A stretch of DNA of 64,000 nt from Solemya velum (GCA_048127485.1 JBHNWI010000006.1:46258358-46322357), one strand, 5' to 3'. Numbered from the stretch's first letter, positions 1 to 64,000 are shown. The notes: generated by a model from the sequence alone, not told the origin. Translations and numbers: made by a program.

Positions 1-3000
1 ACACAAAATCCATGTACACAGACTTAACAAAAGCACAGCATAAAATTTATGCCTTTGCCAATCATGTGAAGGAAAAAACATTTCTCATCTTTCTACTCGT
101 AGTAGAAATATGTAAATTTCTACTACTTGACATGTGGTATACCTTCTCTAATTATATAACAAATGCTCAGATGCAAATGTAGCCCAATGGTTAACCAATG
201 ACACCGACAACAGGGCCTATTTCAAATATTGATCCTGAGAATACTGCTATTTAAAAAGCTTGGAAAAATTGGAAAGCGATGCACAGACAGATACAGTGTT
301 TGGTACAATTTCATCAGAACAATGTGCGTATTGGGTAAGATAACTTGACATTTCATTAAAAAAAACATGCCTATTGGGTAAGATAGCTTCATATAATAGC
401 AAATTCTGTGCTAAAGCATGAATTCCGTGCACTGAAGCCACTTCCGTGGATTCTGCTGTGCGTGGGGCATCCTGGCAGGAGTATTATATGAAGATAGATA
501 GATTAGATATTACAAAGCAGTTTACGAACAAGATTTCCCTTCAGTAGAACTGTGCCAATATGAAGTTGTTGCTGTTACCTGTATCTCCAAGAAATTTATT
601 TATCTACAATTTATTCTAAGGTGATGCATATAATGTGTCAAAAGTAAAATATACTTTTTAAAGTTCTGTATCCTGAGGAAAAAAACAATTAGTAAAGATA
701 ATTTATAGGTTTATTTTACTAGTGTTTATACTAATATGGTATACTAGCAAGAACAGACAATATGTATAAATATCACAGAATATTCAAATATTAGAGTGAG
801 TTTTACTGTGACGCAGGTCAGAGTGTGAATGGAAATCTCAACCTCAGCCTGGTAGGTTTGTACACTGTACGACGGGCTGTGATGATTAGACTAGTTGCTA
901 GCTATAAATAATAGTTAGAACAGGTCAGTAGGCTGGGCTATTGGTTACCATGAAATTTCAAAGACACAAATTAAGCATGCAGCCATGAATATTGTTGCCT
1001 GCAAAAAAAAAGAATTGCATAGGAAATCTTTATGTGATCTTTATTTAGTAAAAAAAATCAATAATTGGGTTTGGCAACAAGTTCTTAAACTTAGAATTGG
1101 CCCCACAAATACATCGAAATAACAAATAAAACTGCCATATCAGTAGGAATGTGGTGAGATGAAGATAGTGTCATCTAAGGAAAACATTACGATAGTAATA
1201 TGAGATGTACAATAAACTTATTTGGTGAGTTTGCTAATACCTTAATGATAATAGGGCTCTGGAAATGTCATGGATCAGTGAAACACAAGCAAACTAGTTT
1301 TGAGTATCGACAAAGGAAATCAGGTGAATCTGCATGTTGCCTTGATAAAACAAAACCAAATTAATGACAAATCTTATCTTGAAGTTGTATAACTGTACAG
1401 TGGAGGGGATGGGCTTTCAGAAAATAAGTGAAGTGACTGACTAAGGTTCCAGTACATCTAATCTGTCGTATAAATTGGCCACCATGTTTTGTCACAAGCT
1501 GTGTTGCTGGATGGTGCCAACAAACAGCTAACCTCTATATCACAGTCAAGACTCTGCTCTTAACCAATCACAGACAGCTTTTCAAAAACAAAACGATCAA
1601 TTAAACTAAAGGGTCAAATAGTTAGCTACTTGGCTGAGATTTCTGTTCACACTCTAACCTGCGGTACAGTAGTTGTATCATATTGATATGGGTATTTACA
1701 AATATTAAAGTAAAATATTTCTTCATACTTTTATCCTAGATATTACTTATTTCACTTTAAATACAAATAATAGTGTGATTGTCTATTTTTGTTTGACTAA
1801 TAAAAATATTAACTTCCTATTTTTACCAAAATTTAGAAGTTGATGATGCCACAAACTGCTTAGTAATTATCTGTCTTTAGAAATAATATTGTCAACCAAG
1901 AATATTTTCTGTAACAGGTGTAATTAGAAACATTGTTGATGTTGGATTTGGCCAATTTTTTTTTTCTATACACCATTGTTAAGAACAATTTCACTTTTTA
2001 GTAATGCAGGAATGATGAAATTACAGTTCTTTGAAAGTGATGTATTGTGTATTAGGAAGTGTTGAATTAAAGAATTTGGTTACATCAGATTTCATACATT
2101 TCATTGCAGATTCTAAGCACTTGTTTGTCTTGATATAGAACTGTTTCTATAATATAATTTCATAATAAAGATGCTGTTTTATGTGACAATATGTATTTTA
2201 CAACTAACTTGTGGTCTTCGATGAGGCATGCTAACAGGAAAGGTGCTCTGACCCTAAAAATCAGTTGACAGTAGCAAGAGAATTAGTTCAAATCACAAGT
2301 CAAGCATTGCTGTTTTTCAAACGTTACTAACTTTTTATTTAAGATAAATAAGTTTATTTTTAGTAACACATATATAGTGAAGATGTCATTTTCCTTAATA
2401 GTCATTTTGACATACTATACAACTTTAAAAAGTATAAACAATCTCAGTCTATATAAGATCTATGCTGGGGTTCAAAGTTGATAAATACAGTACAGTTATA
2501 GTGAAAAGTGAAAACCCATTTTTTTTCTAAGTTAATGAATAATATAGATTATACAAGGCCACTTTGCACTATGACATCAGCAATACTCACTAGATTTGGG
2601 ATTAGGTTAAGTTTGATGGATGTCCATTACGCATTTCACTTTTCTACTAACTATTGTGAACTATTTTTGCAATTACATGTACATTATATATCATTAAAAT
2701 AAATAAATATCTGAATGCAACTGCATTCAGATACTGCAGTATATTTGAACTGATCCCCAACAATAACACTTAATAAATACAGAACTATTTTTTGCTCACA
2801 GAAGTTGTTGCTAGAATTAATGAGGAAGTTGTTGAGACCAGCACACCATGTTTGTCTAGCAGATACTTTTTGGCCTAGAAAAACAAAAGAAAGCTACTGT
2901 TAATATTTAATGCATTATATTCAAATATTTAGAAGAGGAAAGTGATTATCATTGTATGTGTTACAACTTTTAGTCTTACAACTTGTATGTTTTTATACAA

Positions 3001-3501
3001 AATATCTATCAGTTATTCTTTCAATGTTGTTTTGTGCCATTAAAATACATTACATTCTCAAAACAAAAAAAGGCTAACGACCACTACTCATCTTGGATTT
3101 TATAAATCTAGACATTGTCAACAATACAAAATCACTGTTACTCTATATCCAAGATAAAGACAAACTACAAACAAATGGTTGTGTATATCTGCACCACCAT
3201 TGATGAAAGGATGGCTGCTTAGAATTTACACATGATTTATTTTCTAATAAATTAAAAAAAAAACTTTTTTGACCCATGAGACTGCACAGTAGTTATATCT
3301 GAAAGCACATGAGTTATAAATTGAAACAATGCTTCAACCAGTCTTCTTTCATGAGTGTGACCGAGCTAACTAGACACAGCTTTGAGAAAAGCATACAAAT
3401 TTCAAATCAATTAAATAGAATTGAGATATCACATTAATAACTCTTCATTTACTTGTATAACATGTATAAGTTTTATAATTGTTTTGGTTATAATATCTGT
3501 T

Positions 3502-3582
3502 TTACGAGGAGAAAAAAGTCAATGAATAAATCACCTCATATAATCTATCTTTATCTTCCATGACCCTTCGTCTCTTGAGTGC
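3502..3582 (-). CDS. Candidate terminal coding exon (C-terminal tail plus stop) continuing from the 4113-4298 exon
   Basis: The acceptor is ctattttcattag|GCACTC. The phase-0 frame reads ALKRRRVMEDKDRLYEVIYSLTFFSS then TAA. It is in phase with the upstream exon. Confidence 0.3.
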   Translation of the reverse strand, partial: ALKRRRVMEDKDRLYEVIYSLTFFSS

Positions 3583-4112
3583 CTAATGAAAATAGAGAAT
3601 TATAGATGACATTATATTTACTAGAAAGTAAAAAGCATCAAATAAGTGACTTCTGTCATTATTGTTCATTATAACATATGACCACCAATAGAGCTCCAAA
3701 TCAGTATTTTAATCATCATTTACAAACCAAAATTATCAGTTAGTGACTAAAATATAATAAAGTGCCACTTATTCCTAAATGCAAGCATTTTCCTAGGTGT
3801 TTTTAGGGCCAAATATTGGATCTTTCCCAATTCAAAATACATGTACCCCTCTTGATCTTCCCAATTTCATTTTCAAAATGAGTTTTTTTTAAATACCAAA
3901 AAAGCCTACACGTGGGACTGTACAAAAACAGGCCATACAAATTTTCTGTTCTGATTTAGGTGCTTGGCCACTCAAAATACATTTTCATTTAAATACTAAA
4001 ATATCCAAATTCATCCCTATGTCTCTAATTTCCCAATTCTGTGGACTCTTCGAAAAAAAGGTTGTTGGGTCTATTTTAAGTTTGAGTTATTACAGAAAAA
4101 GGAAATACTCAC

Positions 4113-4298
4113 TGTTAGCATGATATAGACACCAAATATAAGATGAAAGATGACAAGTACAAGAATTAGTGTAACAATAGACCAGACATCAAATCCCGCT
4201 GCTACATCTATCCCAGCTGTATTTGCAATGTAGCTCATGATAGAATTTCCAGCTGCATTGAGAGCAAGGAACATGAGTGAAGCCAACACATAGATATC
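4113..4298 (-). CDS. Internal coding exon encoding two transmembrane helices; possibly M3 and M4 of the upstream channel gene
   Basis: The acceptor is attgtttcag|GATATC and the donor is ACA|GTGAGT. The 62 codons read DIYVLASLMFLALNAAGNSIMSYIANTAGIDVAAGFDVWSIVTLILVLVIFHLIFGVYIMLT. DIY-x6-F-x-AL-x-N-AA resembles the M3 start of GlyR and GABA-A receptors (AIDIW......FVFSALLEYAA). Confidence 0.45.
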
Positions 4299-5436
4299 CT
4301 GAAACAATAGTAAAAAGTGGTATTGTGCATGTAGATCTAAAGATTAGAGTCAAAACTTTCAGTTTGACCGTATCTTTGGAGAACATAACCTTAGCTATTG
4401 CAATTTACATGTATCAATTTGTAATTGTAGAATAAGATATATTTTAACTTTATATACTTATCACTATGAATTTAAGGATAGTAGCCTGTGTAGCAACCCA
4501 GGCAACGCCCAAGGATTACACCCCCCCCCCCACATATGCACAAGTCTCATGTAGCTACCAAGTGCCTATGGACACCTTTCTATTTTTGTAAGCAGCCCCA
4601 AAAGAGGAGACGTCGGAGGGTGAATTGAACATTCATAGGATCGAAACTGGTGTTGAGATAACCAAACCCAAAAGAAAATACCTGACTGTACTGGGCAGGT
4701 AGGAGCAAAGATAATCAATAGCATGAGATGAATCCAGATGAGCAAGGATTTGTCATAGAAATGCAAAAAAAGAAGAAGATGCGCATCCTAGAAAAGGAGA
4801 CAAAGCCAGTGGCAGAATATCAACCATCCAAAAAAAAAAAAATTGGAACTAGAGACACCAAGACTGAAGGCAGATAATTCAGAGTGGAGGTCCTACCCAT
4901 GCGCAACAAAGCTATTGGTGATGTGGCTGCTGGTGTAACATCAGAATGTCATATCCTGTATTACAGGACATCAACCCCAGTCACATACTGACCCTGGGTT
5001 AACCAGTCCTTGAGCAAACCTAATATCGGGTGCTCGACAGGCACCCGCAAAGAATACTAACTGGAAAGACCAGACCAGTTGGAACCTTCCCATCCTCCTT
5101 GACCTCCCAGTTATTGAGCGGGAGCTACATCCACAAGGCCACAGTGTCGGTAGCTCACGATTACTGGAAGACGGTAACCAACAGGCAACCAAAAGCAACA
5201 GATACCATACATAGTTGGGAAGACGCCTATTGACATATGCCATGTTGGAGAAAGCGATTGCTGGAGCAAGTTTCACCTGGATGTAGTGGTTCAAAGCACT
5301 GTAAGCCAGACCCCGGAGCTCAAGACAACCTACAGTAAGCAAAAATAAAAGTATAAAAGTCGGCAATGCATGGAGCGGTTACAACCAAAAGGTTGAGTAA
5401 GTAATAAGTGGGACTATAGCAGAGAAGAACCACAGG

Positions 5437-5768
5437 TTGGTTGGTTGATTGGTTAACTAGTTTAACATCCTGTCTAGCAATTTTTCAGCTGTTAAGAAAT
5501 GTATGCAGTGTTTGTGCGTGCGTATCATATGTGTCTGCTTGCGACAGTGTGCACTCTTGGCGCTCTTTAGAGTGCTGCCTCACTGGAATGCCATATTATA
5601 CTGACACCGGGCCGACCAGCCGTTGTGCTAACCTTCGAGTCGGACGTCTGACAGGCAACCACAACGAATACCGATTTGAAAGAATTTGGTTTGTCCCGGC
5701 CTCGAACCTGCAACCTCCCAGTCACCAAGCAGATGTCCTTACCACTAAGCCACGGTGCTGGTGAAGAA
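5437..5768 (-). mobile_element. SINE family A copy
   Basis: Reverse complement of the 51772 copy. On this strand the tail appears as (TTGG)n at 5437-5456. Confidence 0.75.
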
Positions 5769-7089
5769 CCACAACCAACTGCAGTAGAAACATAATGGAA
5801 ACACAACAACAATGGAGCAGAGGGAAACGTGTGTCACTCCAAGACGGTACTAAGAACCGAAAGAATCAGAATAGAAAGCCTACCAATAGGATAGGGATGG
5901 AGATAATCCTGGATAACTGCCAACAAGTCATTGGATACCGACAAACACAGGTACAATACAGCGCGACGATCAGCGCAATGAGTTTGGGAGGCAAGGAGTA
6001 TTAGTGATATTTCACTGAATGGGGTGTAACAGACAGGCCAAACAAGTGCACCATTCGAAGACTGAAGGTACAGAGGCGTCCAAAGCACACCCTTCATGCC
6101 CAACTAAATTGAACACTGGGAGCAGTTCCCATGCCATAACCCACGGATGGAGCTGTATCATAGACTGGTGGTAACACATAACACCGTAGCAAAAGAGCAG
6201 GGAGATAGCTCTTGATGAACCCACCCTGGTGTGAGTGGGATCGACGATAATTGCACAGAAAATGCATCAAGAATGTAGCAAATAGTTGAGGTGAGAGAGT
6301 AGACAGCATGGTTCAGCGTCGCAGTCACTCAGACATTCGGTCCAATAAAGGACTGGTGGGAGAGGAGCACCAATTCATGGTGTAAAGACAACAAATCATT
6401 GGAAGACTTGGTCGTCCGATTTTCCTCCGATCAAACAGACATAGTGTTGATGAGAAGTGAACCAAAAATTAAACCAACCAGTCACAGTTGGGTTGGACTC
6501 TAGTTGATGTACCAGAGAAATAACCGGAGAGGTCGAGTCTGGAAGACAATCCAATCCAACAGCAAACAACTAAACAGAGGAATGCATGTCACGTGAGAAG
6601 TGATGACAAGACTGACCACTGCACTGTCAATACTCCCAGGGTTCCAACAATCTCACCTGAATGTGACAGGGAGAACAAATCTGATGAAGCTATGGGACAT
6701 TATTAATGTTACAAGAATGATGATATCCGCGGTTCCTAGCCCTCGTCTTGAACACAGGTGACATTGTGTGGAGTAAAGTAGCATCCGCTATGGGCCAGCA
6801 ATTATTTTGCCCCCCTGCCAAATTTCATTGCAATGCAACAATACTTTAGTAATTATTGTGTAAAATGTTCCCCACAGTGCCTGTACACATGTATTCTGCC
6901 ATCTGGATGACAAAGCAAAAACCGAAACTCATCACTGAACCAACAAGAGCACCGCAAACGGTACATAATACGTGTGTGCTTGAGTTAACATAGCCACCTA
7001 ACAGTGAGAGCCATACTCACTAAAGATATTTCATTGACACTTCAAAGAGACATGCAGCACTATAACTAGGTACAGTTGCATGTACCACT

Positions 7090-7810
7090 TTCATGACTTT
7101 CACTCAAATGTGCGAGAGTCATGAATGTGTATGCCACACTGTGCCTAGTGGTGGTGCATGTGTGTATGAAGTGTTGTCGAAATATCTTGAATGGTTCAAA
7201 AGTTATAGCCTGGACAAGCAAAGACCATATTCGACTTTTGACCTTGAACTTTGACCTTGACTGTTGGACATGAATGTGTCACACTGCACTGTGCCTAGTG
7301 GCGGTACATGTGTGTATAAAGTGTTGTCGAAATATCTTGAATGCTTCAAAAGTTATGACTCAGACAAGCAAAAATCATATTTGACCTTTGAACTTGTAGT
7401 GAGGGTCATGAATGTGGTATGTTACACTGCACCTAGTAGTGTTGCATTTGTGTATGAAGTGTCATTAAAATATCTTGAGCGGTTCAAAAGTTATGGCCCG
7501 GACAAGTATTATGTTCAGTAGTTTATTGTGACCTTGACCTTAGAGCGAGAGTCCTGAATGAAGTACGCAACACTGCACCTAGGGGTGTTGCATGCGTGTA
7601 TGAAGTGTCATCATAACATTTTGAGCGGTTCAAAAGTTATGGCCCGGACAAGTATTAGGTTGAGTAGTTCATTGTGACCTTGACCTTAGAGCAAGGGTCA
7701 TAAAATGTGGTACGCGACACTGCACCTAGTGGTGTTACATGTGTGTATGAAGTGTCGTCGTAATATCTTGAGTGGTTCGAAAGATATGGCCTGGACAAGC
7801 AAATACCATA
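7090..7810. repeat. Satellite: about 145-bp unit, 5 copies, with direct TGACCT repeats
   Basis: The anchor GCCTAGTGGTGGTGCATGTGTGTATGAAG recurs at 7145, 7295, 7430, 7578 and 7722. Confidence 0.8.
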
Positions 7811-8290
7811 TTTGACCTTTGAACGTGAATTGTGACGTCGACCTTGAGGTCACATGGCTGAGACATGAACCCGTTTGAGCTATAGTCATCCCCAACCCAC
7901 ATATGAAGTTTGATCGAAATCCAATCGTAAATGAAGACACTAGAGTGATGACAAGCAATTGTTTACGGATATTTGACCTTCGACCGTGAATTGTGACGTC
8001 GACATTGAGGTCACATGGCTGAGACACGAACTCGTTCGAGCTATGGTCATTCCAAACCCACATATGAAGTTTGTTTGAAATCCGATCATAAATGGAGACA
8101 CTAGAGTGATGACAGGCAATTCGAGTATTTGACCTTTGACAGTGAATTGTGATGTCGACCTTGAGGTCACATGGCTGAGACAAGAACTCGTTTGAGCTAT
8201 GGTCATCCCCAACCAACATATAAAGTTTGATCGAAATCCGATCATAAATGTAGACACTAGAGTGATGACAAGCAATTGTTTACGGACGGA
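7790..8290. repeat. Second satellite: about 160-bp unit, 3.2 copies
   Basis: The anchor GTCACATGGCTGAGACA recurs at 7842, 8000 and 8167. Confidence 0.8.
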
Positions 8291-9100
8291 CATACGTACG
8301 GACGCAGGCGATACCATAATACGTCCCGTCAAGACAGGGCGTATAAAAAAGTCTCCATCTCACTTGAGTTCATACCCTGACTGACAACAACATTGTTGTT
8401 GAAGGGCTGGGCTTTCAAATTAACGCCATGAATAGGCATGTAGTCCTGCATTCCATGAAAAGTTCTGGACAGTCTGTGCTCATATCCTGCGCAAACCTGG
8501 ATGTCATAGAGGATGATATTATCTTCACTCAAACGTTGCCGATTGTTAAATAAAAGTTGTTCCTCCATATGAAAATCATGTTTTTCTTTATACTATATCA
8601 ACTTTTACTAATGCCACTTAAAAAAGTTACCTACATTATTTGACTGTGAACACTAATTATACAGCTGTGAACACTGTTTTAAATTAAAGAACTAAGTGAG
8701 CACGCTCACATACCCCACGCCCCCACATTGATGGAGGAGCAGGTTTAAGGTTGGAGATTGTCATAAATTGATAATGCAAATAAAAACAATACAGCCGACT
8801 TGGACTGTATTTTTCTCTCCAGTCAGGTTGTATTTTTCTCTCTGGTTAGGTTGTTGTCTCTTTGACACACTCCTCATTTCCATTCTTATTTTAATTGAAT
8901 ATTAGGATAAGAATCTCCTAATGACAATCAAGTCTGGTTGAAATATGATTGAAATATTGACTGTGTAAGGTAAATCACACATGTCTGATTAGAAAATACA
9001 AAGTATTAAATGCATACCATTAAATCTTAAATTTTTTATTTGAATAGCAGTTTGTTGGGAATATGGAACAGGAATTACTCTAGCAATACAAACTGTCATT

Positions 9101-9589
9101 TCAGACATATATATGGTCAATACAGGAGCCAGATATATGAGTTGGTGAATGCACAACTTGACAGAAATCCTCTGATGCTAATGCTTTTATTAAGCAGTTA
9201 TTTGGTTCTTTCAAAATATTGACATTGAAGTCACCTATAATCACAAAAGGAAGTGTATCCATTTTTGTCCAGAACTTGAAGAAGGTTTTTAGTAAAGTTT
9301 TTAAGACCAATCCATGGAGATCTATACACATGAAGTACTAAAATCAAGTATGAATGCCTTCCTGCCTGGAAAAGTTCATATTCGATTCTTTTATGTTGAA
9401 TCTGTTCCTGTAATGGATGTAATGTCCATTGAATTGAAGTGTAAGTACAAAAACCGTCATAAGGCAGTTTACTGATTTTGATGTGATCACTATTGTAACA
9501 TGATTCTCATAGGATACCATTGTTGTATTTGTAATATCAAAGTATTGATGGTGCATGCATGAATACTTGGATTTGAAAAGTGGATCCAT
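9101..9589 (-). mobile_element. LINE AP-endonuclease (EEP) domain relic
   Basis: FVIIGDFNVN...SCIDHIYV are the GDFN and S-x-IDHI motifs of LINE AP endonuclease. Confidence 0.45.
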
Positions 9590-11590
9590 TTGTGCGTAAC
9601 TTTTCGCTTGGCACCACTGCTAGGGGGAAGTGTCTGCTCCCCCAATTTATTTCATCGCATACAGATGTTTAAAACACCTACTTTTGAAAATTTGAGACAA
9701 GAATAGATTTAAGACTGGAAAATCATATGTTAGCAACACGGTTTCAAAGGGCTGCTTTGTGTGCTTTTGTCATCAGCGGTTATCCCAGTACACTCATACC
9801 AAAGGAATGTTTCATGATAACTAGAAGTGCTTCCCAGTTAAGTTGGAGTTTGTCAATGTTGACTTTGAAATTCACATGTGGAATTATGCAATTGTGCCTC
9901 ATATCAAAATTCAACTTCAATTACAGAATACAGAAATCAGAACTGTTCAAACAACAAAGTATGTGTGCAGCTGCCATCCCATATCAATCCATGCGCTGCC
10001 CAAAATAAAATAGTGATTTCCCCAATTCCTGTTCACTGATTGGTACAGAACACATTACAAGGCAACATCTGGAACATGTTCGTACTGAGTAGTGCCACAG
10101 TATTATTTCCTTTAGAGAGGAACATATTTTATAGTCGAGATTTTAGGGAAATCGGTCTGTTTACCTGTCTCAAAAAGGCCCAGGAAGGATGCCTGAATCA
10201 TACAGCACACAACACCTGGTACATTATCAACATAAATATGCAACCATAAATGGAGTGTTTAGCTCTGACTTACCAAATAGGTCAGATACGAGATAGTTGG
10301 AAGGCTTTGTTTAACAACAAGTTTGAAAGCCACAGCTGTAAGGAACAAGGTGATAGTAACTGCCAATCTGTCTGCTGATCCAGGTTCAATTGAAAATGTT
10401 GAGAAAGCCAAGCTAACAATCATCAACTGGAAATTAAGTAGAAATTGTTATGTATCTGACATTTTTCTTGCAAATAATGTTAGAATTAAATGTAAATATT
10501 CAAAATTTCTAACATGTAACAGTCAGAATAGTTATTTTCATATAACTAATAATTTCATTTGCAACCAAAAGAATTAAAACTGATAAACAATTAAAAAAAT
10601 GTTTGTATTTCGCAATCTCTCATTTTTTATGAGAGTGGTCACTTTCATTATAGTCATGGAGCCTGGAAGGGTCCTGTATGCACCGGGATGTAACCTCACT
10701 TTAGCTTCAGATCTTGCTAAAAGGCAGTATGGACATTTTTAAAAAAGTCGGTCACGCATGCCAGATCTGGTCCAATTTCCAGCACTTTGAAATGCAAGAT
10801 GTCTTAGATGGCTGCCATCCAAAAATTATATTTTCATAAAATTATTAGTATTTGGTCGATAAGTATGTCAAATAGGAGCTCTTGGCAGGGACAACATATC
10901 TCTGAATTTGGAAGACCACACTGAGCACCAAAGTAAATCTACAGCGGGTGCCATATTGTTCAATATCTCTATATACATGAAACAGCCCTAATATCCATTT
11001 CAGTGAAGACTAGGTAAAAATGGTGGGTACTGTTGGAGAGCCCAATTTTTTATTTGTTTGCCTGAGGTGGTGGTTGTAAATTGGTCATCCCTTTTGTGCA
11101 AAACTGATATAAGTGGTTGACAACTAAAAATTAAGCAATGGCAACAGGTGTCTCATGCTGAATCCTTGTGTATAATTGGTCCCTTCTTCACTTCAAATAG
11201 CATATGAAAGTGTCCATATGTTGTTTGTGAAGGGAGACCCAAACCACTACCATTGATGTCTATAGAATTTTATTTGGTACAATGGAACCTTACTAAAAAG
11301 GCAATTGTTCCCAATATACTAAGAACACTTTTTTCACATCTGATTCAAGACAGCACTCAGAACAGCTTTTTTCGGTAACTTATTCAAGTACACATACTAG
11401 TATGTTAACACAGTAATTGTTAGATACTGGTCCTAAAAATAATTAATGATGCAGTTAATTATTTTAACACTAGTTTAGACATCTGTACAACCACTGAGTA
11501 ACAATATGCGAGGTACATACATTTATATAAATATTGCATAAAATTTATGAGTATCTGTTGCATATTTAATAGTTGCCAGAAAACCCTTAC

Positions 11591-11845
11591 CATTATGAAG
11601 ACTATGTTCCACATGAAATAACCAATTTTCCTGGAAACTCTGCACTGGACATGTAGGATTGGATGTACTGTAGAACTCGCATACTCAACTGTTGTAATGT
11701 CTTTAAATGATTCCACATGTTTGTAGATTTTCCATTCCTGTGCATCCATGAATGCATTCACATTGACTGAACCTAGAGATGATTGGTCCTCGATCAAATG
11801 TATTTGCTCTATCGACCGCTCAGTAGAGATTGATATGGTTAGATC
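11591..11845 (-). CDS. pLGIC exon: beta8-beta10 and the pre-M1 segment
   Basis: The acceptor is aataatttcag|GATCTAACC and the donor is ATAATG|GTAAGG. The 85 codons are open and end ...VQCRVSRKIGYFMWNIVFIM. This resembles the pre-M1 R-x-x-G-Y-Y/F motif at the start of M1. The FP-to-R distance is 76 aa, matching GlyR. The exon is phase 0 to 0 and is compatible with the upstream exon. Confidence 0.65.
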
Positions 11846-13008
11846 CTGAAATTATTTAGTCAATCATGTTAATAAATTTCACCATCAGCAGTAATTCTAG
11901 TTACACTATAATACCATGTCGGTCTCTGAAGCATATCTTTTCAATCACAGGTCCCTTGACAATAAAAAGCTTTAGATTAATACAAGCACCGCCACCTGTG
12001 AACAGGAAATAGGTCAGACTGACCCAACTACCCCAAAAGACACATCTAGGTTCATGGGGATCACTTGTGTGCAGTATAATTCCAATCCACCCAAGAGTTT
12101 AAGAGTTGTGCTCCGGTAATGAAATGTTGACGACGACGCCAGACGTAATACCGGTAAGTGATCCCTATGTCTCGCTTCTGCTTTGCAAGCGAGACAAAAA
12201 CTGAAGCAACTTGGATATGTGGAAATATCATGGATAGACACTGGTGAGTTGTGATATAAGAAAAAACAAGCATTCTGAGAATATTGTTAGGCAATACAAT
12301 GTCCCTTATCGGTGGCCAATATTATCAATTACACAAGTGTTATAATCTACATCTGTATTTCATAAATTTATAGTTTTGTAGTTAGACCAAAATGGCAACT
12401 GACTCCCTGCTTAGTATAAACAGGGAGCTACTCATTCTGCTCTGTGGAGCATCCTGGGGGTTGTATGTATGGGTGGCATTCCATGAAAAACTCACCAACT
12501 CCCTATCCAGCAGCATATGACGTACCTGTATTACATGAAGGGTGGCTTATACTGCTGTCTGCACACATGTGGTGAAGGGGATACACATAGGCCTGCTGGA
12601 GCTTCTTAGCTATATCTCGTATCGTAAAGGGCCTGGACTGTACTGCCCAGTTGTAATGACTTATTGTTATAAATCCTTTTTCAAAGTGATCCAATCCATC
12701 CAAAATTGGCAGGAAAATTCACAAATGAAAGAGTGTGGATTGAGAAATATGTGGCATTCATCTTCTAAAATTTATGCTGCTGGATTCACCCCCCCACCCC
12801 CCAAGTTTTTTCTGAGGTCCTATATTCTCATAGGTATCTTTTCCATTATGCTAGGGTGAGCGTTCAGAGCCCTCAGAGTTTGGATATTGAGAAAAATGTA
12901 TTACCGGTAGTCACAGTACTGGCAGTGGTATGTAATAATTTATTAATCTGATCATTACCTATGTTTTTATAAGAGAAAAACTTCAAATTTAACTCACTCA
13001 CTACTCAC

Positions 13009-13215
13009 TTGAACATCCACAGGGAAATGCTCCAGTTCCAAATTTTCTCTAAAAAAACCTTTCAATCTCCAGAACTGATAAATGAGTGGATTTTGGTATC
13101 CACTTTCTGCAAATCGAACTTTATATGATTTTCTATTCAATAGTGGTTCACCGTCACAGTTCAGCACTGTGAGTTTAGGGTCCCAATAATTTTTAATATC
13201 GAAGTCCTTCAGATC
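13009..13215 (-). CDS. pLGIC exon: loop A (W-x-P..N) through the Cys-loop region, with both Cys-loop cysteines absent
   Basis: The acceptor is ttttttttttattcccccaag|GATCTG and the donor is CAA|GTGAGT. It encodes DLKDFDIKNYWDPKLTVLNCDGEPLLNRKSYKVRFAESGYQNPLIYQFWRLKGFFRENLELEHFPVDVQ. YWDPKLTVLN fits the W-x-P-[D]-x4-N loop A motif. FPVDVQ fits the FP-x-D-x-Q Cys-loop core. The W-to-FP spacing is 54 aa, as in GlyR and nAChR. The residues at the two Cys-loop positions are E and L. Confidence 0.65.
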
Positions 13216-13960
13216 CTTGGGGGAATAAAAAAAAAACATTTTTATAACAATGACAATAATTTGAACTAAACACTATCAAACAATAATGACCAAGCTCTAG
13301 GCGGTACATGCATTAACAATATGTTGTCAAAAGCCAAACTATCAAAATTCTCAAATTATAAGGAATTATGTATTTAAATTGTAATTCAAATGTACAAATT
13401 AAACTTGTTTAGAAATTAGAGTAATACATGTAATAAAGTTACAACACAACACCAGTACTCATCTTCAGATGTATCATTATTCAGACATAACTAATATATT
13501 GTATGGGGAAGGGAGGGGAGGGGGAGTCGTCATTCTGACAGTAAGACACAAGAGTGAGTGACTAGAGGAATTGTGCTCAATCTCTTGCAGTTACCCAATT
13601 ATAATACAGTGGCTGTGTATCCAAGTCCTTTTTGGTACTAAACTACGTACTATGTCCATCTTCACATTGACACAAGTAACGTTTTCTTTGTAGTTTAGAT
13701 ATGTTGTTTGGGGATGTACTCAATTTCAACATGTGAACAAGAAAATATTCTAACTAGAGTCCCATCTTTATAAAAAGACGGACGGGCTTTCCTATTCTTT
13801 TTCTTTCTTGTGGGTTCTTTTAAAAAAAACATTTATCCACCAACAAAACTACATACCTACTAAACACATACACAAACAAGCTGGCAAGCAAACAATAACT
13901 ATTTACATACTTAATTACCTGTACACATAAACAAACCAATTAAAACAAATACATGCATTT

Positions 13961-14080
13961 ACACACACACACACACACAGAGACACAGACAGATTTACAC
14001 AGGCACAGACACACACAGAAACAAACAAGCTAGCCATCCAGCTAGATAGCTAATAAATAAACAAACAAACAAACAAACAA
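13961..14080. repeat. Compound microsatellite (CA)n, (CAGA/CACAGA)n, (CAAA)n
   Basis: Direct reading. Confidence 0.8.
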
Positions 14081-14550
14081 ATTTATTTAAAAACATGCAT
14101 TTCAATACAGAAGTTCACTTATTTTCGCGAAATATGGATGCCGAGAATCATCTAAGTAATGCTCATATTGGTACAAATTCTTCCAGTCAAATGATACAGT
14201 GTGACGCCACATACGTCCATCTTTATGCACCACATTGCATGTTACTTTTGACATTACAACCATAAGTAGTTGTAATGCCTAAACTCTGTATCCAACGCTC
14301 CTCCAACAGTAAACGACAGAGCTTGCTGTCATCTGGTAATGTCTTTACGATCACTATCCGTAACTGAAAGTCAATTGCAATTGAACATACGACAAACGTT
14401 CTACAAACAGTACCGTTCACATTGTCAATTTCGACAACTGCTTTTTTTATCGCCAATTGATTTAACCATAATGAACTCACCTCGTTTGCGTTGTCTGAGT
14501 TGCAACCGTGTCAAAATGTCATAGAATAGAATTCGTACCACTGCATCTAA

Positions 14551-14640
14551 GTGTAAAATTTTTTTTGCTAGTACGTAACGGGAATCGAACTCGGTTCCCC
14601 AGTTCAAAAATTCTACACTCTACCAATTGAGCTAAAGATG
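14551..14640 (-). pseudogene. tRNA-like sequence with an A-tail (retroposed tRNA pseudogene or SINE head)
   Basis: The minus strand reads TTAGCTCAATTGGTAGAGTG...CCGAGTTCGATTCCCG and then AAAAAAAA. The D-arm and T-arm boxes are present but the anticodon stem does not pair. Confidence 0.3.
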
Positions 14641-15649
14641 AATCGTTAATATTGAGCTAGTAGCACTTTTATCTAAAAGGAGATGATCTAGTATCCATCA
14701 CCGATGTATAAACATTGGATTGACAGTACTTACAGACCTTGCCTCTATAGGAACTAAAAGCTGGTTGACTTGAAATAGACATGCAGTCAACTATTATGGG
14801 TATATTTGCCCATATTGCGCTCCTAAGTCTTATGTTATGATTGTCTCCCTTGTTAATGGGAAACAACTGAAAGTCGATAGAACATACAGGTTTTTCAATC
14901 GAATACTACGTTTAAGTCGTGCTTTCAACACGTAGAAGAAACTAATAACTATTTAGTCCATGTTCAACTCTGTATTGTTAACACACTACAGTCATGGGAA
15001 TACAGTACATACTACCAAACAAACAGTTCAGATGCAAGCGGCGATGTATCGCCGATGATTGCTCTACAAACGACACTGTTTACTTTGGACAAATGTATCC
15101 ATTGCATTCTGCCATTTGATTCAACTACATTGAACTCGCTTCGTTTGCAATAACACAAAACAACATAACTCACATATTTGTAGAAATCTAGCTTGGCTGA
15201 CCTTGTCTTTGCGTCGGCAACAATAAGAATAGCTATTTGTCACATTGAAATTTGGCATAACACCGCAAAACCACGATTGCACTACGCCGCAGTCTATAAA
15301 GTCTTAGTATGGGAAACGAAAGGCTGAATAGTCAGTTTTAGTCATATTACAATCAACTACTTAATGTTGTTATTGCATTTGAACAGCAAGATTTCACAGA
15401 AATCCCACATATCATTTATTTCTCTGGTTTTACTCTTGAACACCTTTTCCCACATAGTTTCTCTTTATGTATAAACTGATCATGGTTTTATTTATACATT
15501 AACCTGGTTAAATCTCCAACATAAAGAAAATACGCGCGAGACGGGGCCATTCTGAATTCTCCCAACTGGTCGTAATGCTAAATCAATGGGAAAATCATTT
15601 TAAATATGCTAGGTCCTAAAACTTTTCCACTCTTTTTTTTTTTTTTTTT

Positions 15650-16790
15650 TTTTTAAGCTTAGTTTGTAGTCTCTGAGTTGAATCGGCAACAAACTCTTTG
15701 ACCTTAACCTCATGTAGCCTTGACCTTAGCGAAATTTAAAATTCTAAACATGAAGTGTACAGACAAATAATAATAAAAAGAATTTTTCGCCAGTACAAAA
15801 GCAATAGCCCTAATTATATCTCGGCCATTTTTAGAGATTTCGGAAAATAAAGTTGTCAGAACGGTTTGAAATACCCGTTAGATAATATTTAAAAAAAATT
15901 TTTTGGAAAAGCTCAATATTTAAAGATTTGGCAAAACTTGGAAAAATTTTCGGCCTATTGCAAATCGCAGTCAGGGGACCACTTTGAACGCTTATAACTT
16001 TTTTTTGACGCCCCGACGTTAGTGACGATTTTTCTGACAGCCGATCCCCGGTCACTTGTGCATCGTAATACACGAGAATCATAGTGATATAATCTACTAT
16101 AATGTTTTTATAGCACCGCGAATGGGTCTGCCCACCCCAATTTAACCTAGTTCACAACGCAAGTACAGATTTTCAAGCAACATTATCTCCTGATCTATAA
16201 GAGACACACAGCTCAAACTTTGACATCTAAGACTACAACCTAATGGTATCATAATACGGGTCTTACAACATCCCACACCCACCGTTATCTAGTAATCGTG
16301 TCACAAAAATGAGACAAATAACAAACTTCAAAGTCGATTTACACTCAAACAACTCAACCTATCTCAATACTAAAAACAGATTCTCAAACGCATCCCTCTC
16401 CTCTACACATCTAAAAAAACTCCCATCAAAATATCTCAAAATTCAAAAACTTAAAAATTTTAAACTTTTTAAAATTTTAACAACTCTTTTGTCAATGAGA
16501 TAAACTTCCTCACCTCCTCCTGTATTTTTTAGCTTAGTTTGTCTTGTAGTCTTTGAGTTGAATTGGCAACAAACTTTTTGACCTTAACCTCATGTAGCCT
16601 TGACCTTAGCGAAATTTAAAATTCTAAGCATGATGTGCAAATCTAGGTCTTGTAGCCATTGTACCCTTCAAATCTCATCATCATAACCCTAATACTTTCA
16701 GAGCTACTGAGACCACAAAAAGTGTACAGACAAATAATAATAAAAAGAATTTTTCGCCAGTACAAAAGCAATAGGTCTTTTCTCTCTGAG
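15650..16790. repeat. Pair of roughly 170-260-bp direct repeats (15650-15815 and 16530-16790) flanking about 730 bp; possibly a TRIM/LARD-like miniature LTR element
   Basis: Both copies read TTAGCTTAGTTTGT..GTAGTCT.TGAGTTGAAT.GGCAACAAACT.TTTGACCTTAACCTCATGTAGCCTTGACCTTAGCGAAATTTAAAATTCTAA.CATGA.GTG...AATAATAATAAAAAGAATTTTTCGCCAGTACAAAAGCAATAG. Confidence 0.4.
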
Positions 16791-17119
16791 GGAAAGCCCT
16801 AATTATTCAGTTGGTGAAGGACCCATGTCATTATCATGCTCCTTTCTGGAGAAGTAGCAGTAAGAAGAGTTCCAAGCTGGCTGCTATGTCAGCTATCTAG
16901 AAAATCTTGCGACATGAATTTCAATTATGCACAACTATAGAGACCAAGGTAAAATATATCATAGTAGCCCTATGAGAAAGTTATGAATCAGGCCGTGCCA
17001 TTGGAGGAAAGTGATCACTCTCATCCTGAACTTATATATCACTCTCCTCAGGATCAAAGTTTAAATGGAGCTTCGATACAGGAGAGCACTACCAATCAAC
17101 TGGAAACTGGATGGGGAGA

Positions 17120-17443
17120 GCAATGTTGTTCTTGATTGAGTAGAGAACCGTAGGCCATAGGCCCATATGTTCTTGAGTGAAGAATATAGGGAAAGATGGA
17201 TACAGGCCGAACCGGGTAAAGCACTCTGGTCTTTATTCAACAGAGCCAGCCTGGTTCTTTATAGTGCCCCGTGTAAAGCACAGATACACTAGACCTCGGT
17301 TTAAAGTCCCTTCCAAACGACTATAGGTCACCCCGAGGTCGAAGACCTCTGAAAAATCCAACTGATCAACCGGGAATAGAACTCACGATCACTGCATCAT
17401 AAATCGGATGCACTACCGCTGCGCTATCGGGGCAACTGGGGGA
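17120..17443 (-). mobile_element. SINE family B copy
   Basis: Reverse complement of family B. The TSD is TGGGGAGAGCAAT at about 17108-17120 and 17446-17458. Confidence 0.75.
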
Positions 17444-17612
17444 GAGCAATTTTCCACTCTCCTGCCCTTTTTGATTGGCAAGGCCTGTAAATGGTATAGG
17501 AGGAGTAGCAGTAACAAAAGTTCTTGAACAATGATGATGACAGACAAAATTAGATCAGAAGAGCTCACTTAAGCATAGCTTAGATGAGGTAAAAAACTAA
17601 ACCAGGGCAAAC

Positions 17613-17741
17613 CTCAATAGCTATGTTTTTCAAAGCTGGCTCCTGCCACTTTGCTTGAATAAATATTTCTGCTTCAAATTGTTGTGTGACTGTATCAATG
17701 TCAGTGATCTTCAGAAATGTAGCGCGTGCTTCAACCATCAC
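17613..17741 (-). CDS. Exon of a pentameric ligand-gated ion channel (Cys-loop superfamily) gene: beta1-beta2 region of the extracellular domain
   Basis: The minus-strand acceptor is taatttttcag|GTGATGG. The open frame reads VMVEARATFLKITDIDTVTQQFEAEIFIQAKWQEPALKNIAIE. This matches the conserved V-x-V...I/VDE-x-x-Q....W-x-D-x-x-L segment of pLGIC extracellular domains. The donor is GAG|GTTTGC and the exon is phase 0 to 0. Confidence 0.55.
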
Positions 17742-17876
17742 CTGAAAAATTATGTGAAGCACTTCTTTAAGAGGTTTTAGATAAAAATATCAAATTTTCT
17801 CTAGCTATTGACCAAAAAAATATATAGTCTATTAAACCTATAAATATTTAACTGGTTTCATTTTCTACACAATGGT

Positions 17877-18095
17877 TTATAATGCAATGCCTTGTGTGTA
17901 TAGACGAATATTAAATCCTTTTAGTAGATCATATTCTTCATAAGTTTGATTGATAAATGTTTCAAACATATCTTGAAATAGATACTTATTTTTACTTGCT
18001 GTTTTCTGAATCAGGATCCCTCCCATGTCTCTCTTTGTCAGACTCAGAATAATCCTCCATCTTACAAATGCGAGGCAGTAGATCAAAAGTTTCAT
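17877..18095 (-). CDS. Candidate N-terminal coding region for the same channel gene (signal-peptide-like MKLLIYCLAF... plus a helix-like segment); the exon structure is unresolved
   Basis: ATG at 18095 (minus strand) opens MKLLIYCLAFV... Either a GTAAGA donor follows F10, or the ORF continues to ...FNIRLYTQGIAL*. No phase-0 donor was found that joins to the 17741 exon. Confidence 0.2.
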   Translation of the reverse strand: MKLLIYCLAFVRWRIILSLTKRDMGGILIQKTASKNKYLFQDMFETFINQTYEEYDLLKGFNIRLYTQGIAL

Positions 18096-18166
18096 AGTAA
18101 AAGAATTGTGGCTTACCTCCTACCACCAAATATCACTGACAGTCATGAATAAAAAAAAATTAATTA

Positions 18167-18167
<1 letters not shown>

Positions 18168-18205
<38 letters not shown>

Positions 18206-18215
18206 AGCACAGAAT
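18168..18215. repeat. (TA)n microsatellite
   Basis: Direct reading. Confidence 0.85.
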
Positions 18216-19309
18216 TTTGATCTAAACAATAGCATGTCAAACTCGTTGTCACAACTACAATTACCATGATAAATCGGTGTATAATCAAAGAATGCTAGTC
18301 ATTCTGCCACGGATTTCTATCATGGCCCAATCATGAACCAAGTCATTTTACTCAGTCTCAGACAACTGTTTCAAGAAAACACTAAAAATGCTTGAAATGT
18401 CAAGTATAAACTGGGTTTAACATTTTGGTCCACTCGCACTGGTACTTAGCTTTCATTTTCAAAAAAACAAAATATGACTATCGGTTTGTATTTATTTGGT
18501 TGTTTGATGGTAAACAACTTGGACTGTGTTTTCCAGCTCATATCAGTAAACAGGATACATGGTTTCCAGCAGATGTGTAATTTGGAGTGTAAACTTTCAA
18601 CAGCGACAATCGATGCAAAAATTGAATTGAATTGAATTGAATTGAATGGGTTTATTGTTCCATCAGCACATTAAGGCTATATCGGGACAATCAATGGTAC
18701 TGGAGAAATAACAATGTGATAGGAATGTCAATAAATTAGAAAGATATATTCACAGAAGATAGGATTTAAAAGATTATATGATGGGATGATAATATAAAAG
18801 ACCGAAAAATGAAATTGTCATAAAAAATTATTAGTGCATAAATAATTGAGAGTGTGCTAAGCAGCCACACCTCAAACAAAATTTGTAGACATAACATAAA
18901 AAAGTTGACTGAAAAAAGTTCGGTAGTTCTATTATAGGATGTTATGTTTAGATATAACGCTAACAGATAAAAGTACAATAAAATTACAAAAAGGGTATTA
19001 TACATTAAGCTTAAAAACGGATATATCATAAACGGACCACCGATGGGGACCCCAGATAAATCCATGTCTTCAGTGTCTGACTCTGGGGCCAGGGCACTAA
19101 AGCGATTACTCGGCGGATCAACAGTTCCCGAAGGAAGTCTGCCAATCCGTGATGTGTGAGAAGTCGCGCGGGGCAACTTACTGGAGCAAGATCTACTGGT
19201 GGTAGAAGTAGATCTTGCTTTCACCATTGTCTCCGCTGATGTCACAGGTCGGATTGGTGAAATATGTTTCCGTTGATTAGTGTTATCAGAAGATTTTTGG
19301 ACTGTAGTC

Positions 19310-20089
19310 TTATGCATGGTACTTAGTCAGTACGGGTTCAGAACTCCCAAGTTTCTGCAAAGTGCTGGTAGTTTGACAAGAGATGGATCTGGTAACAGTT
19401 TTACGGGAGATGCGTGGTGTATCAGCTGTGGTCTGACAACCGACATGCTTTGCTGCTTGTGCATACGATGAAGTAGCATCTGTGGCAGCACTGCAAGTGT
19501 GAACAATCCTCCTCGCCTCGGGGTACGAAAGACGTTGTAGGGTCTTCAGATGTTGAATGTCTTTCTCAAACTTCCATTCCCTACAATCTTTAGAGAAGGA
19601 AGGATGAGAACCTCTACAATTCACACAACAAGCATCTGCCTTACAATCCTCACTGTTGTGGTCAGGATGACCACACTTTGCACAATTCTTGCAGTTAGCC
19701 TTGTGATGACAAAATTTTTGACATTGGAAACATCGCAACGGGTTCGGTATATAGGGTTCAACTCGCAAGTTCAAATAGCCGATATGGAGACTGATAGGTA
19801 AAGTAGGGGTTGAGAAAGTCAAAATAAATGTATTAGTAGCAATGGTGGTGATACCTTTTTTCAGGGTTATTCGTCGAGCATCGGCGACGTGGACAAAAGA
19901 CTCTACAATTTCCGCTTCTGTTGCATATTTCAGGTCTGAGGAGCAAATGACGCCTTTACACGAATTTAAAGTCTTATGTGGAGCAACTTTCACAGATACA
20001 TTCACAAAGGATTTCAGTTTGAGGTAGTTGGAAGACTGTTGTTTAGATGTACATTCAATCAACAATGCACCGGATGAAAGTTTCTTCAC
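19310..20089 (-). mobile_element. Non-LTR retrotransposon ORF1 (gag-like) with three CCHC zinc knuckles; the element lacks recognisable ORF2
   Basis: CFQCQKFCHHKANC, CAKCGHPDHNSEDC and CVNCRGSHPSFSKDC each fit C-x2-C-x3-4-H-x4-6-C. LKKGITTIATNTFILTF is typical of ORF1. After the ORF1 stop, AT-rich non-coding sequence follows from about 18990. Confidence 0.7.
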
Positions 20090-21015
20090 AGAAGATGGTT
20101 CACCCGCTGTACTTTTGAGACCTTTATGAATTACAAATGGAGAAAGTGTACCGAGCCTTTTGTCTTGGGGATTGGTATCTTCAATGAGAAGAAATCGGGG
20201 TCAATTCCTGTCAGTATGTGGGGTTGCTTGGTCGATGTCCATAGAGTCAGAAGAGGGAGAATCCTCTCAAGAGCGTTTGAGATTTTGTGTTTTTTTACCC
20301 ATGATGAATTATCTATTTTTCATCACCCGTGCTCCCCGCCCGTCATCGAGCCCAACGCTGGGACACAATGCTACAGGGCAGTGCCCAGTGTAGCACCCAT
20401 GCCAGGGTTACACAGGTGGAATACTCAAGTGGAATGATACAACGTTGTGGGTGAGGAAATATATATAATAAAACATACATAGTATCACACACAGTGAAGA
20501 ACAATGACACTCGATTGACCCTATGCCATCAACCATATGAGCTACGTATGGGAAGCAATATTAAGCAAAAGTTTATCAGGAAGCACTATTGACGACAAGT
20601 CAGGGAGAATGCTCTGATCGTAGTAGTATGTGAAGTTGCTCATATGGTATGTTTGACTAGCCGATTGATCCGTGCCGGGCCCAACCTGGACCACCCGTCT
20701 GGTCGAATACGGGGCCAAAATGGCGTGTTGGAGAAATGGTCAAAATCCTATAGTACACAAGGGGGGTGTACCATAGATCCCCACCTCCGCTGACACGGGT
20801 CGCAACCCACGGCAAACAGGTTGACCCTTTTTAGTCGCCTCTTACGACACGCAAGAGGATACGGCGGGCTATTCTACCTCGGAGACCACTCGGGGCATCG
20901 ATGCAAAAAAGAAGGTGATTAAATTTGAAATTCTAAACTGTTTCGAATATATAGTGATCTATTTTGGAAGTTTTTAGATCAAAGGTTTCAAGTACATGTA
21001 TATTCCAGTATTTAC

Positions 21016-21446
21016 CTTTTCCTGTCCTGTAGAAGATTTATGGGAACTGAGTGATACAGATCTACTTGTATCAGACTTCGTGCCACGACCCTGAAGATTT
21101 AAAGTACCAAGAACATTCAGCATATCATTCATCACACTGTTGTTCCTCTCAAGGTAAGATGTCAGATGTCCAAGCATATCAATCATCCTCGAATCGGAAC
21201 TACTACCACTCTTGGGAACAGAATCTGTTTCATCATGATGCGAATGTTTGTGTAGTATTTTGGATTTCTTAGGACTAGTATATTTGGAATCCTCCATATA
21301 AGAAGTGGTATTTGAGTGGGGGTGCTGTTGCTGTTTCTCTATGCTTGATGGATTGCGCTCAAGCACAGGATCTTTCCAGTCTGGTACAGCAAATCCAGAA
21401 CTGCTTTGGTCTACATGTATGTCAGAAATTACAACACATTCATCAT
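21016..21446 (-). CDS. Coding exon of unknown gene: Ser/His/Lys-rich, low-complexity, probably disordered
   Basis: The acceptor is tttatcattgcag|AT and the donor is AAG|GTAAAT. The 143 codons are open and read ...DECVVISDIHVDQSSSGFAVPDWKDPVLERNPSSIEKQQQHPHS...HKSSTGQEK. Confidence 0.4.
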
Positions 21447-22690
21447 CTGCAATGATAAATTAAAACATTAACATCTTTTTTCAATTTCATCTCATATCTT
21501 TATTTTGTGAACCAAAAAATAATTTAGCTCTAGTAGGCACATGTCAATTAAATGTACACAGAGTGAAACACTGAATATATGCTGGTTCAACGGCTTCAAG
21601 GCTGAATTATCTTTTTCAAGAACTACTGGTACTGAAGGAGTATTTACTACATTTCAAAAGCATGAATGCATTTTTAGTCATGTCAGCATTATGAGCACAT
21701 TTCTCATTACATATGTGTGTCTATACATGTATATAACTGTATCCAAAACTTCTTGTTGCACACCATTTTGTTTCGTCAAAAACTGGCATTGATTACTCAA
21801 GAAAGCCAAGTTTCAGAAGAAACAGAATGGTGATCAACAATGCCTGCAGAATGTTGAATTAGATTTGTATATACTATTTGCTCATTGACGAGTTAGGGAA
21901 TGAAACAATCATAAATACATTTTAATGCAATTCGTATGTGTATTCTCATCGGCTACACTGGGGACCATAGAACTATTGACTTAGAATTTCTACAAATAAT
22001 TTAGAGATTGTTCATCTCAGAATTAGTGAATTGAGCCTTTTAAGGGCCAGCTTCACATTACTGAACCGAATTTACACCTCTTCTTTTCTTGTGCCCAAAG
22101 GGTCAATGAAACAAGGGAGTGGAATTTTCTGATATAAATTTAGAACTTTTTTATTGGCGGAATGTAGTTTTCTCTGTAGAATGAGATTTTGAAGAAAAAC
22201 CCATATGACCTGCAGTTGTCCCTTCAGTTTGTATATTTATATATAAATTGCTCATACTCCTTGTGTTTAATTAAAAATAAAAACCTGTTCATTTTTTAGA
22301 CTCTAAGTCTAATGTGCATGAAGATTAGCAGTAACAAGAATTTAATAACAACATCGCAAACAAAGCATTATATCAACCTGCCAGCAGTATAGTGAATAGA
22401 TAAAGAAGATAAATGTATGGAAATCTACAGTACATATTTGAAGTAGAACTATACATACATATAAGATGTATAAGTCCAATACCAAGCCACTGTTCACATA
22501 TCGTTCACATTGGCCAATATTTATCAAAGATATTGAACAGAAAGTTTCAACCAATCAGACTGCAATATACTAGTGAGATAAGCATGACATGTCAAATTAT
22601 AAATCCAAAGACCATTATGGAACAAGTCCACCAAAAATCAATGGACCTAAACGTAATTTAAACTTGAATTGCCGATCTTAAATACATACC

Positions 22691-22854
22691 CAGTGATTGG
22701 GAAGGCCAATTTACTCAATGGGCTTTTTGGTGGTTTTCCAAAATTTGAATGGGCCATTCTTTATATAAGTCAAATAACCTTTTCACTTTTCAATAGGCCA
22801 TTTTTCAGAAGCAATGGGCAAATGACCCATGGCCCACTTCCTTCCCAATCACTG
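22691..22854. mobile_element. MITE with TIR CAGTGATTGGGAAGG; a second copy lies at 28489-28692
   Basis: The two copies are about 85 percent identical. Each ends ...CCTTCCCAATCACTG. The second copy has an internal duplication. Confidence 0.55.
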
Positions 22855-25800
22855 ATACCTGGGTTACATGCTCGAAAACAGTTCAATATCTCAACTCATT
22901 GCCCAAAAAATTGAAAAACTGCATACAGTTGGATGTTCCATTTTTAGTGGTTTATGGGTTGTTTCTTTTATTCTTTTTTTAGCTCCTAAACAAGAAAAAT
23001 AGGACCTGACGGATAAAGGGGACATTCCCATTACTTCCATTTTAAACCTAACCAATCAAACCTTGGATGTTGATGCTGACAGACAAACACTGAAATGGGA
23101 GCTCATAGAACATGTTCATTCATGATTATGTACGGACAGAGCTGAGCTTTTAAGATAGATGAGGTGAGGTGAGGATGATTTGTTTTGGAGGCTTGTTTAG
23201 CACAATTACATCTATTATTCAACAAATTTCAATACAAATTTTTAATTTATGCAGGAAAGTGACTACACTGTTGGTGAGTTATGTACTCTCCTCTAAATAA
23301 GGTTTCAAATGTTGGAAATTACCATCGAAATTACCATAACTCTCATCCCCACTGCTATCTTTTTCATCCACATGCTACTTGTTAATAAGCTGTGAAAATG
23401 TAAAATAGTCCAAATCATTGAACATACTTTTCACATACTTGAGACAATACCAAGTCATCTCCGCCATTTAAAAAGTCCCTGTTCAACAAATCATTTGCTC
23501 TGTAGTCTGACAGTTTTGTAAAGCTGGCATTGAGTCAAAAAATGCCCTTGCAAATCGGGAAACAGAATGAAAAGCACATGGGTCGCCTTATTTGAATAAC
23601 AATTTATGCATGTCGAAACAAAAAGACTACTAAAGATGCTAATAACAATCGCATTTTCAGTGCTAACAGTTGATTCTCAAAATATTAATTCAACTGAAAC
23701 ATTTGCAGTCACTGTGATGAATGTGAATGAAGCAAACATGAACACTGACAAATTTCACTTATGAATACATGTAATTCATTAGTGCTCAACTTGCATTTTT
23801 GCATGTGATCGATTTCCAGACAGCTTTTTGAAATATAGTGCATTTAATTTTAATTTATGAAACACATATTCATATGCTAGTACTAGTGTACACCAAAAAT
23901 AAATAGTACATGTATGTGACAAATTAGATATACAACTGTTGGCTTGATGTATGAGAATTGGAGAAGTGAAGGGGCAGACCTTCAGTCTCCGCCCCTTCGT
24001 GTCTCCAATTCTCGTACATCACGCCAACAGTTGTATATCCATTACATAATAAATGAGAACTACTGGTAATAATAATGTTGGACAGGTGAAGTTCTACAAG
24101 AGCTGCAAGATGTTCCTTTGCAAATGAAACAGCGATCAACTTATTAACACATTTGTTCAATGACCCAGTGTAAGTATGAATTTCATTCATACACCTTCTA
24201 CACATGCACTTAGTTGTCCTGTTCATAACTGTCACAATTTCATAGTTCCATATGTTCATGTCTGGTCATAATATAAAAGGCTCCAAATTATGTAGGGACG
24301 GGATATTTGTTTCATGTCTGCATTTTTTAGGGGATGGATGTGGCAATAGAAGTTTCATATCTTTCTGTATGTGTGTATCAACAGATTAAAAAAGCTGATT
24401 GTCAATGATCTAATATCTAGATTGGAAATACATTGTATAAAAAATTCACAAGTGGTTACGTTCGAGACATTGAGAAAAGTTCAATAGAATTTCAAACTCA
24501 ATTTTTGATCCAGATATTACACATTTCGCGAGTTCTTGGCTTCACCATGTGAGCTAATAAAACAACCACCAATTCCACACGTAATTCTTCATAAAAACAT
24601 GCACCGGTACAATAATAATCATCTTACTGAATCACATGCTTTTCTATCTTCAATTTTGATTCAAGAACTTGTATCAGTTCTGCACAAAATGGTTCTCCAG
24701 TTCCCCCCTCCACTACCTTCGTCAAACAAAAAAAAAGATCTACAAAATAAAGACATCAGTTGTGTAGAACTGGTATTTGATACTATGAAATGCTTTAATT
24801 CTGTAGAACATTGACACTAGAATTAAATTGGTATTAAAATTGGGTCTGTGTGATAAAATGATGTTGAGAAAGAAAACAATGCTATGTTGAAAGATTCACA
24901 AACATACTAGCCAGGTTCATGTAAGTGGAGAATGAGGGGAGCTTTAATATCCACAATCTTAATTACCCACAGTCGATTTTATTTTCAATTAATCTTCATC
25001 GTGTGTACCTTAAACTTAGAATCTAATGATTCAAGAGAATCTAAGCTAACATTTTGGTTCAATACATCATACTCAGTACTCTCTGTTAAATTTAGGACAA
25101 TTAATTTTGCCAGTGAATTTGCAGATTTCATTCGTTGTAGTAAATATATAGAGATTATATCATTAAAAATGTATTATCATTATTTTTTCAATCGAGTTAG
25201 TTAATTGTACAATTTAAAACCTAAGGCTTTACCAACTGCAAGTGCTTAAAAATGTACAAACATCGTAATCAACGAAATTGAAAAAAATTATGTGTGATTC
25301 AACATTTATGGTGATATAAACTGTTTCTCACACAACACATTCAGCATTTTATGTGCCTGAACCATATACGAACCGACAAAGGAATGGGTAGTGACACCAA
25401 CTTTGCTGCCATCTCATGACGTCAAGTACATGCATACAACATCACGACTGTCAGTAACTGACCAAAGCCAATGAGAGAGCTTGAACAACTGTTGTTAATC
25501 ACTTACCTCATTTTTGATATGGCTGTAAAATGTTGTTTATTGCTATGAACTATTCTTTATAACTTTTTATGTAAATGAGTCTAGTTGTTTAACATATAGC
25601 AGTTATGCGAGACTCATTTATCAGTGCAAGTTGTAAACAAAGAACTGAGTTTGAGCTTTTGGGACACAGCTCTGAAACTCAAGTTATTTAGTGTTAACAC
25701 TGTTATTGAAATACTTTTAAGACTACATGTCTTGTATACATTTTTTCCCCTTTTTATTCTTTGAAACAAATAAATCTGGGAAATACCTCTGGTTTTGGGA

Positions 25801-26142
25801 AACTGAGGATCAAAAAAAGATGCTGTGACAGGCTTTACTGTAAAAACTTATCATTTGGGCTTCAGAATGAAGCTAAATTGAAATATATTTTTTTGTGCTG
25901 AAAACTGATACTGGTAATTGAGACTGAAAGTGAGGCTGTGAAAAGCTTTAACTTATAATTATTTCTGAAGAAGTGTAACCAGGTGTTGGAAAACTAAGGC
26001 TATGTTGAAACAGATTTATTTGTGCTGAAATCTAGCTGTTATTAGAAATCGAGACTGAAAGTGAGGCTGTGTTCAAAGATATTTACTTGAGTAGACACAT
26101 TGTTTGAAGATTGAGATTGAAAATGAGGCTGTTGTAGATGTT

Positions 26143-26478
26143 GATGGTTGACTAGTTTAACGTCCTGTATAACAATTCTTCAGCTGTTAGGCATGTATGC
26201 AGTGTTTGTGTGTGCGTATCATATGTGTCTGCTTGCGACAGTGCGCACTCTTGGCGCTCTTTAGAGTGCTGCCTCACTGGAATGCCATAACGCAAACTAT
26301 ATGACATCTCACCCAATGACATTATACTGACACCAGGCTGACTAGCCATTGCGCTAACCTTCGTGTCGGACGTCTGACAGGCAGCCGCAACGAATAACGA
26401 ATTTAAAGACTTTGATTTGTCCCGGACGCGAACCTGCGACCTCCCAGTCACCGAGCGGATGTCCTTACCACTAGGCCC
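26143..26478 (-). mobile_element. SINE family A copy inserted into a degenerate tandem-repeat array
   Basis: TSD GCTGTTGTAGA at about 26130-26140 and 26481-26491. Confidence 0.7.
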
Positions 26479-29220
26479 TGTGCTGGTGGCTGTTGTAGAA
26501 TAATGTAGTTGAATGTAACATTCGATATAAGTAGCCTGTAGATTAATATAGTTGAATGTAACAAATGATATAAGCAGCATTGCTATCTATAGAATGTCAA
26601 TAATGTAAGCAGCACATAATAAAGATGTCAGCTTCAATGGTAGTTTGTTGAATGCTACTGCTGTGAAAAGCATTACTTCTGAAGAAGTGCAACTAGGTGT
26701 TGGGAAACTGAGAATGAAAATAGAGACTTTGAAAAGCTTTACTGCTGTAGAAAAGTAAATTGGTCATTTGAGATTCAAAATGAAGCTACTGTTGATTAAT
26801 CTTCATATGCAAATTTTAAATTAGTAAAAATAGTACATGTAATTGAATTCAAAAATACAATATAGCAGCTCTATGAATCAGCTATCAAAATCTTGGTAAA
26901 CAATGGGCCAAATAATTAGTAAGTAATTTGAGTAGTGTTGCACTTTTTCTAGTTCACCATGGGTAATTTTGCCATATGTCATATTGATATTCCACTTGCG
27001 TAGTTTTGTTTATTGTTGAAGTAGCATTGATAAGACCATACACACTTTATTTCATTGGATATTAGTTTTCTGGCCTGAAACCCCACCTTTTTAGACATTT
27101 CAGAGCAACTTGCCTAGATCTAAAACACAGAAAATGTGACACAGCCTGGTGTTGCAAAGGGGTTGGAACTTGATCATGGACAGATTAGTCTGGCTAAATC
27201 AGCCTCCATAGATAATAGATATTAGGGTTAGGATGATATGTTTCCTTCTCATGACAATACGTATCTTGATACCTATCATGTGATACAATATGTATGGCAA
27301 TCTTAATTCCCAACAATATTGAGTTATTATAAGATTATACACTCATCACTTCATCATTACACAGAACAGATAGCAGGATTTACCACCAAATCAGTTGAAA
27401 TAGCTTGAATACTGGTATGCAAGACATAGGCTCATGTGAGAATAATTCACAGGTGTGTGCGCACTGATGTGATAGACCTGTGCCATAATCCCCAAGGCAG
27501 AAGCCATACTCAGGGTGCCAGACAATGATCCCTAGCGTGTCAAACCTTTCTTGGACCATCAGACAAGTATTAGTTTGGCAAAATGAAATCATCGATCTAT
27601 GACTGGATATTAGAGGTGTCATTGACATAAGCTTGGAATATTGATATCTCAAAACTAAAATATTGTGATATATCGATCTATCCTTTCATTGTGGATACTC
27701 ACACCACCAAGATCTTTTAGTGGATGAAACACCTTGTATGAAAGAGAAGAGAGTCTATGTACTATAGTAATAACTAGCGGAACAGTTGTGGGGTGAAATT
27801 TGAAAATTTTTACACTAAATTGAATAAATGTAATTACATTTCAGAGTCTACGTGTGCTCCATTATAATAAATGCTCAAAATTTGTAGATTATGTAAGATG
27901 ATGACATACACTAACTGTATGGATACAAGACAAACATGTATTGATATCGTATTGGGAAAATATTGATATCGTTTCTATTGATGACACCTCTACTGGATAT
28001 CATAATTAGCAATAATTTTCTTCTGAAAGTAAAACAATTTCTATTTGATCTACAATGAAGGAAATATTGGGTGGTCTTTTTTTTCATTTTACGGTGGTAA
28101 CACTGGATGAACACATCCCAGGAAAGGAAAGCTGTTTCAGTGACAAATGCATATTGGCAGTCAAAAACCCATAGATCATACATACTTTTTATGTCAAGAT
28201 GAATACATTGTAGATAAGCCATATAATAGTATTAATACTTGATATGCTATATAAGATTCCTCCAAGATCTTTAGGGGTTATGAAACAAAAATAACCTACA
28301 AGATCGATACAAATTGCAGTTGCGGATCGATATTGATGGTAGTGAAAGAAATTGATCTATACCGATGCACCGGCAAATCGTCCCAACCCTAACAGAAATT
28401 TGGATGAGATACTCCATAGTCACTGGGATTTAGCCAAACTTTCACTGGAAACAATGTATAACTATGACTTACAAATTACATGTGTATACAGTGATTGGGA
28501 AGACCATTTTACTCAATGGGCCATTTTCATGCTTTTTGGTGGTTTTCCAAAATTTGAATGGGACATTCCTTATATAAGTCATGTAACTTTTTTCATTTTT
28601 CAATAGGCCATTTTCAGAAGCAATGAGCAAATGGCCCATGGCCCCCTCCCTTCCCAACCACTGCTCATGGCCCCCTTCCTTCCCAATCACTGGTATATCA
28701 TTATCAATATCAGAGCTTCACAAAATGCATAACTAATTGGGGAATAGAGGAGGGCACTAACTTCTTGTTCAGCCCCCCCCCCCAGCGATTCTGGACATAG
28801 GCCTACAGCAGTCAAAGTCAAAATAGTTTGATATCACCGCCACCCATCCCCAACACAAAAACCTTGATAATGATAAGCCCCTTGTAATGGTCCATAAATT
28901 TATTTAAAATTATTCATGCGTATGATGCAGTTGATTTTTTTAACTAGCCTTACTACTAATGCTGATAGGGTCTTAGTCCGCTGAAACTGCCCTCGTCTAT
29001 AACACTCCGGTAACGTACACACACCGCTGAAACCAACGCCATTTTCTCTCTGTGTAACCCGATTGATTCGACCAATCAGAAAATCACTGATTTATCGGGG
29101 ATATAGTTTAAAATGGTAAATACAAAGGAAAGGGTACGGCAAGTAGGTGGTTCATCATGTTTCCAACCCCACGATACCGGAGTTTATCCCCAGACGTCGT
29201 GTGAAATATTCAAAATCCTT

Positions 29221-29815
29221 GGCCCTAAATCTGGCGGCCAAAATCACCATTCTATGATACGATTGGCAAGCTGACCTCATACTAGGTGAACATTGTGAGC
29301 CGTTGATATGAGGGCAGTTCTAGCAGACTAATAGGATCTATGTCTCCCTGGGTACGGTTAGATATATCGGAACGTACCCTAACATTACATCAATATACCA
29401 GACCATACCCAGCAAACTCCCAAACGTACCCAGATTTAGATGTCGTAACATTTAGAATATATACTTAGATTACATATGCACATTCTGCCAAGCCATAAAC
29501 CTTTAAAGCTTTTTAACGTTGACAAAAGAACAGTACAATGTTACAAGAAATAGAAATAATAATAAATATAAAACAAAGACACAACTAAATGTCCACTTGT
29601 ATATACAGGTACGGTCGTATGTTAGCGAGGTCCGGTCCGGTATACTGAATAATTTCTAGGGTACCCTCCGATGATCTAACCCGTAACCGTACCCAGGGTA
29701 CGGTCCAAAATAGTCCGCTAAAACTGCCCTCATATCAACGACTCCTATACTCACCTAGTATGAGGTCAGCTGTTCACATCATAGAATGGCGATTTGGACC
29801 GCCAGATTTAGGGCC
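29221..29815. mobile_element. MITE-like element with roughly 180-bp terminal inverted repeats
   Basis: 29221-29400 is the reverse complement of 29630-29815 (GGCCCTAAATCTGGCGGCCAAAATCACCATTCTATGA...). It is flanked by CCAATCAG-containing repeats: 28960-29100 and 29900-30030 in direct orientation, and 30050-30130 inverted. Confidence 0.5.
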
Positions 29816-30790
29816 AGGGATTTTGAAAGCTTCACGCGATATCTGGGGATAATTCTGGTATCATCGGGTTGGAAACATCATAAAACTACCTACTTGTTGT
29901 GCCCTCTCCCTTATATTCCGCATTCTGAACTATATCTCGCCCATAACACATCAGTAGCATACACACACCACTGTAACAAGGCCATTTTTTTCTCTCTCTA
30001 AGCCGTTTGATTCGACCAATCAGAAACTCACTGATTTACCGAGATTTTTGATTGGTCGAATCAAATGACTTACAGAGAGAAAAAAATGGCCTCTGTTTTA
30101 GTGGTGTGCGTACGCTACCGGAATGTTTTATGAAAACACAATCTAAAGAGGCCTTATTTTTTCTAAACCCAATCTGGCACTTTCATCATTTCAATCATGT
30201 CCAGCCCAACTACGGAGATATCATGTCGAACGATCGAGATATCGAGTCAAGACATAATTCAGATGAGGTTAAATGCCATGGTCTGGTTGACTGTTGTCCA
30301 TCGTCTATAAACATTTTCTCCTCTGAAACTGAGGGTAGAAAGCTGTAACTTGCTACACATGTTCCTACCCATAGTGAGACCCAGATTTCTTCATGGCGTT
30401 CCGATTCGAAATCTAATATAGCCGCCATGGCCTCTGATTGGCTGACACTTGAACATCTACTCAGAAACTACTTGATATAGGACGCTGAAATTTTGTATAC
30501 ATGTTTCTACCAACAATGAGTCTCAGATCCAATATGGCCACCATGGCCTGTGATTGGCTTACACTTGAACATCTCTAAATCTATTTAAGATAGGTGAGCA
30601 AAAAAAGTTGTGATGGTGGCATGTTAGGGATCATCTCAAAATTACATTGAAGCCAACTAAACGAAATATTTCCGTTAGGGGGGGAGGGGGGTTAAAATAC
30701 AGCTGTAGTTTTTTCGTTCATTATCCAGTGTTTTGGCTTCGTGCATAAAACTGGCAAAAACATTCCAACAGACTGAAAATAAAAGCGAGA

Positions 30791-31126
30791 ATGTTGAATT
30801 CCGGCAATGATACGCACGTGAAAAACTTACGCCAGCTTGGTGGAGCTACTCCATTCCCTGCAACTGACACTGTGCACAAAGGACACTATAGAACGTATAT
30901 TGATATGAAGCAGCGGGTTGGCAAAATTGAAATTGACAAAAACTGTTCATCCTTGTTGCGTACATGTGAAAAAGGCTGTAAATATGTTCTCCTGTCAAAA
31001 GCAGATGAAGAAAGACATATAAAGCTATGCCATTATGATGAAATCAGAAAAGAGCGAAGAGTTGAGCAGCAACGGAAACAGCGGACAGCAACTGATGAAA
31101 GAAGGGCCAAAAAATCCAAAAAGTGA
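30791..31126 (+). CDS. Small single-exon ORF (111 aa) with one C2H2-type zinc-finger motif and a basic K/R-rich tail; downstream AATAAA at about 31260
   Basis: CEKGCKYVLLSKADEERHIKLCH fits C-x3-C-x12-H-x4-H. The C-terminus is RKERRVEQQRKQRTATDERRAKKSKK. G-rich runs (GGGGGAGGGGG) flank it at about 30680 and 31415. Confidence 0.25.
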   Translation: MLNSGNDTHVKNLRQLGGATPFPATDTVHKGHYRTYIDMKQRVGKIEIDKNCSSLLRTCEKGCKYVLLSKADEERHIKLCHYDEIRKERRVEQQRKQRTATDERRAKKSKK

Positions 31127-31979
31127 AATAGAATATTGTATATATAGTACTTTATTATATCGAGGGGTATATTGTTTTGCCTATGTCCAGCTTCAATTTT
31201 TTTCGGATTTTGATTTAATACTTGTTTTTCAAAATGTGTTCTTTGCCCTTCTTAATTGCAATAAATGTTTTCAAAAGCACCGGTGTTCTCAATAATGATG
31301 TTGCAGAAACATGGAAAATGTATTCTTATTTTATTGATGGCAAATAATCATTCAAATAATGTCAGGAAATTGAGACCGCTGTTGAAGCCAAAAAGTCCTC
31401 ACTATTTTAGTTCACGAGAGGGGGGAGGGGGTCGACAAGTAAACTAAACAAATTTAGTTTCTCTGGCTTCAATGTATTTTGATATGATCCCTTAGTAGGT
31501 TACTATGCTTCCATTCAAATAATAGTGTTTTTATCATGAAATTGCAATACGTAGTGGGTTGGTCCATTACCTGTGAGCTCATTCCATGCATAAATAAAAC
31601 TATCATAACAGTTAACACAAGCATTGCAAGAGCTGTTTAGGGCTAGAAAAACCTATTGGTGCTATTTTTTCAATATATTTCACTTGTTTCATTTCAATGA
31701 ATGAATACTGGATAAAACAAACTTTACAATGTTTTCCGTCTTTTTCCACAACTGTCAGGTTATAAAATCAAGTGTCACAGTTGGGTGCTATCTCTCTCCT
31801 CCTCTCTCTTTCTCCCTCACCCCCTCTCTCTCTCTCACTCACGAAAATGGTGGTTCCTCGTCAACTAATTTGGGAATAATAGTGCTCAACAGCCATCGGT
31901 TTCAACTTGAGGGTCGTTGGAGTAATAGGCTGTCGCAGTGTCGGAGTTATGGGCTGTTGGAGTAATGGGCTGTCGGAAT

Positions 31980-34206
31980 GGTGACCGCCTTATATTCCGA
32001 AGGCCCGATAGTCCAATAGTCCGAAGGCCCTATAGTCCGAATATTTACTGAGAATGGTGGAAAATTAATATTCAGCTGATATTAATGTGTGGTGCCCTCA
32101 AAGTTAAGGGAACGGGAACATTCGACCTCGGGTATTTGGTCTGGACACTTTCGGTCTGGACCCATTCGGCCGAATACCACCGAAAACGTCAAGACTCAAA
32201 AACGTCAAACCCAGAACGTCAAGACCAGAACGTCAAGAAAAATAACCGAAAACGTCAAGAACATATTTAACATATTTAATAATATATTATCACTTTATTA
32301 ACATATAAATTGGTGTTTTTCTCTTAATTATCTCATTTTGTATAAATTTTAGTGTCAATTACTTATTTTGTTTTCAAATATTGTATTTGTTTACCGATAC
32401 TTTTAGAGTGATTTAAGGTAATAAAGGGTTTCTTATTTTGTTTATATTTTCATATCTTAATAGACTAATCCGTTGTATTTGTAATATTACTTCACTGTTA
32501 TTTAACTAATACCGAATTATGTCGAAAGTAGTAGATATTGTTGCGCTTTCAATTAGAAACAATAATGAATGACCGCCTTTGATATGTAATTGAAGTACTA
32601 TTGTCTTTGAATTGTACTCAAAATGTCACGCTGAATGAAACCCGTAGGTCCCTCTCAGATTATATGAAGTGTGTGCCATGGTATATTCTTCATATCATCA
32701 TGTCGGAGTTATGTGTATACTGTAGCAGAATATGTACATCTCGGCAACAGTCACTGCAATGTGACTATTGCAACAGATGGCAACACCGGATATGCCAGAC
32801 CGGTATTTCTCAAACCTTTTACAGGCAGTTTGTAAAAGGTTTGGTTGAGTTAGGGAATTGGAAATGTTTTAACTGCGCCACCACACCACTCACACCACTC
32901 ACACCCACACCCGATTTAGCAGCCAGTTTTCTCGAAGAGGAACGACCATCTACTCCACGTCCAGTCTCACCGATGTCGCCAGAACAAGCATCGCCAGAAC
33001 CACTTCAACCACTTCATTTCAACTTTGAAGATGTTGAGCCACCAGCAGATGGAAGCTTTCATCGCCCTGCTTCGCTCGATGAGAGAGCAACAACTTGAGG
33101 AGATGTAGGCGGGAAACGAAAGATTTTAATGAAGAGTTGGGTAAGATATGGGAGAAATATGAGAAGAGAGATTTCACTCCGAGGCAATCTCTTTCAGCTG
33201 TTGCACGATTGACAATGAAGATGAGATAAAATATGTCAGATTGGTGATTTGTATTAAAAATGTATGTTATTTTGTGCTTCCTATTTGTAAATATATTCGT
33301 TTTTCCAGATGAAAATGTTTTTTATTCTTAAATATATTCGAAATTCCCGTCAAATGTCTGCTATTCAGTGCTTTATATTCTTATTAATATTCAGTATTTC
33401 CCGTATTGGGAAATGTCTTGACGTTTTATGCCAATTTCTTGACGTTCTATGCCACATCTCTTGACGTTCTGGGTTTGACGTTTTTGAGTCTTGACGTTTT
33501 CGGTGGTTCCCATTCGGCCTGACTGAAATTTTTCCAAAATATATATCGATGTAGATCTTTTACTACATCCTGTCTATGCATTGATTAATACAGTTACAGG
33601 CATTGTCCCCAATAAAAAATACCAAAACTGAAAATATGTTCACAATCAACTTAATAAGCTAAAAATATCCTGAAAATATCCTTGAATATAATGAATCCAT
33701 GAAAAAAAATATTATTAAATTGTCAATAAAGCCGTGGTCCTAACCCGCCGTACTTGCAAATGTGTGCTGTCTACTTCCAAAAACGTGGGCAAAATTTGGG
33801 GATCCGTTTGTTGTTAGTACCGCCTCAGTACGGATTTAGTAGCACGCAGACACGCGAATGTCCCCAAGGCTGAACGTTCCCGTTACCCTAACTTTGAGGG
33901 CATCAGTGTTCACACATTAATATTACTATTATTAGCTGATATAAGTCGATATGTGAAATGTTTGGAGTGAATAAAACAGAACGATTATTTCAATTTTAAT
34001 GAAGAGATTACGTACTACTTGTTCGATAGAATTACCCTGCGTTTATAAATACAAGTCCGCAAACATACTCCACATACCAAGGTTGTTGTATCAATTAAAA
34101 TGTCACATAGTTAATTTGGATCATCAGAAAGTTGAACATTCATTTTTCACCATTTTCAGTCAATATTCGGACTATCGGGCCTTCGGACTACGGGACCGTC
34201 ACCGTG
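31980..34206. mobile_element. Non-autonomous TIR DNA transposon with a Transib-like terminus (…CACCGTG), an apparent 5-bp TSD GGAAT, and subterminal ACGTCAAGA repeats
   Basis: About 300-bp terminal inverted repeats at 31980-32280 and 33400-34206. The right TIR is interrupted at 33540-33870 by an unrelated fragment that matches the TIR of the 44433-45570 element. GGAAT is present at 31975-31979 and 34207-34211. Confidence 0.5.
32601..33098 (+). CDS. PHD-finger ORF (about 130-165 aa) carried inside a TIR DNA transposon
   Basis: CVYCSRICTSRQQSLQCDYCNRWQHRICQ....NWKCFNC has the C4-H-C3 spacing with Trp two residues before the seventh Cys. A Pro/Ser/Thr-rich tail follows. Confidence 0.4.
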   Translation: MSLNCTQNVTLNETRRSLSDYMKCVPWYILHIIMSELCVYCSRICTSRQQSLQCDYCNRWQHRICQTGISQTFYRQFVKGLVELGNWKCFNCATTPLTPLTPTPDLAASFLEEERPSTPRPVSPMSPEQASPEPLQPLHFNFEDVEPPADGSFHRPASLDERATT

Positions 34207-35799
34207 GGAATAACGTCACGCCCCCATCACTATCAGCACTACTAATACTAGGCCTAGGCTATATTGGCTATAATCTAGGCCTTTGACTATGGGTATGACT
34301 CAGTAGTAGGCTAGTATACTAATTATAGTATGGGTATAAGTATGAGTACTGACCGGAGTAGGTGCCTATGACAATTGACATTGACAACCTACTACTAGTA
34401 CTAGATCTAGTACTACCAAGGCTAGAATTTGAATTTGAAATTATAACAAACAAATGCGTAATTAGCATAAGGTTATGATTAGGACTATATTCAAATAACC
34501 TTGCATATCTGTGTCGTTTTGAGTATGTGAACGTTTATATTTGGCTCTTATATTCGCCGATGCAACTTGAGGGGGCATTTTAGTAAATTTCGCCATTTTG
34601 CAGACGACAGCGTCTCAGACAGTGGCGGAAGTAGAAACAGTCGCGAGAGTATAGGATGGGAGCAGAGCAAGTCAAAACGTAATCAGTACTAAAACCTAAT
34701 CAAGTCAAAACGTAAGCAGTTGTCTAAGCAAAACGTAATCACTTGTCGAATCAAAACTCAATCAGTGATATTTAGAGACAACGACATATTTCAATTCTAA
34801 AATAAAGGCACATCGTTAGATACCAACCACTTGCTGCACGTTAATCCTGGGACACAACCTCAGTAGACCTAGGCTATTTTCCATTGAAAGTTCAATTGTA
34901 GATTAGGGTATATGCTTCAGCAATATTGCAAAAACGCCTCATACTCCAAAAGCCCACTATTTGTGCCTAGTCAAAAGTTGGAGTTGGATCTGAGACTATT
35001 AATTACCGTATAAATTAATGGTCCCATCTTTGATCAAATCGTAACATGTCCTGGTCATAAAGCTACATAATTTTGGTCAAAACGTAACATTTCATTTTTT
35101 TCTAGGGCAAGATTGAATGAAAAATCTTCAATGACACAATTCCATTTATTGTAGAAAAAATGAACATTCATCAAGTATATACATATATACAGTCATTTTA
35201 CCCCCATGTTAAAACGCTCTAAAAGTGATTGTTCCGCTCCAGAATTGAGGGTCTCCGCTCCAAAAGTGAGAGTCCCTGTTTCAAGAGTGCCAGGTCCAAA
35301 TCTATGTGTGGGTCCCCCTCCCTCTTGTATGAACCCATCCCTCCTGATCGATTATAGATCCACTAATCAATTAAGTTTCCACTCATCCAGCCAATCAATC
35401 AAACCATTCATCAATCCAGTCAAACATATAATTGTGTGTTAAGCGATGCACTCTCATTGTACATCAACACCTAAAACTTGGTCTTGGTATGTGAAGTCAA
35501 ATAGCTTCCTTCATATATAGCAAAAAAACAAAATAAACACGAAAAATATGGAGTTCTATGGTTTTGTATTTGCTTACCCTAATATGAAGCAACTTTATGT
35601 TGGATTTTAGTTCTTACAGGACGATGTTTATTTTAAGGAAGCGTGTGTCGTCCTATCAAAGTATATTTACGCCCCCTGTAGCATCTTGGTTGGGTAATCC
35701 CACCAAGTGACCTTTCCCGTGGCCCGTCTCTGCAGGCTCTCTTGGGGGCCTTTGCTGGGATTGCCCCTCACGGGGGTCACCACGGAAAGGTATGCTACA

Positions 35800-36250
35800 C
35801 AACCCCCCTGAGACGATGTGTACGAGTGGCGCTCTCCCTTTGCATGGGACACTCGTGTTAGTAATAGTGGTGTCAAGCTTGATGTGTTGTGTGGCGACAC
35901 GTGCAAGCAGTGCACAGTATCTGGATGTTGGGCTGTGTTCATTCCAGGAAGGCGATAAAAAAGGCACAATGTTACGGTTTGTATCAGTCCAACAGAGGAC
36001 ACTACAGTCATGCCAAGACTTACACCTGACAAACGTCTGAGGGTTATGTGACGTTTGGAACCAGGTTTCGCCAGCCTTAAGCCCAGACTTGAATCCTTTT
36101 GAGCGCTTTTAGGACATGCTTTAAAAAGACATCAACGGGAACCGCCCGAGACCCACTGCGCAGCTGCAAAAAGCCATTCACCGCGCCTGAGACAACATTC
36201 CAAGGGCAGCCATCAACCGCCTCATCAACGTCATGCCCCGTCTCCAAAAA
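35800..36250 (+). mobile_element. Tc1-like transposase relic (C-terminal half, frameshifted)
   Basis: WPARSPDLNPIEHLWDMLK and LQKAIHRAWDNIPRAAINRLINVMPRL. A second copy lies at 37845-38010 plus 39157-39430, reading WPAMSPDLNPIEHL...INAMPRRRQTAIDARV. Confidence 0.65.
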
Positions 36251-37845
36251 ATTCATACTCCGGCAAGGTGTCAGACAAGGTGGAGTTCTCTCATCTTTGC
36301 TATACATTGTATACATTGACGGCCTGCTGTTGCAACTTGAAACGAGTAACTTTGGAGCAAAAACTTTCTCATTGAAATGTGGCAATCCGTCATTTGTTGA
36401 TGACCTGGCGTGCATTGCGCTAACCCCACGCGACAAAATATGCTGAATGTAGCTAATGACTATTCTAAGATATGAAGGTTTAAATTCGGAGCAGATAAAT
36501 CACGTATAATCCTATTCAACAGAAAACGGACAAGTTCGAAACTGCACTTCCACTTGGGACAACACAACATACCCGAAAACACTTCGCACACCCATCTTGG
36601 AATAATTCCGAGCAACCGACTTACAGTGAATGAAAGAATACACTCAGCTTGTACTAAAGGGTGCAAATCGTTCTTTGCACTGCACAAATATGGCGTAAAA
36701 CCACTGGGGATAAATCCACTAACCTCTGTTAACTTGTACCGGAAAGTTGTCATTCCATCACTATTAAATGGTTGTGGAGTCTGGGGAAGACTGACCAATG
36801 CAAACATAACTTCACTCACAAGAATACAACACTTTATTGTCAAAACAATGCAAGGCTTCCCTCAAGATACCAGAACACTGATGTGCGAATCAATGGTTGG
36901 ACTACCATCTTTACCTATTGGAGTCGAACGAAGAAAATTGCTATTCCTACAAAAAATAATCGCAATGCCAAATAACCTCTTGTCCAAACAGATATTCAAC
37001 AGGAGACTACTTTTACACAGCCTCGAACCATCGCGGATCACACGTGGATTCATACCTGACATTCAAGACATTATTCAAAAATATCAGCTAGAGCGTTTTC
37101 TAAGCATACCTAGAAACTGGACTTTTTCCAGGTAAACATTTGTGGAAAAAAGTTATCCTTGATGCCATAACAACAAAAGAAACAGCTTTACTATAATCCA
37201 CAATGGAACAAGATAACGACTTTAAGCGCTTCAAAAACCTACACACAACAACTGAACCGGCATCGATATGGATATTCCCATCAACAAGCTACGACTTGAA
37301 ACTTGCAGACTACATTGCTCGTCTCTGGGTAACTATCCCACAAAACAATGAACACGTTTGCTGCACATGTGAAGGTCTATACACTGACACACTGGGACAT
37401 ATTGTATGAGACTGTGGCACGAACCCCAAATTAAGAGATGAATTCATAGAGGAAATCACAAACAACTTCAGTACACACCTCAGCGCAGAAATCCATAATT
37501 CCGACAGCGAATCTTTCCTTCTGTTGATGTTGGGGAAGAAAACAGAAACGACTGACTAATAACAAAGAGAGATACTTAAAAAAATATCATTTGAACTTGT
37601 TAGAGACTGTGTAACAAACTACTATCAACAGTAATTTTGGTATACATGTCGGTCAAGCAATCAAGCAGAAATAAGACATACTATTTATATCTAACCTCAA
37701 ACCTATGTATATATGTTGAAAATATTTCAATTTCTGACACTTATTATTCTAATTTAATTTGTATTCACCATTTCTCTCTTCAAGTTACCATCAAATCATA
37801 ATCTCTGTAAAGAGGAAATAAAGATGATGCTGATGATGATGTGTT
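36250..37845 (+). mobile_element. 5'-truncated CR1/L2-like LINE: RT domain, thumb, C-terminal CCHC knuckle, 3' UTR with an (ATG)n tail
   Basis: RQGVRQGGVLSSLLYIVYIDGLL and FVDDLA are RT motifs. The thumb reads HLGIIP...LYRKVVIPSLLNGCGVWG...RRKLLFLQKI. The knuckle is CTCEGLYTDTLGHIV.DC, fitting C-x-C-x10-H-x4-C. Frameshifts are present. Confidence 0.8.
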
Positions 37846-38010
37846 GTGTGGCGACACGTGCAAGCAGTGCACAGTATCTGGATGTTGGGCTGTGTTCATT
37901 CCAGGAAGGCGATAAAAAAGGCACAATGTTACGGTTTGAATCAGTCCAACAGAGGACACTACAGTCATGCCAAGACTTACACCTGACAAACGTCTTAGGG
38001 TTATGTGAAA

Positions 38011-39156
38011 GGCGCGGCGCTAGGAATTTCCGTAGGGGGTTCGATTCAAGTGCGACGGCCCGCAGATCCCCGCGTAAATTTTTTTAAACTGGAAGCCCTG
38101 GAATGGCATTTCCTGCAGTCTGGGGCTCAAAATGTATGGTAAAACAGTCCGAAAAAAATGTAGAAATATGGAGTAAAAAGGCTATCAAACACATATCTCG
38201 CTGATGATGGGCTTAAAGTTATTTCAGCAGTTATAGAATCATATGTGTAGCTTTCAACTATACTACAAAAACAGCTTTTACGATGTCAGTCATTGGAACT
38301 GTGAGACAGGGATTGACTGAGACAAGGTTGACAGATTTTATTTACATTTATTTTACATACGATGAAGCTTCTTGAGCATCTTTACTAATTTCTTGTAGTC
38401 ACCATGCGTCCATCTGAGTGAATACTCATAAATGCTTAGCGATATAAACACATTATATCCCGCTAATATATCACCTCCGTTTAAGTCTTTTTTAAACAAA
38501 ATTATGTCTTTCAACTTTACTTCAGTAACAGCTTTACAGTGGCATCTTTTTCGTCACACTCACACGAGAAGACGTAGATTCACAAAGTCAAGACTGAGAG
38601 ATTAGATTCGCGTCCTTTATACGGCGAGGAGGAAGTCTTACGAACAATTCAACTACTTTGCATGGTGGCCCGTAACAAGGTTCTTTGCCCGCGCATCACA
38701 GAAAAGACCCCTCATACTCACAGAGGTGACAACTAGGGTACAGTCAAATTGGAGAAGAGTGAAAAGGTTTGGTTGATCACATGTTTCTGGTCTGAGCAAA
38801 TAATTACACTTATAACACAACTTCTTAGCTCTTTTGACACCCGGTTTGAAAAAAATGCGTATATCCGACATCAGATTTCGACCTTTAATGGCGCTGCCTG
38901 GAGTATATTGTGTACACGAGTTTATCCTTAGAATTGGACCGCGTGTTAAGAGTCGACGTTACATGAAAACAACAAACGGTTTGATGCCATTTTGATAAAT
39001 ACCAAGTGTATACGTTTCGTTTTAAAGGAGCGCTCTTTCAATAAATATAGCCCGGACAATGATTATGTTACAAAAAGGCTTAAAAACTTGGTCACCATTA
39101 ACTGAAAAAAGGGGTTCGTTCGCACACCCCCCCCGAACCCCCCTGGCGCCGCCCCT
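38011..39156. mobile_element. Non-autonomous TIR element nested inside the second Tc1 copy
   Basis: Roughly 35-bp imperfect TIRs: AAGGCGCGGCGCTAGG...GGGGGTTCG on the left, and CGAACCCCCCTGGCGCCGCCCC on the right. It interrupts the Tc1 sequence between ...GTTATGTGA and TGTGTGACGTTTGG. The TSD is about TATGTGA versus TGTGTGA. Confidence 0.4.
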
Positions 39157-40309
39157 GTGTGACGTTTGGAGGCAGGTTTGGACAGCCATGAGCCCAGACT
39201 TGAATCCCATTGAGCGCTTTTAGGATATGCTTTAAAGAGACATCAACGCCCGAGACCCACTGCGCAGCTGCAAAAACCCATTCACCACGCCTGGGACAAC
39301 ATTCCAAGAGCAGCCATCAACCGCACCATCAACGCCATGCCCCGCAGGCGCCAGACTGCGATCGATGCGCGTGTGTGTCACACACTCTATTGGCTGTGCT
39401 CAGTAACAAATGGACTACCACAACTCTACAGACTTGCACGTGATTAACATTAAAGACACACTGTCCAAAATTTCAATCGTTTTCGATAACAAAATAGGTC
39501 GTAATTACTTTTTTATTTTCAGTAAATACTGATTTCGCGTTTCTTCTGTTGTTCAGTAGACATGTCTGTACAATAGGTTTTTGCGTGTTCTTTTATTTAC
39601 GTATTCCAAAAACTTATATCTTGATGATATTTTATAAAGACAACCTTGAAAAACGTTGACTGGACAAAATTCTATGATATGCAGTACACTTTGACGAAAT
39701 GTGGGTGATAAATTTTGACTTGGTTGGCAGAGTCAAATAAATTGCTTCATATATATATATATACGTCTGTTAAAATATTCTCATAAATTGTAGTATTAGG
39801 TTTTGAAGATAAATACTTCTATATCCTTGAGGTGTTTTAGACTGATTGAAATATTTTGACAGAATCGAATTCCATTAACTCCAAAAATTATGCTTTTTAT
39901 ATTTTTCATAAGTCCGACGTCATTTTCCAAGCTCATAACATACTTTTCTCAAGCATTCTACACTTACCTGGTTTGCCGAAATGAATCCATTTCAAATTTA
40001 AAGCACACATCATGTTACAGCATACAAATGAAATATGGAATTGCAAGATGGTGATGGATTGAGGTTTAACATCATTCCCAGCAATGTTTCAGCCATATAA
40101 GACGTGTGCGTGCGAGTGACCTGTACCTGCTGACGACATTGCGGGCTTATTCCGCTCTTTAAATCACTGTCAATGACACAGGACGTTTTGTAATTGAAAC
40201 ATTTTCGTTAGCTAACGTTTTATGTCTTGATTAGTGATGATGATGGTAATGTGCTGGTTTGTTTGGGGGGCTTCTAATGCACAATTACGAATTTTAAGCT
40301 CTGTCGATG

Positions 40310-40676
40310 CGTCAAAAGCTATAAGTATGAACGAATACTGACACCGGGTTAACCTGCCTTTGCGTTAACCTTAATATCGGTAATGTGCTGGTTTGTTTGG
40401 GGGGGGGGCTTCTAATGCACATTTACGAATTTTAAGCTCTGTCGGTGCGTGAAGGCGGGGGAAGAACCTGCACTTTACAATAAAAACAAAACCTTTTTAC
40501 AAATCAAAGTTATCAATAGCTATAAGTAAAAACAAATACTGACACTGGGTTAACCTGCCTTTGCGTTAACCTCAATATCGGACGCCTGACGGGCAGCCGC
40601 AAAGAATACTTTTGGTTTATCCCTTCCGGCGTTTAAATGGTCGTCCTAACCACTAGGCCACTCGTGGTTACACTTA
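40310..40676 (-). mobile_element. Truncated SINE family A fragments (central module only), partly in a roughly 140-bp tandem duplication
   Basis: TACTGACACCGGGTTAACCTGCCTTTGCGTTAACC...CTGACGGGCAGCCGCAAAGAATAC matches the family A central region. A similar module is present at 4985-5065. Confidence 0.5.
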
Positions 40677-41859
40677 ACTTGATTCATCTTAACGTTGAAC
40701 TAATCTCATAATGGCATTGACAATGAAATATGCCATATTCACATTGGATTAGTGCGATGAAATTAAAATGATGCTTGTGATCTTCAACAACTTGTGACAC
40801 ATTAAATTTCGAATAAATCCAACATAAAAGTCTAAGCAGAGCAGCTTGAAACCATGTCTTCTTCAAGTACTATATCATTGTTTATAATTTATTCTCACTT
40901 CAAAGACATGATTTCAAGCACATATGGTCTCAGTGGCATAGATCTACAGTACTTTATTGTGCTACAAGCCAATGCAATATTCATAGCTTGCTTTCAATTC
41001 AAATTTTACTATTTGTTCATACTTATAGCTATTGATAACTTTGATTTGTAAAAAAAAATTGTTTTCATTGTAAAAACGTTGTGCTTAAGTACATTCCCTT
41101 TGTACCAAATTTTTGTCTGCCAAACACTGATTTGTTCTTTTTTTAGGATACATATATTCAGTAGATGTTTGAGGAAATTGGGCAGTGATCAAAAAGTACG
41201 AAATCATCGTTGTGCACGTCGGTACAATCGATCTACCCGGTGGAAATACTTTTACAAATGAACGCCCAGATTTGGATCCAGAAACCAGATGCAAACATCA
41301 TTTTTGGGGGACTCCCACCCAGGCACCAGAACCAATTTGAAGGTTCCATCGACAGACACGATTGATTTCAAGATTATAATCTGCTTGCCATAGTTCTCAA
41401 CGCCACTACATGTATAGCCAATATTGTGCCGCTTTTGAGTTACGTCAACCACAACAACACAACAAATTCGAAGAAAAACATAATTAAAGAGACCATTTTA
41501 TATCTTATTTGAAGGAAGGCGATTTTAGCGTATTTGCTAAATCCATAGCGACAGACAGATCAGTATAACATTGTTTCATGTCAATTTCAAATATACGCGC
41601 GGGTCTGAGATCACTGTTTGTTTTAGACCGACCAGTCTGTCACGATTGTTTTCTCCCGGGACCGAATATAGGGGACACAGTGAGAAAGTCGCTCTATGTT
41701 TGTTTAGGTTCGTTGGTTAGATTATGAAACCTTAGGCCATTGGACCCATATGTTCCAAACACTAAAGCGTTGTAACAGTCAGATAAACTGAGTCACTAAA
41801 GTATCCGGCGAAGCCTGACTGTTTGTGTGATTGGTTTAAAGATTAATTAGTGTTACTTT

Positions 41860-41880
41860 AAAGAAACCGTCGGGGGGGGG

Positions 41881-41957
<77 letters not shown>

Positions 41958-42450
41958 AGAGAGAGAGAGAGAGCTGACACGGTCACGGCACAAGGCTTAT
42001 ATTCCCATGCGACGGATCGTACGTCACCTGAAGGTTTCCCTGTGCTTCTCAATTCTTGGCGTTCATGGACGTAAACCACAATTAATGTTGTTCTTTGTTT
42101 TTACCAAAATCCGCATAGTGCAGAGAGCAATCCGATAATTCAAATCATTTGATTTTTTTGTGTGCGGTAAGTAAAATCTCTCTATAGTATGTATACAAAG
42201 GGAGTTGAAGAAATGATTGGTTTATTTGGGGTTGTTAGCTTGGCCTTTCCTTGCAGGAATTAGCAAGCATATTTTGAGTCGCGTCTCTCATATAGTGTTA
42301 TTAGACTCATTCAAAAAATTGGTGTTCAACAGATTTTCAATGCAAACGTCGTTTGAACGTATAGTAAGGGAGGTCTTAAACACCAATATCAAATGTGCAA
42401 CATGGTATATATAAGCGTGTGTGATACAGCGAACAAAGAGAGCGGCGGAA
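41860..42450. repeat. About 550-bp segment led by a long (GA)n microsatellite; duplicated at 43440-43940
   Basis: (GA)n of about 45 and 30 units, followed by sequence roughly 85 percent identical (GCTGACACGGTCACGGCACAAGGCTTATATTCCCATGCGACGG...). Confidence 0.7.
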
Positions 42451-42529
42451 TTAAAATGTATAACTATAATTGAACACTCTGAGTTGAGTAGTTGGTTAAA
42501 ATCATAATTTGAAATTGTATTTGTTTATA

Positions 42530-43100
42530 AACTCATGGTGAGAAAATTATTGGAATCTCTCCAATAAACATATAATTACAACATCTAACATCACACCCGA
42601 GTCAGTTGACCCCGCGATACCACACGACATGAACATAAAATTGGACAGAATATTTTCACATAACTAGGAAATTCTTTACCAGAATTGATGGCTTTGTCAA
42701 AGATAGTGGAGTCAAGACCCCCATTCTTACAGTATTTCCAGTGGGAATCTGGGGTTTATTGCATGTCTCTCTAGGGACAAAACTCATGATGAGAAAAGTA
42801 TTGTTGAATCTCTCCAAAAACATATGATTACAACATCTAACATCACACCTGAGTCAGTTGACTACACGATACCACAAGACATGGACATATATCTTACTAA
42901 CCTACCTATAGTTAACCCAAGCCGGCACTAAAATTGGACAGCGCATTCTCAACATAACTATGAGTTTCGCAACCTGGTTCTTTGCTAGAATTGATGGTTT
43001 TGACAAAGATATTGGAGTCAATACCCCCATTCTTATAGTATTTCCAGTAGGAATCTGGGGTTTATTGCATGTCTCACTAGAGGGCCACAACCCATTTTTA
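42530..43100. repeat. Tandem duplication, about 250 bp, roughly 2.2 copies
   Basis: AACTCATGGTGAGAAAATTATTGGAATCTCTCC...TTTATTGCATGTCTC is repeated. Confidence 0.6.
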
Positions 43101-43448
43101 TACTCACATGCGACGGGCCGTAAATGGGTCATCCAAAAGTATAAAACATCATCTAGAATTTTGATTTGCTACCAAATTCTAAACTCAGAACATTGTATTG
43201 ACGCGAACCGGTGACCGCCAGATTAGGAACCAAGTGCGCTGCCTCTACGCTATGCAGGCAGAAGACTCAAATCTATATCGGCCAGCCACACAGGCATAGT
43301 ATACAAACAAAACCGAGTCTGTAAAGTATGTGTCGTCATATGTTTAATCAGAATCATTTGAGAGAAAAAGATTAAGCCAGATTAACCCAGGTACAGAGCC
43401 GCAACTCTTAGATCGGTTTGACATCTGACATTTTCGTTGTGTCTCGTA

Positions 43449-43515
<67 letters not shown>

Positions 43516-44432
43516 AAGCTGACACGTTCACGACACAAGGCTTATATTCCCATGCGACGGATCGTACGTCACCTGAAAGTTTCCCTTTGCTTCGCAATTC
43601 TTGGCGTTCATGGACGTAAACCACAATTAATGTTGTTCTTTGTTCTTACCAAATCCGCATAGTGCAGAGACCAATCCGAATATTCAAACCATTTGATTTT
43701 TTGTGTGCGGTAAATAAAATCTCTATAATGTGTATACAAAAGGCCAACAAAGGGCGTTGAAGACATGATTGGATATTGAGGGTTGTTTGCTTGGCCTTTA
43801 ATTGCAAGAATTCGCAAACATGATTTAAGTCGCGTCTCTCATATAGTGTTATTAGACTCATTCAAAATAATGGTGTTCAACAGATTGTAAATGCAACCGT
43901 CGTTTGAACGTATAGTAAGGGAGGTTATACACACCTTTATCAAAGGCGCAACATAATAGTATTTTTTGGTAGATAGATAATGTAATAAAAAAGTGTGTGA
44001 AAGAGAGAGAGAGAGAGCACAGAAAAGTGTCTTACTTAGTCTATCATTACACGCTCCGGAATGAAGGCTTCAATATTATTATTAATCGCGTTCGTTCTTT
44101 AACAATATGATTTTGATATTTAAGATGATTATTTCCAGACTACCGGATGCCTAGTTAAAGCATAGATACATCGACTAGGGACCCGGTACCGGACCCCTAG
44201 CAACTGCCTTTTCACCAGTATGGTTGGTTGGTTGGTTGGTTGATGGTTAACGTCTTGCCAGCCCATAAGGGTCTCTCAAGACTTTAGGTGGATGGAAGAG
44301 GATATCCACCAGTATGGCACATAGGTACTTGTAGACTTTGAGAATATAGACTTTGAGATGGTCCCCGATGTATGATATTTTTTTACTATAAAAAGAGAAG
44401 GTAGGACACTCTTTCGAAAGACGTTGGACGCA

Positions 44433-45570
44433 TGTAAAATCGCAGGCAAAATATCAAATTGCAGGGATGGGAATACCAGAATAGTTTGAAAAGCCAAAAG
44501 TATCCCTGAACTTGCAAGCTGTACGCCTCATCAGCAGGGCTTCGGGTATGAAGATGTGATGGTCGATGTTGTTACGCTTGAAGCCGTGATCCCAACCCGC
44601 CGTACTTGCAAGTGCGTGCTGTCTACTTGCAAAAACGTGGCCAAAATTTGGGGATTTTATTGCATGCAGAACTTTCGTTGCGGTTGGGCTACGGATTCCC
44701 CCAGTACGGGTGACGTGCGTGACCTCTACTGCCACTGAGCGCCCAACGCCGTGACTCCCTCAGTCTTTTAAGTTTTTCCTCACGGTCATTTGCTCTATGG
44801 ACGGCGCACTTTGTGCCTACTGCGCGCCTGATAAGTGCGTTTCCGTGCTTACTCGTACGTACGGTGTTCTTATTCACTCGCATTGTAAGTGCGTGTAAGT
44901 GAGATGAACGTGAGTTTTCACGCCCGATGTCGGGGATATATATAGGACGCCCTTCCGAGGTTTCCCAGAAATCCCAGTTGCTGCTGCCTGAAGATGCCGC
45001 TCATTCCACAGCAGAGACTCCGGGTTCTGGGGCTGCAAGAACAGCTTCAAATGGTAGCACTGAGCATGCCGTGGCATTACTTGTCTTGATACGGGAGAGG
45101 AAGAGGCAACAGGGAGGCCGATGCAGGAGATGGTGGGTTTGCTCATGACCGAGAGGAGGAGGCTTTTCGGGCAGTACGATACGTTGTTCCAAGAGCTAGA
45201 GCGTGGATCGAGGGGGACTATGTCTGATACATCCGAATGGACCCCAATCTCTTCGCCGAGCTCCTGCTCAGAGTGACCCTTTGAATTACCAAGGGCCCGA
45301 GGTGTGTGCATGCAATAAAAATGCTACGGTGTATCTGCGTGCTCTCAAACCGTACTGAGGTACGTGGCACTCACCACGTACGGATCCCCAAATTTTGGCC
45401 ACGTTTTTGCAAGCAGACAGCACGCACTTGCAAGTACGGCGGGTTGGGACCACGGCTTTAAGCGTAACAACATCGACCTTCACATCTTGCTACCCGAAGC
45501 CCTGCTTGAAAGTCCAGAGATACTTTTGGCTTTTCAAACCATTCTGGTTTTCCCATCCCATTTTGCCTGT
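44433..45570. mobile_element. Non-autonomous foldback-like element with roughly 210-bp TIRs
   Basis: 44433-44660 is the reverse complement of 45375-45570. A TIR fragment of the same family is nested at 33730-33870. Confidence 0.5.
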
Positions 45571-45596
45571 TCCACCCGACGTTGAAATTAAATTAT

Positions 45597-45683
45597 GATG
45601 CGGCCGCCAGATAATATAAATTAAGTGGCGGCCGCCAGATAAAATGAATTAAGTGGCGGCCGCCAGATAAAATACTTTCACCC
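45597..45683. repeat. Three tandem copies of a 28-30-bp unit containing GCGGCCGC
   Basis: AATTAAGTGGCGGCCGCCAGATAAAAT occurs three times, immediately 3' of the long-TIR element and 5' of a SINE. Confidence 0.7.
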
Positions 45684-45729
45684 TGGCACTACTGGGCTTC
45701 CGTAGAAATGGGAACATGAATTCGTAGTT

Positions 45730-46046
45730 GCCCCGATAGCGCAGCGGTAGCGCATCTGATTTGTGATGCAGGGATCGTGAGTTCGATTCCCGGTTGATCA
45801 GTTGGATTTTTCAGAGGTCTTCGACCTCGGGGTGACCTATAGTCGTTCGGAAGGGACTTTAAACCGAGGTCTAGTGTATCTGTGCTTTACACGGGGCACT
45901 ATAAAGAACCAGGCTGGCTCTGTCGAATAAAGAGCAGGGTGCTTCACCCGGGTTGGTCTGTATCCGTCTTTCTCTATATTCTTCACTCAAGAACATATGG
46001 GCCTACGGCCTACGGTTCTCTACTCAAACAACAACAACAACAACAA
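45730..46046 (+). mobile_element. tRNA-derived SINE, family B (A box TAGCGCAGCGG, B box GAGTTCGATTCC, (CAA)n tail), full copy
   Basis: TSD ACATGAATTCGT at 45716-45727 and 46047-46058. Four copies in the window share more than 85 percent identity. Confidence 0.8.
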
Positions 46047-46847
46047 CATGAATTCGTGAAAAAAAACAGCCGAAAGTCTAAAACGAAAACAAAGTCTCGG
46101 CACCTTATACAATCGTTCAATATACGTATATCCAACGAACAGTTAGTTATTCATCCGATTGGGAATCTCGAGCAAAGAGCCATGGTGTTATAATTGTAAC
46201 AGGCTGAATGATCCTGTCTACATTTCCATGGGAAACTAGTTTCAACACGAATTGTGGTTTCAAAAATAACAGTTCAGTGGACATTTATAAGCCAAGTAAA
46301 ACAATCGGCCAGAATGTATGTACTAACTAAATAAATATCATTTATGTCAATGTTATAATAAACCGATTTCTATAAGGACCGGAATATGCCGAATTGTCAC
46401 CTTGTCCCAAGTCCTTGTATCCGGAAGAAAAATTTTAAGTAGCTCTATAATATTCATTTATCTGATTTGTTTGCTTGTCTCAAGTAAGATAAACTTCACT
46501 CGGGTAAGCCAATTCTGAACTTTGTTTGTATGTGAATGCGAGATAATATGAACAACTTGGATTTACTGGTTAAGATTTCCGACATATACATAATAACATT
46601 ACTCTAACAGTAACACTAATCATAAGCCCATATATACATTGCATTACGCAATTTACACTTCATGCGATACCCGATATAATATAAATGTACTTTCTTATAA
46701 TATCAAACGATTGTGATTGATAGAAATAATACGACAGAATGAGGTCACAGTGTGGTTCGATGAGGAACTGGTGGAGCCAAAGTACAACTGAACGCATCCT
46801 TGGAGACACAGCGGCGACACCACGCCCAGCCCTGTCAGTGATGAGTT

Positions 46848-47146
46848 GCCACGATAGCGTATTGGTAGCGCACCCGATTTGTGAGACGTGGATCGTGACT
46901 TCGATTCCCGCTTGATCAGTTGGGATTTTTCAGAGGTCTTCGAGCTCGGGTGACCTATAGTCGTTCGGAAGAGACTTTAAACTTAGGTCTAGTGTATCTG
47001 TGCTTTACACGGGGCACTATAAAGAACCAGGCTGGCTCTGTCGAATAAAGAGCAGGGTACGTGCTTCACCCGGGTTGGCCTGTATCCGTCTCCTCTATAT
47101 TCTTCACTCAAGAACATTTGGGCCTATGCAAACAACAACAACAAAC
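46848..47146 (+). mobile_element. SINE family B copy
   Basis: The head is GCCACGATAGCGTATTGGTAGCGCACC and the tail is (ACA)n. The TSD is CTGTCAGTGATG before and CTGTCATTGATG after. Confidence 0.75.
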
Positions 47147-47284
47147 TGTCATTGATGTGTTTAGTCTTTATCAAACCCAGTCTTTATCAAACCCACTTTT
47201 GATACTTACTATATTCTAATTGTCCCCAACAGAGTTTTATAATTACCTAATTTTCAATTACACTAGGTAGTCAGAAAAATTAAC

Positions 47285-47395
47285 ATCTAGTTTACAGTAG
47301 ATGGATAGGTCGGTGGGTGGATGGATGGATGGGTAGATGGATGGGTGGTTGGGTTTTGGATGGGTGGATGGATACTCTCCAACAACACATCACAT
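47285..47395. repeat. G-rich (GGATGG/GGGTGG)n repeat
   Basis: Many GGG runs that could in principle form a G-quadruplex. Confidence 0.7.
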
Positions 47396-48419
47396 CTGAT
47401 ATACATATAATAGAAAAAAGTTTAAAAGTTGGAAACTATCCTATTTATAGAGCTATGAGAGACTATAGGAGTATTTCATATGCTGGTATGTGATACAGAA
47501 CTATTCTACCTGAGGGGGCACAAACTGGGATAAAACCCAAGGCTTGCCGATGCATAATGCATACTAAGATATTGCTTACAACAAAAGTATAGATAAAATG
47601 AATTTTGAAAAAAAATACAAGATTAAAATGAAGTCAATATCTTTTGCTAGTTAAATTGTTTAGAAAAAAGTTTTCAAATAAACGACGTCTATAGAACACC
47701 TTTTGCCCCATAGCAGCTTGTTATATAATGAAATTTTTCATTATTCATAGTACCCTTGAATTTTTGTTGTGTACTATGCATACCAAATGTTGAATAGTGG
47801 ATAGAAGTCACTCATTAGTCAAATGTGAATTTAGAGCTAAAGTATTTCCATTCGATGACAAGAAATCTTATGTAAAAATTACTGAGAAAATATATGGTAG
47901 CCTGGTTAGTTGCAACTTAAATTTAGGAGTCATTATACAATGACTCTCATATTTAGTTTAATGATATTCTCAATTTTGCAGTGGAATGCTCAAAGTTTTA
48001 ATGCGAATGGATACTATCAAACTTATTTTAGTTATAGATAAGTGTATTGACCATGGGAATCTACCTTATGAATATCAATTCAGGAAATCGTTTTCCTCAG
48101 AATAAATAGTCTGTACATGACAGAAATGTTGGAGGTATTTTCAATATTTTTCCCAATTATATTTTCTGCAAACCAGATATCTTCATAGTGTGACAATGTT
48201 GACATCACAAACACTAAAGATAATACAAATATCTCTCAGGATTTTTACAGTTATAATTCTCATAAGATATTATTTTTTAATTTTCAAATCTGTAGTTGTC
48301 CTGTACTTTCAAATTGAATGGTCAATATTTTCCAATTTCCCTTTTTTTTGTCTTCCAAGTTTCCAAGTCTGGGGAATTGCAGTAAACTCTGTACATCTGA
48401 ATTGGAATAGATAACATGT

Positions 48420-48940
48420 GAACTACCCTAACAACATGCTTTTAATGACAGTATATATTGCTGAACAACATGCCCTTAATGACAGTAATATTAGTGCTGT
48501 TCCGATTAATCAAGTTCATCGAGCATTGCTTGCTCTACACACCATTCTGATTAATCGAGTACGCCGGTCTGTAATCGATTAAACCATAAGCTATTGATTT
48601 CAAATGCTTTGTTTTTTGTGTTTATTTTCTAGTACAAAATTACAAATTCGAACAGCAATTTTCAGGTACTGAGTTACCTGACAGAGTTTATAAGTATAAA
48701 AAACCTATCCAAATAGCCAAATTACCACAGTCTATTCAATTTTCATGCAAATGGCTCACCAGTTTTAGACTATCAGTTTCACTAATATTGATTATGGCAG
48801 TCATTGTTAATCGATTACTGATCGACCATCGGTTGGCATGGTCGACCGATGATCGATCATGAAAAATTCAACCGATTCCGAGCACTAGTATATATTGCTG
48901 AACAACATGCTTTTAATGACAGTATATATTGATATCAACA
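48420..48940. mobile_element. Small inverted-repeat element with a duplicated GCTGAACAACATGC..TTAATGACAGTATATATTG motif
   Basis: Repeated blocks at 48440-48500 and 48880-48940 flank GATTAATCG-rich palindromic sequence. Confidence 0.3.
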
Positions 48941-50665
48941 AACTATATATCCATGGACAGTATCATAAGAACAATGGCCTACTGAAATGCAATGAAAATT
49001 GATGCTTGAATAAAATTAAATTCTAAAAAATAAAATGTAACACAAACAGGAATATAAGTATTATATTCCCTATTTTTCACAATATTATTATTTTTCTACT
49101 TTGTATTACTTGTATATATGTATGGTGAAATTTAATTGTTTGGCTAGAGCTTGCTTTCCTTCTTTGACGAGTTTCTGAATGAAATCAGCCTTATAAGAGT
49201 ACAAAGGCAAGTCTACCAACGATGGAGTGACTAACATCACTTTACATTACCTGGATGTAAAACAACCAACTGCAGTAGGACGAAATGCAAGTGTTCTAAT
49301 GCAAGAAAGCTATGTCTGTATGAGTGCGTATGGCACAGATCTGGGTATGCAGACTGAAAAGTTCATTCAAGGTGTTATATCTTCATATAACTAAGTATAC
49401 ATGCGTCTGTTGTCGAATTTTTCTCATGCCTATGCATTGAAGACAGGTGTATCTTTAGTAATGCACATGGGTAATATTATGAGAGTATTTCATATGCGTA
49501 CACATGTCGTCTAGAGAACTATTTCACCCGAGGAGGTACAGATTAAGGTTTAATACTTCTATACACTATACACAGGCATATGGCATACTTTCATCAAAGG
49601 ATTTGGACTTAGACCACAATTATGTCCCCTGCTGGTTGTCGACAATGCGGAAATTGTAGTAAAATCAGGACTCGGCTTTGGCAGCGAACAGCGACGGAGT
49701 ATACATATCAATATTCTCGTAACACAGCTCCACAAACAGAGCATAGATTCAATTTTTCAGCCATATAAGTGACATGAAGCTCCCAAGCTCAAAACTATAC
49801 AATATGAGGCAAAAACGCCTATTTTATTGGTGTGAAAATAGACATTTTTCTACTCATTTTAAAATTGTCTCGGTCTAGGATGTTCGTCTGAGATTATTTT
49901 CATAATGCGCCATTGGAATTTGTTGGCTCTTTGAATACACACTATAGAGAGGTGTTCTGTACAGCATATTTGAATCATTGGTGTGGTATCTGCACTATGC
50001 AGATTTTGGTAATAACAAAGCACAAAATAATTGTGGTCTATGTCCATTTATGTCTCTGCATGTCAGTCACGAAACCACCATTTTGCATCTATCCATTTAT
50101 TTTGATACAGGTATGAGTGCTCGGGGCATAAATTGAGATGAAGCCTTGGCAAGCCTTGGGTTTTTATCTCGACCTATGTCCCCCTTATGTGGAATAGTTC
50201 CATACAACACACACATATATGAAATACTGTTGTAATAGTTATTACCTAGGTATATTACATAGGATACACCAGTCTGGCATGCCTAGGTATGAGAGAAATG
50301 AGAGTATGGTAGACGTTTGCATCTCATCTCCACAATTCACCACAAAGCAATTTTCAAAGATTGGTTTAAAAAAAAGAGTTTGGGAAATTGATGTACTAGT
50401 TTGTACACATGGATTAGTATAATTTGTGCAATTACCTTTTTGTACATTATGTGTCAAATAAAATAAGTTTAAACCAATGTCATATATATAACTGAATTTT
50501 GCAATTTGTAGGTAGATGGCAGAAACAGAAACTGACTTAAAATAAATCTGTGAGTTTCACTCTCACATCAGCGGCAAATCATGTTGCAGTAATTCCTCCA
50601 CGAAATTAAACGAAAGTACATCTGCACCGTCACATTGTGCCAAATGCACAGAATTGTCAAAAAAT

Positions 50666-51244
50666 ATGTCTTCTTCGGAAAAAGCTGTTTTTGCAAGAAA
50701 TACTTCTGATAATTCCAAAGCAGGAGTGAATGTTGATCAGCTTGAAGAACAGTCTATTGGTTCAGCAAACACAACAACACAACTCTTAGACACGACCCTA
50801 AGCAAAATTGGGGAATCTCAGAATGGAACTACTTCTGATGATGAAATATCGGCACGTGTGTATAAAAGAGTGAAGTGGGATTCGAGCCACAAGAGTGCGA
50901 AGAAAGAAACGTCTGATAGGAGACATGAACTGACTGATGGCTTGAAGTATGTCAGCAAGTGCAGTTCTGATATTAGTTATAAAGAAAAAGAAAATAGAGA
51001 AAAAGCTATCAAATGCAGCAATTTGTCACCGATTGAACTTCATGAAATAGAGCAAGATAGTGGAAACTGTTCAACACACAGTGCTGAGATGGTTCGGGAA
51101 AACTGTTCATTTTGTCAAGATGATACATGTGCTCTAGAATATTGTGAGGATTGCTGTGTTTCGTGCTGTACCACATGCTTCGGTGCAATTCATTCAAGTA
51201 AAGGTTCATTTAAAAACCACATGATCACCGAACTCAGATTAAAG
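50666..51244 (+). CDS. First coding exon of a B-box (TRIM-like) zinc-finger gene: disordered S/T/N-rich N-terminus plus B-box
   Basis: ATG at 50666. The protein includes ...CSFCQDDTCALEYCEDCCVSCCTTCFGAIHSSKGSFKNHMITELRLK with a donor AAG|GTAATT. The Cys/His spacing is B-box-like. The frame is also open upstream from the stop at 50543-50545, through HCAKC, with possible acceptors at 50570 or 50588. Confidence 0.5.
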
Positions 51245-51287
51245 GTAATTTAATCTGCAAAAACACTCCCTTCCTTCATTGTTTTTC

Positions 51288-51404
51288 TGTGAAACATGTG
51301 ATGTGGGCATTTGTACCAGTTGTATGACTGTCAAAGAAGAGAACAAAGAGTCACACAGACTGCACGCAATCAAAAAGATGGCAGAGTATGTTGAAGATAA
51401 AAAG
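51288..51404 (+). CDS. B-box 2-like exon (CETCDVGICTSCMTVKEENKESHRLHAIKKMAEYVEDKK); the 5' boundary is unresolved
   Basis: The pattern C-x2-C-x4-C-x2-C-x10-H-x2-H is followed by the donor AAG|GTAAGG. The frame is +1 relative to exon 1. There is no AG dinucleotide anywhere between 51249 and 51324. Confidence 0.4.
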
Positions 51405-51771
51405 GTAAGGAATTTCTAGTTAACACATCAGAGTATATTTCTTTACTTCTAGTTCAATATCCGCATGTATATCCTACATTAAATATTTTATCTGAGTTCA
51501 GACTCCTGTACCACCGAAAGGTGACCAGGATGGCTAATAAGGCAATGAGTGATTGGCATATTCGGCTCTGGGCCCATATGTGCTAGCTTTAAAAATCCTA
51601 GATGCATAGTGTTTGTCTACAACCACTGTTTGTGATGTAGTTTAACATCCACCCAAAAGTCGTGTTGATTCAGAGATGATGTCCAGTTGCCACAGTGTGG
51701 AAATTTCCTTCGATGTTCATAATGTTCATAAAATGTCAAAGTCAGAAAAGTATTCACATATCTTCACAACC

Positions 51772-52128
51772 AGCGTCGTGGCCTAGTGGTAAGGACGTCT
51801 GCTCAGTGACTGGGAGGTCGCGGGTTCGCATCCGGGACAAACCAAAGTCTTTAAATTGGTATTCATTGTGGCTGCTTGTCAGACGTGTGACACGAAGGTT
51901 AGTGCAACGGGTGGTTGGCCCGATGTCAGTATAATGTGACTGGGTGGGGTGTCATGTAGTCTGCGATATGGCATTCCAGTGTGGCAGCACTCTAAAAAGC
52001 GCCAAGAGTGCGCACTGTCGCAAGCAGACACATATGATACGCATGCACAAACACTGCATACACGTCTTAACAGCTGAAAAATTGCTATACAGGACATTAA
52101 ACTAGTCAACCAACCAACCAACATATTT
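51772..52128 (+). mobile_element. tRNA-derived SINE, family A (head TGGCCTAGTGGTAAGGACG...GGGTTCGCATCCGGG, conserved central module, (CAAC)n tail)
   Basis: A and B boxes are present. Three near-full copies are in the window. Confidence 0.75.
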
Positions 52129-53039
52129 CCACTCACGATCCAGACTCACGATCGTGACAAATGTTCACTTTATATTATCTTCAAAGTGAATTATTTCATC
52201 AATTTAGTAGTCCTAGTCAAGTGTGACAATCTGGCATTTCTGGAGGGATACTCACACCTAAAGAACTAAATAGTATGCTTATACACCATTAGAACTGTGA
52301 ATGACCACGGGGTACATGTAAGTGCATGTTGCAATGAGTATAAAAAACAAATGTTCAGAAAATGGCAAGATATGGCAAAACAAAACACTCATCTTCTATC
52401 TGAATATGCCAATGGAGAGTTAACAGTACCAAATTAAAGCTATTGAAAACTACTCTGTCTTTGAGTACCCTAATTATTCATACCTTGACAATATAGTGAT
52501 ATAAAAAATCATCAATGTTAAACTCTAAAACAATTAAGTAAAATTAGATTGTAATTAGAATAGTTTTGAATAGTTTTGAAGCAGTTATAGTTTCAAAAAT
52601 GTAAATGCAGGTAGATACAGCTTCCCAGTGCAGTGTGAGGTGAAATACATCACTAATCAAGTCATCATCAACTTCATTACTAGAGTTGACAGCAAGTGTT
52701 GTATATATTTGAAACAAAAAATGTATTCAGCTAATGATGCTTGTGATATGGTTGTTATTATACCCCACGAAACTGTTTCGAAGAGTATAATGTTTTTGAT
52801 GCATCCTTCAGTCTGTCAGTCCGGTTTTTGTCAGTGCAACTACTCTCAAACTACTGAACAGAATTTCAGGAAACTTGGTATGTGGTAAGAGCACAATATG
52901 TACTTGTACATATTACTGGGAAATTTTGATCCCCTAAATTTTGTGGGAGTTATGCCTCTTTGAACTCAGTTTCCTGAAATACACTACTGAAGCATCATGT
53001 CCTCTCAAACAACTGAACAGAATTTCAGGAAACTTAGTA

Positions 53040-54110
53040 TGTAGTAAGGACAATATGTTGTTAGGGCTCTATTAGTGGCAGCCACCCTATAGAGATCAGT
53101 CTGTCTGTAGTCCATCCATCCATCCGTAACAAATCATGTCCGTGCTGTAACTTTTTTGATATATGGCATGTAGGTAGATCACATCTAAACGATATGTAGC
53201 GTCCCTGATCCGTAACCTTTGATCTTGAACTTTGACCTCAAGGTCAATTTATTTTTTATTTAATGAAACAATTCGTGTCCCAACTGTGTGTTTTAAAGTT
53301 CTTGATATTTTGCATGTGAGTGATGGACTGCCCTATAGTGATCAGAGTGTCTGTCTGTGCATCCGTCCATCCGTAACAAATCCGAGCTGTAACTTTTTTT
53401 GTCCTCTGCTATAAGCTTTTGATATTTGGCATGTAGATAGATCACCTCAAGATGATGTTGTGTTGTTGAATGAGCAGAGAACCGTAGGCTGTAGGCCCAT
53501 ATGTTCTTGAGTGAAGAATATAGAGAAAGACGGATACAGGCCAACCCGGGTGAAGCACCCTGCTCTTTATTCGACAGAGCCAGCCTGGTTCTTTATAGTG
53601 CCCCGTGTAAAGCACAGATACACTAGACCTCGGTTTAAAGTCCCTTCCGAACGACTATAGGTCACCCCGAGGTCGAAGACCTCTGAAAAATCCAACTGAT
53701 CAACCGGGAATCGAACTCACGATCCCTGCATCACAAATCAGATGCTACCGCTGCGCTATCGGGGCAACTATCAAGATGATGTGTCAAATATCTGGTTCAT
53801 AATCTTTGACTTTGTATTTTGACCTCAAAGTCAAATTGTTGCTTATTTAATTAAACAATTTGTGTCCAGGCTGTAACTTTTTTGTATTTTGACATAAGCT
53901 TTTGATTTTTGGCATATAGGTAGATCAATCAAGACGATGTGTCAGGTTCCATGGTTCAAAACTTTCGATCTTGAACTTTGACCTCAATGTCAAATTATTG
54001 CTTATTTAATGAAACAATTCATGTCCCGGCTGTGTTTTAATGTTTAGATTCTTGATATTTTGCATGTGAGTGAAGGAAGCCACATAGTGACATCTGTGTG
54101 GTGTGTGTAT
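53040..54110. repeat. Tandem repeat with an approximately 250-bp unit, about 4 copies, interrupted by a SINE insertion
   Basis: Recurring blocks GGCATGTAGGTAGATCAC, CATCCGTCCATCCGTAACAAATC and TTGATATTTTGCATGTGAGTGA. It shares GACCTCAAGGTCA-type motifs with the 7.1-8.3 kb satellites. Confidence 0.6.
53456..53765 (-). mobile_element. SINE family B copy inserted into a satellite unit
   Basis: TSD TCAAGATGATGT at 53444-53455 and 53770-53781. Confidence 0.75.
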
Positions 54111-56920
54111 TTACAGTGGTGCCCACAGAGGTGGATTCCATCTCCATGATATCTAGTTGTGCATATTACCAGGAGTTTTATGCTTTCCTCTCATATTATC
54201 TGTTCTGCCCTTTTGAACTTTGATTTTTCATGAAATATGTTATTGAAACAGTTTGTCAACACAAGACAAGAATGTATTGGAAGGAATATGATCTTATGAG
54301 GAGAGTCTGTTTTCCACTTTGTTTTTGACAATGTACATCTGATATCTTGTGTTTAACTGAAACATGGCTATCCTCTAAACACTCTTGATTCCTCTCTGAA
54401 GATGGATTCATTCAACATGTTAAGAGTTAACGGAAAATCATATTACAATAGTGATCATATCATCAAAGCATTTCTGTCAAGTTGTGCATTCACCAACTCA
54501 AATCTCTGGCTCCTGTATTGGCCATATATATGTCCTGTTCCGTATTCCCAATATAATGCTATTTAAATAAAGATTTAAGATTTAATGGTATGCATTTTAT
54601 AGTTTGTATTTTCTAATCAGATACATGGGATTTACCTTATGTCGATCACATTTCAATTAGACTTGATTGTCATCAGGACATTCTTATCCTAATATTCAAT
54701 CAAAATAAGAATGGAAATGGGGAGTGTGTCAAAGAGACAACAATCTAACCAGAGAGAAGAATACAACCTAACCAGAGAAAAAAATACAGCCCAAGTCGGC
54801 CATATTGTTTTCATTTGCATTATCAATTATGACAATCTCCAACCTTAAACCTGCTTCTCCATCAATGTGGTGTATGTGAGCGTGCTCACTTAGTTCTTTA
54901 ATTTTTTTGTAGCAGAAACACTACACTCTACATACATTGACAGCAATATGCCATATTCTTGATGAGTTAAGGTGCTGATGGGTCAGGGGTCATCATTTAG
55001 GACTGGAGCCTAAATGCCGAATTCCTTCATACCAATATTCTGATGCGAATTGCAGTTCTATATGCCCAGTGATGTCTGTTGCTATATTGCCAACTGATAC
55101 ATATATACAGTATAGAACATCTAGTTGGAAAGTGTTTTCTGTCAGCTGCACATTCTTCATTGACTTTTAATCCTGTGTGGGTTTCGGGGTTTAGGAGGAT
55201 AGGCCACTGATCACCCTAGCAGGCCAAAAAAGTCAACCATAGGGACAAAGATCAGAAAAATTCTTGCATACACACACTCCTGTATGACTGAAAGATTGAT
55301 AAAAAGGACGTTAAACCCATTCAACTATTCAACTACTCAACTATTTCTCGAGTTTTTGTAGTGAACCTAATTCAAGGAAAGAAAGTTCCGGACTCCATAT
55401 GGTTCACCAACAGAATTTCTACATGCCATTTCTCCAGCCTTTGTCAAAGTTCGGGTCTTAAGCTCTTGAGATTGATAGGACATAATTAGCTCTGTCCATC
55501 ATGATCTTGGATACAATACCAAAAAATATCTGCATCCTTCATGTCCAATGAGACAATATACAGGTGTATAGAATTGTGCTGCTGTCTTGATACACTTATG
55601 TTAACACCATGAACTGGAATATATCATTTTTAGATCAGTATCTACATCAAATATAAAACAAAATGATATATATTTATTATATACTTTAGGATGAAATATA
55701 GACATATATAACAGTGATATAACCTTACCTATATTTTCACTCTGATATCTTTCACTCTAAAAGTGATATCTTTCACTCCAAAAGTGATATCTTTCACTCT
55801 ACAGAATGAAAGATATCAATTCCCAGAATACAGTTGTCTTAAAGCCAGGACTCACCTCAAATGTTTTGGGGACTGTCTGAAAACAATTTTCACTCTGAAA
55901 ATTGTCAGAATCGACGTAAAGTATATAATAAATAGAATATTCTTGATTCTTCAGTGAATACCGTTTATATAGGCTCTCGTGAAAATATCAATTTCACCAC
56001 TCATTCGTGAAATATATCCGGTATATCCGGTATATCCGGTATTCACTGAAGAATCAAAAATATCCTCTATGTACTCCGATGATATGCCTGGTCGATGATC
56101 AATCACCATGAGCCACATGCTCTCCATGAGGCTCTCAGTCTGTCCTTATTTGCAAATGTCTTTTGTAGTGGCCAGCATGAAAGTATCTTCCAAACTATTT
56201 AACTCCCAAAAGAGAATGCTATTACACTCCTAAAATGGAATGGTTATGCTTAGCTACTCTGGCTTTGCTTCTTTGGCTGAGTCTTGGGTCTGTCTTTCAA
56301 TCACTTCACTATTTCAATTTTCTTTTTGGGGCTTGAGCACCACTGATGCAGTTTATTAACAGAAATGCGCATCTGGTGCACTGAAATTGTATTTGTTTCA
56401 ATCATCAACATTGTGAAAAAGGACTGACCAAACATAGCGTATGTGAATGTTTCAATGTTAAATAATGGCTCCTCGGGAACCCCCGAAATGTCTGCAAACA
56501 CAGGTGTTAATTTTTGCATTTTTTGCATTAGTGCGATCACATCCAGTAAATACATGCACAGACATATATTTTGCACAATACTCTTGGGTATAACTGTGTG
56601 CAATTTCACTCACATCAATGTGTCTGTTGTTGTTCTCCATTCCTGAGCCAAACAAGGATGGCATTTTCAATTTGCATAAGTGCCAAATAATCAAGGAAAC
56701 CTATTGTCTGAAATCCTCTTTCACATACATGTACTAATATATACTGAGAGGCGAAATTTTTTTTTTTCAATTCAAAGGTCAACTGTAATAACATAAGAAA
56801 AGTACATAGGATATAATATGTGCAATATCATAGATCAATCACAGTAGAGCATTTCTGATCAAACAGGTGTCTTCTATCATCAGTTTGACCACATTTCCAC
56901 ATGGTCGAATGGGCATACTG

Positions 56921-57571
56921 TCATATCAGGTAAGTCCACCTTGAGCCCAAAGGACAAGCCTGCAAATGTCTGGGCATGAAATAAATCAAATGGCAGATGA
57001 AACAGATTTGTATAACGTTCCATTGATGCTCTAGCATCCGAGTGAGTTCAGTCAGTTTCCACCATGCTATCTCAAGAGAGGAAAAAGAACTGGCTGAAGA
57101 ACAGTCTTGATGAAATGTCATGCTATCAAGTTGCATTGCACAATCACAAGCTGAGAGCAAGAATGAGTATTTATGGCACCCCAGACCATTACTCCTCCTC
57201 CAACAAAACAATCTCTCTTGATAGCACAGGGTTGCACAAAACAACCACCTCAATTCAATACACACATTGACATCCATCTGGAAAAGAGGTGTTGAAGCAG
57301 AACAACATTCCTCCATTCCACGTTGCCAAGGAAACCACCTGCTGTAGCCAATGCTATCATGCATGTCAATGCTGTTGAGTGAGGATCTGGCCTTGGTAAG
57401 GTCGATGTGCCCGCATTCCTGCTGCAGACAGATGTTGACACATGGTAAAGCTGCTGCTAGGTATCCCTCTAGTTCCAACAGTGTTGTTTGCAGTCTGTGT
57501 AGCTGTCTAAATGATGTTGCAGGTGTTGCACAAGAATGTAGTGGCATTAGACCAATCATGCTTGGTAACAT
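56921..57571 (-). other. Unassigned 216-aa ORF in a GC-richer block (about 48 percent GC against about 35 percent nearby); no recognisable domain
   Basis: The longest non-TE ORF in the window. It is Cys-rich with no identifiable motif. Confidence 0.2.
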
Positions 57572-57854
57572 TTTTCATTAACTTTTAACTTTTTTTGCTC
57601 ATGTAATTATTTTTGAGGGAAAATAATGATTGTGCTTTCTTTGTCTCTCAGTATAGTTCAGAAAGATACTAACTATGTTTAGACTATCTTTAAGTGGTAC
57701 AGACTATTATCAAAGCACTGAAGAATGATTTCGACCACTTCTGTATCACTAGAACAACACAATAACGTTTCTCGCCATATTGTGTTTTTGATATAATAAA
57801 ATTATAAATAGTAATAAATAGATTAATTTTATTTAGAATTACATATTTCAATAG

Positions 57855-57954
57855 ATGGAGGTTAGGAGCAGCCTTGAATCGACAAAAGCCTTGGTGTCTG
57901 GTTTGTCCTCGATGCCTTCAACCATAAATCAGCATCGAGACATCATAGAAGTAA
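57855..57954 (+). CDS. Downstream coiled-coil exon of the B-box gene
   Basis: The acceptor is tatttcaatag|ATGGAG. The frame reads MEVRSSLESTKALVSGLSSMPSTINQHRDIIEV. The donor is GTAAAT and the exon runs phase 0 to phase 1. Confidence 0.35.
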
Positions 57955-58960
57955 GTAAATTGTATTTTATGAGGGCCTTTGAATTATTCCATCATTTGAT
58001 TCTGGCATATACTTAATAAAACAATTCGATTTCCAGTGTCTGAAAATTTGTAGAATGAAGTCTCCTAATGGATTAAATATGAAGATTTTATATTAATAAC
58101 CTTACATGTATCTCTACTGTTTTTATGTCCTATAACTATACCGTAATTGTAATTCATACATAAGTACCTAAGTTCTATTCTACTTTACTTTTTGAATGAT
58201 ATCATTTCCTTTAGAAATAGTTGTATCAATTTGATCCTTTAGTGTTATATGTATTGTTATATGGTTATTGTGTCATGTGTGCATGTGTGTTTTCTGCCAA
58301 ATGTGGTATGACGTTACGCAACGTGAAGTCATATCCGTTTTACTATTCATATCATTCCTTGATGAAGGCTTGAGGCCGAAATGTTGGGATTTTAGTAAAT
58401 ATCCAAAGATATTCTGTGTTAGCGTCTTATTTTTTTTACTATATTTATACAGAATGAAGTATGACATATGTTTGATTACCTGGTTGTTTACTTTAAAACA
58501 TCTAAAACAATCAATGTATATCCAGTAATTTATGAGTTGGTTGGAATACATTATACTGACTAATGTGGGTTTTGTTCGGGTTGTTGGGGAGTGGATCGAT
58601 AGGTCAGTGAGTGAGTGGGTCGATAGATGGGTTGGAGAGAGATGAAAAAAAAGATCATACAACACAAAGTATCACAACAAGCAGTATTTTGATCGATTCC
58701 ATCAGGATTATCGGCTTTAAAAGAACTCAAACCCATGCTCAACAGATGTAGAGGAAAGAATGGCATGGGATGCAACTCTTTTTCCTTTAGCCACGGCGAG
58801 CCTCTCCAGAAGTGGCTATAGAAGTATGTGCACACTTTTTCATGAATTCAATTAATTGTAAGAATGACATTTGTTTGGAAAATGATTAAGTGAGAACATA
58901 AAATTATCATGCAACCTGGATAATAGTTATAAGTGTGAGTACAATTGTATTTTTGTGCAG

Positions 58961-59061
58961 TTAGATTGGCTGCTGAGAAAAGAGACTATTCGACAAGAAT
59001 TGTATCCTTACACGATGTCCTGATAACTCGTGAACAGCAGCTCCTGGAAGGAATGGAGATG
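58961..59061 (+). CDS. Downstream coiled-coil exon of the B-box gene
   Basis: The acceptor is ttttgtgcag|TTAGATTGG. In phase 1 it reads (I)RLAAEKRDYSTRIVSLHDVLITREQQLLEGMEM. The donor is ATG|GTTTGT. Confidence 0.35.
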
Positions 59062-59829
59062 GTTTGTCATTTCTCTTATCTAATCAGATTGGTGGTTTTG
59101 TATTGACTTTGTCCTTTGTCTGTCTGTCGTCATTGTATTTCAAACAGCGACAATTCGGTTGAAAAAATAATAACACACAGTTATATGTAACAATTGGAGG
59201 TAATAAGCAATGGGTTTAAGATAATCAGCTTTAATCAATTTTTCATTTTCTCTCCAAACATTGAACGTAATCAGTCCACATTGTGAGATGAGTTCCATTT
59301 CTCCATTCCTAAACGATAGTTAAAGTATAAGGCAAGGCTCAGACATCCAACCGTAAAGAGATACACCCAATACTGGAGTAAAAAGTAGCATGTCAAACTT
59401 AGTGTCAAACAACAAAGACCATGCCAGATCTTTGTAATCGAACACAAAAAGATGTATTGAGAGAACGCACATTTGTGTCGTAGATAGTTCAGCTGGTAAG
59501 TTGTATGGGTTACTTACAAATAATATTACAATTGGAATAGTTACGAACTTCCTTGGTTATGAAATGCTTCGATCACTATAACATTTCTGTGAGTGCTGAA
59601 TAACCAATTCAAAAATGAAGCAGACTGTTTTGGCTAAGTAATACAAAAGTATAATAATAGGCTGGTATGCGGCTGTTATTACAACAAAAACCATGTTTCC
59701 CTCCAGATGTAATGACAAACATCTGTAATTCATCAGCACGTAATGCCATTTCATTGATGAAAACAACAAACATTGATTCAGAGTGATTTGAAAATGATTA
59801 CAGAATCAGTATATACTGAGTGGAAGTTA

Positions 59830-60215
59830 CTCCAGCATCGAATATGACCCCACCCACTCTGCAATTACTGCTTGACAACGGTGTTGCATGCTCATAATGA
59901 GATTGACAACATTCTGTTTGGGGAGACTGTTCCATTCCTGTTTCGGGTCATTCTCAAGCTAATTCAAAGTGTGTGGATGATTTGGGAATTGTGAAATGTG
60001 ATGCTGTAGCTGATCCAATATCAGATTATTTCCGGGAAGGATCAGGCCATTCCATTCTCTCAATAGTCTTCCATTCCAGGTACTCAGTCACCACACAAGC
60101 CCTGTGAGGATGTGCATTATCGTCCGTTAAAATGAACTCTTGACCAATTGCGCCTGCAAACAACGTCACAACTGGGTAATGGATTTCATCCCGATAACAG
60201 AGAGCATTCAATGTT
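59830..60215 (-). mobile_element. Tc1/mariner transposase C-terminal relic lying between two roughly 150-bp direct repeats (59515-59665 and 60215-60365)
   Basis: ILTDDNAHPHRACVVTEYLEWKTIERMEWPD, that is the DD(N)A-PH...WP block, followed by degenerate sequence. Confidence 0.4.
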
Positions 60216-61849
60216 CCAAATATTACAAATTGGAATAGTTACGAACTTCCTTGATTATGAAATGCCTTGATCACTATAACATTTCTGTGCGAGTGCTGAA
60301 TAACCATTCAAAAATGAAACTGACTGTTTTGGCTAAGTATACAAAAATATAATAATAGAAATCTAGGCTGCCATAACAGTATTCTTTCTTACACAGGAAG
60401 AACAAATCACTGAATGACCTGACAGATATGGAAGAAAAAACAAGGCTTTGTGTGAAGAATGCACTGCTGTTACTCAGATATTTGATAATCTTGTTGAAGA
60501 GGAATCAAGTTCGACCTTTTTGAAAGTAAACAGCCTCTTACTTTTCAATTGTTTTTGGCTTTGCTTTTTCAGTCAAGTGTTGGGTCAAGCTTCTAATCAC
60601 CTCACTATTTGGATTATCACAGATTAGAGCACTACTGATGAAGTAATAATATTAGAGATGCACATCTAGTGAAATCACTAAGATTGGCATTGTCGTACAT
60701 TGATCTTATTTACTTTATTTACTTATTAGGCCCCATTTCAGGCTATAGCATGATGTTGGGAATAGACAGAGGTGCATAGGCTGAAACCGAAATGAATGCA
60801 GTTGTATCCAGCTATCGAGTCTAAATCATTGAGAATAATGCAAAGTAAAGGTTATTTCATGTTTGGCCACATATTATGGTGATATAGACTCGAGTGCAGA
60901 GCGCTAGTGTATATTTCATCATAACACAAGGTCAAACAGGATATAAACAACTTGCCTACCTCACGAGCTTTGTGTTTTTTGTTTGTTTCCACATTTCATT
61001 TCACACTGTCAAAAGCTATGTCGTCGCAGCATATGAAATCACAGGCTGACGATGAGTTCAGGGATTTGGAGTTTGAGTTCAATAATTTATCCTTGTAACG
61101 CAGAAACCTTTTTTTTTGGTATTATCTCTGAAAGTTATCAATTTAGTTTGATATACAACATTCCTGGGAAGATGTTGAATGGTATTCGTAATAATGAGCA
61201 ATGGAACTGGTAGTTCAAAAGTATTAGTGGAATTAGGAGTTGCGGAGCAGTGCAGCATGACAGGTATTAATGTCAGGTATAATTGTAATTGGAGGTGTAG
61301 AATAGCATTTAGTGGGCAGTTGTGCAGTACAACGGTATTTGGGGAACAATTGTGGTTCCAAGATTTATTGTAGTACTAGCATTGTAGAAATCTACACCCG
61401 GGGAACGGGTATGACTAATGTGGCGGAGGGTAAATTTTTGAGGAATGTGTGGGTTACTTTGATCAGAGAACTCCCAATCGGTAACATAGAATGAGATTAT
61501 GACATCCAACCAAGTCTCATTTCAAAGGTGAGCTTTGTTTTTTAACGTTTATATAATATAATCTCTGGAATTGGTATTCTGTGTTTACTTTTTTGATTAA
61601 TTTTACTGATGTTTACGTAAACTTGATTTGTTTTTCTGTATGTTGATATATTTTTGCTTGATGTTTGATAGTTAATTTTTGGTATAGTATCTGTGTGTAA
61701 AAGAAATTGGCATCTTCTGATTGAAGGTTGGCGATTTCACTGAATCTAGGCTGTGTACTACGTACTGATAAAACACGCTTACTATATGCCAAACTCGCAA
61801 TCTGATTGGCGAGAGAAAGTGGCTATGTGCTGAAAAGTATATACAATTG

Positions 61850-62580
61850 ACCTGGTGGAAAAATCATTGAAAAGAATGAACTTTATTTGTTCCAGGAGTG
61901 AATGAAATGTGTTTTGAAAAATTCTAAAGATCTCATAAGTAACATCGACAGTCAATTCCTTTCCTTTCCGAAATTCACAGTATTCAAACATCGCTACAAC
62001 TTCTCTACATTGTATACCACCATTCCCCATGATAAATTGAAGTCGCAGATGGCTGGTATCATCAAGAAAATTTTTAAATAAAAATGGAGGATGAAGGTAC
62101 AAGTACCTCGTACTCTGAAGCATTGAATCATATTTTGTGAAACATCACAAAGAACCAAATCACAAGTACACTAAGAATGACATCATCAGTATGCTGTATA
62201 ACTTTCTGATAGGCAAATTTGTTGAATTGGTGGACAATCGGCAATCAGTTGGCACACCACTGGATTCTAACTGTGCTCTGTTGCTTGCTGGCTTGTTTTC
62301 TACTCATATGAGGCCGAGTTCATTCAGAAACTCTTTAAATGAAAGAAAGCAGTATCTGACACGGAATTTTACGTTCAGGTATATAGATGATGTACTTTTA
62401 TTCAACAATGTCGAGTTTGACAGATATGTACATATGAACTGTCTGCCTGAGCTTCAGATCAAAGACATGATAGACAGCACATACTCTGACTCATACTTGA
62501 GTATTTTTTCCAAATTTGACAAACAGGAAAACTTACAACTAAGATGTATGACAAGCATGATGACTTCAATTTCCTGATAG
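61850..62580 (+). mobile_element. Penelope-like element RT relic (frameshifted)
   Basis: FSTLYTTIPHDKL resembles the PLE motif D-x-x-SL[FY]T[NS]IP. FRYIDDVLLF is the Y-x-DD catalytic motif. Confidence 0.4.
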
Positions 62581-64000
62581 TCAGTATCCCTTTTTTAAGC
62601 AGCAACATACTGATTTATCAAGCATATAGCTTGTTTGTCTGTCAACTTATGAGAATGAGCCTGTTTCGGTTATCAAGACTTCCCCATCAGAAGACAACTA
62701 CTCATATCGGAGCTCCTGTCCCAAGGGTATGTAAAACATAGACTCAAAACTTCCCTGAAGAAATTCATTGGGCGTCATCATGATCTTATTGACAACTACT
62801 CAGAGTCTGTTAAAAACTCAGTTGTGAAATTTTAGAGACAATTTTAAAGTTGTTTAGTTTTCCTTACTTGATGTGACTGTTGGATTATCCCAATATATTG
62901 AATTTGACCAGAGAAGTTCATGACATGTGCTGCTTGCGGAGCAGGAGATGATCACACTTCTAGGGCACCTGGTCTCACTTTCTCTCCACATGTAGGTTTG
63001 TGTCTTCCTCTTCTGTCCTTGGATTGTTTTGTCCAAGGTCTTTGAGTTTTGTCTTTGTGACATTGGTCTTGTTCTTCATTGTTTTAATAGTGAATCCAAC
63101 GGAGTTATGCTACTTACACATTTACGCTACACAACATATATTAATTGGATTTATACTACATCTACATAGGTTTAATTTTTTTGGTAGGAAGTGAAAGATC
63201 TCGAAGAACGGTAAGTGATGGTTTTAGATAATTCTATAATTGGAGGTTTTTTTCTGATTGGCATGTGACAAGATAAATACCATAATAAGCAGAGGAACTT
63301 CTTCGATTTTTAATTTCCTACTTACTAAATATTACTCAATACTGTTGGTGTGTTATATTGATTGATTGATTATAAAATAGAATTCACAAAGGAAGCGGCC
63401 ACTGTATGTATAATAAAAGTAAGTGGTGCTATTTGATTCTCAAACTCATCGAAAACAAGAATGATGATTATTCTCACAGGTTCATTTAAAAACCAATTCT
63501 CGGCCAATCCATTTTGTATTCCACAAAACTAAATCTAGGTCGTGAACTTTCTCATGAGGAGTCATTATGCAGTATTATCGATTGTTATCTATATTGTTAG
63601 GAGTGTTGTTGTACTCCATTGTTTTTTTTTTTGTTTTTCCAAGACCACCATCTAAATTCACTAGAATCTATACTCTGCATTTGTCATGCGTGTTTTTATT
63701 GCTTTGCCCCTGTTGTTTCAGGTGTCTGTGCATTGAGCAGACTGTTCAATGGCTGACGTTTCACGAACTCGTTTCCCCTCCAGTCTTGCGTGTCCCTTTC
63801 AGTCTTCACCAGGAGAAATGTCATTTGGCAGAAGTGCTGAGCTTTGATAACATTTGTAAGTTGTATGTTTACTGAATAGCAGGGCGGATCCAGGATTTGC
63901 GCAAAGGGGGGCGCAGCCCTTTATCGGCGATGCCGAAGGGGGAAGCCTTCGAGCGTGGGGGGGGGGGGGGTCTGTGGGACCTCCCCCAGGAAATATGAAA

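Follow-up and report, generated by a model that had tools for sequence, protein, structure and literature searches.

Gene structure

The window analysed here is a 64,000-nucleotide stretch of the genome of the clam Solemya velum. Its minus strand carries an intact gene of 31.8 kb (34596..2785) for a subunit of a ligand-gated ion channel of the pentameric type (pLGIC), divided into nine coding exons. This gene encodes GenBank KAL5021572.1 (P0033), a ‘hypothetical protein’ to which the translation of the nine-exon assembly is exactly identical; the gene was already present in the GenBank annotation before the present analysis. The reading frame is open throughout the nine exons, the eight introns (0.5–13 kb) are GT-AG, and the GC content across the gene span (33–43%) is similar to that of the remaining window. 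At least one paralogue (P0095) is present in Solemya velum.

Two N-terminal forms of the protein, of 449 and 531 amino acids, were considered. The annotated first coding exon (34500..34596, minus strand) starts with the ATG at 34596–34594 (context caaaATGG), encodes MAKFTKMPPQVASANIRAKYKRSHTQNDTDMQ plus one base and ends in a phase 1 donor (CAAG/gttatt). It is hydrophilic, has no signal peptide and matches the N-terminus of KAL5021572.1 exactly; because the orthologues have no conserved counterpart, its use is only putative. The following exon (exon 1; 21016..21446, minus strand; acceptor AG at 21448–21447) supplies a hydrophilic N-terminus, a helix that is amphipathic and conserved (model residues 33–68) and a linker rich in Ser and Thr. 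An in-frame ATG within it (21297–21295) aligns with the start sites of orthologues and gives the 449-residue form.

Exons 2 to 4 are those described in the original prediction, which covered three of the nine exons and left the absent signal peptide unremarked. Their boundaries (17741..17613, 13215..13009 and 11845..11591, minus strand, each in phase 0 and flanked by an AG acceptor and a GT donor) proved exact, as did the lengths of the intervening introns (4397 and 1163 bp), and all quoted peptides were reproduced (VMVEARATF...KWQEP, YWDPKLTVLN, FPVDVQ and RVSRKIGYFMWNIVFIM). Exon 2 encodes β1-β2 (VMVEARATF...KWQEPALKNIAIE) in the ligand-binding domain, and the loop D tryptophan lies within this segment. 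Exon 3 contributes loop A (YWDPKL), loop B (FWRLKG), Glu194 and the Pro-loop core FPVDVQ, and exon 4 contributes Leu208, β7-β10, loop C, the pre-M1 motif RVSRK and the first half of M1. The predicted span had reached to 18095; while its three exons stand, an ATG at 18060 does not belong to the gene. As a gene start this ATG was rejected, because its GT donors are only of phase 2 and it is therefore unable to join the exon at 17741 in frame. The true upstream exons are 21446..21016 and 34596..34500.

The downstream exons missing from the original prediction were located on the same strand. Exon 5 (10274..10426) completes M1 and continues through the M1-M2 loop (EPGSAD) and the pore helix M2, with Asp at −1′, Arg at 0′, Thr at 6′ and Leu at 9′, to the M2-M3 linker SLPTISYLTYL; it matches Pfam Neur_chan_memb at E=6.8e-5 and is 84–88% identical to orthologues in tblastn. 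Exon 6 (4113..4298) encodes M3 and M4, joined by a loop of 21 residues that is free of Lys and Arg. Exon 7 (3535..3582) encodes a basic stretch C-terminal to M4 (ALKRRRVMEDKDRLYE), and exon 8 (2785..2874) encodes the tail at the C-terminus, AKKYLLDKHGVLVSTTSSLILATTSVSKK, after which the frame closes with TAG; the latter exon was located by a scan for acceptors and Lys/Arg content and confirmed through its identity with P0033.

The two introns separating exons 2 to 4 had been described as full of SINE and LTR-like insertions. One SINE-like interspersed repeat of 314 bp was found in the 4.4-kb intron (17124..17437, minus strand), outside the gene product. It is multi-copy, with three more copies in the window (45726–46039, 53461–53769 and 46844–47128; 88–94% identity); ARAGORN called no tRNA in it and Rfam gave no match. 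Nothing LTR-like was shown, and no repeat in the 1.2-kb intron recurs elsewhere in the window.

Relationship to pentameric ligand-gated channels

The gene product matches the Pfam ligand-binding domain model PF02931 (Neur_chan_LBD) at E=1e-7 (32.1 bits, cut-off 26), and the three central exons alone reach E=1.3e-7 (31.7 bits against the same cut-off); judged by sequence comparison, the match of these exons to pLGICs is far above chance. The transmembrane model PF02932 taken alone stays under its cut-off (24.1 vs 28.1 bits). Matches to sequences in the PDB (GABA-A β3, ELIC and GlyR; E=1e-13 to 1e-12) run from the ligand-binding domain through M4, with the phmmer alignment to GABA-A β3 (E=1e-13) extending through M4, and mollusc orthologues reach E=1e-103. 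A monomer was modelled with AlphaFold2 (mean pLDDT 73.8; 80–93 in the ligand-binding domain strands, residues 95–278), and Foldseek retrieved GABA-A and GlyR chains with this model (E ~5e-18; target-normalised TM-score 0.65–0.73). The four hydrophobic segments correspond to modelled helices 280–303, 309–332, 336–369 and 372–429. Pfam, PDB and AlphaFold2/Foldseek thus agree with the assignment originally made, a pLGIC subunit without either of the Cys-loop cysteines.

Glu194, seven residues before the Phe of FP, and Leu208, seven after it, occupy the two disulfide positions, as had been predicted. They align to the two cysteines both in GABA-A β3 structures (HMMER) and in sequences of GlyR α1 and nAChR α7. 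The motif spacings were likewise exact, with 54 residues from W148 to P202 and 76 from P202 to R278. No alternative exon that would supply cysteine was found within the window, where tblastn gave single matches only, and transcript-derived orthologues keep Glu and Leu.

The gating residues have been retained, namely the FPxD Pro-loop, the pre-M1 Arg, the M2-M3 linker SLPTISY, 9′ Leu and 6′ Thr. The Pro-loop motif F/Y-P-x-D typical of pLGICs is present as F201-P202-V-D204, and FPxD occurs in 88 of 91 relatives; pre-M1 Arg (R278) is found in 90, the M2-M3 Pro (P334) in all 91 and 9′ Leu in 87. The first cysteine position carries Glu in 80/91 and the second Leu in 89/91, and none of the ~160 relatives checked has both Cys-loop cysteines, which in strict Cys-loop receptors lie 13 residues apart. 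Across the whole protein only one cysteine is conserved (C274, 81% of 91 relatives), hence there is no conserved pair, and no N-glycosylation sequon was found to be conserved in 30% or more of these 91 sequences. The protein is predicted to assemble as a pentamer with a gated pore. The residues at −2′/−1′/0′ are A-D-R, and because the −1′ position is Asp the channel is probably cation-selective, a prediction with a single-residue basis.

On the basis of E-values, common motifs and architecture, the protein is a member of the known eukaryotic clade of Cys-less Pro-loop receptors. It has a polar residue at the first cysteine position, a hydrophobic one at the second, FPxD, and no Cys pair in loop C. 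From strict Cys-loop receptors it departs in the disulfide pair, the signal peptide, the long basic M3-M4 loop and the short C-terminus, and from prokaryotic pLGICs in its eight spliceosomal introns, missing signal peptide and long basic tail. Relatives in profile searches come from molluscs, annelids, flatworms, echinoderms, hemichordates, cnidarians and protists including a diatom (among named taxa Schistosoma, Capitella, Lottia and Crassostrea/Magallana); orthologues across bivalves, gastropods and annelids, some of them transcript-derived, are 50–68% identical. The clade has been described as dominated by Lophotrochozoa with protist relatives, and ancient lateral transfer was raised as its possible origin (Jaiteh et al. 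2016, PMC4795631). The lophotrochozoan context given by the original prediction is in substance that of this work (PMC4795631), but the clade is wider and larger than its description of such receptors as rare would suggest, with 458 clusters (50% identity) retrieved at E≤1e-30.

Signal sequence, tail and charge

By a hydropathy heuristic, neither the 449- nor the 531-residue form contains a hydrophobic segment before M1. The N-terminal regions of 69 further representatives have a maximum 19-residue hydropathy of 1.38, and a signal-peptide-like stretch (LLLLGLLTAL) occurs only in the bacterial-type outlier P0109. The leaderless N-terminus is not a gene-model artefact, because in an intronless transcript contig of the orthologue P0001 the ATG is preceded by a stop in the same frame. 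In some members 800–1200 hydrophilic residues precede M1 with no membrane segment; very long N-termini are possibly mis-fused gene models. The long family members yielded no fused domain of a type known to be cytosolic.

Three features are common to the Solemya velum protein and ~150 relatives from protists to echinoderms: the lack of a leader or any other hydrophobic segment ahead of M1, a short M3-M4 loop poor in Lys/Arg and a strongly basic tail after M4. C-tails are 20–415 residues long across the family, and in the first set of members a membrane-like tail segment was seen only in the Capitella model P0082 (residues 644–662). The Solemya velum tail has 45 residues, with six Lys/Arg among the first 15.

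Basic residues were counted on the N-terminal side of the membrane (the 15 residues leading into M1, the linker between M2 and M3, and the initial 15 residues of the tail beyond M4) and on the other side (the M1-M2 and M3-M4 loops), a measure that, like our other topology measures, is a hand-made heuristic and not a trained predictor. The medians are 10 Lys+Arg on the N-terminal side and 3 on the other, and a bias towards the N-terminal side was found in 69/78 members and then in 63/69 further ones. It is blunted in flatworm members, in which M3-M4 insertions of 107–130 residues hold 9–17 Lys/Arg. Run on human sequences, the same script gave a reversed bias for GlyR α1 (8 vs 20, with a few basic residues after M4 here also) and nAChR α7 (4 vs 19); both controls score as signal-peptide-bearing, their M3-M4 loops measure 85 and 150 residues, and their tails 11–13. 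The N- and C-terminal flanks of M1 in the Solemya velum protein carry +3 and −1, so that a cytosolic N-terminus is predicted by the charge-difference rule for signal anchors, which reportedly comes from von Heijne and from Hartmann and colleagues in 1989.

Discussion

We propose, with a probability of roughly 0.6, that the ligand-binding domain is cytosolic and that the protein is inserted in the direction opposite to that of classical receptors. With M1 serving as a type II signal-anchor, the cytosol would hold the ligand-binding domain together with the N-terminal helix, the linker between M2 and M3, and the basic tail at the C-terminus, and only the short M1-M2 and M3-M4 loops would be exposed on the opposite side. 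Gating would then depend on a ligand in the cytosol or on some cytosolic condition, and the channel would sit either in the plasma membrane or on an organelle. In this inverted orientation the missing disulfide would follow from the reducing environment. A cytosolic-facing ligand-binding domain in the Cys-less clade is stated nowhere in the literature searched.

To our knowledge every characterised pLGIC has the classical orientation, and large N-terminal domains are occasionally translocated without a signal peptide, neuregulin-1 being an example. The same gene and family may be inserted classically, an arrangement that we regard as possible though rather unlikely: the ligand-binding domain would face the outside of the cell or a lumen, translocated without a cleavable signal peptide by means of M1 as a reverse signal-anchor or by an unconventional route. 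The protein would then act as a normal receptor at the cell surface, responding to a ligand from outside, and published work on this clade assumes as much. The fold and coupling elements match those of classical receptors. The acidic −1′ ring marks a pore end that is cytoplasmic in classical channels, and it is so read in PMC9874803, where −2′ is put ‘at the cytoplasmic side’ and the classical orientation is assumed. Planarian relatives, according to work as it is cited in PMC9874803, are found in mechanosensory neurons and give RNAi phenotypes. Against this, between 280 and more than 1200 hydrophilic residues would need to be translocated ahead of M1 without a signal sequence, and the outside of the cell would also have to accommodate long C-tails (up to 415 residues) that are basic, disordered and free of Cys. 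In ~90% of ~150 members, ~10 Lys/Arg would lie outside and ~3 inside, contrary to the positive-inside rule, while the classical controls show the reverse pattern. Conservation of the disulfide and of glycosylation sites is absent as well; bacterial pLGICs, however, lack both disulfides and glycosylation with a periplasmic domain, so that the lack of a conserved Cys pair or sequon is weak support for the topology.

It seems very improbable that this is a protein of pLGIC fold which alone is no longer a ligand-gated channel, whether it serves other subunits as an accessory or silent partner or forms a structural pore that leaks or is constitutively closed. No clade member has been functionally characterised or has a known ligand or current (PMC4795631, PMC9874803), M1 is without the proline typical of classical receptors, and the score with the Pfam transmembrane model is low. 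Yet 6′ Thr, 9′ Leu, 0′ Arg, the Pro-loop, the pre-M1 Arg and the M2-M3 Pro are near-invariant from protists to echinoderms, and this invariance of pore residues and of those coupling the two domains indicates selection on gating. Allowing for the paralogue noted above, orthologues are typically few per genome, as would fit homomeric channels. The clam harbours bacterial symbionts, bacterial ELIC is its protein's best named relative of Swiss-Prot type and an ancient lateral transfer has been raised for the clade, but a recent transfer from the symbionts, a pseudogene or an assembly or contamination artefact is effectively refuted by the uninterrupted nine-exon frame, eight GT-AG introns with animal retroelement debris, GC content matching the window, the bivalve, gastropod and annelid orthologues (some from transcripts), and the distance (E=1.6e-17) and different architecture of the bacterial-type P0109.

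Comparison with known systems

The closest description is that of the clade by Jaiteh, Taly & Henin (PLoS One 2016, PMC4795631), with which the Solemya velum protein shares the polar/hydrophobic replacement of the cysteines, the FPxD proline loop and the short M3-M4 loop. The taxonomic spread recovered agrees and there is no difference at the sequence level. Signal peptides are mentioned nowhere in that paper and the domain is taken as extracellular; the leaderless N-terminus and the inverted charge bias are absent from it.

The Cys-less channels of schistosomes and planarians (Johnson et al. 2023, MicroPubl Biol, PMC9874803) are represented here by Schistosoma P0066–P0070 (E ~1e-98) and, like the clam protein, lack the two cysteines, keep FPxD and carry a polar or acidic side chain near −1′/−2′. 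They differ in N-termini of 200–280 residues and in that their long M3-M4 insertion is rich in Lys/Arg, unlike the mollusc loop.

Bacterial ELIC and GLIC also lack the Cys-loop disulfide and have a short M3-M4 loop; ELIC is one of the best PDB sequence matches (E=1.6e-12), and the conserved M2-M3 motif LPxISYLT recurs in P0109. Bacterial pLGICs have a signal peptide (LLLLGLLTAL in P0109), a periplasmic domain and a near-absent tail after M4 (two residues in P0109), whereas the Solemya velum protein is encoded by a spliced animal gene and has an N-terminal helix of ~35 residues, a disordered linker and the 45-residue basic tail.

The anionic Cys-loop receptors GABA-A β3 and glycine receptor α give the best structural and sequence matches, with Pro-loop cores (FPVDVQ vs FPMDVQ) and M2-M3 linkers (SLPTISYLT vs SLPKVSYVKA) that are nearly identical. 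They differ in their Cys-loop disulfide, signal peptide, PAR anion-selectivity motif, in place of which the Solemya velum protein has A-D-R, and long basic cytoplasmic M3-M4 loop, and their distribution of Lys and Arg is opposite to that of the Solemya velum protein.

Gene structure

The three coding exons of the original prediction, on the minus strand at 17741..17613, 13215..13009 and 11845..11591, had been placed exactly right. All are in phase 0 and, read on the minus strand, each has a pyrimidine-rich AG acceptor ahead of it and a GT donor behind it. Their joined translation of 197 aa contains every peptide that had been quoted, and the spacings were exact, with 54 residues from Trp148 to Pro202 and 76 from Pro202 to Arg278. 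Submitted to Pfam alone, the three exons matched Neur_chan_LBD at E=1.3e-7 (31.7 bits; curated cut-off 26). Since exons, peptides and spacings were reproduced and the Neur_chan_LBD threshold was passed, the observation is real and not a chance pattern.

The gene was extended both ways by tblastn with mollusc homologues, followed by splice-site inspection. This gave further minus-strand exons: one with an ATG at 21297, the M1-M2 exon that had been missing and was expected downstream (10426..10274), an M3-M4 exon (4298..4113) and two small tail exons (3582..3535 and, the last, 2874..2785). A profile search returned the 531-aa GenBank entry KAL5021572.1 (‘hypothetical protein ScPMuIL_000727 [Solemya velum]’), 100% identical to our 449-aa model and with 82 additional N-terminal residues, which correspond to exon 1 lengthened to an acceptor at 21447 plus an exon at 34596..34500. 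The nine-exon assembly translates exactly into KAL5021572.1, and 8/8 introns are GT-AG; the window is therefore S. velum chromosomal DNA, in which the gene was already annotated, without a name. An exact-protein look-up for S. velum transcript contigs covering the splice junctions found none, which leaves the junctions with indirect support.

There are two candidate starts on the minus strand, that of the GenBank model at 34596 (exon 34500-34596) and ATG 21297. The former adds 82 non-conserved residues, and the starts of orthologues lie near the latter. Use of acceptor 21447 with a non-coding upstream exon would make the out-of-frame ATGATG at 21446 a 5-codon uORF (MMNVL*). The ATG at 18060, within the span first predicted, lies outside the gene and was rejected as a start codon, its GT donors all being phase 2 and exon 17741 thus unreachable in frame; just upstream of it is a (TA)n microsatellite of ~17 repeats (18171-18204). 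Read-through of exon 7 to a stop after VIYSLTFFSS was likewise rejected as the C-terminus, as against the splice to 2874, which restores a conserved KKxYxxKxG tail and agrees with KAL5021572.1.

Introns and other features of the window

The two intron lengths, 4.4 kb and 1.2 kb, were as predicted. The introns had also been described as full of SINE and LTR-like insertions, of which one SINE-like element of 314 bp was confirmed in the 4.4-kb intron; no LTR-like insertion was substantiated, and the 1.2-kb intron has no repeat in common with the rest of the window. Four copies of the element, with 88-94% identity, are present in the window (17124-17437 in the 4.4-kb intron, 45726-46039, 53461-53769 and 46844-47128). 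It is consistent with a SINE. By eye, a tRNA box A-like stretch (GATAGCGCAGCGGTAG) can be discerned at the end near 17437; ARAGORN and Rfam made no call of a tRNA-derived element.

Within intron 21015..17742, a 296-codon open frame on the minus strand (19313-20200) shows CCHC zinc-knuckle spacing (CFQCQKFCHHKANC) and more Cys/His clusters. Its appearance is that of a gag remnant from a retroelement, with no Pfam match at E<0.01. Intron 10273..4299 contains a short minus-strand frame (9104-9337) that matches the endonuclease/exonuclease/phosphatase family below threshold (20.4 bits, cut-off 24.5; E=4.9e-4), probably a fragment of a non-LTR retrotransposon endonuclease. In the same intron, two adjoining tandem arrays (7424-8286), one with 2.6 copies of a 146-bp unit and the other with 3.0 copies of a 156-bp unit (86% matches), lie in a block that is unusually GC-rich for the window (43% vs about 36%) and give spurious long ORFs. 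On the opposite strand, inside the first intron (13 kb) of the gene as annotated, a 165-codon plus-strand frame (32601-33095) matches the PHD finger weakly and below cut-off (E=0.0015). Among 2-kb blocks, GC content is highest at 44001-46000 (48% vs a background of 30-43% in the window); this block overlaps one SINE-like copy and a 145-codon ORF without annotation.

Relationship to pentameric ligand-gated ion channels

For the full protein, Pfam reported Neur_chan_LBD above threshold and Neur_chan_memb just under it. The PDB sequences found by phmmer were GABA-A beta3 (E=1e-13), ELIC (1.6e-12) and also glycine receptors, with alignments spanning beta1 to M4. In these, the two Cys-loop cysteine positions are occupied by Glu194 and Leu208, as they are in an alignment with GlyR alpha1 and nAChR alpha7 as control sequences. 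An AlphaFold2 model (mean pLDDT 73.8; 80-93 in the beta-sandwich) shows the expected strands together with four helices, and in Foldseek this model matched chains of GABA-A and GlyR (E of about 5e-18; target-normalised TM-scores of 0.65-0.73). Gating residues are nearly invariant among 91 relatives (FPxD in 88, the pre-M1 Arg in 90, the M2-M3 Pro in all 91), and the pore is similarly conserved, with 9' Leu in 87/91 and 6' Thr in 86/91. The -1' residue is Asp in 58 of the relatives and Asn in 26; an acidic residue here accompanies cation selectivity in classical channels (PMC9874803). The M1 proline that had been expected is missing from the M1 sequence. Pfam, the phmmer alignments, the modelled fold and the conserved gating residues support the interpretation as a ligand-gated ion channel of the pentameric class (pLGIC) without Cys-loop cysteines. 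An alternative exon supplying these cysteines, named in the original prediction as evidence that would speak against it, was not encountered: tblastn across the window gave single matches only, and no alternative or duplicated exons with cysteines.

[quoted passage not shown] Lophotrochozoa predominate in it; flatworms, deuterostomes, cnidarians and protists are also represented, and no member had been characterised as of 2016 (PMC4795631). Johnson et al. (2023; PMC9874803) identified this clade in schistosomes as well as in 182 RefSeq proteins; they noted its function as unknown and that vertebrates, Drosophila and C. elegans do not have it. Our profile search returned exactly the taxonomic range of this clade, schistosome proteins included. 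An exhaustive HMM search yielded 458 clusters (50% identity) at E<=1e-30, so that calling eukaryotic Cys-less pLGICs ‘rare’ was an overstatement.

Throughout the protein, the clade conserves one cysteine only, and no N-glycosylation sequon. This residue, Cys274 (exon 4, window about 11626-11624; 81%), stands four residues N-terminal of the pre-M1 Arg (QCRVxRK). As none of its potential partners is conserved, this cysteine presumably exists as a free thiol where the ligand-binding domain (LBD) meets the membrane domain. Three echinoderm relatives (P0092, P0093 and P0102) carry Cys at the first Cys-loop position; the second being Leu, they have a single unpaired cysteine and not a disulfide.

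N-terminus and charge distribution

In the 449-aa model, mean hydropathy over 19 residues stays below 1.4 everywhere ahead of residue 279, and the annotated 82-residue extension is as hydrophilic as the rest of the N-terminus. By this heuristic, the Solemya protein is without a signal peptide. A gene-model error is excluded as the cause because an intronless transcript contig for the orthologue P0001 has an in-frame stop directly upstream of its ATG. All complete clade members have a hydrophilic start of 20-300 residues with a conserved amphipathic helix, and M1 is not preceded by a membrane-like segment in any of them; in some, 800-1200 hydrophilic residues lie ahead of M1. The sole relative with a signal-peptide-like start, P0109, is the most distant match, is also missing the C-terminal tail and looks bacterial in type.

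The M3-M4 loop of the clade is short, typically 17-21 residues with 0-4 Lys/Arg. The segment following M4 is strongly basic (4-8 Lys/Arg in its first 15 residues; KRRR in Solemya) and is followed by a hydrophilic tail of 20-415 residues. Lys+Arg totals were compared between the N-terminus side, taken as the 15 residues ahead of M1, the M2-M3 linker and the 15 residues that follow M4, and the opposite side, taken as the M1-M2 and M3-M4 loops. The clade medians were 10 and 3, respectively, the bias being toward the N-terminus side in 69/78 members and in 63/69 further members. The identical script gave 8 vs 20 for GlyR alpha1 and 4 vs 19 for nAChR alpha7, human sequences used as controls only; both scored positive for a signal peptide. 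In the Solemya protein, M1 is flanked by charges of +3 on its N-terminal and -1 on its C-terminal side. According to the charge-difference rule for signal-anchors, such flanks would hold the N-terminus in the cytosol.

Flatworm members are the main exception to the clade bias, P0061 and P0065-P0070 having an M3-M4 insertion of 107-130 residues with 9-17 Lys/Arg. N-x-S/T sequons are present in the schistosome insertion.

Discussion

The leaderless N-terminus, the charge bias, the flanks of M1 and the presence of one conserved cysteine and no conserved sequon together point to an inverted insertion. M1 would enter the membrane as a type II signal-anchor, leaving the N-terminal helix, LBD, M2-M3 linker and C-tail in the cytosol, the reverse of every characterised pLGIC. 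The channel would be gated from the cytosolic side, and a cytosolic LBD would explain the absent disulfide. For the Solemya protein, we put the probability of this topology, as judged by heuristics, at roughly 0.6.

The main alternative is that the classical orientation is reached by unconventional translocation. Signal-peptide dependence has exceptions, the flatworm M3-M4 insertions are long and basic, and in GlyR alpha1, too, M4 is followed by a few basic residues. Nor did fused domains betray the compartment: 19 long family members compared with Pfam showed only pLGIC domains and one DUF4706, none of known cytosolic type. We consider the classical orientation possible, though less likely than the inverted one. 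A non-conducting or accessory role is quite improbable because pore and coupling residues are conserved. Given an uninterrupted spliced frame, animal-type introns with retroelement debris and orthologues across phyla, we regard pseudogene, artefact or contamination, and symbiont origin or transfer as effectively ruled out.

The Solemya gene is one more orthologue in a clade catalogued in 2016, a known kind but an orphan, and by itself of modest interest; its GenBank name is ‘hypothetical protein’ only. To our knowledge, no member has a known ligand, current, structure or localisation. The clade has been put forward as an anthelmintic target. Our contribution is to show that a leaderless architecture with inverted charge runs through the clade, and to raise from it a hypothesis that can be tested. 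In full-text searches that covered few subscription journals, so that prior notice is possible, we found no paper describing Cys-less pLGICs as lacking a signal peptide or as having a cytosolic domain, or testing the idea.

At least about 460 sequence clusters belong to the Cys-less branch, with protists, cnidarians, lophotrochozoans, echinoderms and hemichordates as their sources. If the positive-inside reading is true, the long-standing puzzle of folding without the Cys-loop disulfide would be simply answered, and one would expect these channels to be missed by screens with bath-applied transmitters. We lean slightly toward extending inverted insertion to the entire branch, in which loss or primitive absence of the disulfide would, with about the same leaning, be a direct consequence of the reducing compartment. 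Compared with all characterised pLGICs, these receptors would then be upside-down, with a cytosolic LBD, and no pentameric channel before them would have been gated from within the cell, giving the superfamily an intracellularly gated branch older than animals.
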